A stretch of DNA of 63,980 nucleotides, filler included. It is 10 parts of 10 records of this genome, joined end to end, with 100 filler letters (N's around TTAATTAATTAA, not from the genome) between each part and the next. Parts side by side here need not be neighbours in the genome. Positions count along the whole stretch, not along the records: positions 6,445 to 14,143 come from SRR31147125_62594; 9 more parts are not named here. One strand, written 5' to 3'. The notes under the pieces are model-generated. The model saw only the letters and a list, made by a program, of their open reading frames with translations, was not told the origin of the DNA and did not search any database. Numbering within the stretch: the stretch's first letter is position 1; each line of letters begins with the position of its first letter. The position numbers were made by a program, and so were the translations under genes. Shown here one piece after another: positions 1 to 63,980 of the stretch.

Positions 1-177
1 CTTGTTGTTTTTTAATTCTTTGATCTCTCTAAATTCCTGGCGACTTTTACGGTTAAAGCCAGGAGATCAAAACTATAAAAAATGACATATAAACTAATGT
101 TATGCAATACCTGAAAATATATTATTTAGTGCTATCCATGTTATCCGTGATCTATAAACGATAAAAGGAAAAAAATC

Positions 178-1272
178 ATGCAAAGACGGGAGTTTATCAA
201 AGCAAGCGGGGTATTAGTTGCCACGTCGCTTATTGGTCTGGGATGTAAGATTGGTGACAGTTCAGAAAAATTAAAATTTCCCCGCTATCGTGGTTTTAAT
301 CTATTGGAAAAATTCAGCGGACGAGGCCTGCGCAGAAAATTTAATGAAGAAGATTTTGAAATTATGGCAGAGTGGGGATTCGATTTTGCCCGTATTCCCA
401 TGTCGTACTGGACCTGGGCATCTAAAGAGAACTGGTACAAGATAGATGAGGATGTATTAAAAGACATCGATGAGGTTGTGGAATTTGGCAAACTATACAA
501 CATTCATATTAATCTCAACTTTCACCGTGTGCCCGGTTATTGTATCAATGGACGGGATCTGGAGCCTGTGGATCTTTTTGAGGACAGTCCGGAAAATATG
601 AAGAAAGCGCTGGATGCGGTGGTGTACCACTGGAAGTCCTTTGCCCGTCGATACAAAGGAACTCCCAGTTCACAACTGAGTTTTGACCTGATCAATGAGC
701 CACCCTGGATGCAAGAGGAAACCCGATATGTGGAGGTTGTCAAAGCGCTGGTAAACGGAATCCGGGAGGAGGATCCTGAGCGCCTGATTGTGGCTGATGG
801 AAAAAATGTGGGGAGGGCACCTGTTCTGGGAATTGCAGATCTGGGACTTGTACAGAGTACCAGAGGCTATGATCCAATGAGTGTGAGTCATTATACGGCA
901 GGATGGGTACCAGAAAATGCCTTTGAAACAAAAAATCCGCCAACCTGGCCTTTAAAAGGAGATGACGGCAAACTCTGGGACAAGGCCGCTCTTAAAGCCA
1001 AATTGATCGATACCTGGCAGCCTTTGGTGGACAAGGGCGTACCTGTTCATGTGGGTGAATGGGGCTGCTATAATAAAACACCACATGATGTGGCCCTACG
1101 CTGGATGCGGGATTTGCTGTCACTGTGGAAGGAGGCCGGCTGGGGACAAGCCATGTGGAATTTGAAAGGAAGTTTCGGCGTCCTCAATAGTGAACGCGCT
1201 GACGTAAAATATGAGAACTATAAAGGCTACAAGCTCGATCGAAAAATGCTCGAGTTAGTGATGGAATTTTAG
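178..1272 (+). CDS. Glycoside hydrolase family 5 (cellulase superfamily), Tat-exported
   Basis: Tat-like N-terminus MQRREFIK; RGFNL, WGFDFARIP, LNFHRVPG, acid/base DLINEP and nucleophile VHVGEWG motifs. Confidence 0.9.
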   Translation: MQRREFIKASGVLVATSLIGLGCKIGDSSEKLKFPRYRGFNLLEKFSGRGLRRKFNEEDFEIMAEWGFDFARIPMSYWTWASKENWYKIDEDVLKDIDEVVEFGKLYNIHINLNFHRVPGYCINGRDLEPVDLFEDSPENMKKALDAVVYHWKSFARRYKGTPSSQLSFDLINEPPWMQEETRYVEVVKALVNGIREEDPERLIVADGKNVGRAPVLGIADLGLVQSTRGYDPMSVSHYTAGWVPENAFETKNPPTWPLKGDDGKLWDKAALKAKLIDTWQPLVDKGVPVHVGEWGCYNKTPHDVALRWMRDLLSLWKEAGWGQAMWNLKGSFGVLNSERADVKYENYKGYKLDRKMLELVMEF

Positions 1273-1309
1273 ACGAAAATGAATTAATCTTGTGCAAAAG
1301 GAGTATGTT

Positions 1310-2143
1310 ATGATAAAACGAATCATCCTTATTACAAGTTTATTTATTTATTCTCTGTCGCCCATCTTTTCACATGATTTATCCAAAATAGAACTTGAAA
1401 AAGGGGTAAACTTTCTCACAACAAAAGTCTATACTGCGGAAGAAGATGCCCGTATTTTAAAATTGTATGAAAGTTTGCGAGTGGCAGATGTTTCTGATGG
1501 TATGGATAAAGTCGGACTGCCAGGTACGGGGCTGGTAGATCCTGCCATTCATCCTGACTGGGTGGATTTGGAACATTTATCCCATCAGATACGGGGAATT
1601 GCTGTGACAGCCCGGTATGTACCCACTCAGCGACCGGACAGGCCGCAACCTGGAGAGGATTTTGCCACATGGGAAGGACGTTTTTATAATACTTTTTCCA
1701 GTGAGGCGTTTACAGAGCTCATTAAACCGGGTACGGTTGTGGTCCTGGATGATGTTGAGGACAAGGATATTGGCTCTATCGGTTCCAATAATATTTTGTC
1801 CTGGTATAGTCGTGGTGCTGTTGGCGTGGTTACAGATGCCAGTGCCAGAGATACGGATGAGGTCGCAATAGAAAAAGTCCCGTTATATTTACGTAAAAAA
1901 GGACGCGGCATACGTCCCGGCCGGAATGAACTGGAATCGGTCAATCGTCCTGTGGTCATCGGTGGGGTTCTGGTTTGCCCGGGTGATGTGGTTGTCGCGG
2001 ACGGGGATGGTGTGATTGTTGTTCCCAGAAACGTGGCAGAAAAAGTGGCAACATATGCCCATGAAATTCTAAACAAGGATAAGGCTGGCAGAAAAAAATT
2101 ATATGAACGTTTGGGAATGCCCTTGGATAAGACGGTTAAATAG
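1310..2143 (+). CDS. RraA / HMG-CHA aldolase family protein with signal peptide
   Basis: VADVSDGMD, GAVGVVTDASARDTDE, VCPGDVVVADGDGVIVVP motifs; ATG 1310 follows an AAGGAG RBS (ORF track start 1292); hydrophobic N-terminus. Confidence 0.85.
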   Translation: MIKRIILITSLFIYSLSPIFSHDLSKIELEKGVNFLTTKVYTAEEDARILKLYESLRVADVSDGMDKVGLPGTGLVDPAIHPDWVDLEHLSHQIRGIAVTARYVPTQRPDRPQPGEDFATWEGRFYNTFSSEAFTELIKPGTVVVLDDVEDKDIGSIGSNNILSWYSRGAVGVVTDASARDTDEVAIEKVPLYLRKKGRGIRPGRNELESVNRPVVIGGVLVCPGDVVVADGDGVIVVPRNVAEKVATYAHEILNKDKAGRKKLYERLGMPLDKTVK

Positions 2144-2418
2144 TGTAAATTACCGCATCCCTGATGCCTTTGTTTCTTCATTCGGATTTGACAGGTATTT
2201 TTATATTGTACTGATTATAAAGCCTTCTTTATTTACATCTGTTACATACATTCTGATCAATCGGAAATTCTTTTATATATTACCTGCAATTTGTTTCATT
2301 CCAATCTATCCTTAATTACAAATTGGGATAGTGTATGACCTTTTCAAACAAGCGTTAACTAATTATATTTTTCTTTATACATAAAATCGAAATTTTTACA
2401 TCTATTGAATCAATCCTT

Positions 2419-4253
2419 ATGAACATGATGGGGAATCGAATGAAAAAGACATTGAAAACATGTTTTAGGTTGTTGTTTCTCGTTTTTGTATTCAAGAGGG
2501 AAAGAATAGTCAACTGGATAGTATTACTCTTGCTTTCCGGTGTCCTGATTGTATCACCGGTCTCTGCACAACCAAAAACACTGGAGGATGTTCGTGCCCG
2601 CCTGCAGTCTGATTTTATTGATGGGCTTTATCATCGCACCTATTACAGTCTGCTGGATCGGATTGACGTGGACGGCTTTTTACAGGAATCTCTGACAGGA
2701 AGGTATCCCGGAATGTTTCCACGCACAGTTGGAGGGGCTGTATCGCTCTTTCTGGAAACGGATGAATTGCACGTCGCTGAAAAAATGATCCAGTGTACAT
2801 TGCAGGCGATGACAGTCAATGACATGGAACGAATCCCACATGTCTTTCTGCGTCAAAAAAACGATCTTGTGCCGGTTTTCAACAACAAAAAATTGAAACA
2901 ATTATCAGCAGCACATGCTCTTTATAAACTTGATTCTGACAAATGTGCCGCAATGACATTTCGTGCGCCGTCTGAATCCATTTTTGCTATAGAAGCGGCT
3001 ATTAAAGTGGGTGCCTGCAAAGGTGTCCTAACCCTGACCATCCGTAAAGAAAAAAATAGCAAACCATTGATATCCGCCAGTCTTGATACAAAAAAAGTTA
3101 CACCCGGACAGCTGTGGCATCGGTTTGAATTATCCGGGGATTTGAAACTAGTTCCGGGACAAGAGTATGTTATCCGTTTTGATTATGCCGGCTTTGGACA
3201 TCCTGTTTGGTTTGGAAGTGAAGGTGAACTGGAACAAAATTCCGGTGGATATTTTTTGAACTCAAAGGCAAAAACATCTGGATGGACTTTTTTAAAGAGC
3301 ATAGCCCGGCATATGTTGTTGACAGCGGACATGTCCGCCATGAACAACGAAATGAGCCTTATAACATTTATTGCGACTGGGATCAGGTTGATGGGCAGGC
3401 TCACGTGATTATGGCCTGGGCCAGGCTCGCTCTGCAAAGGGGAAAAACGGATTTTGAGGATTCAACTTACCCGTTAATGGCAAAGTTGATGGATCGAACC
3501 TCAGATCAACCTTATTTTATGTGGGGCAGAGGGCATGCTGTTGGTGTCAATTTAGTGCAAAATATTTCACTGGAGCATTCACGTGAGGGGCGATACTGGC
3601 ACGCATGGGATATTCTCACTCAATGTGTGGTTGGTGCTTCTTTGCAGTCCATGATTGAAATTGCCAGACAGCGTGGCGACTTAAAACATGCTTTACGCTG
3701 GCAGGATCGGCTTCAGGTGCTGGAAAAGGGTGTTAAACAAAATTTGACCAGAATGTTTAACAATAAAATGATTTATTTGGAAATGCGTCTGCCAGATTCA
3801 GCTGGGGGTGTTCCTTTTACCGGTATGGGGTGGATGAATTTTGCCCCAATCATGGCGCAATGGGAACCACTTGATCGGCAGGTGTTGCGTAATACTGTAA
3901 AGGTCATGCGTGAAAAATTGCTTCTTGACTATAAAAACCATAAATATTTAGCAATGGAGTATGACCAGAACGGTAACGTATCACATTCGGTAATTGGTAA
4001 AGGCGTTGGTTGGGAAATAGATTATGCCCGCCAGGAAAAAGAGTATGATCGTATCGTTGACTGGATCGATTTTTTAGCAGCAACTCATTCTGGTGAGCTA
4101 TATACTGAATTTATGTCTATCGACGAAAATGGCGAATGGAAAACCGGTGACGGAGGTAATGGGGAGCAAAGCTCATGGTGGTGTTGGGCCATGGCACGAC
4201 TTCGGAAGGAAGTAGGGCTGCCAGCTGTTCATAAGAGGCTTGATGGGTATTGA
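2419..4253 (+). CDS. Secreted putative (alpha/alpha)6 glycoside hydrolase-like protein, split by a frameshift near 3290
   Basis: ORFs 2419-3408 and 3282-4253 overlap at a TTTTTT/AAA run and read as one protein; signal peptide; DQVDGQAH and Trp-rich helical C-terminal half. Confidence 0.55.
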
Positions 4254-4388
4254 TATTAATAATAAATCATTGACAATCGTATCAGTTTAAAATACAGCAG
4301 ACCTGATAAAAGAAGGGATTAGCGACATGTACAAACAAGAATCCGGTTCTTTTGCTTTTCCAGACTACTTTTTATTTTTATACTTTTT

Positions 4389-6344
4389 TTGCTATTAATG
4401 ATTTCTTTCGTGTCTGCAGGCACCTTTGAAGGAACCTATTTTTCCGGTGAAGGCGATGTAGAGTATTTACGATTACTGGATATCTCCCGACGAATGTTTG
4501 CTCCGGATCCGGAATTTCAAAACGTCAGCATGTTATACACGCCATGGTGGAACGGATTTGTTGAAGGCCCTACCTGGGATGCCTGGTGGGTGCAGAATAG
4601 TTATGGACCGACATACTGCGCGCTGCCATTCTACCAGGAGCCATTTGTCACTTTTTTGCAAAATGCCCAGGATCTGTGGTTTGATCAAATGGGTGACGGT
4701 GTCCGTGTTGGCGCCAAAGACTGGGTTGCCCCGGATGGCTGTCTGTGTGATTGTGCCCGGCCTGGCTGGATTATGTATAAACAGGGTGATGGCCGCATAA
4801 ATATTCATGATTGGGGCATGGAATTTACCGCAGCAGGCTTGCTTTTACAATCAGAACTCTTGTTAATCAGCCGGGACGCGGTTGCCATTGATTCTTATCT
4901 GCCCATGCTGGAGCGGAGTGCCAATTTTATTGAAACACGTCGGGACCCGGATAACGATCTGTTTTTGGCAGGACCGGCCGGAAATTTGCTGGCACCCAGT
5001 TTTGCCGGCTGGTTGCAACCGGATAGTTCCTACAAGATGGCTTACCTGACCGGTTTGTCCATCACCTACATCGCTGCCCTCGACCGGCTTGTAGAACTGG
5101 AAAAGCTGGCCGGGCGGAAAGAAAAAGCAGATATGTATCTGGATCGACAGATCCGGGCGCGTAATGGTCTCCAGAAATTGATAACAAAAGAAGGCTATTT
5201 TATAAAATCCCTGGATCCTGATGGTACACGTCACGGTGTTTATGGGGCAGAAAAACATGGTTACTTTGAGGCTTCACCGAACCATGATGCCATCGCTTTC
5301 CGGGTTGCAGATGATAACCAGGCACGAAAAATATATAACAAGATTGCTTCTATTCCCGGCTTGCGGCGTCACCATTTTATCATTGCCAATGAACCCGGAC
5401 TTGATGACATGTACGATCCGGGTACGTCATGGCTCTGGCAGCATGGCACCTGGGTCAATGGCGGGCATTGGTCAACATGTGAAGCACGCATGATTCTGGG
5501 TTATTACCGGCTGGGTGAATATGATGACGCACGACAATCCATGAAGCATCTTCTCACTTTTGCGGAACAATTTCGCATGGACAATCCATTGGTCGAATTC
5601 GGCAGCAAAGTGTACCAGCCCAAACAGCACATTAACTTGTGTTATGACTCCTTTGGTCCACCGGCTGCTATGATTCGTGGTCTTTTTGAATACATCTATA
5701 AAGCAGAATCACTCACCCTGATCCCGCATATCCCGGATGGCATCACTCACCTGAAACAACGTTTTCCGATCCGGTTTGGCACAAAACAGCTTTATTTATC
5801 GACGACAGGACAGGGTGCGGTCACTGGTGTGTGGATCAATGGCAAACAGTGGAACTCCTTTGATGCTGTAGCGATAACGTTGGACTATGCCAACATACCT
5901 GAGCAAGCTGTTATTCGTATAGCTCTTGGAGGAGCCATAGATAATGGTAAACAATTCTATAAAGATAGTGTCCCAACAACATCCGATATCCGGGAAGCGG
6001 AAATCCCTGAAAATCCGTTCGCGAAAGATAAAAATTATCAACGCGTTTTATCTTTCTATGCTCAATTAAAGAATGCCGGATTGGAAAAAACGTATGCAGG
6101 CAGTCATGCCGCCCTGGTTATCCAGGCTGCGAATGCTTTGCGTGAACGGCGTTTTCTTTTACAAAAGGGAGAGCTCACGGCTTTGCCCGAACCGGCTTTT
6201 TCGGCAGCGGACAAGGTATATACAGATACTGTGATAAAGCTAACCGATGGACTTGTTAAAGTTCTGGAATCATATGCTGAATCGCAAAATGCGGCAAAAA
6301 CCGATATTTATAAACTCTGGATTAAAACCAATAATCTGAAAAAA
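4389..6344 (+). CDS. Putative six-hairpin glycoside hydrolase, runs to the contig end
   Basis: Long ORF; WDAWW, DWGMEFT, WVNGGHWSTCEAR motifs typical of (alpha/alpha)6 barrels; true start may lie upstream (ATG 4328) across T-runs. Confidence 0.6.
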
Positions 6345-6444
6345 NNNNNNNNNNNNNNNNNNNNNNNNNNNNNNNNNNNNNNNNNNNNTTAATTAATTAA
6401 NNNNNNNNNNNNNNNNNNNNNNNNNNNNNNNNNNNNNNNNNNNN
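6345..6444. other. Artificial contig-joining spacer
   Basis: 44 N + TTAATTAATTAA (stops in all six frames) + 44 N. Confidence 0.99.
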
Positions 6445-6883
6445 GGAGCTGATAGAAATAACTAAAAACCATACATGCATGATCAAGGTCAAAACCTCGC
6501 TTACACAATGAATTGATAACGCTATCAGCAAAAGGTACAGGTAAGGATTTAGTCTCATTAGATAACTGTTTCACAGCCAAATCATCAAAATCAAAAATAC
6601 ATTCATGATAAAGTCGAAAACAGATAGAGTAATAGAAAAGTTCACGATCTTTACCTGAAAAATCATCTAATACGGCATGGCGGGCCAGACGTTTGTCAAT
6701 TTCTATTAAATAACTATCAATAGCGTTATTATAATTATCAGCTAAGTCCTTGCCTTCCAGAGGCTTATTTACACCGGTAATCTCGTATTCAAGGGGTAAG
6801 GATTCATCACCAAAAGGGTTAGCTAATACTTTAGTATATATTTTAGAAAAAAAATTACGTTCATTTGACAATAAATTAACCAT
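6445..6883 (-). CDS. N-terminal part of a probable sigma54-interacting transcriptional activator (host gene, truncated by contig end)
   Basis: ANPF near the N-terminus and FSYFYQL at the break match my recollection of the region preceding the AAA+ domain in one enhancer-binding-protein family; a divergent sigma54 promoter lies upstream. Confidence 0.55.
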
Positions 6884-7006
6884 ATAATTTCCTCAAAAAA
6901 AAGTAAATATACAATTAATGTACACGCTACGTTCATTAGATCAAGATAAATATTAGTAACTTGAAAATTATTTAATATTTTGAACAAATAATAGCCATTT
7001 CAAATT

Positions 7007-7024
7007 TTGGTACAATTATTGCTT
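7007..7024 (+). promoter_or_regulatory. Sigma54 (-24/-12) promoter
   Basis: TTGGTACAATTATTGCTT = GG-N10-GC, close to TGGCAC-N5-TTGC. Confidence 0.65.
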
Positions 7025-7072
7025 AATGAATACAAAGTAGCAATAATATAAATAAGAAAGGTAGTTCAATAA

Positions 7073-7198
7073 ATGTGTAATAAAATTAATAGAATAATAG
7101 CTTTTATACTAGTGTTAACAGCAATAACTAGCTGGTATAATTATCATATAAGTATTTGGTTAAAAGGCATATCAAATGTATTTTACTGTGGTTTATAA
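7073..7198 (+). CDS. 41-aa ORF with signal-peptide-like N-terminus (possible gene remnant)
   Basis: GAAAGGT RBS; MCNKINRIIAFILVLTAITSWYNYHISIWLKGISNVFYCGL*; directly downstream of the sigma54 promoter; below the ORF-track cutoff. Confidence 0.4.
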   Translation: MCNKINRIIAFILVLTAITSWYNYHISIWLKGISNVFYCGL

Positions 7199-7273
7199 TA
7201 ACTTGAAAATATGACAGCGAACCGTGTTAAGCGTATTTATATCTGAAGGGGACAGAATCCAACCATACCTGCA

Positions 7274-7301
7274 ACGTCCCATAATATATATTATGTTTCA
7301 T
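7274..7301 (+). other. dif-like XerC/XerD recombination site (probable prophage att junction)
   Basis: ACGTCCCATAA-TATATA-TTATGTTTCAT has the 11-6-11 layout with inverted CATAA/TTATG cores, as in E. coli dif GGTGCGCATAA-TGTATA-TTATGTTAAAT. Confidence 0.75.
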
Positions 7302-7365
7302 TTGATATATTTTAACAAAGTCATTAATGTCTGTCAACACTGTATTTACAAAAAATATAAAAAAT

Positions 7366-7614
7366 CTAATAAATAGTTCTATTAGAGGACAAATTCATTC
7401 TTTCAATACGTAAATTATGAGACGCTTTAAATCGTTTTTCACACATTTCCTTTTCCCAACCACGAAATAAATCTAAAACCCTATCTCTTGCATCATAAAA
7501 ATCAGAAAATATCAAATCACCATCTGGCCTTTGATAGGTCTCCGAAATACTTATATTGCGTGTATCAAGAAAAACATTTACTTTATATGAAATTTGTAAT
7601 CCGTCATAACTCAT
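7366..7614 (-). CDS. Hypothetical protein (prophage accessory)
   Basis: 82-aa ORF in AT-rich DNA, no recognisable motif. Confidence 0.45.
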   Translation of the reverse strand: MSYDGLQISYKVNVFLDTRNISISETYQRPDGDLIFSDFYDARDRVLDLFRGWEKEMCEKRFKASHNLRIERMNLSSNRTIY

Positions 7615-7672
7615 ATATAATGTATCGCTATAGCTATATTAAAACTTTAATATCATAAATGGAGATTATATT

Positions 7673-8113
7673 ATGGAATTTATTTTTAGAATACTGAAAG
7701 CATTGATTGAATTACTTTTTGGCAAAAGAAAAGAAATCACAAAAACCAATAATGATTCTTTTTATGTAAAAAAACAAATTATGAGCAACGCTGAATACTC
7801 ATTCTATCAAGTACTATTATCTTTCTTAGATAACGAATATACCGTATTTACAAAAATACGCATGATTGACATTATTGGCTCAAAAAATGCATGGCAAAAA
7901 GTAATACAAAAGCATCTTGATTTTGTAATATCTAAGAACAATAAAGCCTTGTTAGCGATAGAGTTAGACGACAAATCACATAACACAAGAAAAGACAAAG
8001 ATATACAAAAAAATGAGATTCTCAAATCTGCAGGCCTTCCAATTTTAAGAATCAAATGTCAAAGAGCTTATGAAACAAAAGAACTTAAAGAAGCAATAGA
8101 ACCATATATATAA
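7673..8113 (+). CDS. DUF2726 family protein (PD-(D/E)xK-like)
   Basis: GGAG RBS; MSNAEYSFY, KIRMIDII, KHLDFVI, AIELDDKSH, KNEILKSAGLPILRI motifs. Confidence 0.85.
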   Translation: MEFIFRILKALIELLFGKRKEITKTNNDSFYVKKQIMSNAEYSFYQVLLSFLDNEYTVFTKIRMIDIIGSKNAWQKVIQKHLDFVISKNNKALLAIELDDKSHNTRKDKDIQKNEILKSAGLPILRIKCQRAYETKELKEAIEPYI

Positions 8114-8743
8114 AACATAAATGAACAGGATAAAAGTACCGCCAAATGTAACTATTGATAGCGATATTTGGTAGTTGTATTCTATGCCATATCGGCAGAA
8201 AAAAAGGTATTGACAAGATTGAGAAAACTGATAATCGTTATTGTTTATAACACAATAAGTTATAGAAAGAATAAAAATTGCAATGCCTGGTAGAATAAAT
8301 TTGCCAGGCAAATTTTCTTTGTAAGTGAAGCACAAAAATAATCCAAATACATACCATGCACCATACTCTAATGGAAGCATTGTAAACATGAATAATAGTG
8401 CAAAAGTCCGATAATACATACCCCTCTTGTAGAACTCAAACACTGCGATCGTAGCTATAAATGTCCAGATTATGTTACATTGTCCGACGAGCTGAAAATG
8501 AAACATATGAGAAAGTATTGCAAGCCAGAAAAGACGAATAATATAAGTCGGTTTGGATGAAGTATGTTGCCACGACTGAAATACAAGATAAGAATATATA
8601 GGCATGGCTATACGACCGAAGACGCGAAGCATAATCGAATCTGGAAAGAAAAAACAACCTAAATGGTCTAAAATCATAGTAAATATAGCAATGTACTGTA
8701 AGTAAGCTCTGGTCAATTCTCGATTTTGAATAACTTGCTCCAT
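8085..8743 (-). CDS. TraX family (pilin acetylase-like) membrane protein, frameshifted near 8225
   Basis: IAIFTMILDH, FGRIAMPIY, YIIRLFWLAILS, LEYG motifs; adding one T to the T4 run at 8224-8227 restores QFFSILSIPF...WRYFYPVHL with stop at 8085. Confidence 0.8.
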
Positions 8744-9933
8744 ATCATAAACTTTCTATCTGAATTACTATCTGTTTTGAAGGTTTGGAAAAAGCCTGAT
8801 ATCTGAGTATCTAAAGACTTTTGCTGGAATGAACCAAGGAGATATATTTCACCTGAATCAACAATAGCAGACGTTCTGAACTCATCTGTTGAAAGATTTG
8901 GTGCAGACTCAGTATAACCAATGATACTTGAATAGGTGAGTTCAAGAGTTAACTTTGCTTGAGAGTTACCACAGTCGATTATATGGCATGATATCTGAAG
9001 ACCTGAATCGACATCTTGATAATCGGTAGTTTGAACCGTACCCGCATCTGAGACAGTTTTTAATGGGACTTTAATTGTCTGACCTGAATGATATTCAGAT
9101 GTTTCACCATCCTGAAGTACAAACATAGGTTCTGTTATAGTTTCGATTCGTTGGTCGGTTTTATCCGCTTTTATAAATGCTGATAAAATGCCTGTTGTAG
9201 CATCTGAAGCAGAGCCATTTACAAGCTTATAAGACAAATCAAAATCAATGTTGCTATCAACTCCAAATTCATCATAAAGAGAATCGGAAATGGACATAAC
9301 ATAGAATTGAACACACCAGCTATTAATAGGGGCCGATTCTATTCTGTCAAACATCTCATCAAGTTTGCGTAATAACTGAACCCTATCGCCAACAACAACA
9401 AGACCATCGGCATAGACAAGCCCTCTACCATATTCGGAACGCAATAATTCAATTGTATTCTGAAGACTATCTTTATCAACTCGATAGACCTTCCGAACAT
9501 ATACCCCCCTGTCCTCTGCTTTAATTTCACCTAAGTAATAAAGATTTCCGGAACGGGTAAGACTGACTTCCAATCGTCTAGCCAACATATCTAAAAGTGT
9601 ATTTACCGGCTGATTTTTGACATCTATAGTGACTTTTTTATCATCTAGATTAGATGCACATATAATTGATATACCTGCCTTATCCGCTAAAAGACGAAGA
9701 AATGAAACAAGTTCCATATCGTCGACTGCCAATGTAACCGACTCTAATAAAGGTTCTGAGATAGAACTTTGTTTTGAGACTTCAGAAAGCTGTTTATAAT
9801 ATTTTTCAAAATCTGCAATATAACTATTGGACTTTACGCTGCACCCCGAGACGCAAAACAGAATCGTCAGACAAGACAGCTTTACGACGTTTATAATCAA
9901 TTCTTTTAAGTTGTTTATTTTTATGTATGCCAT
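8713..9933 (-). CDS. Secretin (filamentous-phage pIV-like export channel), lipoprotein-like signal
   Basis: N0-like VTLAVDDMEL...VTIDVKNQPV; N3-like GLVVVGD; secretin core EPMFVLQDGE...GQTIKVP...YQDVDSGL...SGEIYLLGS; lipobox-like FCVSG-C. Confidence 0.85.
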   Translation of the reverse strand: MAYIKINNLKELIINVVKLSCLTILFCVSGCSVKSNSYIADFEKYYKQLSEVSKQSSISEPLLESVTLAVDDMELVSFLRLLADKAGISIICASNLDDKKVTIDVKNQPVNTLLDMLARRLEVSLTRSGNLYYLGEIKAEDRGVYVRKVYRVDKDSLQNTIELLRSEYGRGLVYADGLVVVGDRVQLLRKLDEMFDRIESAPINSWCVQFYVMSISDSLYDEFGVDSNIDFDLSYKLVNGSASDATTGILSAFIKADKTDQRIETITEPMFVLQDGETSEYHSGQTIKVPLKTVSDAGTVQTTDYQDVDSGLQISCHIIDCGNSQAKLTLELTYSSIIGYTESAPNLSTDEFRTSAIVDSGEIYLLGSFQQKSLDTQISGFFQTFKTDSNSDRKFMIWSKLFKIEN

Positions 9934-11161
9934 AATCTATTAAATCTCCGATTTTATATTCATAACCAATCTGAAGGACTATTGAATCTGGTGTAAACAT
10001 TACTACAGTTGAATTATATTGCAATTCAGCTTTCAACCTAGCAACCTGTTTTTTCTCTAGTGTTAATTTCGCTTGTAATGCCGCCCTTTGCTGCTCAAGT
10101 ACAAATTTCTCATTCTGTAACTGGATAACAATTTCAGAGTCTATTTCATAATCAGGTTGAGACCCATCATCTTTAATAGCTTGAACAGATTGTCTCTGTT
10201 TAGATTTTATAATTTCTTTTTGAGGTTCAGAAGATTGTTCAGTTGAAGCTGAAGCAGTAGCCATACCCATGGCACCAGTAAAACCGCTCATTAACCAGTT
10301 AAGACAAGTTATCATACCACCACAAATAGAAAGCCAGAATACAAAACCAACAATAGTAAAGCGAGTTGTCAATTCAAGAGTGTTGCGGCGGATGAACCAA
10401 AACAACAAACCAAGAGATGAACGACGTTGAAACTCTTGTTTTTGTGCATTACCTTTAAAGCCGCCAGCAAATGGCTTAGAATAAGAGTCATATACTTTAT
10501 ACAACGCTGGTAATCGATAAAAATATTTCTTAAGAGGTTCACCAGTTGAATTGTCACTTTTAGTTATCTGACATATCTTTGGATTATATTCACGAGTCAA
10601 ACAAGCTTTAAGCTCATACCAATCTTTGTTTAAAATTTTAAAGATTGAATCAAAATCAGTTTCACATGTTTTAAGTTCAATTGACTGATTTGCTGAATCA
10701 CGAATCGCAGGAGGCATATTTTTGACTTGTTGTGTTAACAATTCAATAGAACCGCCTCTATGCCTTATTTCGCCTAAAAAAGTAATCCAACCTTTTATAC
10801 GTGGGTCTGATCGTTTTTCACCTTCATAAAAATTATGAACCTCATCTATAGCAATATGAGTATTGTTCAAGTTTACATCTTTGAAAAAATCCCAAGGCTC
10901 AGATTTGCCAGTACGCCAATCCTCAAGAACGTGTTTAGGTATAAGTTTAATACGCTTTTTAAGGTCACGTGGATTAAGTTTAAGGCGAGGATGAAGCCTA
11001 GCACACATGACAGCCATTTTATTAACCTTGATAGGAAAATTAGAATAATGAACGCCATCATAAAAAGGTAAGAACTCGTTAAGCAAAAATTCAGCACAAC
11101 GGCTATATGTTTTGCCAACACCAACGGAACCAGTAGTTAATGTGATAATCCCATCTGGCAT
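9824..11161 (-). CDS. Zot/pI-like morphogenesis ATPase
   Basis: Walker A TGSVGVGKT at the N-terminus, Walker B IAIDEVH, IRHRG...LLTQ, YKVYDS, one TM segment, coiled-coil and basic C-terminal tail. Confidence 0.9.
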   Translation of the reverse strand: MPDGIITLTTGSVGVGKTYSRCAEFLLNEFLPFYDGVHYSNFPIKVNKMAVMCARLHPRLKLNPRDLKKRIKLIPKHVLEDWRTGKSEPWDFFKDVNLNNTHIAIDEVHNFYEGEKRSDPRIKGWITFLGEIRHRGGSIELLTQQVKNMPPAIRDSANQSIELKTCETDFDSIFKILNKDWYELKACLTREYNPKICQITKSDNSTGEPLKKYFYRLPALYKVYDSYSKPFAGGFKGNAQKQEFQRRSSLGLLFWFIRRNTLELTTRFTIVGFVFWLSICGGMITCLNWLMSGFTGAMGMATASASTEQSSEPQKEIIKSKQRQSVQAIKDDGSQPDYEIDSEIVIQLQNEKFVLEQQRAALQAKLTLEKKQVARLKAELQYNSTVVMFTPDSIVLQIGYEYKIGDLIDYGIHKNKQLKRIDYKRRKAVLSDDSVLRLGVQRKVQ

Positions 11162-11165
11162 AATA

Positions 11166-11576
11166 CTATCCTATAAATGGTACGTGTTTAATTATGAGTT
11201 TATACGTTACATAAACGCTCAAGAAAGCCCATCTAGCGAGCAATAGAGTAAATGCGAGAGATACAGGAGCCCAACAATTTGCAACAGCATAATGTTCCAT
11301 AACAGTTGAATAATCATCAGGGGAAACGGAAAAAGCGTTAAAGGCAGCTTGCAAAAGATTACCTAACAAGTTTTCAGATAAGCCAACAACCCAATCAAAA
11401 ACAGATCGAAGAATTCCAGGATCAACTGATGTACCCCAAAATACCTCTTGCCAAAAACCTTGCTGTTCAACATTCATACTATTAGGGTCAATAGGCTCAG
11501 TCTGTTCAGCAAAAACAGGAAAACACATTGATAACAACAACACAATAATAAAACTAGTCTTCATATTCACTATCAA
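11166..11576 (-). CDS. pVI-like minor coat protein
   Basis: Small hydrophobic protein immediately upstream of Zot; C-terminus LLARWAF...KLIIKHVPFIG resembles inovirus pVI ends. Confidence 0.6.
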   Translation of the reverse strand: MIVNMKTSFIIVLLLSMCFPVFAEQTEPIDPNSMNVEQQGFWQEVFWGTSVDPGILRSVFDWVVGLSENLLGNLLQAAFNAFSVSPDDYSTVMEHYAVANCWAPVSLAFTLLLARWAFLSVYVTYKLIIKHVPFIG

Positions 11577-12855
11577 TATCCTCTTCTTTATAATCAGCTA
11601 GATCATGAAATATTTTATTAAAAAAACTTACTAATAAAAACATACTCAAAATATTGTAAGTCATATCACGGATTGTAGAAATGTCAGTACTACCAACAAC
11701 TGTATTAGACATATCAAATTGAACATCTATATCATCAACACCACAAGGCAACTGAAAAGAAATATCATGCTGAACTAAATCATCCCACCAACCAGCGAAT
11801 TCAGCACCATCTTTGATAGACTCTAGATCGTCAAAACCGTCAAAGAATCCAAGTTGATCGGTTAGCAATTGCATATTCGTATCTAAATTTGATTTGATCA
11901 TGCCTTCAGTTTGTTCTGAAATAGAATCCGAATCGGAATAATCCCAAACCCAATAATCAGGGACTACATCTGGAGCAGAAAAAGAAATACCATCAGGAAG
12001 ATTCAAACCACAGAATTCATAGTAATCGGAATTGAAATTATAAAAATTATGGAAATCAAAAAATTTATAATATACCCACCTATAGCGATACTGTACGAAT
12101 CCCAAGCCGCCTATATAGTCAGGATAAACAGCTCTTAATGTTCCAGCACTGGGGTAATGCCCTAAATAATCCGAACCTTTGCCGAGCGGAAAAACAACAT
12201 AGACACTCATTTCACCACCGTCAAATAAATCTAAAGGAAATATATTATCGGGGTTAAAAGGGACGGATGTACGATATTCGTTATGTTCCTTTGCCGACTT
12301 ATTACAAAAAGTATAATCAGGAGCTTCATTCAAACTAACTGCAGGGTCATAAAAAACATCACCTGTAGAATAATCTACTGTAGGTATAAGCGTAAAATAA
12401 CCGCCTCCATGATAAGAGGCTGAACATAATGCATTTTTAGACTCGAGGTACCAGAATGTAGCATAAGTACCCTGTCTTGAAACTATTTGCCAATCATTAG
12501 CAATAGTATCTAAGTATTCCTGGGTGATCGGCGAGCCGTCATAGTTTGGCAGAAGTGCTTTAGGGTCAATAAAGCAATAGTAATAAAAATTACTATCCTT
12601 AGAATGATAAATAGTCATGTCGCCGAACATGGGATGATTTATAGTTTCTACGTTATCGATTACTGGTGCATTTTGCCAGCCTGTATAGTCTACATCTGTA
12701 CGCCATTGAGTAAAAAAATGCTTAACTGAAGGAGTCAAACTGGTATAACTAGAAGACATAACAGCAAAGTCAGCCATGTTGACAACGCCATCATTATTTA
12801 AGTCTTGAGCAAAAGCAGAGAAACATAAAAAAATTATTATGATAAATATACGCAT
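11554..12855 (-). CDS. pIII-like adsorption protein with N-terminal dockerin-type Ca-binding loop
   Basis: Signal peptide; DLNNDGVVNMAD at residues 18-29; C-terminal TM anchor IRDMTYNILSMFLLVSFF; located upstream of pVI-like and Zot genes. Confidence 0.6.
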   Translation of the reverse strand: MRIFIIIIFLCFSAFAQDLNNDGVVNMADFAVMSSSYTSLTPSVKHFFTQWRTDVDYTGWQNAPVIDNVETINHPMFGDMTIYHSKDSNFYYYCFIDPKALLPNYDGSPITQEYLDTIANDWQIVSRQGTYATFWYLESKNALCSASYHGGGYFTLIPTVDYSTGDVFYDPAVSLNEAPDYTFCNKSAKEHNEYRTSVPFNPDNIFPLDLFDGGEMSVYVVFPLGKGSDYLGHYPSAGTLRAVYPDYIGGLGFVQYRYRWVYYKFFDFHNFYNFNSDYYEFCGLNLPDGISFSAPDVVPDYWVWDYSDSDSISEQTEGMIKSNLDTNMQLLTDQLGFFDGFDDLESIKDGAEFAGWWDDLVQHDISFQLPCGVDDIDVQFDMSNTVVGSTDISTIRDMTYNILSMFLLVSFFNKIFHDLADYKEEDIDSEYED

Positions 12856-12856
12856 A

Positions 12857-13477
12857 TTATTTTACAATTACTGAAGTAAAAGAAGGACCTAATAAATTGG
12901 CAGAGTTAAAAGCACTATTAACAATAGAATTGTTACCAACTGCAAAAATATAATCAAATGAAAAGAAAGAACAAACGCCTGTATAAATCACATTATCACT
13001 GTAAGTACATAAATTAAATTTGAACAATAACGATTTTAAAGTTGAAGAATTGCACGAATCATCAGTTACAAACTGAAAGTCACAATAAGAAAAAATATAA
13101 TCGTCACAAAAAATCTCAATGTAATAGTCGTCAGAGTAAATAATATAACTACCAGTATCAATAAAAACATCAAAATAAAAGCTATCGTAATGGGCGTCAA
13201 AGTTAGAGAAAGTTAACGTGATAGCATCATTAACAGGTTTACCAGAATCACAAAAAACAGAATCATTATAAGATAAAAGGAAAGTCTCAATATAATCAGT
13301 GTTGTCTTTACAATCATATAGCCAATCCGAAAAAAATAACCTATTGTCTGAAATATTCGGGTCATAATTTTTTGAATACTCCGAAAAATCTATTAAATCA
13401 ACTCGATTATCATTATTAACGTCAGCAGAATATACAACACATGCAAAACTAATCAAAATCAACATTATCATTTTCAT
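12857..13477 (-). CDS. Secreted phage protein with dockerin-type Ca-binding loop
   Basis: Signal peptide ending VYSA; DVNNDNRVDLID at residues 19-30; Asp/Tyr/Phe-rich. Confidence 0.6.
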   Translation of the reverse strand: MKMIMLILISFACVVYSADVNNDNRVDLIDFSEYSKNYDPNISDNRLFFSDWLYDCKDNTDYIETFLLSYNDSVFCDSGKPVNDAITLTFSNFDAHYDSFYFDVFIDTGSYIIYSDDYYIEIFCDDYIFSYCDFQFVTDDSCNSSTLKSLLFKFNLCTYSDNVIYTGVCSFFSFDYIFAVGNNSIVNSAFNSANLLGPSFTSVIVK

Positions 13478-13838
13478 GGTTTATCTCCATTCCAAGTATA
13501 AAAGAAAATCTATTCATTAAATCATTATCGATTTCTTGTTTACTATTTTTATAAGTGTTTGGGTCTAAATCTCTTGATAAAAGAATATCCATATCAACAG
13601 AATACAACTCGATAAGTATATTAGAAGCTTCATGCTGTTCAGCAGTCAAAAGACCTATAGAATTAGGGTCAACATACATATCGTCAGATGTAAGACCGAC
13701 AGACAGCCTTGCATCATTAACAGCACAAGTTAGAGAATCAGACAAAACTACACGCCTTGCTAATAATTCAATCATAGAATCAGCAAAAAGAGTTACTGAA
13801 ACCAAACACACGATTACCATTGTCTTAAATATGTCCAT
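13449..13838 (-). CDS. Secreted hypothetical phage protein
   Basis: Signal-peptide-like N-terminus; overlaps both neighbouring genes. Confidence 0.55.
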   Translation of the reverse strand: MDIFKTMVIVCLVSVTLFADSMIELLARRVVLSDSLTCAVNDARLSVGLTSDDMYVDPNSIGLLTAEQHEASNILIELYSVDMDILLSRDLDPNTYKNSKQEIDNDLMNRFSFILGMEINHENDNVDFD

Positions 13839-14143
13839 ATCTTTTCAAAAATGCTATAAATAAAAATAAGCTCAAACAGAGTTTCATTGTTTTTCTAACA
13901 GTATCAAGAGTAGAGCCCGGTTCAGGTAGCATACTCCAACGAACTTCAACACCTTCATACATACCAAGTCCAGGTAAATTGAAAACAAACTCTTTGTTTG
14001 TTTCTTCTAAATCAGCAAAAGGAACAAATGTTGGTGAAGGGTCAAAACCTAAATCATCTCCAGTAACAGAAATACTATCACCATCTAATTCAAAATGAAC
14101 ATCAGGCTCGATTGGGTCACCAGCCAAAAGTAAGGAAGGTAAA
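13825..14143 (-). CDS. Phage protein with C-terminal TM anchor (5' truncated)
   Basis: Frame is open to the contig edge (LPSLLLAGDPIE...); C-terminus VRKTMKLCLSLFLFIAFLKR. Confidence 0.55.
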
Positions 14144-14243
14144 NNNNNNNNNNNNNNNNNNNNNNNNNNNNNNNNNNNNNNNNNNNNTTAATTAATTAAN
14201 NNNNNNNNNNNNNNNNNNNNNNNNNNNNNNNNNNNNNNNNNNN
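14144..14243. other. Artificial contig-joining spacer
   Basis: N44-TTAATTAATTAA-N44. Confidence 0.99.
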
Positions 14244-15208
14244 GTTTTTGCAAACATTGTATGGCCGAAGCCAAAAAGTTGGGAATTGATTTGGAGAAAA
14301 TTAAAAAAGCATTAGCAAAAGATAAAAATTCTCAACCCGAAAGGGACCAGTGGATGGCTTTTCGGGCAGCTTCTACCACACGTTTTTATAAAGATATTTC
14401 AGAAGAAATTGCGCGGGTAAAAATGAATCCCAAATGCCATCTTCGATACAACGATACTTATCCATACCGGGGAAAAGAAGGATGGAATCCACGTGATTTG
14501 AGTATGTACATCGACGATGTGTCGGAACATTTGGGGTCGTTAGTTAATCAAGATCATCAGGAACAAGAGGGCAACCTCGGGGAAACATTTGCACGTCGAA
14601 AAAGATGGCTGACAACCAACCGTAATTTTATTGGTGACGATATGCCACTAATTTGTGGAATTGCGCCGCGAATGAAAGCAACTCCCGAACTGGTAAAAGC
14701 CGGGATAAAAGTTGCTTTGGAACATCCTGCCAATGTAAACGGTATTGCGCTAAAACATTACGATGGTGCTTCGTTTGGTTTATTGCGGGCTTTTAAACAG
14801 GGAATGATTGAAGCCGGAGTTCAGGGCTTAACACCAACCATGGGCAAAGAATTCGAAGAAATGAAGCTTACCAACTTTGCCATTGTTAATGATTTTGTGG
14901 AAGAGTGGGGAGTTGAAACATCGGGGAAAGGTGTGGCTACTTTTAACTTTAATTACCCAAACGGAACTTACGATATTCGAATCAGCTATTTCGATGAGGA
15001 AGCAGGAAATAGTAAAATTACATTGTTTGTTGCAAACGAAGCAAAAGTAAGCTTTCAACTTGATGAAAACTCGGACTGCTGGCGTTGGCGTTTGTTTAAA
15101 GACATTCAGATTAATAAAGGCGATAAAATACGAGTTGTAGCAGAAGCCGATGGTAGCGAGCAAGTTCGGTTGGATTATATTGAATTTATAGCAAAGGATG
15201 AGGAATAA
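14244..15208 (+). CDS. C-terminal part of a putative CAZyme with CBM-like beta-sandwich
   Basis: 5' truncated; C-terminal GTYDIRISYFDE...GDKIRVVAE...VRLDYIEF typical of CBM6/35-like modules. Confidence 0.5.
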
Positions 15209-15220
15209 AAAACAACTAAA

Positions 15221-16981
15221 TTGATAGATATGAATAAAATAGCTGTGTCATTATTACTTGTATGTTTTGTGCTGAACAATGCAGTTGCACAAGAATCTGA
15301 ACTACCAAACACGAAAAATTATTGGAACACTGAAATACCTTTAGTATCGTACCGTTTACCTCCGCCGCCAGCAGGCTATAAACCCACTTTGGTGGATATG
15401 GATAATGATGGCGATCCGGATTTAATTTATTCTGTTACCATCCACAATACACCCATATTGTGGATCGACGATGACGATGACATGAAAAATGATGACCTGG
15501 AAGGTGATACCGACAGCGACTGCCTGTTAGTAGATGTTAATAATGATGGTAAATACTGCGATCAGAGCGATATTGCGGTGGACTGGATTGATACAGATTT
15601 GGACAACAAAGCTGATATGCAGGTATTTATCGAGAATGCGCGGGAGGAAAATGGCAAAAGACGTAGAGGAGGACATTACATGTGGGTTATCGATACCGAC
15701 AACGACAATGTGTTCAACTACATCGATTGGAACAGTTTTAAACTACTGGCATGGTTGCGCGAGGGAAGCTCCGGTTTTCTGGAAGATTATGTGGGCCAAA
15801 GCACTTTTTTAAAAGCACATGCTTCAACCTACCAAATGAACGATGTTCGCCTGAGCTGGGAAAATCCTTTTTTGTTTTTCGATCAGGATGATGACGGATT
15901 AACCGAAATGGCTTATCGGGGATTGGATCAACCCGAGTCTCGCGAAAATGGCTATACCGAAGAAAAAATAAGCTACGTAGGCCTTACTTTCGATTTAGAC
16001 AATGACAACGCTCCCGGAAATGAATTTGATTACGATATGTCGTTTCGATTCACTGGTAATGGCTTTAATTATATGGATCAGGTACATAAATTCCGTAACC
16101 CACGCGTAGAGGAGGCAGATACTTTTTTCAGAGATTCCCGTTGGCGACAATTAACCGAGCTAATTTATCCGGGGTTCGACTCTGCTTTAGACCTGACGTA
16201 TGAAAGAGGAGAATGGGATGAAATTTATTTTGTTTACGACGAAGATGACGATTGCGAACGTTGGGAAAGGGTAGAGTTTTACGAACCCCTTAATCCATTT
16301 AAAACAGGCAGGCGTAATGGAGGATTAGATAATAATCCACAGGCCGATGCCATAGGAGACCGCGGCGAATGGGATTTGGATAACAGTGGAAACGCTAATC
16401 TGTACATCTCTAAATTCGATGGCAGAATACATCTTTTTGGCGCAGAATGGGGGTGTTGGAGAGTCGATCAGCTAGCCAATTCCTTTCAGGGAACCGGTGG
16501 CTATCGTTCCAATGCCGATCGTACACAAAGAGAGTTCGCTCCTTTTAGCACTTTAAAATACGAAGACACTGACGACAACGGTTTTATCGATAAAATTGAA
16601 ATGGACATTGATGGTGATACCATTTTTGAAAAGACAGTGCTTCTGAAAGACCTTGGTATTGATGACTGTTGCGATATCATAAATACATCTAAAATGGAGT
16701 ACGATGATTTTAGAAAACTTCATATCTCCATGTCGGAAAATATTTGGCAAAATGCCCGGCAAGCCCTGAAAATTGCCGAAAATAAAGGATTGAATACGTC
16801 GTGGTATGCCTTTATGAAAAGTCCGAAATCGGAATCGCAAAAATACAGTTACGGCTATTGGTTGCAATTCTACATTTACATGGATTTGGTTTATCAGGCC
16901 AAACAAAACGGGAAAGATCAGGAACTAGGCATAATTGACAAAGCTTATTTTGGTGGCAATTGGCAACTTTTAGTAAATTAA
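15221..16981 (+). CDS. Secreted Asp-rich protein with many DxDxDG-type Ca-binding motifs
   Basis: Signal peptide; DMDNDGDPD, DVNNDG, DTDLDN, DTDNDN, DQDDDG, DLDNDN, DTDDNG, DIDGD. Confidence 0.7.
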   Translation: MIDMNKIAVSLLLVCFVLNNAVAQESELPNTKNYWNTEIPLVSYRLPPPPAGYKPTLVDMDNDGDPDLIYSVTIHNTPILWIDDDDDMKNDDLEGDTDSDCLLVDVNNDGKYCDQSDIAVDWIDTDLDNKADMQVFIENAREENGKRRRGGHYMWVIDTDNDNVFNYIDWNSFKLLAWLREGSSGFLEDYVGQSTFLKAHASTYQMNDVRLSWENPFLFFDQDDDGLTEMAYRGLDQPESRENGYTEEKISYVGLTFDLDNDNAPGNEFDYDMSFRFTGNGFNYMDQVHKFRNPRVEEADTFFRDSRWRQLTELIYPGFDSALDLTYERGEWDEIYFVYDEDDDCERWERVEFYEPLNPFKTGRRNGGLDNNPQADAIGDRGEWDLDNSGNANLYISKFDGRIHLFGAEWGCWRVDQLANSFQGTGGYRSNADRTQREFAPFSTLKYEDTDDNGFIDKIEMDIDGDTIFEKTVLLKDLGIDDCCDIINTSKMEYDDFRKLHISMSENIWQNARQALKIAENKGLNTSWYAFMKSPKSESQKYSYGYWLQFYIYMDLVYQAKQNGKDQELGIIDKAYFGGNWQLLVN

Positions 16982-16996
16982 ATAAAACAACATAAG

Positions 16997-18244
16997 ATGA
17001 TTTTAGTGAAAAATGGGAATAGGTTCGAAAATAACAACCTGAAAATGATTGTAAACAGAATCAGTGGAATACTAAGCATCGCATGTTTGATGCTCTTATT
17101 ATGTTCCTGTGGCGAAAAGAAATCAGAATTATTGATAAGCGACGGAACTGTTTTTGAACCACAGGCAAGTTTTCCAAAATTTAGTTGGGAAACCACACCC
17201 ATGTATTATCACTTCGGAGATATAGACCGGGTGTTGGAGCCTGAAGAAGTGAAGTTTATAGCCGAACGAACCGATTTTATATGTATTGAAAAATCGCATG
17301 GGTACAACCAGCTTGGCGACCAGGTGTTGGGCACAAAACACGAAGTGGAAGCGTTTCATAAAATCAAGCCAGAGTCTAAAGTAATGTTCTATTATAATTC
17401 GTATTTGGCATGGCCTTATCCTCGGTTTAATAAAGAATTTACACCAGAAGGCATTGCTAAAAACCCAGAGTTAGCTAAATTCCTATTTGTAAGTCCAAAG
17501 ACTGGAAAATTAAGGGAAAAAACCAAGCCGGCATTTTCATACTATTTTGATGCCTTAAATCCTGATTTCCGCAAATGGTGGATTGAGTCGGCTGCTGAAG
17601 GTGTTAAAATATCAGGTGCTGATGGAATTTTTATCGACCGCATGAATGTGGGCTTAAATATGGATTATCCGAATGATAAGATAGTTGAAATAGCAAAAGC
17701 CAAGGGCGAAATGATGGCTGGATTAAAGGAAAAAATGGGGCCTGATAAAATATTGATTGGAAACAACGCTGCCGACACTAAAGAGGTTTTTCCGCATTGC
17801 GATGGATTCTTTTTCGAACATTATAATAACACCGTTACCAATAAAGAACACCTGCTAAAAGAATGGGGTGATATGGAACGAATTGCAAAGGCTGGAAAAT
17901 TCTCGATTTATCGTTTTGGAGCCAAAGGTAAAGGTAAAACAGATATAACCATTGGCGAAACAATTACCGACGGCATGGTAGAACGTTCAAAAAAACAGTT
18001 GGAATATTACCACGCTTGTTTCCTCATTGGCGCACAACCCTATTCTTATTTTCAATGGAACTGGGGATGGAATTTGCCCGATGGAAATCTGGTCGATTAT
18101 CCGGCATTTAAAAAACCTTTAGGTGCGCCAAAAGAAGCTTTTAAACGTGTAAGCCCCGAAGGCTGGGAGTTTACCCGCGAATTTGAAAATGCCAGTGTTT
18201 GGGTAAATACCGAAACCAAAAAAGCTAAAATAACCTGGCGCTAA
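16997..18244 (+). CDS. Putative glycoside hydrolase, GHL15/GH168 (endo-fucanase)-like lipoprotein
   Basis: Lipobox LLCSC; PKFSWET...FIAERTDFICIEKSHG, ADGIFID, FLIGAQPYSYF, PLGAP...FTREFENASVWVN. Confidence 0.7.
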   Translation: MILVKNGNRFENNNLKMIVNRISGILSIACLMLLLCSCGEKKSELLISDGTVFEPQASFPKFSWETTPMYYHFGDIDRVLEPEEVKFIAERTDFICIEKSHGYNQLGDQVLGTKHEVEAFHKIKPESKVMFYYNSYLAWPYPRFNKEFTPEGIAKNPELAKFLFVSPKTGKLREKTKPAFSYYFDALNPDFRKWWIESAAEGVKISGADGIFIDRMNVGLNMDYPNDKIVEIAKAKGEMMAGLKEKMGPDKILIGNNAADTKEVFPHCDGFFFEHYNNTVTNKEHLLKEWGDMERIAKAGKFSIYRFGAKGKGKTDITIGETITDGMVERSKKQLEYYHACFLIGAQPYSYFQWNWGWNLPDGNLVDYPAFKKPLGAPKEAFKRVSPEGWEFTREFENASVWVNTETKKAKITWR

Positions 18245-18249
18245 TTTTT

Positions 18250-20688
18250 TTGAAAACTAAACTAATAAGCTATTTCATGAATAAAATTCGAATAGTATTG
18301 CTGGGGATAGTAGTAAGCGTTTTGCTCAGTTGTAATACGGATAAAAACACCAAATCAGCAGATTCTAAAACTCGGCCTTCCCATCGGGGATTAACAATGA
18401 TTACTCCTGCATCGCAATGGCGCGAAGCATTGCCTTCGGGAAACGGAACCATTGGAGCAATGGTGTACGGTGCAATCGGAACCGAACGAATTCTATTCAA
18501 CCATAATTTGCTGTGGTTTGGTGGCACAAGGTCTGAATTGCCTGACATGTCGCAAGAATTGCCGCTTGTGCGCAAAATGATGTTGGAAGGGAATTACGGG
18601 CCCGCCAATATGCACTACGTCAATAAAATGATAGAGAAAGGCTTCAACGGAAAACATGCCGACTATCATCCTGCATTCGACATGCTGCTAACCATGGAGC
18701 GCGAGTTGCTTTTCGAAGATTATTCGCGAACGCTTAATTTTGAAACCGGAGAAATTGAAGTGAAGTGGAGAGATGGGGATACCAAATATTCGCGTCGCTT
18801 GTTTGTTTCTATTCCCGACGATATTTCGGTGGTTTCTTTAAAAGCCAATAAAAAAAATGCCATTAATGGTGCAGTTACTTTAGATATTCACGACCTGCGC
18901 GATGCGGTGAATATGCATGGCAAGCAGTTCGACCCAGGTTTTTCGTTTCAAACCATTGTGGATGGAGAGTTTGTGGAGTTCCGTGCCGATGGAACCGACG
19001 GCGGCGAATTTGGTGGCCTTGTTCGGGTTATTGCAAAAAATGGAAAAACGGGTGAAAAAGAAGGAGAACGTTTGCATTTCAGTGCACATAAATCCGGTGA
19101 TTTTATTACGTTTAGTAATGCTGATGAGTTGGTGCTTATGGTTGCCCTTTACGCCAACGAGCCCGGAGAAAAAGCTGTGCCCCGATTGAAAAAACAACTT
19201 GCCGGCTTCGATGCCGATTACGAAGCGTTGTTTAATCGTCACAAGGATATTCACAGCGAACTTTTTAAGCGTGTGGGGATTACTATAAATACCGATGGCG
19301 AAAGAGATACTCCAAATGAAAAATTATTGTTGGATGCGTATCAAAATAAGGCCTCAAAAGAGTTGATTGAAAAATTGGCTGATTACGGTAGGTATCTATT
19401 GATTTCCAGTAGTCGAGAAGGTGGAGTTCCGGCAAACCTGCAGGGATTATGGAATGGCGATTACGCACCGCCCTGGCACGGACACTACGGAAATAACGAA
19501 AACATTCAGATGAATTACTGGCAGGCCATGCCGGGTAATTTAAGCGAGTCGATGTTGGCATTTTTCGATTTTTTCGATGCACACATGGACGAATTCCGTT
19601 ACAACGCCAAACAACTTTGGGGATGCCGTGGAATCTATATTCCTCCGTTTATGACACCGGCAAACCCCGTTACGGTTGAAAACCAGGCACACACCATAAA
19701 CTGGACAGAAGCGGCCGGTTGGTTAGCATCGTTTTACTACGATTATTATTTGTTTACTGGGGATGAAGAGTTCCTCGAAAAGCGTGCAGTTCCATTTCTA
19801 AAAGAAACCGCTTTGTTCTACGAAGATTTTATCATTAAAGATGAGAAGGGCAAGAATATGTTTGTCCCATCTGAATCGCCGGAAAATCAGCCGGCCGATA
19901 AAGTTTGGTTTAATCCGGAAACCGGACGTAACGAAAGCATTCGCATTCAAATTAACTCAACAATGGCTGTTGCAGTTTCAAAAGAGGTGTTTACAAACTT
20001 GGTTACTGCTTGCGAAATTTTAGATATCGAAAAAGAGGGTATAAAACGATGGAAATCGTTGTTGGCAGCTATGCCCGAATACGAAATAAACGAAGACGGT
20101 GCCATGCGCGAATGGTTACATCCTGATTTTGATGATAATTACGAACATCGTCACGAATCGCATGTCTACCCGATTTTCCCGGGGCACGAAGTAACTTTGG
20201 AATCGAATCCTGAAATTTATGAGGCTTGTAGAATTGCCATTGAAAAACGAAAAACCATTGGTTTAAAAGCACAAACCGGTTGGTCGATGGCACACATGTC
20301 GAATGTTTATGCACGTTTGGGGCAAGGCGATAAAGCCAAAGAAGCCCTTGATATTTTGGCGCGTTGTTGCCTGGGGCAAAACCTGTTTACCTACCACAAC
20401 GATTGGCGTTATATGGGTGTTACAGGAAGTGGTTTCTGGGGAAAATCTGCCCCTTTTCAAATGGATGCTAATTTCGGAATAACCGCTGCTTTGTACGAAA
20501 TGTTATGTGGTTCAAACGCCGAAATGCTTCGAATCTTACCTTCGCTACCAGCCGATTTTACATCTGGAGAGTTTCACGGTATGCTAACTCGTGTTGGAGT
20601 AACTACTTTGGCGAATTGGGATATGGATAAAAAACAAATCAATATTAGCTTGCTAGCAGAACGCGACACCGATTTTACCATCCAATTT
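18250..20688 (+). CDS. GH95 alpha-L-fucosidase (3' truncated)
   Basis: WREALPSGNGTIGAM, YGRYLLISSSR, PANLQGLWN, NENIQMNYW, SESPEN, HRHESH, FQMDANFG. Confidence 0.93.
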
Positions 20689-20788
20689 NNNNNNNNNNNN
20701 NNNNNNNNNNNNNNNNNNNNNNNNNNNNNNNNTTAATTAATTAANNNNNNNNNNNNNNNNNNNNNNNNNNNNNNNNNNNNNNNNNNNN
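20689..20788. other. Artificial contig-joining spacer
   Basis: N44-TTAATTAATTAA-N44. Confidence 0.99.
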
Positions 20789-21466
20789 AAACCTACCGTC
20801 TCCCGTAATTGAAAAATTTCCAATATTCCAATCTACCATTACAGGTATGGTCTCAATTTCGGTTGTATAATTTACTTTATCAACATTGTTCAGAAAACTA
20901 TCGGTATGGCGCAATATCAAATCTTTATGCTCCTCGCGCATTTTTATTTCGCTCTTATGTATCGAGCGTTTCAATTTCTGCATATCGGTAACCACACTTT
21001 TCGACGAATGCGGAAGTTGATTGGTAACATTGGTACAAGCCTTATGAAAACGAGCTAACTCGCGTCCCATTTTTTTTATGTGCTTTTCTTCAAGCCGGCG
21101 AGGTAATTTTTTTCGAATCTGAATGGGATTATAAAAAACCACCCAGGCACTTCGGTCGCGCTCGTGATAACGATAAATAAACAACTCGTTACGTTTTACC
21201 AACGATTGCGCCAAAAACATTTGATAAGGATGCTCAAGATTATTGGCCAGATTATTTATAATAATATGATCTTCCCTAAAATCTTCGAAGGTACCGTACT
21301 CCGACAGCTTTGCAAATACAGGCTCTCGGGTATAAAAAGAGATTTTGTACACATGATTGGTCGACACCATGGCACTAACGTCGAATACACCTTTAATTTC
21401 ATGCCTGTCATTATCGAATTCTCTCCAGGCAAACTTTATTATTTGTGCATAGTCCAGCTTCTGCAT
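20789..21466 (-). CDS. APH / choline-kinase-like phosphotransferase (3' truncated)
   Basis: STNHVYKI...VFAKL, MGRELARFH, Brenner-like VDWNIGNF. Confidence 0.7.
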
Positions 21467-21500
21467 TTTCTCTACGTTTTATTGAGTTATACAAATAAAC

Positions 21501-22862
21501 TTAAATAATTTCGAAATACCTTTTCAACTCCCAGTTGGAATCGTTTTTATCTATTTGCTGGCATTCCCATTCTCTCGTTTTCGTAAAATGTTTTACGAAC
21601 GCTTCTCCAAACAACTCATTTGCAATCTCCGATTTTGCCATTTTTTCGGTGGCCGCTTCAAGACTATTGGGCAATACTCCATTCTTCAATTCTCTATATC
21701 CGTTACCGGTTGTTGGTTCAATTTCTAAGGTCAGTTTATTTTTTATGCCGTACAAACCTGCTGCCAACGAAGCCGCCAAAGCAAGATAAGCATTAGTATC
21801 GGAACCCGGAACCCGCAATTCTAATCGCGTTGATTTACTGCTTCCTGGAATTGCCCGAATGGCAGTGGTTCGATTATCAATTCCCCAGGTTAATGTAGAT
21901 GGTGCCCAGTCGCCGCCACTCAAACGTTTGTAGCTGTTCGGATTTGGTGCCAGCATAGGTAAAATTTCAGGCAAACACTTCAACTGTCCGGCAATGTAAT
22001 GTTTCATTAAATTACTAATGCCCGATTTTCTATATTCATCATAAAACAAGTTCTGTTTTCTTTCTGCATCCCATAAACTCTGATGAATATGCCCTCCGCA
22101 ACCCGGTAGATTCTGATTCCACTTGGCCATAAATGTTGCAACAAAATTATGTCGGTAAGCAATTTCTTTTACAGCTGTTTTAAATAACATTGCTTTGTCT
22201 GCTGCTTCTAAAATTTCATCATAAACAACAGTAGCTTCCAAAACTCCCGGACCGGTTTCGGTGTGTATTCCTTCAAGCGGAATATTAAACTGAAGCAGCA
22301 ATTCATACAAATCGTTAAAATAGACATGGTTAAGCGAACTTCGAAGAATAGAGTAACCAAACATTACAGGAGTTATTGGCCTTAACTCATCGAATCCTTT
22401 TTCATAAATTTCATTGGGCGTTCCTATAAAATTAAACCACTCAAACTCCTGAGAAAAAACCGGTTTAAAACCTAAATCATGGCACTCGTTAGCAACCCTC
22501 ATCAATAAACTACGCGAACAAACTGAATCTGCGTATTTCTTATCACCGCTAAAATCACCCAATAAAAAGGGAGCTGATTCCTCCCATGGTATTTCGCGGT
22601 ACGTATTTAAATCGAGCCTTGCTTTTGCATCGGGATAACCACTATGCCAGCCCGTTACTTCAGAATTTTCGTAACATTTATCATTACAATCCCAACCGAA
22701 TATTACATCGCAGAAACCAAGTCCAGATTTAACGCTATCAAAAAATTTATCTTTATGAATATATTTTCCTCTTAACACCCCATCGATGTCGGCAAATGCA
22801 ATTTTTACTTTCGAATGTGCCGATTCCTTAATTCTTTCTTTTACATCGTCTCTCTTCATCAA
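21501..22862 (-). CDS. Glutamine synthetase-like gamma-glutamyl ligase (GSI fold)
   Basis: DIDGVLRGK, EFEWF, HTETGPGVLE, ATFMAK, GGHIHQSL, NSYKRL, DNRT...RLELR; GDWAP in place of GYEAP. Confidence 0.85.
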   Translation of the reverse strand: MMKRDDVKERIKESAHSKVKIAFADIDGVLRGKYIHKDKFFDSVKSGLGFCDVIFGWDCNDKCYENSEVTGWHSGYPDAKARLDLNTYREIPWEESAPFLLGDFSGDKKYADSVCSRSLLMRVANECHDLGFKPVFSQEFEWFNFIGTPNEIYEKGFDELRPITPVMFGYSILRSSLNHVYFNDLYELLLQFNIPLEGIHTETGPGVLEATVVYDEILEAADKAMLFKTAVKEIAYRHNFVATFMAKWNQNLPGCGGHIHQSLWDAERKQNLFYDEYRKSGISNLMKHYIAGQLKCLPEILPMLAPNPNSYKRLSGGDWAPSTLTWGIDNRTTAIRAIPGSSKSTRLELRVPGSDTNAYLALAASLAAGLYGIKNKLTLEIEPTTGNGYRELKNGVLPNSLEAATEKMAKSEIANELFGEAFVKHFTKTREWECQQIDKNDSNWELKRYFEII

Positions 22863-23127
22863 GTCCTGAATTTTACAGAAAAATAAAGCATGTGCCCTTA
22901 TTTTTCAAACATTAAAGTAAAATAACGGAAAAAATTTCAACCACCACAAATAGCCCCGAAAAATAAAATACGCATTTCAAATCGCCTACCCCCTGTTTTA
23001 AACCCCCAAGAATAAAAACTATATTAATTTCACAAAAACAAGCACCAAAAAGCCACCTCAATTCGGCAAAATTTCTTTATTTTTGATAACAAGACAAAAT
23101 ATACAAAACAGACTTAAATTTCGTAAA

Positions 23128-25317
23128 ATGGCAGAATTTAGATTTAAAGCACTCGACGAGGTGCTAAACCGTAAACCTGATGATATTGTCAGGGAAGAAA
23201 ACCTGGTATCGGACTACTATGGAATGATGGTATTCGACAGGACAAAAATGAAAAAGTACCTATCAAAAGAGGCCTACAAAGCCGTAATTGATGCAACAGA
23301 AAAGGGTACCACAGTAGACAGAAAGATGGTTGATCAGGTTGCCCAGGGAATGAAAGCCTGGGCCATTGAAAATGGCGCTACCCACTACACGCACTGGTTT
23401 CATCCATTAACCGATGGCACTGCCGAAAAACACGATGCTTTTATCGTTCACGGTGCCGATGGTGGAGTTATTGAATCATTTTCAGGAAATCTGCTTTCGC
23501 AGCAAGAACCCGATGCTTCGTCGTTCCCAAGCGGCGGTATTCGTCAAACATTCGAAGCTCGCGGCTACACGGCATGGGACCCAACTTCGCCTGCTTTTAT
23601 TAACGAAACAACTTTAACAATACCAACAATATTTATTTCGTATACCGGCGAAGCACTCGATTACAAAACTCCGCTTTTGCGTGCGCTAACTTCTGTAAAC
23701 AAAGCAGCAACCAATGTTTGCCAGTATTTCGATAAGAATGTTACATCGGTTCAGGCAAACCTGGGTTGGGAACAAGAATATTTTCTTATCGACGAAGCAT
23801 TGTACATGGCTCGTCCCGATCTTGTTTTAACAGGAAGAACTTTAATGGGGCACTCGTCGTCGAAAGACCAGCAGTTAGACGACCACTATTTTTCTTCAAT
23901 TCCTACCCGTGCCAATCGTTTTATGCAGGATGTTGAAAACGAAGCATATAAATTAGGAATTCCTGTAAAAACCCGTCATAACGAGGTGGCTCCAAACCAA
24001 TTTGAGTTTGCCCCAATTTACGAAGAGGCAAACCTTGCCAACGACCACAACCAGCTGATGATGGACATTATGCAAAAAATTGCGCGCCGTCATAAATTCA
24101 GAATTCTTTTCCACGAAAAACCATTTGCAGGCATTAACGGTTCCGGAAAACACAACAACTGGTCGTTAGAAACCGACACCGGAGTTAACCTGTACAAGCC
24201 GGGTAAAAATCCAAAAACGAACTTACAGTTTTTAACCTTTGTAATTAACACACTTCAGGCAGTTTACGACGGACAAGATTTATTACGTGCCAGCATTTTA
24301 ACAGCATCTAACTCTCACAGATTGGGAGCCAACGAAGCTCCTCCATCAATACTTTCAGTATTCCTGGGTTCTGAAGTTTCGAAAATGCTCGACCTGATGG
24401 AAGAAGCAGTTGTTGACCGCAAAATGACACCGGATGAAAAAACTGCACTAAAATTAAATATCGGTCGTATTCCTGAAATTATTCTCGACAATACCGACCG
24501 TAACCGTACTTCGCCATTCGCATTTACCGGAAACCGTTTCGAGTTCCGTGCTGTTGGTTCATCGGCAAACAACGCCTCGGCTCTAATTGTTTTAAACACC
24601 CTGGTTTCCTGCCAGCTACAAAAATTTAAAATTGCTGTTGACGCATTGATAGAAAAAGGCGTTAAGAAAGACGAAGCCATTTTCCAGATGCTGAAAGATA
24701 TAATTATTAAATCGAAACCCATTCGTTTTAACGGCGATGGTTACAGCGACAACTGGATAAAAGAAGCCGAAAAACGTGGATTAAGCAACATCAATAATGT
24801 ACCTGATTCTTTGGCGGCTTATCTTAAACCTGAGAGCAAGAAATTATTCGGAGATCTTGGCATATTTAACGAAGCAGAGCTGGTAGGTCGTGTTGAGGTA
24901 GAATACGAAAAATTTGTAATGAAAATACAGATTGAATCGCGTGTTTTGGCCGACATTGCCATTAACCACATTGTTCCTACTGCAGTTCAGTACCAAACCA
25001 TGCTTCTCGAAAATGTTAAGAACCAAAAAGAAGTCTTCTCTCCTGAAGAATTTAAAACTTTAGCCAGCGGAAGAATTGAGCTGATTAAAGAAATTGGTGG
25101 TCATGTTTCGGCAATAAAAGCCAAACGCAAAAAAATGACAGATGCCCGTGCCAAGGCAAATGTTATTGAAGACATACATGAAAAAGCACGTGTTTACCAC
25201 GAAACCGTTCGTCCGTTCCTTGATGAAATAAGGAACCACATTGACAAACTGGAATTGATTGTAGACAACGAAAAATGGCCATTGCCAAAGTACCGCGAGC
25301 TACTTTTTGTACGATAA
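23128..25317 (+). CDS. glnA: Glutamine synthetase type III
   Basis: GATHYTHWFHPLT, AEKHD, QQEPDASSFPSGG, FEARGYTAWD, GWEQEYFL, TRHNEVAP, DRNRTSPFAFTGNRFEFR; ATG 23128 preferred over ORF-track start 23083. Confidence 0.95.
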   Translation: MAEFRFKALDEVLNRKPDDIVREENLVSDYYGMMVFDRTKMKKYLSKEAYKAVIDATEKGTTVDRKMVDQVAQGMKAWAIENGATHYTHWFHPLTDGTAEKHDAFIVHGADGGVIESFSGNLLSQQEPDASSFPSGGIRQTFEARGYTAWDPTSPAFINETTLTIPTIFISYTGEALDYKTPLLRALTSVNKAATNVCQYFDKNVTSVQANLGWEQEYFLIDEALYMARPDLVLTGRTLMGHSSSKDQQLDDHYFSSIPTRANRFMQDVENEAYKLGIPVKTRHNEVAPNQFEFAPIYEEANLANDHNQLMMDIMQKIARRHKFRILFHEKPFAGINGSGKHNNWSLETDTGVNLYKPGKNPKTNLQFLTFVINTLQAVYDGQDLLRASILTASNSHRLGANEAPPSILSVFLGSEVSKMLDLMEEAVVDRKMTPDEKTALKLNIGRIPEIILDNTDRNRTSPFAFTGNRFEFRAVGSSANNASALIVLNTLVSCQLQKFKIAVDALIEKGVKKDEAIFQMLKDIIIKSKPIRFNGDGYSDNWIKEAEKRGLSNINNVPDSLAAYLKPESKKLFGDLGIFNEAELVGRVEVEYEKFVMKIQIESRVLADIAINHIVPTAVQYQTMLLENVKNQKEVFSPEEFKTLASGRIELIKEIGGHVSAIKAKRKKMTDARAKANVIEDIHEKARVYHETVRPFLDEIRNHIDKLELIVDNEKWPLPKYRELLFVR

Positions 25318-25341
25318 TTTTTTTGTTTAAAATAATTCGAA

Positions 25342-25377
25342 GAAAGACTTTCCTGTTTTTGGGAAAGTCTTTTTTTT
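25342..25377 (+). terminator. Rho-independent terminator
   Basis: AAAGACTTTCC-loop-GGAAAGTCTTT plus T-run just after the GSIII stop. Confidence 0.85.
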
Positions 25378-25455
25378 ATTGATTTATACTGAACTAAACA
25401 ATCGGGCGTTATTATAAAAATTGTTTTACTTTTACTTCCCGAAATTTTACAGGGT

Positions 25456-26880
25456 ATGAAGCAGGTCAGGTTAGCCATATTTACACTATTAATTATTATC
25501 ATAAGCGCATGTAGCACTTCGCGTTACGGGCGCGATGCAACACTTTCGCAAGACATTGGCGAATACTACAAAGCCATAGAAAGATTCAAAAAAGCTAGAA
25601 AGAAAGAGAAAAACCGGCAGAAACGAATTGCCTATGCTTATAATATTGCTGAATGTTACAGGGCTATTGGTTTGTACGAATACGCTTCGCAGAATTACAA
25701 ATTTGCTATCCGCCTGGGTTACCCCGACAATGAGGCACTTTTAAAATATGCCGAAATGTTGCGTATTACTCAAAAATACGAAGATGCAACCGAAACTTAC
25801 CGTACGTATTTAGATTCGGTTCCGGGCGACCAACGTGCTTTAGACGGGCTGGCTGCCATGCGCAAAACACAAGAGTGGGTAGCCAAACCAACCCGCCATA
25901 TTATTAACCCGATAAAAGAAATAAACTCGCGCGAAAGCGACTTTGCCCCGGTATTTGTGAGCGGGCGCGACAATGAAATTATATTTACTTCGGCCCGAAA
26001 AGGCTCAACCGGTAAAAAACAAAGTATGATTACCGGCCAAATTTACGCCGATTTATATCGGGCAACCTTTGGTGTTCAACGTCAGAAATGGCAAAAACCC
26101 CAATTACTCGACGAAGTACTTATTATAAATACCAGCGATGAAGAAGGTGCGGCAACACTTTCATCAACCGGAGAAGAAATGATTTTCACCCGCTGCCGTT
26201 ACGATAAATCTCAGGCAATGGGAACCGAATTATATTCCACATCACAATCACGTGGTTCATGGTCAGATCCAATTAAAGTTGAAGTTGTTGGCGATAGTAT
26301 TATTGCCGCACACCCTGCTTTAAGTGCCGATGGTTCGACACTTTATTTTGTTTCGGACAAGCCTGGCGGACAAGGTGGAAAAGACATTTGGATGGCAACA
26401 GCTAATGGTGGCGCGTATAGCACCCCGGTAAATATGGGCTCCGCAATTAATACTCCCGGCGATGAAATGTTCCCCTTTGCACGCGATAACGGAGAACTTT
26501 ACTTTGCATCTAACGGTCATCCCGGAATGGGGGGATTCGACCTGTTTGTTGCAGCAAAAGACGAGGAAAACAACTGGACAGTAGAAAATATGGGTTCGCC
26601 AATGAACTCGTCGGCTGATGACTTTGGAATTGCTTTTGTTACCAACGAAAACAAGGGAATGTTTACTTCGAACCGGAAAGGTTCGGTCAGCGACGATATT
26701 TATTCGTTTGTTGTTCCTCCAAAGATTTACCAGTTTAATGCTCAAATTTATAATAAAGAAACCAACTCAAGACTCGATGGAGCGACCTTACGCGTAATTG
26801 GAACCGATGGAACAAACCTAAAAGTTCGTGCAAAAAACGGCAGGTTCAAGATGAAGTTAAAGCCTGAAACCGAATATATT
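25456..26880 (+). CDS. PorE-like OmpA-family lipoprotein (TPR + PD40 repeats; 3' truncated)
   Basis: Lipobox IISAC; TPR helices; PD40 repeats HPALSADGSTLYFVSD...GGKDIW, INTPGDEMFP, GHPGMGGFDLF, NSSADDFG. Confidence 0.85.
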
Positions 26881-26980
26881 NNNNNNNNNNNNNNNNNNNN
26901 NNNNNNNNNNNNNNNNNNNNNNNNTTAATTAATTAANNNNNNNNNNNNNNNNNNNNNNNNNNNNNNNNNNNNNNNNNNNN
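26881..26980. other. Artificial contig-joining spacer
   Basis: N44-TTAATTAATTAA-N44. Confidence 0.99.
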
Positions 26981-27535
26981 TTAACCTATATCGCTATGGA
27001 GCATCCGCATGAGGTGACAGAAACACTGGAGGTGATTCACGAATCCGACAGAAAGCTCTGGGACATCACGGCAAAGGCTCCCGGTAAAATTGCTTTTATC
27101 GCTGATAATATGGATGAAGCACTTTATAGTCCGATGAATTATGAACGCTTTTGTTTGCCCGTTTATCAGGAAATGACAGATCTTTTTCATCAACATGGGA
27201 AAATTGTTCTGGCCCACATGGATGGGCGGTTGAAAAATTTACTACCCATGGTAAAAGACTCCGGCATAGATGTGCTGGATGGCTGTACTCCAGCGCCAAT
27301 GAATAATTTTAGTGTACAGGAATTGGCTCAGGCACTTGGTACGAAACAGTATGCTTATTGCGGTATCCCGTCCAATTTTTTTGTCGATGGTAAAGCTGAG
27401 AACGAGATTCTTGATTTCGCACGGATGATTGTCACTGAAATGGATGAAAAGGTTATTCTAAATGTGGGTGATATTATGCCGGAACGTGGTGACATAAATA
27501 TGATCAGAAAGATCCGTGAATGTATTGCATATTAA
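26981..27535 (+). CDS. Uroporphyrinogen decarboxylase / MtaA-like family protein (5' truncated)
   Basis: SPMNYERFCLPVY, LAHMDG, SGIDVLDGCTPAP motifs. Confidence 0.75.
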   Translation, partial: LTYIAMEHPHEVTETLEVIHESDRKLWDITAKAPGKIAFIADNMDEALYSPMNYERFCLPVYQEMTDLFHQHGKIVLAHMDGRLKNLLPMVKDSGIDVLDGCTPAPMNNFSVQELAQALGTKQYAYCGIPSNFFVDGKAENEILDFARMIVTEMDEKVILNVGDIMPERGDINMIRKIRECIAY

Positions 27536-27687
27536 TCAAAGCAATAAAATATACATGTTGTAAAAGAAGCAACCTTTTCCAGTCCATTGGGTAAAAAGAG
27601 ATCTAATAATGGACTCTAATTCAAAAATTGATTAAAAACTTGTGTTGATATTACCAGCTACAAGAAATCATTTTTAGAGAGGAAAGC

Positions 27688-29659
27688 ATGAACGAACTTA
27701 CTCGATTGAATTCGCCGGATTACCTTATCATTGGTGTTTATATGGCTATCATGGTGGTCATTGGATTTGTAATGATGCGTTTTAATAAAGATGCTGAGGA
27801 CTATTTTCGTGGCGGTAATATGATGCCATTTTGGTTGGCTGGTGTATCCTTGTTTATGTCAGGATTCAGTGCCTGGGCTTTTACTGGTGGGGCTGGAATC
27901 GCATATTTGGGAGGAACTCTTGCCTTTGGTCTATTTTGGGCAAATGTATTAGCCTATCTTGTCGGTTACATGGTCTATGCAGTTCGGTGGCGACGTACAC
28001 GTTCTTTAACCATAGTGGAATATCTCAGTGAGCGTTATGATAAAAATGTACACCAGTTTATTTCCTGGTCAAATTTACCCATTGCATTACTGCAGGGGGG
28101 AATAGGGCTGTTTTCTCTTAGTATTTTTATTGCTTCAGCCACTAACCTTCGTATTCATTGGATCATTGTTATAAGCGGTCTGGTGATTTTGGTTTATACG
28201 ATGTTTGGTGGTTTTTGGGCTGTATGTATGACAGATACCATTCAGTTTTTAATTTTAATGCCCCTGGCCTTAATTGTACTAGTTGTGAGTGTCATTTACG
28301 TGGGCGGGCCCGGAGCCTTAATCGACAAATTGCCAACAGGTTTTTGGTTGCCTTATAATGAGGCCGCTCATTTTAGCAAGATTTATATTTTGGTGAATTT
28401 TATTGCTATGATTTTTATGTTCAATTCTGGTGGAGCTGCGCAACGATATTTTTCATCAAGAGATGAAAATGAAGCCAAAAAGATTGCTCTCATCACGATT
28501 TTCTTCTGTTTTGTAGGTCCAGTAATTTGGCTCGTTCCGCCCATGGTAGCCCGGGTTGTTTTTCCGGATATCGCACAAACAGCCAACCAAATGGGCTCAT
28601 TAGGATTAAACAGCCCCGAGAAGCTTCATATGTTTTTATGTGTTTGAAACTATTACCCCATGGATTGATTGGCCTTTTTGTGGCCGGAATGTTTTCCGCT
28701 ACAATGTCTTCCTTGTCAACCTCCTATAATATGATTGCCGGTGTTGTAACAAAAGATATCATTGGAACGGTTTTTATCAAAGATCCGTCATCAAAAAGAC
28801 TTCACCAAATTGGGCGACTGGTAACTCTGATCATGGGTGTGCTGGTGATTCTAACAGCCTTGTTGTATACAGCCTATAGCAACGGTGGCGTTTTTGATAT
28901 ACTTGTCAAAGTGACCGGTGCGTTTGGATTCCCCATTGCAATTCCTATTTTGTATGGTCTTGTATCTAAAAAAACACCCTCGTGGGTTCCTTATCTAATT
29001 ATCGTCGTAGGCATTTTTCAGGGTGCTATCATTGGGTTTGCTGATTTGGAGCATGTCTTTGGATTTGAATTTCCTTATCTATTTCAAATTGTCGTTCTTT
29101 CGATTATTTATTTTGTGCCTGGATTGCTCTTTAATCCACAGCCTTATCCCTCGCAAAAAGACCGATTTTATGCCCGAACTATATTATACGGAGGAATGCT
29201 CTTTTTCTGGCTTATGGTTATTTCCTGTTTTGCCACTTGCCGGAAGCCAATCTTGTATGGGCTGAAAAAATTGTTTTTCAATTATTCAGCAGTCCGGTAT
29301 GGATGTTAGCCTATTTTATTATCAGTATTGGATTGACTGAATTTATTTGTCGTTTGAATGTTACACCGCCCAATCAAGAGTACCTCAATCGGGTTGATCA
29401 TTTTTTCAATAAATTAGACACACCCGTGAATGTTAAAAAAGAGATCAGTGAAGATTTTGACGATAGTGATGCTCATCACTCCAGCATGAGAATATTAGGT
29501 TATGTGATGGTTGGAGTGGCTTTTTTTATGTATTTTTTCCTCTTGATTCAAATGACGAATCAGGAAAAATGGATCACAATTGCTGCGGCCACATTAAATC
29601 TGTTCATTGGCTTGGGATTGCTGGCAATCGGTAAAAAAAGACAAAAAAGGAATATATAA
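27688..29659 (+). CDS. Sodium:solute symporter (SSS), split by two frameshifts (near 28615 and 29235)
   Basis: DYFRGG, SGFSAWAFTG, GGFWAVCMTD, QRYFS, LPHGLIGLFVAGMFSATMSS spread over three overlapping ORFs. Confidence 0.85.
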
Positions 29660-32525
29660 TGAAATCACGATTTTTACTCGTAATTATAACCTTGCTTTTT
29701 CCTTGTTTATTAACTGCTAAAGATGTTCGTTTAACTTGTTCAGCTGATCTGGCTATCAGACAACACAAGGCATCATTTTCAAATGATTATACTGAGGCTA
29801 ATTTGGGAAAAGCTGATATTTTACCTTTTCATGGCATCCACTATACTGGCGGACCCAATGAGTGTGGTTCCCTGATGCTATTTAATTTTGACATGACCCC
29901 TCTCAAATCGAAAATTCCCGGTAAGGCGACATTGTACCTTCGAGGTGAAAATGATATATCCGAATTGAGTGTGGTTTCAGTGTCAACTGTTTCCTCACCC
30001 TGGGTTGAAGGTGATGGAGTTGGTGATAGTCCAGTGGATAATGGTGCAGGTGCCTCATCGCATTGGGCTTCCTATAAAAAGCACCGCTGGATTAAATCCG
30101 ATCCACAAAGCGAATTAATTGATATCAGCTTTGGATTTGGTTATTCCATGTGGGAATCCGTGCGAGTCAGACATGAACAAAATGGCTGGATTGCTATTGA
30201 TATTCCGCAAAAAATTATGAATGCTTTGAATGTGGGTGCCAGTTATGGTATTGCTCTTTCAGAAGATAAAGGGCAGTTAAATTATGTTTACAAGCTTTTT
30301 CCCGGGAATCATCAGGGAATGAACCTTATATGAGCGTGACGGATGTGATCGATGGCGATAATGTATCCCCGAACTCATTTTCTTATGTGAGCGCGGAAGC
30401 ATGCACTGATTTAGCAACAATGCAGACAGGCGCCATCAATATCGAGTTTAAGGCTCCAAAGGGAGATGTGGTGGCATACCATGTGACAGCTGAATCTCTG
30501 AGAGAAAAACAGCCTGTCCCGCGTTATATTATTCCCTTTCCTCTATCTGCTGGTTCCTGGCAAAAAATAAAAGTCACAGGTATCGCTCCGGAACAAACTT
30601 ACACTTTTTCACTGTCAGCAGTCGGTCGTGATGGAACGCGTTCCAGGGCCGTCAGAGTCAGTGCCAAATCGTCACCGGTATTACCTGCTACTACACCCCT
30701 GGTTATAAAGAATAAAGAGATCCATTCCGGACAGCCTCTGTCATTAGAGAATGGGATTAAAGTCTGGGCTTATGATGCGAATTGCAAAGCTCATCCTGTG
30801 AGTGGTAATTTATTGGAAGAAGTGGGTTTGAATAAATATGCCGGACCATCTAAAGGGATTTATCGGCAAGGAAATTATATCTGGAATGGTAAAAAACAAT
30901 CTGTTGAAATTTCAGGCTGCAAAAACGAATTCGTCACTTTCAATTTATGTGTTGAAGCAGTGAATGGACTATCAAAGGGACATATTAATATAGGTAATTT
31001 CAGGTCTGCTAAAGATAATCAGGTATTAAAGATGCCATTTTCCACAATATATCGTATTTGGTATCTTAAGGATGGTGAGTGGATGCCGGAATTAGCCCTG
31101 CCTGTGCAGGATACCTTTTCTATTCCGGCCAGAGACAATAAAATATCAGGACAAAAAAATCAATCTTTTTTGGTTGAATTACTGGTACCACGTGGTGCAG
31201 AACCAGGTAAATATACCGGTAGTCTCATCTTTAAAGCGGAAAACAAAAAATCTATTGAAATACCAGTAGAATTATCGGTATGGAATTTTGAGCTGCCTGA
31301 CAAGCTTTCCTTCAATGTTGAGTTGAATGCCTATGATTGGCGAGCATGTACAACCGAGTATTTTCGTGTGGCGCATTTCAATCGAGCCACGCTAAACGCT
31401 TTACCTTACACCCAGGAAGGTGTTGTAAATCCTGCGACTGTGCCAATTCTCGATGAAACATCCGGGAAAATGAAAATTAAAAACTGGCACCCGTACGAAA
31501 AGACATATGGGGCGCTTTACGATGGATCAGCTTTTAAGGATGCCCCCCGAAAAGGCGTGCCAATCCCGGTGCAATATCTGCCCATGCATGAAAACTGGCC
31601 TGCTGGTTTTCATGCCAATATAAAATATAATCCACAGAAAACGGATTATCCAGAATGGGTAAAAGATATTGCACTCAACGCTCCACCTGTCGATGACTTA
31701 TTTTCAAAGGATTATACAGATAGCTTTGTGAAAATAACCCGTGAATTTGTGGACCATTTTAAAGAAAAAAAATGGCAAGATACCGAGATGCAGTTTTATC
31801 TCAATAATAAACGAAGTTTTAACAAAGGAAAAATGAGCTGGTGGATTCTGGATGAACCGCAGCATATTGATGATGTTCTGGCGTTGAGATTTTATGGTAA
31901 CCTGTTTAAATCCGGATTGACAGAAAAAGAAAAATCCTCTTTTGTTTTTCGTACGGATATTTCCCGTCCTCAATTTTCGCGAAATCTCCTGGATGATGTT
32001 TGTGATTGTATGTATGTTTCACGCGCATTTTTTGATAAAAACAATCTAATTCAAAAAATGATAAAAGACGGAATGAAATTCATTCAGTATGGAACTGCGA
32101 ATAGAATCAGAACTTCGAATTTAACAACTGTTCTCTGGCCATTAAGGGCCTATATCTATGGTGCTGATGGTATTTTACCCTGGGATTCGTTTGGTAAAGA
32201 AGATAATTATACTCGACCGAGCTCCACTGCTTTGCTGATTTTAGGAAAACCTGTTGGATTTGATACGGTCCTGGCGAGTCTGAGGTTAAAATCCATGAGA
32301 AGAGGTGAACAGGATATCGAATATCTGAAACTTCTTGAAAAAAAGAAGGGATATAACAGACAACAAATTCAAAAACTTGTTCTGGATGTACTCAATATGC
32401 AGTCCTCTGTAGAAACAAGAGACAGACTGGGTTTTGAAGACGCCGGATCGATTACATTTGACAATGTAAATAGCCAGCAACTGTATGAGTTGCGTAGAGC
32501 CATTGCAAATGCTTTATTAGAATAA
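29659..32525 (+). CDS. Large secreted DUF4091 / GH123-like protein, probably one gene split near 30320
   Basis: Signal peptide and N-terminal beta-domain in ORF 29659-30333; GCKNEFVTFNL, LSVWNFELP, LDEP, SLRLKSMRRGEQDIEYL in ORF 30330-32525. Confidence 0.65.
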
Positions 32526-32544
32526 ATATTTTTGGAGTTTATAA

Positions 32545-33549
32545 ATGCTCAAGATTGGAATAATTGGGGGAGGCGCTATTGCACAGGTTCATGCTCAGGT
32601 GATTGAGACCAATGTAGAGAGTCAGTTTGTAGCGTTAGCAGAATTAAGACCTGACGTCCGGAAGGATTATTCCCGTAAATATGGCATCAAAACATTTGAA
32701 GATTATAAAAACATGTTACAAAAAGTTGATCTGGATGCTGTTGTGGTATGTTTGCCGCATCATCTGCATTTGCCTGCAGCTAATGCGGCCATGAAAGCGG
32801 ATCTTCATGTCCTGCTTGAAAAACCTATGGAAATAAGCGTCGAACGTTGTGATGAGTTGATTGAATGTTCCCTGAAATATGGAAAGAAATTATTTATCGC
32901 TCACCCGCAGCGATACCTTCCGATGGTAAAAGACATAAAAAACGAACTTTTAGCCGAAACAGTTGGAAAACCATTGATGGGCTCGGTGGTTCACTATTGT
33001 CAATATTATACCCAAGGGCGGCCGAACTGGTTTAAAGAAAAAAGTAAAGCCGGAGGCGGAAATTTAATGAACCATGGTGTTCATTACATTGACAGACTAT
33101 CCTGGCTGTTTGATAGTCGGGTAAAACAAGTTCATGCTCGTTTGCAATATGACAAAACGTATTGTGAACAGGAAAGTATTGTCAATTTAATGCTTGTTTT
33201 TGAGAATGATTTAACCGCAACCATCCTTCTCTCCGGGGCCGGTGGAAACAGGCAACATACCGAGCTTGCCTGTTCGCAGGGTATTATAAGCTATGATGGT
33301 AATAGCAATGAACTATTAATCCAAAAAAATATATCGGATAAGGAATGGTATGGGAAACTTGATGAGCATAAAAAAAAGGTAGACGAAAATTGGTCCCTGG
33401 CAATAAAGGATGCGTTCTCAGCCTTTGTCGATTGTATAAGAAATGATACGGAAGTGGCCATTTCCGGAGAATATGGAAAATATATTTTACAGGTTGTTAC
33501 CGCGGCATACGAATCAGATAAATCAGGAAAAGTGATAGATGTTTTCTAA
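32545..33549 (+). CDS. Gfo/Idh/MocA family oxidoreductase
   Basis: IGIIGGGAIA, HVLLEKP, GGGNLMNHGVHYID. Confidence 0.93.
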   Translation: MLKIGIIGGGAIAQVHAQVIETNVESQFVALAELRPDVRKDYSRKYGIKTFEDYKNMLQKVDLDAVVVCLPHHLHLPAANAAMKADLHVLLEKPMEISVERCDELIECSLKYGKKLFIAHPQRYLPMVKDIKNELLAETVGKPLMGSVVHYCQYYTQGRPNWFKEKSKAGGGNLMNHGVHYIDRLSWLFDSRVKQVHARLQYDKTYCEQESIVNLMLVFENDLTATILLSGAGGNRQHTELACSQGIISYDGNSNELLIQKNISDKEWYGKLDEHKKKVDENWSLAIKDAFSAFVDCIRNDTEVAISGEYGKYILQVVTAAYESDKSGKVIDVF

Positions 33550-33687
33550 TAAAAACAAGTATGGAATTGTATTTTTCTCGTTTGTATTAATCCTTGTTAC
33601 TTTGTCAACGAGTGCCTATTCACAGGTTCAGGTTTCAATTGAAAAAATGACCTTGACGACTTATGGGTGGGGAGTAGACAATAATCC
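33539..33687 (+). CDS. N-terminus of a secreted protein, DUF5107-like (truncated)
   Basis: Signal peptide followed by VQVSIEKMTLTTY. Confidence 0.45.
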
Positions 33688-33787
33688 NNNNNNNNNNNNN
33701 NNNNNNNNNNNNNNNNNNNNNNNNNNNNNNNTTAATTAATTAANNNNNNNNNNNNNNNNNNNNNNNNNNNNNNNNNNNNNNNNNNNN
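33688..33787. other. Artificial contig-joining spacer
   Basis: N44-TTAATTAATTAA-N44. Confidence 0.99.
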
Positions 33788-33789
33788 TT

Positions 33790-33900
33790 TTTCTTCGACA
33801 TTATTGTCGAGGTTTAGAAAAATATGTCGAAGAAACGATTCTCCAATTTAAGCAAACCCCTTGAAAATATGGAGTTATGTGATTGGCACAGTTGTTGATT
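33790..33900 (+). promoter_or_regulatory. Sigma54-type promoter with upstream palindromic activator sites
   Basis: TTGGCACAGTTGTTGATT at 33883-33900 (GG-N10-GA); inverted pair TTTCTTCGACAT (33790-33801) / ATGTCGAAGAAA (33824-33835). Confidence 0.55.
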
Positions 33901-33961
33901 GTCAATTCTATATAAAGGGACGTGATGGGGTATTTAATCAAGAATCAGAAAAAAATGAGGT

Positions 33962-34648
33962 ATGAAAAATGAATATGCAACGTTGCCGAAACTGGAAAGG
34001 TGGCAAAGGGATTGTATTGTCGCTATGTTTTTTTATGTTTTTTGTGCAGGCGGTCGGCACAGCCTAGGGGGGAACAACCGGTATGTGGTGGCAAAAGCCG
34101 ACAAGCACAAGCGCATTACTGTAATGAAAGTCTTACCGAAAGGGTATCGTACCGTCCGAGTGGGGAAAAAGGATTACTTTTATGTCGATGGCCGATTCTA
34201 TGCGCGTCACGCCAAGGGATTTGTGAGTTGTTCACCGCCGAGAGGGGCCGTGGTGCACGCCCTGCCGATTGCCGCAGCAACGGTGGTTATCGGGAGCCTG
34301 ACTTACTTCTTGCATGATGGGTGTTACTATCAAAAACGAGGGGATGTCTATATTGTGGTGGATCCACCGGGCCCGCGAAACAAGGCTGCGATAAAAGCGG
34401 CATCGACTCCGGCGGTACGGAAACCGGATATTGATCCGGGACAACTGGTTCGTGTCACAGTCGGTAAGCTCAACCTCCGTTCCGGCCCGGGAAAGCGCTA
34501 TCAGGTCTTGCGTCAGGTTCATCACGGTGATCTGTTGACCGTTGAGATGGAGAAAAGGGGATGGTGTTACGTTCAGCTCAAAAACGGCACCTTCGGATGG
34601 GTGATGGAAAAATATACACGGCCCGTGAGAAAGCTGGCCAAAGGGTGA
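33962..34648 (+). CDS. DUF6515-like + SH3b domain secreted protein
   Basis: LP.GY...YFYVDGRFY repeats; C-terminal LNLRSGPGKRY...GWCYVQ...GWV. Confidence 0.75.
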   Translation: MKNEYATLPKLERWQRDCIVAMFFYVFCAGGRHSLGGNNRYVVAKADKHKRITVMKVLPKGYRTVRVGKKDYFYVDGRFYARHAKGFVSCSPPRGAVVHALPIAAATVVIGSLTYFLHDGCYYQKRGDVYIVVDPPGPRNKAAIKAASTPAVRKPDIDPGQLVRVTVGKLNLRSGPGKRYQVLRQVHHGDLLTVEMEKRGWCYVQLKNGTFGWVMEKYTRPVRKLAKG

Positions 34649-34687
34649 ATTTAATAAATGAAAAATAAGGAGTGATGAGGAATTGAT

Positions 34688-35644
34688 ATGGGAAAGATGG
34701 TTGTTAAAACCCTAATATTAGTTGTGGCGATATTTACAATGATCAAATTGACAGGATGTGCGACCGCACCGGTTGCCGGCCAGTGGCATAATCCGGCTGA
34801 AAATGACTTGTCAAATGAAATTTCAGTGGCAGCTGACACTTCGGATGAGCACTCGAATGTCGATCCATCGGATGGTCATTGTCTCGATTTGCCTCCGCAG
34901 TACTATGACAAAAAGAAAAAGTTCAGTGTTCGCTTCATGAATGATGAGGATAACATCCTGATCTGCCTCAACACCCATGATGAGACCATGAAAAGAAAAC
35001 TGATGATGCAGGGATTTTCCCTTTGGATCGATCCGGATGGAGGAGAGCGGTATGCTTTGGGGATCACCGTGCCGGGAAAGTTAACCGGTAAGCGATCCCG
35101 GATGGCAAAAGGCGATGAGAATCCGTTTTCAATGATTGCCGCGGAAAAGGTCGAGTCATCAGAAATACCGGAAATACCGGCGACATCCGGGGCATCCGCT
35201 TCCCCTTCAGAGAGGTTTGGTAATGGTAAGAAACGTCCACCTATGGATCCCGAGATGATTGCGATGCCCAATGAAATCAAGGTGACCTATCCGGACACCA
35301 CCGCTGCCGTCCCCATGACAATGGAAGAGGCTGAAGCCCTGGGTATCGTGCTTTCTTTTGACTTGGAGCGCGGCTATATCTGTCAGCTCGATGTTCCGTT
35401 TTCCTTAGATCCATCTTTGGCATCGCTGAAAAAAGGCGGGATTGTGGGGGTCGGGTTTGAGAGCGCAGCAAATCGGGAGGGCAACGAGCAGATGGGGCCC
35501 CCGGCCGGAATGGGCCGCGGAGGATCCGGCATGATGGGGATGGGACGATCCGGCATGGGTAAGATGAAGCGAAAGAGCGGTCATTTTCGAGCAATGATGG
35601 AGCCTTATAAAGTTTGGCTCAAAGTTGAGTTAGCTTCCGGATAA
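34688..35644 (+). CDS. Hypothetical lipoprotein with Gly/Met-rich C-terminal loop
   Basis: GAGG RBS; lipobox LTG-C; GMGRGGSGMMGMG. Confidence 0.7.
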   Translation: MGKMVVKTLILVVAIFTMIKLTGCATAPVAGQWHNPAENDLSNEISVAADTSDEHSNVDPSDGHCLDLPPQYYDKKKKFSVRFMNDEDNILICLNTHDETMKRKLMMQGFSLWIDPDGGERYALGITVPGKLTGKRSRMAKGDENPFSMIAAEKVESSEIPEIPATSGASASPSERFGNGKKRPPMDPEMIAMPNEIKVTYPDTTAAVPMTMEEAEALGIVLSFDLERGYICQLDVPFSLDPSLASLKKGGIVGVGFESAANREGNEQMGPPAGMGRGGSGMMGMGRSGMGKMKRKSGHFRAMMEPYKVWLKVELASG

Positions 35645-35691
35645 TCGCCGGATACATTGACAACGGCGATGGACTGTTTGATCGAAAAACC

Positions 35692-36297
35692 TCATTTCGG
35701 AGGCGACGCTTTGATTTCTTTGTATCGAAAACAGTCCGTGGTGTGATCGTTAACCATACCGACAGCCTGCATGAATGCATAGCAAATAGTGGCGCCGATA
35801 AATTTGAATCCCCGTTTTTTAAGGTCTTTACTCATGACGTCGGAGAGGTCTGTCATCGCGGGAACATCCGCTATGGTTTTCCATTCGTTTTGAATGGGGG
35901 TGCCATCGACGTAGCGCCAAAGGAATTCGTCCAAAGAGCCGAACGTTTCGATCACGGCCAGGGTCGCCTGTGCGTTGGTTACGGCAGATTGGATTTTGAG
36001 TCGATTACGCACAATGCCCGGATTATTCAGCAGACGCTCTAAGTCTTTGTCGGTATATGAAGCGATCTTTTGAACGCCGAATCCATGGAATGCGTTTCGG
36101 TATTCGTCTCTTTTGTTAAGGATGGTGAGCCAGTTCAACCCTGCCTGAGCCCCTTCCAGGATGAGGAATTCAAACAGAAGACGGTCGTCATGGACGGGGA
36201 CACCCCACTCCTCATCATGATAGGCTTGGTAAATCGGAGTCTCTCCACACCACGCGCATCTTGTTTTCATCGTCTCATTCATTTGTTCACCGCACAT
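35692..36297 (-). CDS. tag: DNA-3-methyladenine glycosylase I
   Basis: RCAW, YHDEEWG, LEGAQAGL, IVRNRLKI, QAVGMVNDH. Confidence 0.96.
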   Translation of the reverse strand: MCGEQMNETMKTRCAWCGETPIYQAYHDEEWGVPVHDDRLLFEFLILEGAQAGLNWLTILNKRDEYRNAFHGFGVQKIASYTDKDLERLLNNPGIVRNRLKIQSAVTNAQATLAVIETFGSLDEFLWRYVDGTPIQNEWKTIADVPAMTDLSDVMSKDLKKRGFKFIGATICYAFMQAVGMVNDHTTDCFRYKEIKASPPK

Positions 36298-36309
36298 GAG
36301 ATCGTCACC

Positions 36310-36942
36310 TCAGCTTTGTTTTACAGCCACGGCACAATTCAGGAGAAATGATTTCCCCTGTTTTGATATGACGTCGATACTTCCGGCAAACCCTGAATCT
36401 CTCAGAATAGTTTTTACATCATTGTTAGAATAGAGGCGGAATACCTCCGAGCTGAGCTGTTTTTTCTTCAACTCTTCTTTGTCCCCGAATCCGATGACGA
36501 GTTTTCCTCCCGGCTTCAGGGTTTTTAAAATTTTTTCAGCGGTTTTCACAGGGTCGGGCCAAAAATAAATCGTATTGGCACTACATACTTTATCAAAGGA
36601 ATTCTCACTGTAGGGCGTGTCTTCAAAACTGCCTTTCCGGATCCTCACTCTTCCTTCTTTCAGATAGTTTTTGTTCTTTTTCCGGGCGATTGATACCATG
36701 GTCTCTGAGAAATCGATTCCCTCGATGATTCCTTGTGTTGTTATCGGAGCCATATCGTTGATCAGTCGGCCCGTACCAAAACCGATTTCCAGGATATGAT
36801 CCGTCTCTTTTGGTGACAAAAGCTCTTTCATGAAGGTATTGAGATCGGCATTGCCTTTTTCAAAAATAGGCGACATGACCATCCGCCCGAATATTCCGCT
36901 TGGTTTTTCGGCCTGTTTTGAGAAGAATTCCTTAAACCGCAT
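36310..36942 (-). CDS. Class I SAM-dependent methyltransferase
   Basis: ILEIGFGTG, GIDFSE, NTIYFW, LKPGG. Confidence 0.92.
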   Translation of the reverse strand: MRFKEFFSKQAEKPSGIFGRMVMSPIFEKGNADLNTFMKELLSPKETDHILEIGFGTGRLINDMAPITTQGIIEGIDFSETMVSIARKKNKNYLKEGRVRIRKGSFEDTPYSENSFDKVCSANTIYFWPDPVKTAEKILKTLKPGGKLVIGFGDKEELKKKQLSSEVFRLYSNNDVKTILRDSGFAGSIDVISKQGKSFLLNCAVAVKQS

Positions 36943-36944
36943 AT

Positions 36945-37391
36945 TTAGTCCTTTTCTCTATCGATTACTTTGACATCAATAACAATACGACCCAAACCGC
37001 CACACTGAACGCCGACATCGAAGCATGCTGCCCGATTAAATCTCATTTTGTTTGGATCTTCACCCACGAGTAATAGTTCCGTAACTGCGAAAATCTGAGG
37101 GACAATTGCGTTGAGGGCATAAATACATATCTTTTGGGGGCTTTTATCGGTCAACAGATTGCCAAAACAATCAAAAAGGATTGTATCGCCAATCTTATGC
37201 CCGCTATTACATCCATGAGATTCAAAAACCTCGGCCAGGATGGTTTTGCCCATGAGATGAGGTGCTTTGGATAGAAAAGGTCTATTCTTTGGGTTCTTTT
37301 TGAATTGTTCCTGCTGTTTGTCGTCATATCCCAAATGAGTTTTCATGTACCTCCATTGCACAGCCTTCCACACCACTTGTTTGATTCCCAT
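36945..37391 (-). CDS. Cys-containing hypothetical protein (TIGR04076-like)
   Basis: GCNSGHKIGD, ICIYAL, CFDVG..CGG; ATG 37391 preferred. Confidence 0.55.
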   Translation of the reverse strand: MGIKQVVWKAVQWRYMKTHLGYDDKQQEQFKKNPKNRPFLSKAPHLMGKTILAEVFESHGCNSGHKIGDTILFDCFGNLLTDKSPQKICIYALNAIVPQIFAVTELLLVGEDPNKMRFNRAACFDVGVQCGGLGRIVIDVKVIDREKD

Positions 37392-37514
37392 GGTTGTTTT
37401 CCAAAACAAACGCAACAATAAGATCGACTCCCGTACACCACTTTTTGAATCCAACGTCTCCAAGGCGTGCTGGAAACTGCTCAAAAAGCCGTCCATCGGT
37501 TTTGATGATATCGA

Positions 37515-37946
37515 TTAAGTGTTGGATTTATCCAACGGTAAAATTCTGTACTTTATATCATCACAATACTCAAAGCCAAGCGATTCCCAAAAAATATCAC
37601 CGGAAATATTGTCTGAGTTGACAAATAATCCTATTTTGGTAATATTTTCATTTTTCAGCGATTCAATGACAGTTTTCACCAGTTTTTTTCCTATACCTCG
37701 CCCCCGATAATTTTCTTTTACAACAGTATGGTAAATGAAGCCTTTTCTTCCATCGTGTCCACAGAGAATTCCACCGATAATATTTCCATTGATTTTACAA
37801 ACGAAATTGTTATTTGGATTTCTTTTTAAAAATTTCTCAACGCCTTCTTTCGAATCATCGATCCTTCGTAATGTCACTCCATTTGTGTTGGACCAGATTT
37901 GATGAATTTCCTCATAATCCTCAATTTTCATTTTTTCAATAATCAT
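37515..37946 (-). CDS. GNAT family acetyltransferase
   Basis: ILCGHDGRKG, YRGRGIG, FWESLGF; ATG 37946. Confidence 0.9.
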   Translation of the reverse strand: MIIEKMKIEDYEEIHQIWSNTNGVTLRRIDDSKEGVEKFLKRNPNNNFVCKINGNIIGGILCGHDGRKGFIYHTVVKENYRGRGIGKKLVKTVIESLKNENITKIGLFVNSDNISGDIFWESLGFEYCDDIKYRILPLDKSNT

Positions 37947-38125
37947 GGTTTCATCGCTCTCCGAATGGATACCTCGGTTCCCCATACGAAAGAAAAGCAT
38001 GTACAGCGGTATATCCTTTGAGATCCACTTTGAAGTTCACGAATATTTCGGTGATGTCTCAAACTTGAATGTTCGTTATAATTCCTTGTATGATGTCTGA
38101 TTTGAGCAAGGGCTTTTTATTCAAG

Positions 38126-38216
38126 CCGCTAACGAGTCTGTCGAATACGTCCGAAGTTGAGGAAAAATTGAGACTTCACTAATTAAAATATAGTACCCCC
38201 GGCTTTACCGGGGGCT
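38126..38216. mobile_element. IS200/IS605-type end remnant (no transposase)
   Basis: CCCCCGG-CTTTA-CCGGGGG hairpin at 38196-38214 resembles IS200/IS605 subterminal hairpins. Confidence 0.45.
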
Positions 38217-38265
38217 TACAAACGCTTGACATCCATAATTTGGTAAAGGAATTGCATATGCTAAT

Positions 38266-38673
38266 TTATTTTTGGAATTGATAATGAAACTTGTCCCCTT
38301 CTCTAGACCAGACAACACCGCAGTGCGGGCAAGTATCTCCAATACTCGATGCACAGGAAACTTTCTTTCTACAGGCCTGACATTCTTTTGTCATAAACAA
38401 TTCCTCCAATCGGCCATCTTCTGGAGTAAAAACCAAGTGATTGCCATTGTGGTCAAGAATATCCTGTTGCTTCAATAGACCATAATCGACCAAATCAATA
38501 GGGCTTTTTGGATTGTCACCGAGATCAACATAATAAGAAGCAACGGCAGCTTCAATTGCCTTTCTTTTAGCAACGTCTGCATTGCTTTTATCGCCACAAG
38601 AACAAATAAAGCTTAAAGAGATTAAGCCAAGCAACACTGCCGAAAATGAAAAACATTTCCTTTTTGAACTCAT
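38266..38673 (-). CDS. Hypothetical lipoprotein with C-terminal zinc ribbon
   Basis: AAGGAGG RBS; lipobox ICSC; CQAC...CPHC. Confidence 0.7.
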   Translation of the reverse strand: MSSKRKCFSFSAVLLGLISLSFICSCGDKSNADVAKRKAIEAAVASYYVDLGDNPKSPIDLVDYGLLKQQDILDHNGNHLVFTPEDGRLEELFMTKECQACRKKVSCASSIGDTCPHCGVVWSREGDKFHYQFQK

Positions 38674-38717
38674 ACATCCTCCTTAACATTACTTATTTGG
38701 ATAATACTTTTATCATA

Positions 38718-38794
38718 TGTCGGAACTTATGATTATTGACGTATTTTCTTAAGCGACACAGCCCCCCCGGTCCGACTTAATGCCTGGTTCGACA
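38718..38794 (-). repeat. attC-like site (R'' end) downstream of the S41 peptidase gene
   Basis: TGTCGAAC 5 nt after the stop on the minus strand, followed by CAGGCATTAAGTCGGACC; right half atypical. Confidence 0.45.
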
Positions 38795-38799
38795 TTTGT

Positions 38800-40047
38800 T
38801 CACTGAGTTTGTATTTCCTTATTTGTCAGTTGTTCCACAAGATGCTCAACCGCCTTTTCCAACTGCTCATCGTGTCCGGCGCAGTACTGAACATCAAACG
38901 GTACTTCAATGTCAGGAGCAACTCCGACCCCTTCCAGGTTCACACCATCGATGCGACAACTTTGTATAGCAAGAAACAGCACATCACCACTGGACAGTGG
39001 AAAAAGGCGGCCGCCGAGGGTCTGACCCGCTGTGGTTTCTCCAATGACGGTTGCCAGATGATATTTTTTTGCACCGAATGCCAGCAGTTCCTTTCCGCTT
39101 CGGCTAAATGCGTTTATCAAATAGACAGCCGGTTTTCTCCACTGCGAATCAACAGTGCTTTTCTTACCATCTCTGTGGGTCATCTTAAGAACCGGAATAT
39201 TCCGGTTAAAAATATTAAGATAGTACGGCCATGCCCCGCCCAGACCATACCGTAAATCAATGATTAAGGCATTTGCATTTTTCAACGCCCCCCATACAAG
39301 TGCATTGATTAGTTCCTGATGATATTCTTCTCCAGCATAAGAATACATATGAATATACCCGATTTTCGTACCGGCTCGTTCAATAATTCGGACACTGGAT
39401 TTCTGCGCATTCAAGAATTCTTGTTTGGGATTCACAAGCACCGGTTGCATTCCGAGTGTAAAGGGGGCGGCCTGCTCCCGTCGGCGAATTTTAAAGACCA
39501 CCTCCTTTCCGACAGATGATCGGAGTGACGCGATGGGCGTGTAGGGATCGTCATTGACGGCCAGGATTTCATCGCCTTTCAGTAATCCTGCTTTTTCAGC
39601 GACACTTCCTGCAAGGACGGAGACTATAAACACTCGTTTGTCAAAAACCTGGGTAATAATGCCAACCGTCGGATACAGCACGTCTTTTCCTTTAAACAGG
39701 TTCCCAATTTCTGGAATTTTTGAAAACAAGGCACAAAGCTGATAATACTCATAATCCTTCGGGGTTAAATAGTAGGTGTGGGAGGCATTCAATTCATCAA
39801 GCATGTTGTTCACCAAGTTAGAAAACGCTTTTTGAGAAGATACATGAGCAAGACGGTTGCGATAACCTGATTTAATTGCTGGAAACTCCAGAGTAATCTG
39901 GTTGGGATTGTAAAAATGGGTTTCAACGATATTTACGATTTCCTCAAACAGGTCTAAATTGGTGGACCTGGGATTTTCTGCTGTTGCTGACGCTGTTTTT
40001 AACAGGATAAGACATACACTGGCAGCTAAAAGAAGATGCTTTTTCAT
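38800..40047 (-). CDS. S41 family (tail-specific) peptidase with PDZ domain
   Basis: Signal peptide; LNASHT, GSVAEKAGL..GDEILAVN, IGYIH, LIIDLR, SRSGKE, IGETTAG, LEGVGVAPD. Confidence 0.92.
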   Translation of the reverse strand: MKKHLLLAASVCLILLKTASATAENPRSTNLDLFEEIVNIVETHFYNPNQITLEFPAIKSGYRNRLAHVSSQKAFSNLVNNMLDELNASHTYYLTPKDYEYYQLCALFSKIPEIGNLFKGKDVLYPTVGIITQVFDKRVFIVSVLAGSVAEKAGLLKGDEILAVNDDPYTPIASLRSSVGKEVVFKIRRREQAAPFTLGMQPVLVNPKQEFLNAQKSSVRIIERAGTKIGYIHMYSYAGEEYHQELINALVWGALKNANALIIDLRYGLGGAWPYYLNIFNRNIPVLKMTHRDGKKSTVDSQWRKPAVYLINAFSRSGKELLAFGAKKYHLATVIGETTAGQTLGGRLFPLSSGDVLFLAIQSCRIDGVNLEGVGVAPDIEVPFDVQYCAGHDEQLEKAVEHLVEQLTNKEIQTQ

Positions 40048-40091
40048 GGGAAGACCAATCTCATTTGTTTAATCAATAATCATTATTGCGT

Positions 40092-40183
40092 TGTCGAACG
40101 ATAAGCTCAGCCGATCGGGGCAAATTGCCGAGTACGTTGTGAAAGCCAAGTCCTTTCAAAAAGTTGCTAGAGCCATCCGGGGT
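40092..40183 (-). repeat. attC-like site (L'/R' half) upstream of the S41 peptidase gene
   Basis: Minus strand ...CGGCTGAGCTTATCGTTCGACA, typical attC right-end layout; its core is complementary to the R'' box at 38787-38794. Confidence 0.55.
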
Positions 40184-40230
40184 ATAGGATAGCCGGGGCT
40201 GTTACCAAGAGCCCTCTAAGAACCGTGCGT
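40184..40230 (-). mobile_element. Group II intron 3' remnant (3' strand of domain V + domain VI)
   Basis: Minus strand ACGCACGGTTCTTAGAGGGCTCTTGGTAACAGCCCCGGCTATCCTAT; 5' strand of domain V missing. Confidence 0.55.
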
Positions 40231-40301
40231 CTATCCACCGGGGGAATCACAGATTACGTGTAATGAAAGCTGAGCATCACAACCATACCCTTACCATTTT
40301 G

Positions 40302-40401
40302 NNNNNNNNNNNNNNNNNNNNNNNNNNNNNNNNNNNNNNNNNNNNTTAATTAATTAANNNNNNNNNNNNNNNNNNNNNNNNNNNNNNNNNNNNNNNNNNN
40401 N
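40302..40401. other. Artificial contig-joining spacer
   Basis: N44-TTAATTAATTAA-N44. Confidence 0.99.
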
Positions 40402-42236
40402 GGGGAGTGCCAGCGGACGCCGAACCCGGCACCGTATTGTAATTTCATGCGGGAATAATCGTTGAATGCATTACCGACATCGGTAAACAACGCCACACTC
40501 CATACATCTTTTATCCGGTGTTCGTATTCCGCACTGACATTGAGAAAATGACGCCCTTCCACCAGGGTATCCATGCCGTTCAACTCTTCATAATCATAAC
40601 CTCGGACACTGCGATCTCCACCGGTACTGAATTGCAAGGCTTTCGGCAAGATCGCTTCATTATATTCTAATAGTAAATCGACCATTTCACAGTCTGTGTA
40701 CGCTGCATCGAATCGTCCGATAAATCGTCCTGATTTCCCAAGAGTGCGAACCAATTTGTTCATCACACGAGCTTGGAAGAAAGAGAAATTGGAGCCAAGG
40801 GACTCGCTCGTACCTTTCAAAGTCAAACCGACCTGCCATCCCCGTTGGGCATACGATCTATTGTCCGCGGCTGTGACACTCCAACTGATGGAGGGAATCA
40901 AAGCACGAAAGTTCGGCTCTAAAATTTCCAATTCTTCCGGAAGTAAAATTTCCCGATAGGCATCCACATCTTCTGCAACGGCTATCAACTCCAGCAGATT
41001 ATAATATTCCCACATGTATTCCAAAGAGATGGTTTCGCTGACTCCCCATCGCTTAAGTATATTTCCGAAAATGGTTTGAGAATGGTCGTGGCTGATTCGA
41101 AAAGAAAAGGTGTTGTCCCGGGTAACGCCTCCGGGTGCATCATTGTTTTCGGATAAATCACCCAGGTCTTCATACGGATAATCTTCGCCTTTATGATTCA
41201 GGCTGATTTCCCAATAGTTCTCATTGATATGTCCACTGGGGACGATGTAAGCAAATTTGGCCGCAATTTTTTTTATGCTGGGCGGCACTGAGTTTTCCTC
41301 TCAGACGATGCCCCGATTGGTTGAGGTAATGTCGTTGCCAGTCTGTGCCGAAACGCAATTGAGAATCGGTTCCAAAGCCCATCCGCAGGGTGTATCTATC
41401 TCTTCGTTTGGGCTCCGGATAAACTTCCAGCTGGACACCCGCGATTTCTTCAATTTTCTTTTGGTCAATATTTACCTGGCTGAAGTAATCACTGTTGTCG
41501 AGTGCGGTACGAAATTTCAGCAACGTATTGATGGAGTAGGGATCACCCGGTTGAAATGTGACAAAATCTTCTAAAAATTCTTCTTTGAAATCCGACTGCC
41601 GGAAAATGACTGGTAACAGACAATACCGGGACCCCGTATCCATGGCAAGATGAATTTTTGCATGATACGCCTGCTCATCGATGGTGATCCGGCTGTGGGT
41701 GAGGGTTGCATCAAAATATCCTCTGTCTTCACTCAAAACCGTCAATTGTCGCTTGGCATTTTCGTATTGAACTTGATTTAAGATCTCTCCTTTTTTAAGG
41801 GAAGATCTTTTACAATATCCATAAAAACCGGATCGACCAGGGCGTCTCCGGTAATGTCGATGGTTACCTCCGTCACCATCAACGGAGGCCCGAGAGTAAC
41901 GTCATATACGGCTCGCCACTGATCAGCTTCTTTATCATGATACAATGTTGTCTTGATTTCCGGACGATAATACCCAAAAGGGTTGACCGCCCGGGTGATC
42001 TCCGCTTCGGCTTTGGCATGAGACCGTTTTATGACGCCTGAAGTGAGCCTTTTACGTTTCTTTTGGCGAACGATGCTTAAATGGGCCATGATATTGTCAA
42101 ATATCGACCCTTCCACACCAATGACCTCGACCATCAGCGATTCGGCACCCTGGGCGGTAACCGGTAGTACTAAAAGCATCAACATACCAACTATTAAACC
42201 GTTGATTCCAGGCCATGGTGAGTGTCGCAGCATCAT
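40402..42236 (-). CDS. tamA: TamA / Omp85 family outer-membrane protein, two frameshifts (near 41795 and 41270), 3' truncated
   Basis: POTRA PFGYYRP and RGYFDA...DTGSRY; barrel FSTGGDRSVRGY, ALFTDVGNAF, GAGFGVRWHS; breaks at A-runs. Confidence 0.85.
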
Positions 42237-42275
42237 TGTCGTTTTTCAATATTTCAGAATTGAGTATTTATTATT

Positions 42276-42776
42276 TCACTTCTTAATTTCAACTTCCTGC
42301 CATTGTTGATTCGGTGCGGTATTGCAATCCCAAATTTGGACATGGCCGCCGTTTTTATGCAGATCCGGCCCGGCAACATCAAGGCATTTTCCTCCGTCAT
42401 TGACAAGACGTCCGCTATCTACCCTCCATTTTTGATTGGGGCTGTCATTTGAGTCGCCCACCTGCACACGTCCACCGTTCTTTTGTAAATCCGGGGCGGC
42501 AACCTCGAGACATTTTTGATTGATATTTTTAATCTTACCATCTCTAAAAAACCAACGTTGACTGGGGTCATCACTGCAATCAAATATTTTTACTTCATCG
42601 CCGACAATACCCAGGCATTTTCCACCGCCATTTTTCAATTGCTTATTGTAAAGCCTCAGCTCAAGGGCATTTCTCAATCCCTTCAGTTTTTCTTTGGAAG
42701 GTAAATCCCCCCATACGTTGGAAGTACTGATGATAAGAGCAATACACGCAAAACCTATTTTTTTCACCATAATCAA
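42276..42776 (-). CDS. Secreted ricin B-type lectin (QxW repeats)
   Basis: Three KCL...QRW / QKW / QQW repeats after a signal peptide. Confidence 0.88.
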   Translation of the reverse strand: MIMVKKIGFACIALIISTSNVWGDLPSKEKLKGLRNALELRLYNKQLKNGGGKCLGIVGDEVKIFDCSDDPSQRWFFRDGKIKNINQKCLEVAAPDLQKNGGRVQVGDSNDSPNQKWRVDSGRLVNDGGKCLDVAGPDLHKNGGHVQIWDCNTAPNQQWQEVEIKK

Positions 42777-43004
42777 TCTCCTTGAACACTTTGGATCACT
42801 TTATTTTCATCTTCACTAATAACTGATTAGAATTAAGAATTAACATGATAATAAATCAAAATAAATCCTTTAATCATGAAATCATGGTTCAAAAAGTATA
42901 AGTTGAAAAAAATAACCAAACCTGATATCACATTTTGAGTATACTATTGATTTTTCATGGTAACCCTTTTTTTCACATGAAAACTTCATGGAGGAAGTTT
43001 CAGA

Positions 43005-45619
43005 TTATAGCGCCCAAACATGAATCACGGCGGCATTTTCGTTCTGGTATCCCCCAAGCCCTCTTTCTATGATGAAAAGACGTCCACCGATGTTGTCCGC
43101 AGCCATCCCCCCAACATCCGCGCAGGTGTACCCCTGGGCATCCATTAGATAGAATTCGGCAGGTCGCCAAACGGCATAGGGAAGTACACTCCAGGGATCT
43201 GTCGTCCCCATGGCAGCTTGGCCGACGTCCTCCGGATCATAAAATATGACTTGTCTTTCATAGGGCCCGCAGTGGTATCCACGATCTTCATTACAGAAAA
43301 GATCGCATTCTCCGGGAAGAGGATTCTGGTGACATTGGGGATCATCCGTTGATTCAGTACAATAGTAACAATTCGTGCTTCCTTTCAACCCACTGATGAG
43401 AATGGCATTTTTTGAGCCGCTTTCCACAAAATCGGCACCGGTCCAGGCATCACACATGGTAAATCCGGGATAATCACACTCCACGGGCGTTCCCCCGACG
43501 CCAATGTCAGGCCCTGCACATCCGGGATATTTGGACCGGTAGTAAACCATGGGCAGCGCATCCAGGTTTCCGCTGGGGGTTTCCGTTTGCCAGGGGTGAA
43601 ATGCAAACAACGTCGGCCCCTGAGATCCCCCGGCCACACTCACCTCTTCCCCGTTGACCGGTGTTCCCCTGGATCTGCCGGTAACAAGAGTCCTACCGCC
43701 AAGGTATCGATCTGCATACCATTGAGGTACGCTGAACAGGTAATCCCCCATTTTTCTTCCATGATAGGGCGAGCTTTCGGGTCCGACATGAAATAGTCCT
43801 CGGGGATTGGATCCATCCGGTTCATTGAACCAGATGGTGGGAAATGAGTTTTCTCCAAAGTCGCCTTCGGGATACCACGCATTTAAAGAGGCGTAAATTT
43901 TGTCGGTGGTCTGGGAACCTTGGGAAGGCACATATTCAATTCCGGTGACAAAGCCGTAGGATGTTAAATTGTGAACCAATCCACCGTCAAATGCCGTCAT
44001 TTCGCGGAGGTATTCCGCCGTTGGCAGATCTTCCCAGTCGGCTGCGGATTGCGGCATTGGAATGGCAATTTCCGCATAATAGGCCCGGCATCCGGTGCTT
44101 TCTTCGTAGCAAACCTCACCGGAATCGTCTTGCGTGGCCTGAGAACCTGTCACCAGCAGAGATCCGGCACCGCCGTTTCCTTCCGGATAATATGAGAGCC
44201 CTTGTGCACCCCAGTTGAAGGCATCAGGCAGACGGAACGCCCCGCGGTATTGGAAATCGCCGGATTGAAGCCGTTCCGACGACACTGGGTCACTGCCCTT
44301 CTCGGTGACTGTCACCATGACATAATCATAGTACAGATCTTCAAAATCCAACATCCCATTCATGATTCGATCCACTGCAAAGCAGAAGATATGGGTACCG
44401 GCTTCCAATGCTGAAAGGGTAGAAACCGGAATGGATGGAATGGTGGTCAGTTCCATCTGGAGAAATGGGTTAATGGAATATTGAGAAAACGACAGGGTAT
44501 CCAGATTGAACGTCAGCCATGTGCCGTCGGGTGTTCCATGAAGCAACCACCAGTCGGCGGTTGTGCCTGAAAATGTACCGGAATCAAGGGCCACCGAAAC
44601 AGTGATGTCCTGGGAAGTATCGATTGAAACGGAGCTGTCCGACTCATTGATCTTGATATCGGCACTTGGCAAAATGTCCACCGGGGTCGGATCGGTTCCC
44701 CCGTTGCGCCATTGGTTGTAATAGGCATTCAACAAAGGAACAAATTGATCGGTGGCTTTCCGATGGCCCTCACTGCTGGGATGGCTATCCCAGGTATCGG
44801 CCGCATAGTACGCAAAATTGTTGCCCCCTTCCGTGACATGCTCCATGGCGCCATTGACATATTGATGGCGATTATTCTCTCCGGTCAGTACATTGAAATA
44901 ATCGAACACGGCAACATTATCATGGGGATATTCCTCTAACCACTCATTGACCAGCCAGTTGTTGATCGCTCTGGCATTGGCTGCGCGGTGGGCAGGGGTC
45001 TGGTAGTCGCTTCCGTAAGCGTCTGCAAGTTGGGGGGCGGGGTAATCAGAATAAACAGCTTATCCAATCGCGTGGCAAAATAGGTCAAAAGACGGGTGTA
45101 AACGGCCTTGGCATTTTCAACCGTGTACTGCTCGTTGATTTCAGATGCCGGCGGATCATCGGGATCCCCGAACAGATCGGAATTGGGAAAACATGATTTA
45201 ATCATGATGATCTCATTCTCTCCGCCGGGATCGGTTGATAATTGCGGCCATGCGCCGTATTCTTGGATGTTTTGACCGGTTTCCCCATAAAGGGCGCTTA
45301 AAATTGCGCTGCTGTTCGATCCGGCAAACCACTCCGGCCAATTGGGAATATCCGTCCGGTCACCGATGCCGTCGGGTCCCCAGCCGTAATTTGTTGCGCT
45401 GACAAAATAATTGTTATCCATCAATACCCGTCCCAAGCCGCCGGAAGGCTGATCATCTGTATGATCCGCCAGCCAATTTCCCCCGGTGGAGTGGTGGATA
45501 AAAACAACTTTCACCGGAGATGCGGGAGGTGCCGTGTTTGCAATCGCCGCATGTACTGATGCGACAATGAGAAGCATCACCATGGGCCCGAGAAAAAAGA
45601 GTGCTTTTTTGAATCTCAT
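43005..45619 (-). CDS. Large secreted multidomain protein (SGNH-like N-domain + unknown C-domain), frameshift near 45035
   Basis: ORFs 44936-45619 and 43005-44909 join across the G6 run at 45032-45037 (PQLADAY...NARAINNWL...VAVFDYF); FIHHSTG and DSHPSSEGH motifs. Confidence 0.65.
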
Positions 45620-45743
45620 CCTATATCCTCCTTCGTGTAATTGTTTTTAAAAAAAGCAAACCGTCAAATTCAATTTTTTTGAAATTACCGTTTTGAAGCA
45701 ATTTTTCTGAACGTCACTTGTCCGGAATGTCGGTTCGAGGGGG

Positions 45744-45843
45744 NNNNNNNNNNNNNNNNNNNNNNNNNNNNNNNNNNNNNNNNNNNNTTAATTAATTAAN
45801 NNNNNNNNNNNNNNNNNNNNNNNNNNNNNNNNNNNNNNNNNNN
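45744..45843. other. Artificial contig-joining spacer
   Basis: N44-TTAATTAATTAA-N44. Confidence 0.99.
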
Positions 45844-46255
45844 GCGTAAAACCGCCCGTATAGCCACTGAGATCAGACCAATTGGTAAAGTATTGTAAAA
45901 GGAACTGTAGATATCCACCGTTGTATCCTTCTTTTTACACGGATGCAAGATACGGTTGGATGGGGACGTAAACGAGTATCCCTATGAGGAACGGTACGAG
46001 CAAGCGCAAAACACGCTCTTTGATGTATTGCCTCGGAGTACGTTTTTTCAGCGCGAAGTGTGTGGACATGCCTGCGATGGTGAACAGCAGCGGCATAAAC
46101 CAAAACCAAGTATAGAGTGCGAAAAACGAGGGGGCGGCCAGTGGCGGCTGCATGATATAGAAGTCCTCCCACATGTAGTATATCATGGATGTATGGAACG
46201 GGAAGAGCAGAAATATAACGAAGATTCGTAGCCAGTCAAGGCCGTATTGTCTCAT
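45844..46255 (-). pseudogene. Acyltransferase-3 family gene with an in-frame TAA at 45935-45937 (3' truncated)
   Basis: RQYGLDWLR, WFMPLLF..AG, ERVLRLLVP; the frame continues KEGYNGGY...GYTGGFT after the stop. Confidence 0.7.
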
Positions 46256-46345
46256 GAATGAACTCTTTTTGTAGTTCGTTCTATGTTATGATTGTACCAT
46301 GCGACGGATGAAATATCTATGATTTTTTACAATTATCAGGGAACG

Positions 46346-46379
46346 AAAAGCACCCCGCAAACGGATGCCTGCGGGGTGC
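46346..46379 (-). terminator. Rho-independent terminator downstream of ferritin
   Basis: GCACCCCGCA...TGCGGGGTGC stem followed by TTTT on the minus strand. Confidence 0.7.
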
Positions 46380-46397
46380 GTGGTTTATCGTGTGTTT

Positions 46398-46901
46398 TTA
46401 CACAGGAACCTGCGAAGCCTTACGCGCTGCGGCTTCTTTGTCGAGGTGATAAAGGCCCATACCTTCTTTACCTACTAGCTTAATCTGGCCGATCATAAGG
46501 GTGAAAGACTCTTCCTCTTCGACTTGTTCGTCCACGAACCAGTTCAAAAAATTTACCGCTGCATAGTCCTGCGTTTCGTGTGCGATACTCATCAGTAGGT
46601 TGATGCGTGCCGTTACGGTTTTTTCGTGGTTAAGCCCGGTCTCAAATGCGTTGAGCAATGAATCAAATTCGGTCGGCGGGTTTTTGAACCCTTGGATGAT
46701 AACCTTTTGATCGCGGGTGTTCAAATAGTTATAAAACCTCATCGCGTGCTGCATTTCTTCGTCTTTCTGCTGTAAGAACCAGTTTTCGAAGCCCGGCAGG
46801 TCGTTTTGAGCTACGAATGCCGCCATCGAAAGGTAAAAATGTGCCGAGTAGAATTCTAACGTAATCTGCTTGTTGATTTCGTCAGCGAGTTTCTTATTCA
46901 T
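46398..46901 (-). CDS. ftnA: Non-heme ferritin
   Basis: INKQITLEFYSAHFY, EEMQHA, HEKTVT..I, FLNWFVDEQVEEE. Confidence 0.95.
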   Translation of the reverse strand: MNKKLADEINKQITLEFYSAHFYLSMAAFVAQNDLPGFENWFLQQKDEEMQHAMRFYNYLNTRDQKVIIQGFKNPPTEFDSLLNAFETGLNHEKTVTARINLLMSIAHETQDYAAVNFLNWFVDEQVEEEESFTLMIGQIKLVGKEGMGLYHLDKEAAARKASQVPV

Positions 46902-47063
46902 GATTGTCTCCTTCCGCTTGTTTAGACAAGCGCATCAATCTGGTACATATAAACGATATCATAAACGAGCAATATTGCAGTAATATTGTCACACAACTTT
47001 ATTATAATCTACGTTTATTTGGTAATCAAGCGAATGTGCGGGAAACCGCGCGATGCATAAAAG

Positions 47064-48692
47064 CTACTCGTCGACGGCCAGCCGTTCAGTTGCTTGCGGT
47101 TCATGGAGAGGCCTGCTAAAATAGTAGCCCTGAATGATATCGCAGCCCATTTCGCCAAGCGTGCCCATCTGTTCGGGAGTTTCGACGCCTTCCGCGACGA
47201 TTTCCCAGTCGAGGTCGTGCAGCAGCTTGATGAGACCGCGCAAAAACGCGTCGCCACGCGGCTCGTGCAGTTGATCCACAAAAAATTTATCAATCTTGAT
47301 GCAGTCGACTGGTAAGTCCATCAGATTTAGCAGCGAATTATAACCGGTACCAAAGTCATCAAGCGACACGCGCACGCCGGCATTTCTGATAACGGATAGC
47401 CAGTCTTTTGCGCCAGTGGTGTTTTCGATAATGGCGCGTTCGGTAATCTCAAACTCGATACAGCAGGGATCGATTCCGTGGGTATGCAGCAGCTGCCTAG
47501 TATATTCAATAAGTGACATGTCTCGCAAATCTTGTGATGAGATGTTGACAGCCACTTTTGTATGGATACCTTGGCTTTTCCATTCGGTCAGCTGTGCGAT
47601 CGACTTGGCGATAACAAGCCTTGTAATTTGCCCAATAAGCCCGACATCTTCGGCGATCTTGACGATTTGCGCAGGATTGATGCTGACGCCGGAAAGGCGC
47701 AGCAGTGCTTCAACACCGTTGATTCTGTCGGTCCGCATGTCGAACTTTGGCTGGTAGACGAGGTAAAACATATCTTTTTCGATCGCGTTATAGATAGTGA
47801 GCAGTGTGGTATACATATCGATGCTATTTTTTACGGCGAGCTGATTGTAGATGACGATACGCTTGCCCAATTGTTCAGCTTGATCGAGCGAACGACCGAG
47901 CATTTGGACGATGTCTTCCGCGGATGTTGCCTGCGTTGGGTAATGTACAATACCGCAGCGAAGATTCGCCGAAATGGGTATGATTTCGGAGCCGGCGTCG
48001 ATTGGTTTGTCAAAGTGGCTTACAAAAGTTCGCCCAATATTATATGCTTCCTGTGCGCTGTTTTTGTTTAGTAGTGCAACGAACTTGTTGTCTGAATATG
48101 CGTAGATATTGCCTTGGCCAAACACATGCTCTGCGATATCAAGTATTTTTCGACGTGCGTAGCGACCTGGATTGTACCCGAGATAACGGTTGATGAATTC
48201 GAAGTTTTCGAATTTGAATACCATAAGAGAAAAGTGGATATCGGGTGATTTAGCGACAGCTTCCTTGAGCGTTTTTGAAAGCTTGGCATTATTGGGCAGA
48301 CCGGTGGTGAGGTTGATATATGTTTTCTTTTGTTCCAGCGCGGTCGCGAGCTTGAGCCGTGTTGCCATAGTGTTGATGATCAGTGCGACACCGAGATAGA
48401 CAGGGATACGGATCAGCCATGCGGGGAAACGCTGCATGATGTTTTCCGCGACGTTCAGCGGCATCCACGGGCCGAGCGAAATGCTGGCGAGAGCGGTGAC
48501 GATCAAGCTGCGCGGCAAATCGAAATGAAACGCCGCAAATACAATGGGGATGTACATTAGATGCGCGCAAGCGTTTTGCGTACCGCCCGATAGGTAGATA
48601 ATGAAATCAACGGCAAATATCGATGCGATAATGATCGCATAATGCCAAGGCGACTTAAGCATATGGTTCGTTTTGTGTAGTTTGTCTGGCAT
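47064..48692 (-). CDS. Membrane EAL phosphodiesterase with degenerate GGDEF domain
   Basis: N-terminal TM helices; LTTGLPN but no GGDEF; YQPK, GVEALLR, EITE, LDDFGTG, IKIDK, AEGVE, QGYYFS. Confidence 0.9.
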   Translation of the reverse strand: MPDKLHKTNHMLKSPWHYAIIIASIFAVDFIIYLSGGTQNACAHLMYIPIVFAAFHFDLPRSLIVTALASISLGPWMPLNVAENIMQRFPAWLIRIPVYLGVALIINTMATRLKLATALEQKKTYINLTTGLPNNAKLSKTLKEAVAKSPDIHFSLMVFKFENFEFINRYLGYNPGRYARRKILDIAEHVFGQGNIYAYSDNKFVALLNKNSAQEAYNIGRTFVSHFDKPIDAGSEIIPISANLRCGIVHYPTQATSAEDIVQMLGRSLDQAEQLGKRIVIYNQLAVKNSIDMYTTLLTIYNAIEKDMFYLVYQPKFDMRTDRINGVEALLRLSGVSINPAQIVKIAEDVGLIGQITRLVIAKSIAQLTEWKSQGIHTKVAVNISSQDLRDMSLIEYTRQLLHTHGIDPCCIEFEITERAIIENTTGAKDWLSVIRNAGVRVSLDDFGTGYNSLLNLMDLPVDCIKIDKFFVDQLHEPRGDAFLRGLIKLLHDLDWEIVAEGVETPEQMGTLGEMGCDIIQGYYFSRPLHEPQATERLAVDE

Positions 48693-49356
48693 ATTACCTC
48701 TTATTTAACCGATCAGTTCAGAGCATTAGTGACTTTGTAAGATGAAAAGCGGACAAGAGTTAATGTACATTCCAATGTATATTACTTACCTCAAATCCAT
48801 GAGAGTGAAACAGCTTTTTGAATATTTTTATTGTTTTTTCTAAAGAATAAGTCTGAGGTGAAGGAAGTGTTCGTTATGACATGAACCGGCAACTCAAAAC
48901 GTCACGCGGAATTTATGGAAGCGATATTTAGTCCGGGTGACAACGACCCGCCGCTATGATGCGGCGGTATGCGCAGAAGGGCGGGGTTTCCTGCCCTTCT
49001 GCTTGTCAAAGAACCTTTAGTTTCCCGCCAGTTTTCTTGCTTTGTACGCTTCGCCTCGTTTCTCACGCAATAATACGTTTGAAACTTTGTAAAGCCACAA
49101 GGTGTGGGAAGAGGTGGGGTATGCCCGCCTTGCCCGTAAATTGAAATGAATGCTAAAAAAACAATTTGGATCAGAACAAGTTTAGATGAGAATACAAAAA
49201 AATATGGTATAATATAGATATTATAGCCATCTTGAGCGTATGATGCGTGTGCCGGTACGTTTGAAACGGTACGGACAGGAGGCGCGGTAAGGTGGGGTGT
49301 GACGCGGTTGATTTGCATAATCCGTAAGACAGCATATGCGTCGAAAGGAGCGGGTA

Positions 49357-49785
49357 ATGAAGATCAGCATGATTGTGTATTCAAAAACGGGGCATACAGA
49401 GTTTGCCGCACGCAAGGTGTGTGAACGGCTGCGCGGCGGTGGACACGAGGTGAACTTCAAGAAGATTGAGCAGATACATACGGTGGATTTTAACGTGGAC
49501 GCGCTGCTGCTTTGCAGCCCGATACACGGCGGCGAACCGGCACGGCCGATGAAGGGCTTTTTATCAGAAAACGTCGAACGGTTCAAAGGCAAAAAGGCGG
49601 CGGTGTTGATGACGGGAGGCATGTGGAAGTCGTTTCGTGACGTGGGTGTGCGCCAATTTAAAAGGATGTGCGTTGATACGGGTCTTGAGGTGCTTGGAGG
49701 CGCAAGTGTTGGTTGGACTGGACGACTAAAGCGGATAAAGCGCATTTGTGATGCGGCGGAGGCACTGGCAAATTGTTTGGATTAG
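49357..49785 (+). CDS. Flavodoxin family protein
   Basis: GAAAGGAG RBS; IVYSKTGHT, LCSPIHGG, FKGKKAAV. Confidence 0.8.
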   Translation: MKISMIVYSKTGHTEFAARKVCERLRGGGHEVNFKKIEQIHTVDFNVDALLLCSPIHGGEPARPMKGFLSENVERFKGKKAAVLMTGGMWKSFRDVGVRQFKRMCVDTGLEVLGGASVGWTGRLKRIKRICDAAEALANCLD

Positions 49786-50219
49786 GATGACAATTTGTGC
49801 TTTAGAACATGATGATACATAGCCGAGGATTATTCGCATCGGGAAGGCAACGCCGATTTTTACGGTATAGTCGAGTGGATATAACATTCCAAAGAGTGGG
49901 AGTCTTTCTTGCGCTTTGTTTGATGTTTGGCTGGTGATTATAGTTTTTCAAACACAGACACCATAGAGCTACGAAAGACAAGCTTCGTCATGTTTCTTGT
50001 TTTGGTTTTTTTATGTCAATTTCACGCGTGGCGGTTTTTTGTATGTTTTGTTATAATGGGCTTAACAAATACACTGTTAAGGTGAGGAGCGGGAAAAGTG
50101 TTGTTGCGTCGGTGCACGTGGGGCTTACCTGAAACGGTTACGCGCTGAGTACACCACGATAAACGAACAAAGAATAGATGTTGTCTGATAAAATAGAAGA
50201 GTGTTGAAGGGAATGGAAT

Positions 50220-50609
50220 ATGGATACGAGCATGATCGCGCCGTGCGGCATGAACTGCGGGCTGTGCATGGCGTACCAAAGGAGTAAAAACCAGTGCCTT
50301 GGCTGCCGTTCGCCGCGAGACGTGATGATGAAGACGTGTCGCGAGTGTATTATCGCGCTGTGCGACAAGCGGAAGGACAAGGAAGCGGACTTTTGCTTTG
50401 TGTGCGATGAATATCCGTGTAAGCGGCTGAAGGCGATGGATAAACGGTACCGCACCAAGTACAACATGAGCGAGATCGAGAACCTAGAATATATCCGAGA
50501 GTACGGTGTGGAGGCGTTCGTAGAGCATGAAAAGGAGCGCTGGAAGTGCGATACGTGCGGCGGTGTGATCTGTGTGCATAAGTTTAAGTGCATGAAATGC
50601 GAAGGGTAA
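50220..50609 (+). CDS. DUF3795 Cys-rich protein
   Basis: IAPCGMNCGLC, CLGCR, FCFVCDEYPC, WKCDTCGG. Confidence 0.85.
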   Translation: MDTSMIAPCGMNCGLCMAYQRSKNQCLGCRSPRDVMMKTCRECIIALCDKRKDKEADFCFVCDEYPCKRLKAMDKRYRTKYNMSEIENLEYIREYGVEAFVEHEKERWKCDTCGGVICVHKFKCMKCEG

Positions 50610-50745
50610 AGGAGAGCATACGAACGTACATATCACAGCGGACTATATACGAATACTGGAGAAGCATGGGCGAATGGATGAATCCCTGACGGAAGGTTTG
50701 TGGGGGAGGTTTTGACATTATAGAACTGACATAGAGAGGAACGAT

Positions 50746-51880
50746 ATGTACCGATTTCGAAGTGTAGAGAATCTGCTGACTGAGCATAATGAGCTGGAGC
50801 GCCAAGCGGTGTTTTTTGCTGCACCGGAAGAGCTAAGCGACACGGCAGAAGCAACGTTGGTGTGGGGCGGTGATATCGTGAAGTGGCGCAATCTGCTTGC
50901 AAATTATCTGCTGTGCGTTTTTCATACCGCGCTGAGCGATACGGACGATTTTGCGCTCCCGATTTATGAGACAGAGTCGGCACTCAGCGAAGAGCATGTC
51001 GCGCTGTACCAAAAGGCCGAGGTTTCATTCTTTGTACAGAAGATCGTGGCGGAGTTGACGCATGTGCTTGCGGGTAAGAAGACGGCGGTCAAGCGCGAAG
51101 AGGTGCTGTTTTACTTAAAATGTATCCACAACACGGCGGCAGGCGCGGTTGCGCAGGTGCTGGGGCAGGAAACAAAGGCGGTGCTGGAGAAAACAAACGG
51201 GTTTGAGAAGGCGTTTCTCGATCAAACAGTGTTGCTCGCCAAGCCTGCGTGGTTTGCTGCTTGTTTTTTAACAAACTGCACGGACAATGTGGTTTGGGAG
51301 CGGTATGGGCAGGATCATCAGGGCGTGTGTTTGAAGTATCGAGATAAGGAGATTTACGGGCAGAAGACGCTGGCGCTGACATGGCAGGAAGTGCCGGGTG
51401 AAGAGCAAGACGAGGAAGAACAAGAATCGCCCGAGTATTTTAATCATACGTTCAAGCAAGTTGGTTACACGGATGAGCCTATCGTGCTGAACTTTTTTGA
51501 CGCGGTAGGCGATCTGCCGCTGCCCGATGCGGTACAGCAGTGGTACAGTGCGGGCAGTATGAGCGACAAGGTGATGCAGGACGCTTCCTTTGGTGCGTGG
51601 ATGAAGAGGTTTTGGCAGCAGTTTGAGCGTAGTGTAACTACGAAGCCGGCACAGTTTGCAGCGGACGGCGAGTATCGCATTATCCTATCTGAGCATTTTC
51701 TTGAAAGGGATGACAAGGCGGGGCGGACGTTCAGCTATGCGTTTGACGACCTTGAAGCGGTGATTTTTGGTGCAAAGACGCCAGATTTGGTGCGTGTTGA
51801 GATCATTGATATCATTGAGCGAAAGTGCAACGAGACCGGGCGGCAGAGCTTTGATTTCTATCAGGCTAAGCAGGTGCCGG
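50746..51880 (+). CDS. DUF2971-like protein (3' truncated)
   Basis: YRFRS, FAAPEELSD, ACF...VWERYGQDHQGVCLKY, K...EYRII, LEAVIFGAK. Confidence 0.75.
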
Positions 51881-51980
51881 NNNNNNNNNNNNNNNNNNNN
51901 NNNNNNNNNNNNNNNNNNNNNNNNTTAATTAATTAANNNNNNNNNNNNNNNNNNNNNNNNNNNNNNNNNNNNNNNNNNNN
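51881..51980. other. Artificial contig-joining spacer
   Basis: N44-TTAATTAATTAA-N44. Confidence 0.99.
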
Positions 51981-52639
51981 TGTTTTTCGAAAACGCCCAA
52001 CACATTGGGTCCACCTTTCTCGGGTCCATGTGCTCCACCATCGAACCAAACAATTGCCAGGTCGCCGTAACGCGACATTAGCTCTTCAGTCATTCCCTCG
52101 CACATGCGGTTGTAATGTTTCTGCCGGTTTTCAGCAAATTTGCCTTCGCCGTCAACCATAAAATCGTGGATGCCATAAAACGAATTCCAGCGGATACCGA
52201 TGTAAATACCGGGAAGCACATCGTATTTCCTGCACGATTCCACAAAATCTTTTACGATATCGCCTTTGCCATTGCGCCATTTTACCGCTTTCAAACAGTA
52301 GGGATTTACATCGCTTTGGTAAAGAGCAAAACCGGTTTCGTGGGTGGCGGTGAGGATGGCAATTTTACACCCGGCGGCTTTTGCGGCTTTTACCCACTGG
52401 TCGGTATCCAAATTTTTCGGATTGAAAATATTTATGTCTTCAACTGGGGTAATCCTGTTTTCTCGTTGATTGTATTTTTTGTCGTCGAATACGTGCAGGT
52501 CGTAATGAAATACGGCTACCAGTTCGGCATTTTGCCAGTTTAATTGGGCTTGGGTTGGGATGGGTACTTCTGTATTATCCTGGGCTGTTAAAACACCCCA
52601 TCCTAAAAGTACTAGTGAAAAGACAATTATGATTTTCAT
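51981..52639 (-). CDS. GH29 alpha-L-fucosidase (3' truncated)
   Basis: PTQAQLNW, FNPKNLDTDQWV, LTATHETGF, VWFDGG; ATG 52639. Confidence 0.92.
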
Positions 52640-52692
52640 ACAATTATAATTTTTACTGAAATGTAATGTAAACGAATAGATTATACTCTTCA

Positions 52693-52911
52693 AAAACCTT
52701 TTTATTTCTTTTAACCTTAGTAGCATTAATTATCATTCATATAATAAAAACCTTATTAACCTTACCTATAAAATTTATCGTTTGATTGCATTCTGATAAT
52801 GTTTTATACAATTTCGGATATTATTCCCCAATTCTCATTCTGTATAAGGTTAATAAGGTTGGTATAGAATATAAATAATTAGCTACTAAGGTTTTTAAAA
52901 GATAAGGTTTT
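52693..52911. repeat. Long imperfect inverted repeat (MITE-like)
   Basis: AACCTTATTAACCTTA (52749-52764) / TAAGGTTAATAAGGTT (52845-52860); AACCTTAGTAGC (52713-52724) / GCTACTAAGGTT (52882-52893); outer AAAACCTT / AAGGTTTT. Confidence 0.7.
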
Positions 52912-53983
52912 ATTGAAATTTTAAGACATAACTAACCGTACAATCGCCGCCATAAATATTTGTTCCAGAGGGGACGTATAAGTACCATGGTTTGCCTTTT
53001 TTTAACAAAACCTGCGGGCGTTCGAACTTGGCATATTTTCGGTTTTTTGCTCCGTAATGAACAGCCACTTTACTCATATCAACATCGGTATAATCGTTAA
53101 TCCGGTGAAAACCTTTTTCATAATTATCAAAATGAATTCCGTCTGGTGAAGTCCAAAGTAAACCACCACCCGATTCTATCATTCCATGATTATCTGTGGT
53201 TAGCAAAGCAAATTTCCCGTTGTAAATAAATGCATAACCATCTTCAATATTACTGTTGTTTACCGTAACCGGAAATGGCATTTGCACATACGGCCCTTCC
53301 AAATTTTCGGCTACTGCCAGTCCCATTCGTGCTTTTTCCGATTTAAAATAAAGGTAATAACCACCATCGGGATGTTGCAAAAATGCAGGATTGTTCACAC
53401 CATTACTTGCCTTGTGGTTCCAGTATTTTGGATTATCGGGAGGTGTAAGTATTTTGCCATTATCGCCAGCCATTTCCCAGGGACCATACAAACTTTTCGA
53501 AGTTGCCAAACAGATATACTGATTGGATGGATGCTCCTCAATTCCATCGTTCATTATAAAAAACAGGGCATACAAACCATCCACTTTATGAATGGCAGGA
53601 TTATGAGCGGCATAAACTTTATGGACGGCCGGATTACACGGTGCTTTCCCATCGATATCGCCTTTTACCGCCACCTCGGAAAAGGTAAACGGACCTTCGG
53701 GAGAATCGCCCACGTAATGGGCAATCTCGCTGTGGGTACGCCATCCCGGGTCTACTTTTAATTCGCCGGGCCAGCGGGCAACAAAGAGATGAACTTTACC
53801 ATCGTCGCCCATAATTGGCGAGGTTCCCCAAATGGTATAGCCGGGCTCTTCAACGGCAATTCCCAGGTATTCCCAGTTGTCGGCAAAGGTTTTTTCTTTT
53901 TGAACGGATTGACATTTTGCGGTTGTTGAGAATATAATTCCCAACACAAAAATCACAGTAATTTTTATAATCGTTTTATTCAT
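52910..53983 (-). CDS. Five-bladed beta-propeller glycoside hydrolase (GH43/GH117-like)
   Basis: WGTSPI..DDGKVHLF, HNPAI, NNPA, IEDGY, FERPQ. Confidence 0.75.
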   Translation of the reverse strand: MNKTIIKITVIFVLGIIFSTTAKCQSVQKEKTFADNWEYLGIAVEEPGYTIWGTSPIMGDDGKVHLFVARWPGELKVDPGWRTHSEIAHYVGDSPEGPFTFSEVAVKGDIDGKAPCNPAVHKVYAAHNPAIHKVDGLYALFFIMNDGIEEHPSNQYICLATSKSLYGPWEMAGDNGKILTPPDNPKYWNHKASNGVNNPAFLQHPDGGYYLYFKSEKARMGLAVAENLEGPYVQMPFPVTVNNSNIEDGYAFIYNGKFALLTTDNHGMIESGGGLLWTSPDGIHFDNYEKGFHRINDYTDVDMSKVAVHYGAKNRKYAKFERPQVLLKKGKPWYLYVPSGTNIYGGDCTVSYVLKFQ

Positions 53984-54056
53984 ATTAGACCTTATCGCTT
54001 AATTATCAGTTTTATTCTAAATTAACTTTGTCCTGCCCGACTGGATTACAAAGCTT

Positions 54057-55259
54057 CTATTTTAATGTAAAGTGGATATTAAAAGAGTGCCCATTCTCTG
54101 CCATTGGCGACTCAAAAGCGCATGCACTATACATAACCAGTGGTTCGCCATTTTTATCGAGCAAAAGTTGCGGGCGTTCTAAACGGGCAACACGACCACT
54201 CGTACCGTTTTCCCATTTTATATTTAAATCTGAAGCCAAAGGATTATCGGCAGGCTCCCAGTTAATTCCGTCGGGCGATTTAAATAGCGCCATTGAATGA
54301 CCATGCCCCGTTATGTTACCCTTAAAATCGCGCACCAGGGCATAAAACGAGTTTCGTGCATTGTTGTACCAAATAAACGGATCTTCAGCCATAGCAATTC
54401 CACCATCTTCTTTTTCGACAATCAAAATCGGTTCAGGCTGCACTTCAAAAGGTCCGGTTGGAGAATCGGCAATCGCCACTCCGTGAATGGGTGCAAAGTG
54501 TTTTATATTCTGCCAGCTTTTAAATGCCATAATGTATTTACCGTCGGGGCGTTTTTCTACCGATGGATTTACCACCACAATATTTGCCACCGACAGATTG
54601 GTAGAATCGCCAAAATGTTCGTGCTCCGGAACATTGTAACCGTAGTTTGAAAGCGGTGCCAATATAGGTTTGTCTGGTCTTTTAAAATCTCCTGCAATAA
54701 GTTTTTCGAACGAATTAAATTCAATTACACCAATTCGCTGGTGACGCACCAACACGCCACGGTCGGTGCTTTTCTTTTCTGCGTACGGATCGTGGTTGCC
54801 CACGTAGTAGAGGTAATATTTCCCGTTAAACTTTTTTAGGTGAGGATTATAAACCGAAGCTCCGTCCCAGGCGTGAAACTCGCCATTGGCTTTTCGCCCC
54901 TGCAAAATAGTAGCAACGTAAGTAAAAGGACCTTCGGGATTCTTTGCAACTGCATAACAAAGTTCAGCATCGATTAACCATCCATTGTTAAACGGAAAAT
55001 CTTTGGGCCATCGACAATAAATCATGTGGTATTTTCCATCGTCGCCCTGTTGCACGCTTGCGCCCCAGGTAAACCAACCTTCGTGCTCCAGTTTCGATTT
55101 TTCGGAAACCGGCTGCATCATTTCCATAAAATTATAATCGGCAGGTTTAACTACTCTATTTTCCTTCTTCTGAACACTATTACAGGACAATAAAAACAGA
55201 AGCAAAATAAAATATGAAAAAATCTGAAACAACTTAGAAAATAAAATTAATCTAAACAC
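54057..55259 (-). CDS. Five-bladed beta-propeller glycoside hydrolase lipoprotein (GH43/GH117-like)
   Basis: Lipobox LLSC; WGASV..GDDGKYH, YNPH, VNPSV, AEDPFIW, LERPQL. Confidence 0.75.
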   Translation of the reverse strand: MFRLILFSKLFQIFSYFILLLFLLSCNSVQKKENRVVKPADYNFMEMMQPVSEKSKLEHEGWFTWGASVQQGDDGKYHMIYCRWPKDFPFNNGWLIDAELCYAVAKNPEGPFTYVATILQGRKANGEFHAWDGASVYNPHLKKFNGKYYLYYVGNHDPYAEKKSTDRGVLVRHQRIGVIEFNSFEKLIAGDFKRPDKPILAPLSNYGYNVPEHEHFGDSTNLSVANIVVVNPSVEKRPDGKYIMAFKSWQNIKHFAPIHGVAIADSPTGPFEVQPEPILIVEKEDGGIAMAEDPFIWYNNARNSFYALVRDFKGNITGHGHSMALFKSPDGINWEPADNPLASDLNIKWENGTSGRVARLERPQLLLDKNGEPLVMYSACAFESPMAENGHSFNIHFTLK

Positions 55260-55349
55260 GGTGGATTCTTTTTAAAATATTCACAAAGTTAAATTAGAAG
55301 CTTATTTTAAAACATGGATTCTACTATAAAATTAATGGATAATCTTACC

Positions 55350-56441
55350 TTATTCAGAAACAGCTACACCGACAAACGAATCGGCAGTTCCATAATACAA
55401 AAACCATTTGTTGTTGAAATAAACCAATCCTTCGGCAAAGGTTGTTCCTGCGGCATACTGACCGGTAATTTCATGCGGTAACGATGGTTTTAGAAACGGT
55501 TTATCTGAGCGAAAAATTACTTTTTCCATATCGTTTTTATCGAAAACCAATTTTCCAACCGAATACATTCCTTTAGGCAAATCCGGGTCTGAATCGTCTT
55601 CAGTTGAATTTTTACCGTTGTAAAGCAATACAATCCCTTCATCGGTCAATAAAGCAGGAGGGCCACATTCCACTAAATGGCTATCGAATTTTCCCGGACG
55701 AACAGGCGCAATAACTTTCAAATCACCGTTTTCATCCAGCAGAGGAGTCCAATCGATAAGATTATCAGACCAAGCCAGGTTAACAAAATGCTCGCCCCAA
55801 TACATCCAGTATTTACCGTTTATTTTGGCAGCCACAGGACGGTTATCTATCATTTGGGTAACAATTGAACCCGATTTCGACCACTGATTTAAAAACCTTC
55901 CACCGTGTGCTTTGGCAAAAGCGGGGCCTGTTTTTTTCCATTTCAGTAAATCGGTAGAAACCGCTACACTTAAACGGGCAACATCTTTATTCCACGAAGT
56001 ATAAACAACCACGTATTTTCCGTCGCCGGTTTCAACAACGCGCGGGTCTTCGCAACCTCCGGGATGATCGTATTTTGCCATGTCATCGTTGTCGGGATAC
56101 AAAACCGGTTCCGGGTGTTTTGTAAAATGAATGCCATCATCGCTCCAGGCTAATCCAATTCTCGATGTTCTTCCTCCTAAATGAGCGGCCGGATTATCTT
56201 CGCAACGCAGCAATAAATACACTTTACCATCTTTTACTACTGCTCCCGGATTAAAAACATCGGCTTTTTGCCAGTGCACTGTTTCATTCTTCACCGGACA
56301 AATAAAAGTAAAAGAAGAATCTGCTTTAACTATTGGATTTTCAGCAGGTTTTGTAAAAGAATCGAAAGTAAACGGAGTTTGTTTTTTAGTATTACAGCCA
56401 CACAGAAAAATACAAACTGCCAGAATTGGAATAAGTTTCAT
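55350..56441 (-). CDS. GH130 family mannoside phosphorylase / mannosidase lipoprotein
   Basis: VFNPGA, SRIGLAWSDDG, GGCEDPRV, VECGPP, TFAEG, YYGTADS. Confidence 0.9.
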   Translation of the reverse strand: MKLIPILAVCIFLCGCNTKKQTPFTFDSFTKPAENPIVKADSSFTFICPVKNETVHWQKADVFNPGAVVKDGKVYLLLRCEDNPAAHLGGRTSRIGLAWSDDGIHFTKHPEPVLYPDNDDMAKYDHPGGCEDPRVVETGDGKYVVVYTSWNKDVARLSVAVSTDLLKWKKTGPAFAKAHGGRFLNQWSKSGSIVTQMIDNRPVAAKINGKYWMYWGEHFVNLAWSDNLIDWTPLLDENGDLKVIAPVRPGKFDSHLVECGPPALLTDEGIVLLYNGKNSTEDDSDPDLPKGMYSVGKLVFDKNDMEKVIFRSDKPFLKPSLPHEITGQYAAGTTFAEGLVYFNNKWFLYYGTADSFVGVAVSE

Positions 56442-56607
56442 CGTTAGTTGTTTTGTTAGTTGATTTCAAATTTAAGAATTTTGTTTAAATGAGGATGGCT
56501 TCCATTACTTACGCCGGAGGCTGGATGCATTCCTTATTCTTTCAGCAAATCAATCTCAAGGATAGCATCGGTGCGTTTCCATCCTTTTCGCTTAAAGCGT
56601 GCCAAAT

Positions 56608-56652
56608 AAAGACCGGGGCTGCATATTTTGTATAAATACAGCCCCGGTCTTT
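56608..56652. terminator. Strong intergenic hairpin (terminator or RNA-processing stem)
   Basis: AAAGACCGGGGCTG / CAGCCCCGGTCTTT 14-bp stem between GH31 and GH130. Confidence 0.6.
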
Positions 56653-56697
56653 TTCTCATTGTTAAATTAGAATCTGGTTCCCGTTCTTCCGGCAAAC

Positions 56698-58756
56698 TTA
56701 CTTTATCATAAAATTCCAATCAACTTTATCATAAGCCCAATCGGTTTTCGCGGAAATTTCAAGTTTCCCTTCTCCATTTTCAACGGATAAAAGTGTTTGC
56801 GAAAATTCCCCTTTTTCGTAGTCATAAGTTGTCCCATCATCATCATACAAAACAAAGCTTCCTTCTTTTTCGCCGTAAACACGAACTTCCAGTGGCATTT
56901 TGTTAGTCCACTGCGAACCTTGGTGTATTTTGGAAATCATAGGAATAATACCGCCGTTTTTTACAAAAAGTGGAATTTTATCGAGACCGGGATTTACGGT
57001 AATAACTTCGCCGTTTCCTGCCAATTCTCCGGTGTAAAAATCGTACCAATTCCCTTTCGGAAGAATTACTTTACGTTCTACATCGCCGGCAAACATTGGG
57101 GCAACCAGAATATTATCGCCCATCATGTATTGGTCTTTCACCTCGCGCTTTACGGCTTCGGCATACGGATTATTGGTATCATCCAGTTCTCCCTTTTCTT
57201 CATCTACTTTTGCCAGGTAGCCATCAACCAATTCCATAGCACGAAACGGAGGTTTGCCCTCGAAATAATACTGTGCAAAGGTTGAATAAATGTACGGCAG
57301 TAACTGCATACGAAGGAAAGCCACATCCTGGCAAGCCTCATAAACATCAGGAAACGACCAAGGTTTTGTCCCTGATGCCCACGCATTTAACATGGCCATT
57401 GGCGAAAAACAAACCGATTGCATACGGCGCACCCATTCTTCCGAAGTTTTGCTGGCGCGAACTTCCGGGGTCCAAAGCAAACCAGAAAAGCCCGAATTAA
57501 TCAGTGCAGTTATAAAATCTTTATGCGAGTAGTAATCGTTATAAATTACATACGGATAAGAAACAGAACCGGCATTTGCCGCCCGAATTAATCCGTAAGA
57601 CCGTTCATTTTTCTGACGATAAATTTCATCGGTTAAAGTCATTAGCTGAACACCATAAGTTTGTCGCATTTGTTCGCCGTCGTGTCCCGATGGGAAGGTT
57701 GCAATGTCGGGCCACACCCATTGGTCGTAACCATCTACTTCGTCAACTTTGAAACCGCTCACACCAATATCTAACTGGTTTTCGAGCAAGTGTTTTTTGA
57801 AAATATTTCGTGCTTCAGGCATTGTATAATCGGGAACAGTACCGCACCAAACCGTATGCGAAGCGGTGTAATCTTTCATTGCTTTATCCAATTTCGAATC
57901 GGGCCACAAATACGGATTACACCACAAATTCAGATGAATTCCTTTTTCGGCCATTTCTTTGGCAAAACCGGCCGGATTGGGATAACGCCCTTTGTCCCAT
58001 TCGAATGTGCAGGGATAAGATTTGCTGTGCCATCCGGGTTCCAGTCCAACAACGTCAATCGGAAAATTTTTTGCAGCAAAACCTTCCACTTCATTTTTCA
58101 CATCAGAACCGGAATACAAGGTTGGCGTACGTTGCCAAAAGCCAAGCCCCCATTTAGGAGGAATAAAACCGCCCCCGCAATACAGGTTAAAGCGCTGTAC
58201 TACTTCCATCATATTTTTCCCGGTGAACAGTACCATTTCCACACCATCTTCAGGAATAACAAACTCAAGGTTATCGGAATAAGGACGCGCACTCCACGAA
58301 CGATCGGTATTTCGGTCTTTGGTTTCGGGTGGATTTTTACTGTCTTTTCTAATACCCGAACCTGCATAAACATCAATGTAACGGGCAGCGTTAATTAATA
58401 CACCATAACCTTTATCCGACACAAAAAACGGAACAGGTGCGTGTGTGCGGCCATTGTCTTCGCCACCATAATGGTCGACATGTAAACGCATAATTCGGCC
58501 ACGCTGGCGTACAGTTTTAAAATTCAAACCGAAACCATAAAGCTGCTCCTCTTTATCGAGTGGAAAACGCACGTAGGTACGCCCATTTTTTGTAAAAGCA
58601 GTTATCTCACTTTTTTCAACAGGAATTGGAGCATCGCCTAACTTTTCGATTGCCTCGGTTTTAGGCTGCTTTTTACTTACCGAGAGCAAATTAAAATCGG
58701 ATGGATTATTTACAAGGGCTTTCCAAACTCCCGGAAGCGTTTGCTCCCAAACCGGG
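56698..58756 (-). CDS. GH31 family glycosidase (5' truncated)
   Basis: LYGFG, APVPFFVS, PPKWGLGFW, GFKVDEVD, LRMQLLPYIYS, QYMMGDNILVAP, IPLFVKNGGIIP, LYDDDG. Confidence 0.92.
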
Positions 58757-58856
58757 NNNNNNNNNNNNNNNNNNNNNNNNNNNNNNNNNNNNNNNNNNNN
58801 TTAATTAATTAANNNNNNNNNNNNNNNNNNNNNNNNNNNNNNNNNNNNNNNNNNNN
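58757..58856. other. Artificial contig-joining spacer
   Basis: N44-TTAATTAATTAA-N44. Confidence 0.99.
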
Positions 58857-60193
58857 CCCTCTTCAATCCGGCCGACCTCCAGTACAAAGAGGTTGTCCGG
58901 CTGATCCCGCATGGGCCCGGGGTCGATCTGTGTTGATCGATCGTCATCCACGATGACGATGGCCCACAAGGGGATCTTCATCGCTCTGAGATCCCGGATC
59001 AATGCCTGCCGGCGGTCGTCCCAGCCCAAAAGGATGCAGATACAACTGCTGAACAGATGGATGTGCTGGAACAGAACCGGTGCCAGGGTGTCAAAGGGCT
59101 TGTCCGTGCAAGTCTGCACCGCCGCCAGTATCTCCAGCATGCTGCCGGCCGAGGAGATGCCCCGGCCGGCAGAGAAGCGATAGGGGCGATCGCCCACAAA
59201 GAGGAGGTCCATGAACGACTCCTGCGTTTGCAGGTTGCCCACAAAGGAGGCGGCCAGGGATACGGCCTCTTCAAAGGTGTCGCTACAGGTTTGATTGCTG
59301 AAGGTGTCGAGAATCAGTGCATGGCGCACGAAGTATTCGTCCTGATACTCTTTTATGATCGGTTCGTTTCGTTTGGCCGTGCTGCGCCAGTGAATATGGC
59401 GCATGGCATCGCCGGGGCGATAGTCCCGCAGCGAGATGAATTCATCCTGGTTGCCCACGGAAGATGCGCGGTTCACGCTCCCCGAGTGATATCTTCGGGC
59501 ACCCGTCAGGCGAATGGGGGGCAGCCGGTACTGCTTCGGCAGGACGAGCACCTTTTGTCGGACCGGAATCGTGGACAGGGTATTGAACAGGCCCAGGGGA
59601 TCCGCGCGGGCGATGTCGATACCGGTAAAGTAGATATAGCCACGGCTCCTGGGAGTCACCGTGACTTGTGCTTCGGCCCTGCCGTTTGGCCCGAGATGAG
59701 GAATGGCGTGGGGACGGTCATCGATGTTGCGGTTGCGGCCGATGAGCCACAACCAACGATAGTAGAGTATTTTTCGATCCCAGATGTTGCGCGCCGCTTC
59801 GCCCGGTTCTCTGGCCCGCATGAGCTCTTCCAGCGTGGGGCGCGGGTCGGTTGTGTTTTCATAGAGACTCAGGCCGGCCTGGTTTTTGCCGGAACGGTTT
59901 TCGATAGTGATACGGTAGACAAGTTTGTGGCCGACCATCGCGTAGGTGGGCAGTTTCCGGATCGCCGTGATGGAGATCCGCCGGAGACGCCTGGCCCATA
60001 GGAAAGAGAGAAGCACAAGGGCCGCCCCCCATGTAAAGACCTGATAGATCATGCTTTTGTGGGTATCCATGCCGAGGATGGCGACAATGACGACCGTGTT
60101 GACCAGGATCAGACCGGGCAGGGTGAGATGCCGCCGGCGCCACTGTTCAGCGAGGTAGAAAAAACGGTAGCTCTTGTACAGAAAATGCTTCAT
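58857..60193 (-). CDS. DUF58 domain protein (3' truncated)
   Basis: RG...ADPLGLF, LRDYRPGDAMRHIHWRSTA, FEEAVSLAAS. Confidence 0.9.
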
Positions 60194-60230
60194 TGCCTCT
60201 CGCCCCTTCACCCGTCTTCATCCATTCGGG

Positions 60231-61181
60231 CTATGACGGCACACGGATCGTCTCCACGATCTCTTCGATGACGCGGCCGGCGGTCTTACCCGAAAACCTG
60301 GCCTGGGGTTCGAGTACGAGCCGATGGGCGATGACGGGCCTGGCCAACTCCTGGATGTGATCGGGTGTGACGAAATCGAAACCGTCAAAGAGTGACAGCG
60401 CCTTTGCGGTCTTCATCAGGGCGAGGGAGGCCCTGGGGCTTGCGCCCGTCAGTACGCCGGGAAACGATCGGGTGGCGTTGACGATCTCGACGATATAGTG
60501 CTTCAGTTCATCGCTGATGTGCACGTCGTCGATCAGGCTCCTCAGCGAAAGGACATCCGCCGGGGTCACGCACGCGCCAACACTATCGATGGGATGCCCG
60601 TGGCTTTGTGACGTCAGTATGCGTGTCTCTTCTTCGGTGGAGACATACCCCAGGCTGGTCTGAAGCGTAAAGCGATCCATCTGCGATTCGGGCAGCGGAT
60701 AGGTGCCATGCGACTCGATGGGATTCTGGGTGGCGATGACAAAGAAGAGGTCGTCCAACTGATACCATTTGCCGTCGATGCTCACCTGTCTTTCGGCCAT
60801 GGCTTCGAGCAGGGCCGACTGGGTTCGCGGTGAGGCGCGGTTGATCTCGTCGGCCAGCAGGATCTGGGTGAAGATGGGGCCTTTGTGCAACCGGAAGAGT
60901 TGCGCTTTGGCGTCAAAGATGGAGACGCCGGTGATGTCGGACGGCAGCAGATCGGGTGTAAATTGGATGCGCTTGAAGGGCGCGTCGATGGAGAGGGCCA
61001 GGGTTTTGGCCAGGGTTGTTTTTCCGGTGCCCGGGTTGTCCTCCAACAGGATGTGGCCGCCGACGGCAAAGCCGGCCATCACCAAACGGATGGCGTTGTC
61101 CTGACCATGCATCACCTTTTGGATGTTGTTTTCAATCTTTCGATAGATGGGGTCAGCGATGGCCTGATTTGTATCGTGCAT
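60231..61181 (-). CDS. moxR: MoxR family AAA+ ATPase
   Basis: GHILLEDNPGTGKT, RIQFTPDLLPSD, LADEINRASPRTQSALLEAM, ATQNP, YPLPESQMDRF. Confidence 0.95.
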   Translation of the reverse strand: MHDTNQAIADPIYRKIENNIQKVMHGQDNAIRLVMAGFAVGGHILLEDNPGTGKTTLAKTLALSIDAPFKRIQFTPDLLPSDITGVSIFDAKAQLFRLHKGPIFTQILLADEINRASPRTQSALLEAMAERQVSIDGKWYQLDDLFFVIATQNPIESHGTYPLPESQMDRFTLQTSLGYVSTEEETRILTSQSHGHPIDSVGACVTPADVLSLRSLIDDVHISDELKHYIVEIVNATRSFPGVLTGASPRASLALMKTAKALSLFDGFDFVTPDHIQELARPVIAHRLVLEPQARFSGKTAGRVIEEIVETIRVPS

Positions 61182-61445
61182 GCCGTTGTCCTATTTATGA
61201 TGATTGCCCGGTCTGCCGACACGTCTGATGTGCGCTTCGAATGCCCGGAAAAGCGCCTGCTGCCGACAAAGGATTCGCATTAATTCGTACCACTATATCG
61301 AGAACCTTGCCAGCGTCTTGAGTTTTCGCCTGGGACGATTTTGGTGAATCTATAATTTTCGAACGCGATTAGACGCACCTCTCCTTACCGTATTAAAACG
61401 AAAGAACAGCGATTGTTTTAATCCGATCAGTCCACTGGCAGTCGG

Positions 61446-62633
61446 CTACCTTCCGACGGCAGAGTCCAAATCCATCACAAGCAGGGCGGTAGCTGCATCA
61501 CGCTCCAGCAGAATAACTTTTGCTTGCTTTAGAAGGTTGAATCGGGTCGCTGATGCTGATGTGTAAGCACCCATCATATGACCGATCAGCAGATCACCGA
61601 TCTGAAGGAGGGGAAGTGAGACATCTTCGGCAATCAGATCGATACTGTCGCAGGTCGGCCCTGCGATAACGCTGGGAAACCTGCGACCATTGTCGGAAAA
61701 AATCTCCAACGGATAGCGTGCATGATCGAAAATCTGGCCGCTGAAAGACCCGTAGACGCCATCATCCAGATAGTACCATTGCATACCTGATCGCATGGCT
61801 TTGCCGACGATGGTGCTTACGCAGGTCATGGCCGGTCCTGAGAGAAAGCGCCCCGGTTCGGCAATGACGCTCACATGGGAGGGCAGGGCTTTCAAGGCCT
61901 GGCGGATGGGCGCACAGTAGCCGTGAATGTCCACATTGCCGCTGTCATAGGCGATGGGGAATCCGCCGCCGATGTCCAGGGTGCTCATGGGTGCGGCGCC
62001 GGTGTCATGGTGCCGGCGAATCAGTTCGGCGCAGGCGTGAATGGCGTCAACCTGTCGGCTGGCATCACTGCATTGGCTGCCCACATGAAAACAAAGTCCC
62101 TTGATATGGATGCCCAGGCGGGCTGCCAGGGCGAGCATATCCGCAGCCTCGTCCACCGAGCATCCGAATTTTTTGGACAGATCCACGACGGCAGCGCCAC
62201 TACGGAAACTGAGACGTATTAAAAGGCCCACACGGTTTTTATAGGGCAGAAACTTCAACAGCTCGTCTGTGTTATCTACGACAAACGTCGTACAGCCGTA
62301 CCGCAGGGCGTCCCGGATGTCACTGTCCCGTTTTATGGGATGGGAGTGAAGTGTGCGCCGGCCTGAAATATTCAACTGGCGAAGCAACTCAATCTCGCCG
62401 GTAGAGGCCACATCGAAGCATGCCCCCATGCCGTCAAGCAGGGACAATATGGCCGGGAGGGGCAACGATTTAATTGCGTAGTAAAACGAAACGCCCGGCA
62501 AGGCGATGGCCAGATCGCGATATTGGCTTCTGACCGTATCGGCATCAAACAGGAGCAATGGTGAACCGTGGGTCTTCACCAGTTCCCGGTATAATGCGCC
62601 ATTTTCATATGATGAAAAATGAAGGGTATTCAT
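61446..62633 (-). CDS. Ornithine/lysine decarboxylase, alanine-racemase fold (type III PLP)
   Basis: YAIKS, FDVASTGE, KFGC, FHVGSQ, LDIGGGFP, IAEPGR, GPTCDS, GAYT. Confidence 0.9.
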   Translation of the reverse strand: MNTLHFSSYENGALYRELVKTHGSPLLLFDADTVRSQYRDLAIALPGVSFYYAIKSLPLPAILSLLDGMGACFDVASTGEIELLRQLNISGRRTLHSHPIKRDSDIRDALRYGCTTFVVDNTDELLKFLPYKNRVGLLIRLSFRSGAAVVDLSKKFGCSVDEAADMLALAARLGIHIKGLCFHVGSQCSDASRQVDAIHACAELIRRHHDTGAAPMSTLDIGGGFPIAYDSGNVDIHGYCAPIRQALKALPSHVSVIAEPGRFLSGPAMTCVSTIVGKAMRSGMQWYYLDDGVYGSFSGQIFDHARYPLEIFSDNGRRFPSVIAGPTCDSIDLIAEDVSLPLLQIGDLLIGHMMGAYTSASATRFNLLKQAKVILLERDAATALLVMDLDSAVGR

Positions 62634-62637
62634 CTTT

Positions 62638-63486
62638 TTACTTCCCGATAGCTGACAATATATACTGGGGCAATGCGAATGCCGCTTTATGGATCTCGGG
62701 TGTATAATATCGGGTTGTTACTCCCGATGCCGAAAACCGCGCTTTAATCGTATCGATGTCGGTCTGGCGCAAAGACAGATTATCAGTTGCCCAGGCAAAG
62801 GTCATGATACCGCCGACGTATGTCGGCACTGCCGCCGAATAAAAATGCCAATCGGCAAACAAGCCGGCAATCCTGCGGGCTGTCTGTTTAACTTCTTCCA
62901 GTTGCATAAAAGCCACCCCGTTTTGACTGACCAGGAGGCCGCCCTGGGTCAAGCTCTTTTTGCAGGCGGCATAAAACGGCTCCTGGAAAAGCACTTCACC
63001 CGGTCCGATGGGGTCGGTACTATCGCAGATGATGACGTCATACTTCTCAGTTGTATTGCTCACCCATCTTACGCCGTCGTCGATAACAATCCGTACACGG
63101 GGGTCGTCATAGGCGCCGTTGGAGTGGTTGGGCAGATGCTCCCGACACAGATCAATGACTGCCTGGTCGATTTCAACCTGGGTGATATGTTTGATAGTTG
63201 CGTGCCGGGTCACCTCACGCAGGATGCCGCCGTCTCCGCCACCGACGATCAAAATCCGCTCGGCATCGCCGTGAGCCAGAATGGGCAAATGGGTCATCAT
63301 TTCATGGTAGATGAACTCATCTTTTTCCGTGGTCTGGACCACACCGTCCAGGGCCAGCACCCGGCCGAACGCGGCATTGTGAAAGATGACGATATGCTGG
63401 TGGTCGCTTTTGATCTCAAAAAGCATTTCATCAATGCGGAACTCCTGCCCGTATGCATCATATAGTGTCTCACTGAATCTGGGCAT
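62638..63486 (-). CDS. speE: Spermidine synthase
   Basis: LDGVVQ, YHEM, VGGGDGG, VEID, DSTDP. Confidence 0.96.
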   Translation of the reverse strand: MPRFSETLYDAYGQEFRIDEMLFEIKSDHQHIVIFHNAAFGRVLALDGVVQTTEKDEFIYHEMMTHLPILAHGDAERILIVGGGDGGILREVTRHATIKHITQVEIDQAVIDLCREHLPNHSNGAYDDPRVRIVIDDGVRWVSNTTEKYDVIICDSTDPIGPGEVLFQEPFYAACKKSLTQGGLLVSQNGVAFMQLEEVKQTARRIAGLFADWHFYSAAVPTYVGGIMTFAWATDNLSLRQTDIDTIKARFSASGVTTRYYTPEIHKAAFALPQYILSAIGK

Positions 63487-63967
63487 GATCGACCACTCCT
63501 CTCAGGTTTTCCCTGATATTCATGACCTTCGGATAAAATGCGCGTTTCAGCACGCAAATCGCCTCTTCGGGTCTGGCTTCACCGCACATGAAAATATCAA
63601 ACGCGGCGAAATCACGTTCAGGCCAGGTGTGAACACTGATATGGGATTCGGCCAGGACGGCTACACCGGATATACCGCCGTTGGGCGTGAAATGGTGCAA
63701 ATGGATGTGCAGCAGCGTCGCATTGCAGCGGTCCACGCTTTCGCGCAGCGCGTTCTCAACTATTTGTATATTATCGAGGTTTTTGGCACCCCACAGGTCC
63801 AAAATGAGGTGTGTTCCGGCAAAAACAGTCCCATCCCGTTGGACGAAGTGGTCTGCCAAAACGCCGGCCGGGGATGTATCATCGTGATGATTTGGCCAAT
63901 CAGTATTACTGGTTGCAAGCGCAATGGCAGGCGACACCGCGTGTGTGGCAATAGCTTCCCTTTTCAT
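63470..63967 (-). CDS. speD: S-adenosylmethionine decarboxylase proenzyme
   Basis: GTHLILD, GISGVAVLAE|SHISVHTWPE, DIFMCG. Confidence 0.95.
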   Translation of the reverse strand: MKREAIATHAVSPAIALATSNTDWPNHHDDTSPAGVLADHFVQRDGTVFAGTHLILDLWGAKNLDNIQIVENALRESVDRCNATLLHIHLHHFTPNGGISGVAVLAESHISVHTWPERDFAAFDIFMCGEARPEEAICVLKRAFYPKVMNIRENLRGVVDHAQIQ

Positions 63968-63980
63968 TCATCGGGCCCCC

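Follow-up and report, generated by a model that had tools for sequence, protein, structure and literature searches.

The contig lying at positions 6445 to 14143 of the window, the whole 63,980-nt stretch of DNA that we analysed, represents with a probability of about 0.85 the right-hand portion of a prophage of inovirus type (Tubulavirales) whose insertion point is the chromosomal dif site of a bacterium of the Planctomycetota–Verrucomicrobiota–Lentisphaerota group. A lifestyle that exploits XerCD and dif is familiar from the filamentous phages of Proteobacteria, and this contig, together with the related loci, shows it in the Planctomycetota–Verrucomicrobiota–Lentisphaerota group.

Ten contigs, with N linkers between them, make up the window. 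The prophage lies on a single 7,699-nt contig, cut at both ends and separated from the neighbouring parts by N44-TTAATTAATTAA-N44 linkers. Genes at 4389-6392 and 14261-15208 were considered as genomic context and rejected, given that they lie on other contigs across these linkers. As the original prediction held, the block is AT-rich, with a GC content of 0.33 against 0.40-0.56 in the other nine contigs, and its ORFs are found where they were claimed to be. The minus strand encodes, in order, three secreted or membrane proteins, a pIII-like protein, a pVI-like protein, a Zot/pI ATPase, a secretin (pIV) and a TraX protein, with adjacent genes ranging, by ORF calls, from a 110 nt overlap to a 4 nt gap. 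Apart from TraX the phage ORFs are all intact and closely packed, and the compact one-strand order of adsorption protein, pVI, pI and pIV recurs in relatives. Only one sample contains the contig, at a low depth of ∼7. A second assembly of the run, from Logan, probably derives from the source sample itself and thus does not constitute independent data; relative to the window it carries an extra A after 8223 and another after 13846, and its DNA reaches 369 nt past 14143.

Evidence for the point of insertion comes from a dif-type site with an 11-6-11 layout at 7274-7301 (plus strand), which reads ACGTCCCATAATATATATTATGTTTCAT and whose first base, 7274, is also the start of the finding in the original prediction. 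It forms the host–phage junction, its left arm on the host side and its right arm on the phage side, and phage genes run from 7302 to the contig end. The 18-nt core occurs once in the window, where shuffles give an expectation of 0.16 matches at ≤3 mismatches. The site is identical at 27 of 28 positions to the single-copy site of a complete Sedimentisphaerales chromosome (G002), which lies at 2.27 of 4.59 Mb; sampled GC skew on that chromosome is positive at 8/8 points from 0.24 to 1.92 Mb, then negative at 7/9 points from 2.16 to 3.6 Mb. A 22-nt stretch, ATAATATATATTATGTTTCATT, is common to the window site, G002 and G003, and the exact 16-nt core is present once in each of two complete Sedimentisphaerales chromosomes and absent from the third genome searched. 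The identical 28-mer was also found on three metagenome contigs, all of them without phage genes. Among the related loci described below, dif-type sites were present in the fetched flanks of 8 of 24, with a single match to a reversed control pattern, and one locus (L013) has two direct dif-type sites, 11.7 kb apart, enclosing pI–pIV. Our working dif consensus for these phyla comprises a left arm of ACGTCCGATAA, a 6-nt centre and a right arm of TTATGTT.

On the other side of the junction the contig breaks off within a gene of which the first 146 codons are present (6445-6883, minus strand). The "host regulator" originally proposed here can now be classified as the N-terminal domain of a sigma54-dependent activator. 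It has 91 relatives at E≤1e-3, and in 10 of the 16 that were scanned a Sigma54_activat domain lies downstream of the matched N-terminal ∼145 aa, nine of these proteins being 397-508 aa long. Residues 1-146 share 37% identity (E 9e-30) with the dif-adjacent gene of G002, which encodes a 497-aa protein with Sigma54_activat and points away from the site, as in the window. Between the start of the activator gene and the dif-type site lie 390 nt of intergenic DNA (6884-7273; GC 0.25); measured in the same way in both, to the start of a 36-nt blastn match, the distance is 383 nt in the window and 326 nt in G002. A matching site with a homologous neighbour that has the same orientation and lies about as far away shows that 6445-7273, the activator gene and its upstream spacer, is host DNA and that the phage is inserted at dif, as had been predicted. 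In G003, and likewise in five further Planctomycetota loci, the sigma54 gene is not beside dif, and it could itself be part of a variable, dif-associated segment. Neither a second dif-like site nor a circular joint, for which the original prediction had suggested looking, was seen on the contig or in the Logan assembly; one junction is visible, and the other end lies beyond 14143.

The genes for assembly identify the element most clearly. The pI/Zot-type assembly ATPase (445 aa; 11161-9824, minus strand) has a P-loop, a DE motif, a membrane span and a periplasmic tail. It matches Pfam Zot (4.7e-8, 33.2 bits against a cut-off of 20.3) and the Zot-like phrog_197 of PHROGs (4.6e-11), and its P-loop and DE residues G14, K17, D106 and E107 are invariant in 26 sequences. 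The neighbouring secretin, pIV (406 aa; 9933-8713, minus strand), matches Secretin (PF00263) over its C-terminal domain (1.4e-10, 41.4 bits against a Pfam cut-off of 27.5) and phrog_1012, "protein IV of M13" (8.3e-15); the VSGC that closes its N-terminus is presumably a lipoprotein signal. Upstream of pI lies a small membrane protein of 136 aa (11576-11166, minus strand), which we call pVI-like from its position and weak similarity.

Searching with pI returned 40 related proteins, the best at 46% identity. Related pI genes were located at 20 loci in genomes of Planctomycetota, Lentisphaerota and Verrucomicrobiota, one of them Zixibacteria-labelled, and on four IMG/VR contigs (together L001-L024); L004 lies in a Sedimentisphaerales chromosome, L013 in Phycisphaerales, and L022 is a UViG, and some relatives are viral contigs of 6-9 kb. 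The window shares with this clade the block pVI-like, pI, pIV, with pI identities of 27-43% over the best aligned segment. A pIV homologue, at 23-40% identity, adjoins pI in 22 of the 24 loci, and weak tblastn matches to the pVI-like protein (E 5e-4 to 2e-8) lie just upstream of pI in 12. We annotated five relatives holding six elements (L001-L004 and L022), in which the order is Rep, coat, pIII, pVI, pI, pIV. All five encode a rolling-circle Rep (two in L001) of the REP_ORF2-G2P, Rep_trans or Rep_1 family, and a pIII-like protein is also present. A profile of the coat protein, built from six sequences of five loci, matches 18 of the 24 loci on the pI strand, in 17 upstream of pI, while in L012 the candidate lies ∼3.3 kb downstream of pIV. 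This supplies a conserved coat-protein family, and these features in the relatives uphold the original identification of a filamentous phage. L002 and L004 carry tyrosine integrases, whereas the window element sits at dif; no integrase was found by Pfam among the contig ORFs, part of the element being beyond the contig end.

The contig, which is cut at 14143, has neither a Rep nor an SSB gene, and no major coat gene could be recognised on it. The coat profile finds nothing there at E≤10, even with three homopolymer corrections; a coat gene upstream of pI, its place in 17 of the 18 loci with a candidate, would here fall beyond 14143. It was originally proposed that these genes lie beyond 14143, which we also think likely; the sequence does extend, by the 369 nt that Logan adds.

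The window element differs from the L001-L024 clade in its structural module, in which the pIII-like protein and three further proteins are without relatives. The candidate adsorption protein (433 aa; 12855-11554, minus strand) has a signal peptide, a Ca-loop-like N-terminus and a C-terminal hydrophobic anchor, and no homologues were found; the names pIII-like and pVI-like are putative, following from position, topology and weak matches. A secreted protein of 206 aa (13477-12857, minus strand), with a signal peptide and a D-x-N-x-D loop that parallels the pIII-like N-terminus, has no match in the 24 loci. The same is true of a 129-aa protein that begins with a signal or anchor (13838-13449, minus strand), which also belongs to no Pfam or PHROGs family. 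The last of these genes is open to the contig end, its 3' part (13825-14143, minus strand; ORF 14127-13825, 100 aa) encoding an acidic product with a C-terminal hydrophobic segment. Like these four, an 82-aa protein encoded by the last phage gene before the junction (an ORF call at 7614-7366, minus strand) has no detectable relatives, nor any family in Pfam, PHROGs, PADLOC or NCBIfam. The dockerin-type loops of the original prediction amount to sub-threshold half-domain matches in Pfam. Membership of Dockerin_1 (PF00404) entails paired Ca-binding loop-helix repeats and a cut-off of 22.9 bits; the 433-aa and 206-aa proteins each match a single half-repeat, at 15.8 and 15.4 bits respectively, and we rejected the assignment to dockerin type I. 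In four of the six related elements that were scanned, the pIII-position protein carries TSP3_bac Ca-binding repeats instead.

There are other possible explanations for these data. The contig might be a decayed remnant, with the morphogenesis half left at dif, the replication and coat module lost, and the formation of particles impossible. We see 6.8 kb of phage DNA with no Rep, SSB or coat gene, the TraX gene of the window is frameshifted, and a circular joint is missing, all of which would suit such decay. However, the other phage ORFs are intact and closely packed, the TraX frameshift falls in a homopolymer and is missing from the second assembly, the frame is open at 14143 with at least 369 nt of DNA to follow, and the relatives carry the missing genes exactly upstream of the block, so that we consider a remnant unlikely. 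More improbable still is that an episomal phage was misjoined to host DNA by the assembler. An assembler could be led astray by the roughly 28-36 nt that an attP and a host dif would have in common, and the contig comes from a single sample at a depth of ∼7. Against this, both the bin contig and the Logan assembly cross the junction unbroken (in Logan, a 3,201-nt contig spans host, dif and phage), depth on that contig is equal on either side at 6.8 and 7.3, and relatives are demonstrably integrated beside dif-type sites in long chromosomal contigs.

We give hardly any credence to the reading of the block as a non-viral apparatus of the chromosome, for secretion or of pilus type. Genes for secretins and P-loop ATPases are also known from type II secretion and type IV pilus systems, and weak PilQ/GspD similarity is detectable in NCBIfam, far below the cut-offs. 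The ATPase is nevertheless of the Zot/pI type and not GspE/PilB, the secretin matches the M13 pIV PHROG, pseudopilin and platform genes are absent, and the block ends at a dif junction; the Rep genes, coat candidates and viral contigs among the relatives point the same way.

A prophage integrated at dif invites comparison with CTXphi, VGJphi, Cf1c and XacF1, which are XerCD/dif-integrating inoviruses of Proteobacteria. The window element resembles them in being integrase-free, as far as its visible part goes, and in having host dif as its insertion point, but belongs to another host group and has no sequence match to them. It encodes its own secretin, unlike CTXphi, which uses that of the host, and its phage-side arm is a perfect dif arm. 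With the Ff phages (M13/fd/f1) it shares the order pIII, pVI, pI, pIV and a phage-encoded secretin; Ff phages are not known to integrate, and the window element differs in its extra secreted proteins, TraX and DUF2726, and in showing no tblastn similarity to them.

In PMC4076744, XerCD/dif-integrating inoviruses are described as inserting at host dif through a dif-like site. By analogy with M13/Ff, CTXphi and VGJphi, host XerC/XerD would recombine a dif-like attP of the phage with dif, leaving a hybrid site with its left arm from the host and its right arm from the phage. In the active phage a rolling-circle Rep, absent from the contig, would make single-stranded circles, coat proteins would reside in the inner membrane, and the inner-membrane pI ATPase together with the phage's outer-membrane pIV would export the filament without lysing the cell. 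Capping of the filament and receptor binding would fall to the pVI-like and pIII-like proteins, and the putative structural module would be enlarged by two extra secreted proteins, those of 206 and 129 aa. Such an element could aid the building of genetic tools for bacteria that are hard to manipulate.

The claim that this is a new lineage, unlike described inoviruses, stands as far as described phages are concerned, since neither pI nor pIV has a tblastn match among 50,697 deposited phage records. It does not extend to public sequence as a whole, in which the 40 pI relatives, 20 genome loci and four IMG/VR contigs are already present. Among the papers open to our search we found no description of such prophages in Planctomycetota, Verrucomicrobiota or Lentisphaerota, and Planctomycetes are unmentioned in the main text of Roux et al. 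2019 and in the portion of its supplements examined.

A host in Planctomycetota, possibly Phycisphaerae, was part of the original prediction. The host-flank gene finds its best match in a Sedimentisphaerales genome, and 17 of the 20 genome loci with pI relatives are labelled Planctomycetota, 10 of the 17 being Phycisphaerae. In the pI tree, however, the window falls outside the Planctomycetota-associated clades: its sole companions there are two metagenome proteins (46% and 41% identity) without a known host, and it is placed weakly (SH-aLRT 92; the fork is drawn open) on the Verrucomicrobiota and Victivallales side. We take the host to be an uncultured member of the Planctomycetota–Verrucomicrobiota–Lentisphaerota group, most likely near Phycisphaerae/Sedimentisphaerales.

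The single unusual feature of the element is a TraX gene inside the assembly operon. This TraX-family membrane acyltransferase (232 aa; 8743-8045, minus strand) matches PF05857 at 2.3e-11 (44.5 bits against a Pfam cut-off of 25) over aa 12-131 only, and the remaining profile positions, 173-213, are found in a second frame; the gene is frameshifted in the window near 8223, with a probable true end at 8085. With Logan's extra A the ORF encodes 219 aa, which align over 3-218 to the TraX of L004 (E 1e-29) and L005, and over nearly the same length in L006 and L007; TraX proteins of the relatives score 92-108 bits. An F-type orthologue (TIGR02755) was rejected, at 28.5 bits against the NCBIfam equivalog cut-off of 149.35. 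TraX overlaps its neighbours in the assembly operons of the window and five relatives (L004-L008), where it takes three different positions in the pVI-pI-pIV operon, one in the window, another in L004-L007 and a third in L008: it follows pIV in the window but precedes it in the relatives, and in L008 it sits between the pVI-like match and pI. The TraX of the F plasmid, a pilin N-acetylase, is of the same Pfam family and likewise belongs to an operon assembling a helical filament of small membrane proteins, but the window TraX has no conjugation gene nearby. As a functional guess, TraX would probably acylate a phage or envelope protein during assembly. From the analogy we raise the rather doubtful idea that a TraX-type acyltransferase may be a regular part of filament assembly, acylating the coat protein, or some other protein of the virion or envelope, on its way out of the inner membrane; we know of no such maturation step described for any filamentous phage.

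Convergent with TraX lies a DUF2726 (restriction-endonuclease-like) gene (146 aa; 7673-8113, plus strand; Pfam 3.4e-25, above the curated cut-off), which may be a nuclease-like accessory gene. Together the two form a small accessory set whose role in chronic infection is testable. Homologues of DUF2726 directly follow pIV in L002 and L010. The Vibrio phage Vaf1 (Inoviridae, OP297622.1) has the same succession of Zot, Secretin and DUF2726, the latter again on the opposite strand; it differs in its gammaproteobacterial host and in lacking TraX, and DUF2726 alone is detectably similar (27% identity).

The window (1-63980) consists of ten contigs of 5.1-7.7 kb each rather than a single genomic stretch. 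Between neighbouring contigs is a linker in which TTAATTAATTAA is flanked by 44 N on either side (6345-6444, 14144-14243 and seven more places). The phage genes and the host flank are all located on a single contig of 7,699 nt (6445-14143); the genes at 4389-6392 and 14261-15208 lie across linkers on other contigs, and thus are not neighbours of the phage. This contig has a GC content of 0.33, in its host flank as elsewhere, and the remaining nine have 0.40-0.56. The bin therefore looks heterogeneous (0.33-0.56), and because the GC content of the phage-bearing contig is well below that of the others, its binning is doubtful and it may have been mis-binned. No tRNA genes or long repeats of note were found on it, and PADLOC detected no defence family there except for a weak mad8 match for pI, the Zot-type assembly ATPase.

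Eight genes are tightly packed on the minus strand of this contig, from 14127 down to 8045. They encode a 100-aa ORF whose frame is open to the contig end (14127-13825), a 129-aa ORF (13838-13449), a 206-aa protein (13477-12857), a 433-aa pIII-like protein (12855-11554), a 136-aa pVI-like protein (11576-11166), the 445-aa pI (11161-9824), the 406-aa secretin pIV (9933-8713) and a 232-aa TraX (8743-8045). A 146-aa DUF2726 gene follows on the plus strand (7673-8113), then an 82-aa minus-strand ORF (7614-7366), an AT-rich spacer, and a minus-strand end gene whose start is at 6883 and which is truncated by the contig end at 6445. Pfam identifies Zot in pI (4.7e-8), Secretin in pIV (1.4e-10), TraX (2.3e-11) and DUF2726 (3.4e-25), all four matches exceeding the curated cut-offs, and the PHROGs matches agree for pI ('Zot-like', 4.6e-11) and pIV ('assembly (protein IV of M13)', 8.3e-15). 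The P-loop residues G14 and K17 of pI, together with D106-E107, are invariant among 26 sequences, and the protein also has a membrane span; the N-terminus of pIV ends in VSGC, which we take to be a lipoprotein-signal-like motif. The gene descriptions of the original prediction are thus borne out by ORF calls, Pfam and PHROGs, with the exception of the dockerin label. The 433-aa and 206-aa proteins each carry a signal peptide followed by a D-x-N-x-D loop, and each matches half a Dockerin repeat at 15.8 and 15.4 bits respectively, under the Pfam threshold of 22.9. The 206-aa, 129-aa and 100-aa proteins have no detectable relatives, the 24 loci described below included. A search of a 5.8-billion-cluster database returned no homologue of the pIII-like protein or TraX, which is weak evidence given that it was a shared-word search, and an Atlas search gave no usable match.

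The reported feature begins at 7274, the first base of a 28-nt site, ACGTCCCATAATATATATTATGTTTCAT (7274-7301), which follows the 11-6-11 layout of dif sites. The window contains the 18-nt core of this site only once, and shuffled sequence would give 0.16 matches at ≤3 mismatches. Of three chromosomes with related prophages that we searched for the 16-nt core, two, both complete and from Sedimentisphaerales, have a single exact copy: in G002 it is at 2.27 Mb of 4.59 Mb and in G003 at 2.11 Mb of 4.24 Mb. The third, G001, has none. Across all 28 nt the window and G002 differ by one mismatch, and the 22 nt ATAATATATATTATGTTTCATT are common to the window, G002 and G003. GC skew along G002, taken in 20-kb samples that are noisy, is positive in 8 of 8 samples at 0.24-1.92 Mb and negative in 7 of 9 at 2.16-3.6 Mb; this is consistent with a replication terminus near the dif-type site but, as G002 and G003 each have two dnaA-like genes, is no more than supportive.

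The end gene (6445-6883) has 91 relatives. In 10 of the 16 matches that were scanned, the matched N-terminal ∼145 residues are followed by a Sigma54_activat AAA+ domain, and nine of these ten proteins are 397-508 aa in length; we therefore read the end gene as the start of a sigma54-dependent activator, which gives an identity to the 'host regulator' that had been placed beside a dif-like site. Its homologue in G002 is a 497-aa sigma54 activator (37% identity, E 9e-30, all 146 residues aligned) that adjoins the dif-type site there. The distance from activator to site, measured from the blastn match, is 326 nt in G002 and 383 nt in the contig, and in both the gene points away from the site. The opposite flank of the G002 site carries a gene for a PQQ beta-propeller protein that is also conserved in G003, and the corresponding flank in the contig is phage. 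Given the 27/28 identity of the sites, and the activator homologue beside the G002 site in matching orientation and at a similar distance, we conclude that 6445-7273 is host DNA and 7274-7301 the junction, with the phage inserted at dif. The possibility that the end gene is a phage Rep or regulator was rejected, since it is a fragment of a sigma54 activator with a homologue beside the G002 dif. The same 28-mer was also found on three contigs from JGI metagenomes (L061-L063, GC 0.42-0.47) from which the phage genes and the activator are absent, and these are probably empty dif sites of related organisms.

Of the two Sedimentisphaerales chromosomes, only G002 has the activator adjoining dif; in G003 the gene directly after dif encodes a Laminin_G protein. 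In five other Planctomycetota loci, the roughly 1.5 kb around the activator gene contain no dif-type site, and for this reason the activator may belong to a variable region beside dif. About 8 kb separate dif from a Laminin_G_3 protein in G002 (L044 1-8200); these hold the sigma54 activator and several small ORFs, together with a transposase of the Mutator family, a flavodoxin-like gene and a pseudopilin, whereas in G003 a Laminin_G_3 protein comes right after dif (L025 1534-3016). This segment of G002 may itself be variable or mobile.

Of the words in the contig, 99% are found in a single public run, possibly the source sample. Its contigs in Logan, a second assembly, cover the whole contig in two pieces at a depth of about 7. 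The 3,201-nt piece spans 6445-8523 and continues 1,120 nt beyond 6445, and therefore holds host flank, dif and phage together, while the 6,008-nt piece spans 8506-14143 and continues 369 nt beyond 14143. Since both run past its limits, the contig is cut at both ends. A circular genome was rejected as an explanation, because the contig ends do not overlap and the Logan contigs showed no joint. Relative to the window, Logan has one extra A in each of the homopolymers after 6894, 8223 and 13846. The extra A after 8223 changes the TraX ORF to one of 219 aa that aligns over 3-218 to the homologues in L004 (E 1e-29) and L005, and nearly as far in L006 and L007; the uncorrected alignment ends at residue 172, and a TraX profile picks up the remainder of the protein in a second reading frame of the window sequence. 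From the extra A and this displaced tail, the TraX frameshift is probably an assembly error. The A missing after 13846 changes the final residues of the 100-aa ORF.

A large protein database yielded 40 relatives of pI at E≤1e-3, the best two (46% and 41% identity) being encoded on contigs of 8.5 kb and 6.5 kb. Among species-representative genomes we found 20 loci with pI relatives, by label ten in Phycisphaerae (Phycisphaerales, Phycisphaeraceae, Sedimentisphaerales, Tepidisphaerales), five in Planctomycetaceae or Pirellula, two in unclassified Planctomycetota, and one each in Victivallales, Verrucomicrobiota and a 1.3-kb contig labelled Zixibacteria. An alignment scan of IMG/VR added four further loci, making up the set L001-L024; a single-protein scan of IMG/VR found no close viral relatives. 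The gene for pIV adjoins that for pI in 22 of the 24 loci, both exceptions being cut contigs. A weak pVI-like match lies just upstream of pI in 12 of 24, with a TraX gene between the two in L008. TraX is present in five loci (L004-L008), and DUF2726 follows pIV in two (L002, L010). The annotated relatives, ordered Rep, small proteins, pIII-like, pVI, pI, pIV, show the full inovirus plan; their Rep is of the REP_ORF2-G2P, Rep_trans or Rep_1 type, and tyrosine integrases occur in L002 and L004. Among six elements scanned, four have TSP3_bac calcium-binding repeats in their pIII-like protein.

Six candidate coat proteins from five loci, each with a signal peptide and an L-P-D-T-G-type motif followed by a hydrophobic helix and a basic tail, were used to build a profile. 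On the pI strand it matches 18 of the 24 loci; in 17 of these the match is upstream of pI, and in L012 it is downstream of pIV, at a distance of about 3.3 kb. It has no match on contig 6445-14143 in either its original or its homopolymer-corrected form. This conserved candidate major-coat family, with an L-P-D/T-T-G-V/I-D motif and a glycine-rich helix, is detectable in 18/24 loci, with members at L004 7671-7898, L006 7657-7884, L022 2136-2366, L003 2642-2896 and L009 7069-7311. In L001, a Phycisphaerales chromosome, about 4700-21356 holds two diverged inovirus prophages about 10.8 kb apart, with 75-87% nucleotide identity in patches, and Rep_trans in one and Rep_1 in the other. L004 and L005 are near-identical pVI-pI-TraX-pIV blocks, both in G002 and 18.6 kb apart; the L004 copy has a tyrosine integrase upstream and, downstream, a cluster of C-5 methylase, HATPase and Z1-domain genes that looks like a defence island.

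A dif pattern in which six free bases separate the left arm ACGTCCGATAA (≤2 mismatches) from TTATGTT (≤1 mismatch) matches 8 of the 24 loci; over the same 369,079 bases, the control pattern, which is its reverse, has one match. The arms are perfect in five loci (L013, L014, L015, L018, L020); in 400 kb of G002 background, perfect arms occur at the true dif only. L013 has two direct dif-type sites (5472 and 17201), 11.7 kb apart and enclosing pI-pIV, that are identical in left arm and centre, the right arm being degenerate in one and full in the other; about 4.8 kb of this element downstream of pIV was left out of the annotation. The L013 pair has the configuration expected of a XerCD-integrated element. 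Phages described as integrating through XerCD/dif are XacF1, Cf1c, CTXphi and VGJphi (PMC4076744). L022, a 6.9-kb viral contig, has a dif-type site 183 nt after pIV, and a scan of the eight ORFs upstream of its pI revealed no integrase.

The host had been suggested to be possibly one of the Planctomycetota (Phycisphaerae). The host-flank gene is matched at E≤1e-10 in 11 of 401 sampled Planctomycetota genomes (best G002, 38%, 2.7e-27), and in 7 of 301 genomes of the phylum holding the Victivallales genome (best 31%, 1.5e-14). When 32 pI sequences are placed in a quick maximum-likelihood tree, the pI of this phage falls outside the Planctomycetota clades, grouping with P0001 (SH-aLRT 95) and P0002 (100), neither of which has an assigned host; these three are placed on the side of Verrucomicrobiota, Victivallales and two IMG/VR sequences, at a support of 92 that is weak, the fork being drawn open. 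The host-flank gene and the pI tree thus point opposite ways. We favour a Phycisphaerae-like host because of the flank gene matches, the dif identity and synteny, though even its phylum is a tentative assignment.

Gene content, gene order, the junction and the relatives are shown; for the life cycle, the biology of Ff, CTXphi and VGJphi serves as the model. By analogy, host XerC/XerD would recombine a dif-like attP with dif, and 7274-7301 would be the hybrid site that results. Once the phage is activated, a rolling-circle Rep would produce ssDNA, around which the inner-membrane pI ATPase would assemble membrane-inserted coat proteins, and the filament would exit via the secretin that the phage itself encodes. 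The filament would be capped by the pVI-like and pIII-like proteins, a module that the 206-aa paralogue-like, 129-aa and 100-aa proteins enlarge. TraX overlaps its assembly-operon neighbours in three different arrangements, following pIV in the window, between pI and pIV in L004-L007, and between pVI and pI in L008, an indication that it functions in assembly or in modifying the envelope. This TraX is no orthologue of F-type TraX (28.5 bits vs 149). For the DUF2726 gene there is a precedent in Vibrio phage Vaf1, which is classified as an inovirus and has such a gene at the equivalent position.

Together, these results confirm what had been observed in the sequence and support its interpretation as a dif-integrated filamentous prophage. 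Inoviruses, phage-encoded secretins and XerCD/dif integration are all already established; TraX is the sole unusual feature of this phage, which comes from a poorly sampled host group. Neither pI nor pIV has a tblastn match in 50,697 deposited phage records. Our literature search found no description of dif-integrated inoviruses in Planctomycetota, Verrucomicrobiota or Lentisphaerota. Inoviruses have been claimed from Lentisphaerae isolates (PMC11361711), and a Phycisphaerae isolate is described with a chronic but hexagonal phage (PMC10945688). Roux et al. 2019 do not mention Planctomycetes in their main text or in the portions of two supplements that were covered, although the full tables may list such hosts.

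TraX has five weak matches among deposited phages, all in unannotated gut records. One of these, L059 (MT838246.1, 5.5 kb, 'Bacteriophage sp.', unannotated), was examined and rejected: it is a fragment rich in nucleases, and none of its 7 ORFs matches Zot or secretin. It encodes PLD-like, PD-(D/E)XK and Mrr nuclease genes along with a full TraX and, despite its deposit as a phage, no recognisable phage gene; it looks like a fragment of a defence island.

Follow-up and report, generated by a model that had tools for sequence, protein, structure and literature searches.

The two genes considered here lie on a contig that occupies positions 6445-14143 of the window, the term used below for the whole 63,980-nt stretch analysed (filler included), in which ten contigs are joined. 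This contig is a 7.7-kb fragment of an inovirus, with a GC content of 0.331 against 0.40-0.56 for the window's nine other contigs. A same-strand block (all features described are on the minus strand) encodes a Zot-domain assembly ATPase of the pI type (9824..11161; PF05707, E 4.7e-8; phrog_197, E 4.6e-11; 40 homologues), a pIV-like secretin (8713..9933; PF00263, E 1.4e-10; phrog_1012, 'protein IV of M13', E 8.3e-15) and p136, a 136-aa homologue at the position of pVI (11166..11576; hhalign probability 98.1%, E 7.5e-14). The latter carries an additional N-terminal signal-peptide extension and matches the extended pVI form of a related locus, L018, with a BLASTP E of 3e-5. With Zot, secretin and pVI-like genes on one contig, the filamentous-phage setting put forward in the sequence-only reading is supported. 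No major coat protein, ssDNA-binding protein or replication initiator is recognisable on the 7.7 kb. Since the contig is cut at its ends and another assembly reaches 369 nt past 14143 and 1,120 nt past 6445, the absence of these genes from the contig says nothing of the whole phage. As regards circularity, neither a terminal overlap in the contig nor a joint in the other assembly was found. Host assignment was attempted with a GS-III protein on another contig, for which four of the five test genomes gave 44-47% identity, and with a GH95 protein, for which the identity was 26-33%; neither discriminates.

Four genes complete the contig towards its 14143 end. Beginning beside the pVI-pI-pIV block, these are p433 (433 aa, 11554..12855), which overlaps the start of p136 (11576) and is followed downstream by p136 and then Zot; p206 (206 aa, secreted, 12857..13477); orf129, a 129-aa signal-peptide protein (13449..13838); and a gene truncated by the contig end (13814..14143). 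The junctions of these genes within the structural block are 1 nt or overlapping. The truncated gene fits the C-terminal profile built from the pIII-position proteins of the phage clade (hhalign probability 59.5%, E 9e-5). A one-base homopolymer difference occurs here, with one extra A after 13846 in another assembly, and the frame downstream of 13846 closes with ...LRQW-stop, the clade's C-terminal signature. To judge from its sequence, the contig-end gene, and not p433 or p206, is the clade's real pIII orthologue, of which the 3' end is present. The three genes orf129, p206 and p433 thus intervene between this orthologue and the pVI-pI-pIV block. No Ca loop has been detected in orf129, no homologue in Pfam, PHROGs, NCBIfam or a local phmmer search, and the pIII C-terminal profile does not match it (E 0.73).

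Both p433 and p206 open with a hydrophobic N-terminus (Kyte-Doolittle 19-residue windows of 1.95 and 1.92), the first reading MRIFIIIIFLCFSAFA/QDLNNDGVVNMADF...FFTQW and the second MKMIMLILISFACVVYS/ADVNNDNRVDLIDF...FFSDW. The p433 leader is hydrophobic over residues 1-21, followed by A-F-A/Q, and small residues occupy -3/-1 of the predicted cleavage sites in both proteins (A-F-A in p433, V-Y-S in p206), a rule that we take to place their signal-peptidase sites. One to two residues past these predicted sites begin the Ca-loops: DLNNDGVVNMAD plus F in p433 (D18-F30, 12766..12804) and DVNNDNRVDLID plus F in p206 (D19-F31, 13385..13423), the p206 loop having D/N/D/D/D at positions 1, 3, 5, 9 and 12 and V at position 8. 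A second conserved element follows, FFTQW at residues 47-51 of p433 (12703..12717) and FFSDW at residues 48-52 of p206 (13322..13336). The sequence-only reading had described two such loops behind signal peptides, each with an FFxxW motif, in adjacent proteins; this description holds, its coordinates being off by at most 3 nt. Six-frame translation of the window gives 198 ORFs of 60 aa or longer (31,779 residues), and in these the strict pattern D.N.D[GN].[VIL][ND]..D[FLIVMY] matched exactly twice, at residue 18 of p433 and residue 19 of p206, against about 1.5e-4 matches expected from composition. A second assembly is identical across 11554-13477; it possibly derives from the same source run and hence is not independent. 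No RNA data set was listed as containing the stretch.

The resemblance between the two proteins is confined to this N-terminal part. BLASTP aligns residues 1-55 of p433 with 3-56 of p206 (E 7e-6, with 18 identities in 55 positions) and finds no further similarity. None of 2000 shuffles reached the score observed for the 20 residues that start with the loop, while 47 of 2000 did so for the FFxxW segment. Exposed-type aromatics (F13, Y20, FF and W) have been kept in both proteins beyond the Ca ligands, and the 5' ends of the two genes have diverged at the DNA level. The common part is, as read from the sequences, a module of about 35 residues comprising a loop, a short predicted helix and FFxxW, and it can be called autonomous because the bodies that follow it in p206 and p433 show no relation to one another or to any other sequence searched. 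Beyond the module, p433 consists of an orphan body and a putative anchor domain, and p206 of an acidic, aromatic-rich body with no anchor.

As to the type of loop, Dockerin_1 is the top Pfam family for both proteins (E 0.016 and 0.021), with scores of 15.8 and 15.4 bits that lie under the Pfam gathering cut-off of 22.9 bits and alignments spanning only profile positions 2-19 and 2-22 of 57. A phage protein with one loop, encoded by locus L066, scores 20.1 bits, which indicates that a half-module is unable to pass the cut-off. When a profile of the module was compared with the PDB, solved dockerins ranked first (best E 9.3e-5), and among the matches listed the top seven, and 15 of 21 overall, were dockerins or cellulosomal enzymes. 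The loops of both proteins align to both loops of solved dockerins, and the p433 loop shares 10 of its 12 residues with the first loop of 2y3n_B. Dockerin_1 (E<=0.1) matched none of the 10 TSP3-type loop-bearing pIII-position proteins of related phages and neither of their two loop-bearing pVI forms, so the match of p433 and p206 is not generic to DxDxDG loops; TSP3_bac (PF18884), in turn, failed to match p433 or p206 even at E<=1. Each protein has one strict loop followed by a predicted helix, whereas a dockerin is defined by two such units in tandem. A degenerate second loop was considered and rejected, as shuffled versions of the two proteins attained the internal-repeat score in 439 and 1280 of 2000 cases. 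The loop type named from sequence alone is supported, Dockerin_1 being the best family for both proteins, whereas a full dockerin is not, there being no tandem pair and the scores lying below the cut-off. Single-sequence AF2 models have mean pLDDT values of 34.8 (p206) and 33.8 (p433), unusable for reading a fold, and a complex prediction of p433 17-64, p206 18-64 and two Ca, run with no controls (score 0.02, mark 0.34), speaks neither way.

Searches for homologues have returned little. For p433, none of 2,089 word candidates reached E<=0.01, and the single match in a HMMER scan of 1.84 billion representatives was P0041 (E 3.8e-4); this 917-aa protein carries numerous dockerin repeats, and its alignment to p433 is confined to the loop. 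For p206, 103 candidates contained no homologue, and neither protein matched PHROGs or NCBIfam. The ESM Atlas held nothing usable for p433; the nearest entries to p206 were small Planctomycetota proteins with Dockerin_1, at a score of 0.85 that is below 0.9 and makes them a lead only. Among phages, single queries of IMG/VR with Zot, the secretin, p433 and the two closest Zot relatives, P0001 (46% identity, encoded on an 8,497-nt contig) and P0002 (41%, on a 6,451-nt contig), found nothing, nor did the contig's Zot against INPHARED. The first 60 aa of p433 gave eight weak phage matches (best E 0.5); the best, from L045, falls in a 499-aa ORF without loop context and was taken to be chance. With the module profile, IMG/VR yielded 199 pattern matches, of which three were confirmed: L066 and L067, encoding a 134-aa protein with a single C-terminal loop, and L068, a 46-kb contig encoding a two-loop protein. 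An inovirus context was seen at none of these three loci (the ORFs of L067 being inspected by eye only). A local phmmer search with orf129, p206, p433 and two further contig ORFs against the ORFs of the retrieved loci recovered only the L066/L067 loop. The search of related inoviruses for the motif, suggested in the sequence-only reading, was negative: none of the 44 related loci has the N-terminal module, their 2,030 ORFs containing no EF- or dockerin-type loop in the first 60 residues. These searches thus yielded no homologue of the module by which to gauge its conservation.

At its other end, p433 bears some resemblance to a pIII. When its C-terminal domain (about residues 335-422, 11590..11853) is compared with the anchor domain found in the pIII-position proteins of the clade, hhalign pairs the two end-to-end and in register across 85 columns (E 2.6e-4, probability 42%), a poorer fit than that of the contig-end fragment; against that fragment itself, BLASTP gives E 0.006 at the equivalent place. 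In the clade, the conserved domain closes with a hydrophobic stretch and ...LRQ[YW], whereas p433 terminates in ...LADY and a 12-residue acidic tail. The C-terminus of p433 is thus weakly pIII-like as a candidate anchor, and the phage seems to carry two pIII-type genes, namely the contig-end orthologue and p433. Judged by gene position alone, p433 would be part of the virion. The pIII C-terminal profile does not match p206 (E 0.21). The placement of both proteins at the virion tip, as previously proposed, is accordingly plausible for p433, given its pIII position and weak anchor likeness, and does not extend to p206, which has no anchor.

Taken together, these features lead us to favour, tentatively and at a little short of an even chance, a reading in which the N-terminal module acts as an autonomous Ca2+-dependent docking or pairing tag. 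Such a tag would direct two otherwise unrelated ectodomains toward a single partner. The pIII-type C-terminal domain would hold p433 at the virion end, making its tag the most distal element, while p206, having no anchor, would need the tag to be held. Two partners may be envisaged for p206: p433 itself, the two single loops pairing like the two loops within one dockerin, or a third component, on the phage or the host envelope, to which both proteins would bind. EF-hand-type loops usually function in pairs. Standing against the docking-tag reading are the single loop in each protein, the sub-cut-off Pfam scores, the weak anchor scores of p433 and the fragmentary state of the contig, which comes from a mixed set of contigs.

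Calcium loops of another kind are frequent in the related phages. The Zot relatives occur in MAGs of Phycisphaerae, Sedimentisphaerales, Planctomycetaceae, Victivallales, Lentisphaeria, Verrucomicrobiota, Hydrogenedentes and Zixiibacteriota; Planctomycetota and other PVC bacteria make up most of the hosts of related inoviruses. Strains of Phycisphaerae or Lentisphaerae type are reported to release inoviruses (PMC11361711). In 16 of 30 pIII-position ORFs of relatives, one or more 12-residue DxDxDG loops were present, against 2 of 214 background ORFs, and 10 of the 30 pIII-position proteins passed Pfam TSP3_bac. The pVI forms of L018 and L019 have an EF-type loop inside their N-terminal extension, while the extension of p136 has none. 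Predicted Ca loops in general, mostly TSP3 repeats, are therefore recurrent in the tip proteins of this clade. That TSP3 and EF-type loops are scattered and come and go among these proteins would suit a stabiliser or linker, and it is possible, if unlikely, that the loops of p433 and p206 are structural Ca clamps, stabilising the ectodomain N-terminus in Ca-rich water, as happens in many extracellular proteins, with no docking role. The likeness of the two proteins would then be the relic of an old event at the 5' end (leader and cap), either a duplication or a recombination; a duplication would have to be old, given the divergence of the two 5' ends at the DNA level. The cohesin searches, in the window and in five genomes, likewise agree with a clamp in having yielded no partner. 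A clamp embedded in a domain would, however, be expected to come with a homologous domain, and here only about 35 residues are common to two unrelated bodies; the aromatics conserved beyond the Ca ligands are also of an exposed type, and a lone EF-type loop is seldom stable unpaired.

The arrangement of the genes raises another alternative, that orf129, p206 and p433 form an inserted cassette whose secreted products, derived in part from small dockerin-type proteins of the host, alter the host surface and remain outside the particle. In the relatives examined, pVI mostly lies directly after pIII, so the three genes are additional; all three are orphans, the true pIII orthologue is a separate gene, and the Atlas lead ties p206 to small Planctomycetota dockerin proteins. 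This accessory role is nevertheless improbable in view of the C-terminus of p433, which is in register with the pIII anchor domain up to the hydrophobic end, the tight junctions inside the structural block, and the GC and composition of the three genes, which agree with the remainder of the contig. Similarly small is the probability given to a more specific form of the docking idea, in which the F-hands of p206 and p433 would pair in trans as a split dockerin, or both tags would plug into one scaffold on the host surface. In the former case, a Ca2+-bound, two-loop, dockerin-like knot would put a plug-in adaptor or receptor-binding protein on the phage tip; in the latter, the scaffold would belong to a docking system of the Planctomycete type.

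There is a precedent for such docking systems on the host side. A hypothetical cellular peptidase scaffold with cohesin and dockerin, the 'planctosome', has been suggested in Phycisphaerae-related freshwater Planctomycetes; in its secreted adaptor protein a dockerin comes straight after the signal peptide, and TSP3 repeats are present in the partner protein (PMC6461901). Two of five genomes hosting related prophages encode 16 and 19 Dockerin_1 domains; the 20 best host dockerins are placed C-terminally in 16 cases, internally in three and N-terminally in one. Cohesin PF00963 was found in none of these five genomes, and no cohesin was detected in the 54 other ORFs of the window (Pfam, E<=0.001). 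True dockerin-cohesin docking, in line with the host mimicry suggested in the sequence-only reading, would have the loops engage a cohesin-like module carried by a surface scaffold of the host, so that the phage tip plugs into the host's docking system as its receptor. It is the least probable of the readings, even though solved dockerins are the closest loop sequences, the loop occupies the distal N-terminal end of p433, a pIII-position protein, two hosts of related prophages possess dockerins and 'planctosome' systems have been proposed in Planctomycetes, for it must contend with a single loop-helix below the Pfam cut-off, the negative cohesin searches and the mostly C-terminal placement of host dockerins.

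The docking-tag reading bears on a topic where information is scarce, filamentous-phage adsorption proteins being essentially uncharacterised outside proteobacterial models. We know of no receptor for inoviruses of Planctomycetota and other PVC bacteria, and no literature was found connecting natural inovirus proteins with dockerins or with TSP3 repeats, co-mentions of dockerins being phage display or incidental. Should two proteins of the tip region share a portable Ca-dependent tag, this would offer a testable handle on how the tip is built and the host found, and the clade-wide enrichment of Ca repeats in pIII-position proteins offers a further handle on the same questions. If true, a pairing half-dockerin would bear on the origin of dockerins by duplication, and a single-loop half-dockerin could serve as a small Ca-switchable tag; split-dockerin or scaffold docking, should either hold, would constitute a modular, Ca-switched adsorption apparatus of a kind undescribed for inoviruses.

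When compared to known systems, the module shares most with type I dockerins (PF00404; 2y3n_B, 2vn5_B, 2vn6_B), which have the same 12-residue loop with D/N/D/(N or D)/D at positions 1, 3, 5, 9 and 12, a hydrophobic position 8, an aromatic or hydrophobic start to the helix and no entering helix. It differs in that p433 and p206 have one loop-helix each, placed N-terminally behind the leader, in the FFxxW element, which is without a dockerin counterpart, and in having no known cohesin. The 'planctosome' adaptor shows the same order of signal peptide and dockerin, and the phylum concerned hosts the phage's relatives, whereas that system is cellular and has full dockerin and cohesin domains, and is described without any link to phages (PMC6461901). 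EF-hand proteins (2sas_A, 3k21_A and intersectin, weaker PDB matches) display the same canonical 12-residue loop geometry, while p433 and p206 lack the preceding helix, have D instead of E at position 12 and contain a single copy. The TSP3 repeats (PF18884) of related PVC inoviruses are likewise predicted Ca-binding loops in tip proteins, yet they form internal arrays of 1-9 repeats, have no hydrophobic position 8 and are missed by Dockerin_1 in all 10 proteins. In overall design, p433 recalls the pIII (g3p) of Ff phages, with a signal peptide, a distal N-terminal functional part, a putative hydrophobic anchor at the C-terminus and a gene that immediately precedes those for pVI and pI, although it has no likeness in sequence (no Pfam or PHROG match). 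The N-terminus of Ff pIII is formed by the TolA- and pilus-binding domains, and it is at this place that p433 has its Ca loop.

Two adjacent genes on the minus strand of the phage contig (6445-14143, 7,699 bases) encode p433, a protein of 433 residues (11554-12855), and p206, a protein of 206 residues (12857-13477). The N-terminus of p433 is MRIFIIIIFLCFSAFA, followed by QDLNNDGVVNMADF and then FFTQW, and that of p206 is MKMIMLILISFACVVYS, followed by ADVNNDNRVDLIDF and FFSDW, with the Ca loops at 12766-12804(-) and 13385-13423(-), respectively. Both N-termini are hydrophobic and have small residues at -3/-1, the positions of the rule for signal-peptidase sites, and the loops are therefore predicted to start one to two residues into the mature proteins. 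The likeness of the two is confined to residues 1-55 (BLASTP E 7e-6); from the loop on, the observed score was reached by none of 2000 shuffles, and that of the FFxxW segment by 47 of 2000. A strict dockerin-type loop pattern occurs twice among the 198 six-frame ORFs of the window (31,779 residues, about 1.5e-4 occurrences expected), in p433 and p206, so that the ORFs, the coordinates and the pattern count bear out the adjacent proteins with post-leader loops and FFxxW motifs described in the sequence-only reading. By these sequence statistics, a chance likeness of the loops is excluded. Both genes are letter-identical in another assembly of a run containing the same DNA, a run that may be the source and is therefore not independent. 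AF2 models of both proteins have a pLDDT of ~34, and no homologues were found in 5.8 billion clustered or 1.84 billion representative proteins, bar one loop match.

It could be established by sequence comparison that p206 and p433, neighbours in an inovirus structural block and both predicted to be secreted, share an autonomous N-terminal module of about 35 residues, with a canonical dockerin-type Ca loop as its predicted core, and that p433 has a putative pIII-like anchor, which p206 lacks. Because this tag is all that the two have in common, it would most likely direct both to one partner in a Ca-dependent fashion. EF-type loops normally work in pairs, and the simplest partner of one tag would thus be the other, a pairing by which p206 would be hung on virion-anchored p433; alternatively, both tags may have the same partner, from the host or from the phage. 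A docking or pairing tag is tentatively preferred, at slightly short of an even chance, and would open adsorption and tip assembly to testing in a phage group that has not been studied. A module acting purely as a structural Ca clamp is considered rather unlikely.

The window comprises ten contigs of 5.1-7.7 kb, joined at 6345-6444, 14144-14243 and seven more places by 44 N, TTAATTAATTAA and 44 N. Their GC spans 0.33-0.56, and genes on either side of a linker are therefore not natural neighbours; the phage contig has a GC of 0.331, against 0.40-0.56 in the other nine, which chiefly carry glycoside hydrolase and housekeeping genes. On one of these, beside GHL15 and GH95 genes, a secreted 586-aa protein of no Pfam family (15221-16981(+)) has two EF-type loops, DTDNDNVFNYID at 158 and DTDDNGFIDKIE at 449, plus further D-rich stretches. 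Another assembly of a run containing the phage contig has one extra A at homopolymers 13846, 6894 (just upstream of ORF 6446-6883) and 8223 (inside a TraX-like gene). The genes of a sodium:solute symporter and an Omp85/POTRA protein (27649-29306 and 40404-42245) are each broken into overlapping ORFs, which fits assembly indel errors as at these three sites. The TraX-family membrane protein gene (8045-8743(-), Pfam E 2.3e-11) adjoins the secretin gene, and in a locus of Phycisphaeraceae (L012:6300-6977) an ORF resembling TraX by eye lies shortly before Zot; in the F plasmid, TraX is known for pilin acetylation. A DUF2726/DUF559 endonuclease-like gene (7673-8113(+), Pfam E 4.2e-25) occupies the opposite strand.

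Downstream of p433, on the same strand, lie p136 (11166-11576(-)), a homologue of the clade's pVI-position proteins (hhalign probability 98.1%, E 7.5e-14), the Zot-domain ATPase pI (Pfam E 4.7e-8, phrog_197) and the secretin pIV (phrog_1012 'protein IV of M13', E 8.3e-15). The Zot protein has 40 homologues, and 44 related loci were found through Zot homologues (4 in IMG/VR, 21 in genomes, 19 in metagenomes). The genome loci belong mostly to Phycisphaerae, Sedimentisphaerales, Planctomycetaceae, Pirellula, Victivallales, Lentisphaeria and Verrucomicrobiota, and include Hydrogenedentes and Zixiibacteriota. Just ahead of the Zot gene, 30 of the 44 have the 3' end of a large ORF, mostly directly before a pVI-like gene, and in the other 14 the DNA upstream of Zot is too short to show a pIII-position ORF. 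Two complete MAG chromosomes hold pairs of related prophages close together, L005/L007 with ranges overlapping by ~4.5 kb and L008/L009 with ~3.4 kb between them; the pIII-position gene of L009 is shortened at its 5' end.

Ca loops of another kind are found across the clade. Twelve-residue DxDxDG loops, one to nine each, occur in 16/30 pIII-position ORFs, which are not independent, include close relatives and second copies within one chromosome and represent roughly eight lineages by our own reading, and in 2/214 background ORFs (non-overlapping, >=200 aa, same loci), one being a split pIII gene fragment. Ten of the 30 proteins pass the Pfam cut-off for the bacterial TSP3 repeat (TSP3_bac), and such arrays are seen in PVC-type genomes (L002-L035, e.g. 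L020:4836-6674, L024:5073-6644 and L008:5220-6647). Two pVI-position proteins have an EF-type loop in an N-terminal signal-peptide extension (DANGDGVMTGGE in L018:6510-6980, DANLDGKFTDGE in L019:6372-6848), and p136 has a homologous extension without a loop. This scatter indicates that Ca loops have been recurrently gained and lost in the clade's tip proteins. The first 60 residues of the 2,030 ORFs in the 44 loci contain no EF/dockerin-type loop, and the strict pattern has two matches in these ORFs, one of them at residue 121 of the pIII-position protein of L019; as judged from these ORFs, the predicted N-terminal dockerin-type tag is peculiar to the window.

The clade's pIII-position proteins have in common a C-terminal domain ending in a hydrophobic stretch and ...LRQ[YW]. 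The last 140 residues of p433 align in register with this domain, though weakly (hhalign probability 42%, E 2.6e-4), and the controls p206 and orf129, a 129-aa signal-peptide protein, gave no alignment (E 0.21 and 0.73). A better fit is given by an ORF truncated at the contig end (13825-14143; probability 59.5%, E 9e-5), whose frame past 13846 reads EKIWTYLRQW-stop, the clade signature, the longer A-run of the other assembly restoring the pIII C-terminus. The clade pIII orthologue is thus this truncated gene, and p433, whose C-terminus matches the fragment at equivalent places (BLASTP E 0.006), seems to be a diverged second protein of the pIII type. The inovirus setting proposed for both genes is confirmed by p136, Zot and the secretin on the same strand, and a place at the virion tip may hold at most for p433, through its weak pIII-like C-terminus, and not for p206, which has its leader as sole hydrophobic segment. 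Together with orf129, the genes of p433 and p206 make up a block of three between pIII and pVI that is absent from most relatives; that the three are accessory cargo outside the virion is judged quite improbable.

Of five genomes with related prophages, two (record titles Phycisphaerales and Sedimentisphaerales) have 16 and 19 Dockerin_1 matches, and three have none. Of the best 20 host dockerins, 16 are C-terminal, three internal and one right after a signal peptide. True cohesin docking on the host is very improbable, as Pfam Cohesin has no match in any of these five genomes of hosts of related prophages. One paper proposes a 'planctosome' for freshwater Planctomycetes, with an adaptor of signal peptide, dockerin, HYR and cohesin and an anchor bearing TSP3 repeats and a cohesin (PMC6461901), and another reports inovirus release by cultured Lentisphaerae (PMC11361711). 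In literature listings, no paper was found to connect dockerins or TSP3 repeats to natural inovirus proteins.

The best Pfam family for p433 and p206 is Dockerin_1, over profile positions 2-19 and 2-22 of 57, with 15.8 and 15.4 bits against a cut-off of 22.9. A profile of both modules, searched against all PDB sequences (E<=10), matched 21, of which the top seven and 15 overall were named by their depositors as dockerins or cellulosomal enzymes (2y3n_B, E 9.3e-5; 2vn5_B, 0.0018; 2vn6_B, 0.0035) and four are EF-hand proteins; alignment is restricted to profile positions 1-23, and the FFxxW part has no match among PDB sequences. The loops have the canonical ligand positions 1, 3, 5, 9 and 12 and a hydrophobic position 8. 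At E<=0.1, Dockerin_1 matches none of ten loop-bearing pIII-position proteins and neither of two loop-bearing pVI forms of relatives, and it matches a single-loop protein of a tailed-phage-like contig (20.1 bits); the loop type of p433 and p206 is, by these profiles, specific. This phage protein, of 134 aa and identical on two IMG/VR contigs without the look of an inovirus (L066:5701-6102, L067:2460-2861), has a signal peptide, an fn3-like domain and then one dockerin-type loop, flanked by Cys, at residue 101, and single-loop 'half dockerins' thus occur in other phages too. A decayed second repeat after the loop was rejected, its score being reached by 439 and 1280 of 2000 shuffles. The earlier dockerin assignment therefore stands for the loop, by Pfam best family and PDB profile, and not for a full dockerin. 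Compared with Dockerin_1 dockerins, which have two repeats and pass the Pfam threshold, the modules of p433 and p206 carry one loop each and score below it, and are, by sequence, half-dockerins.
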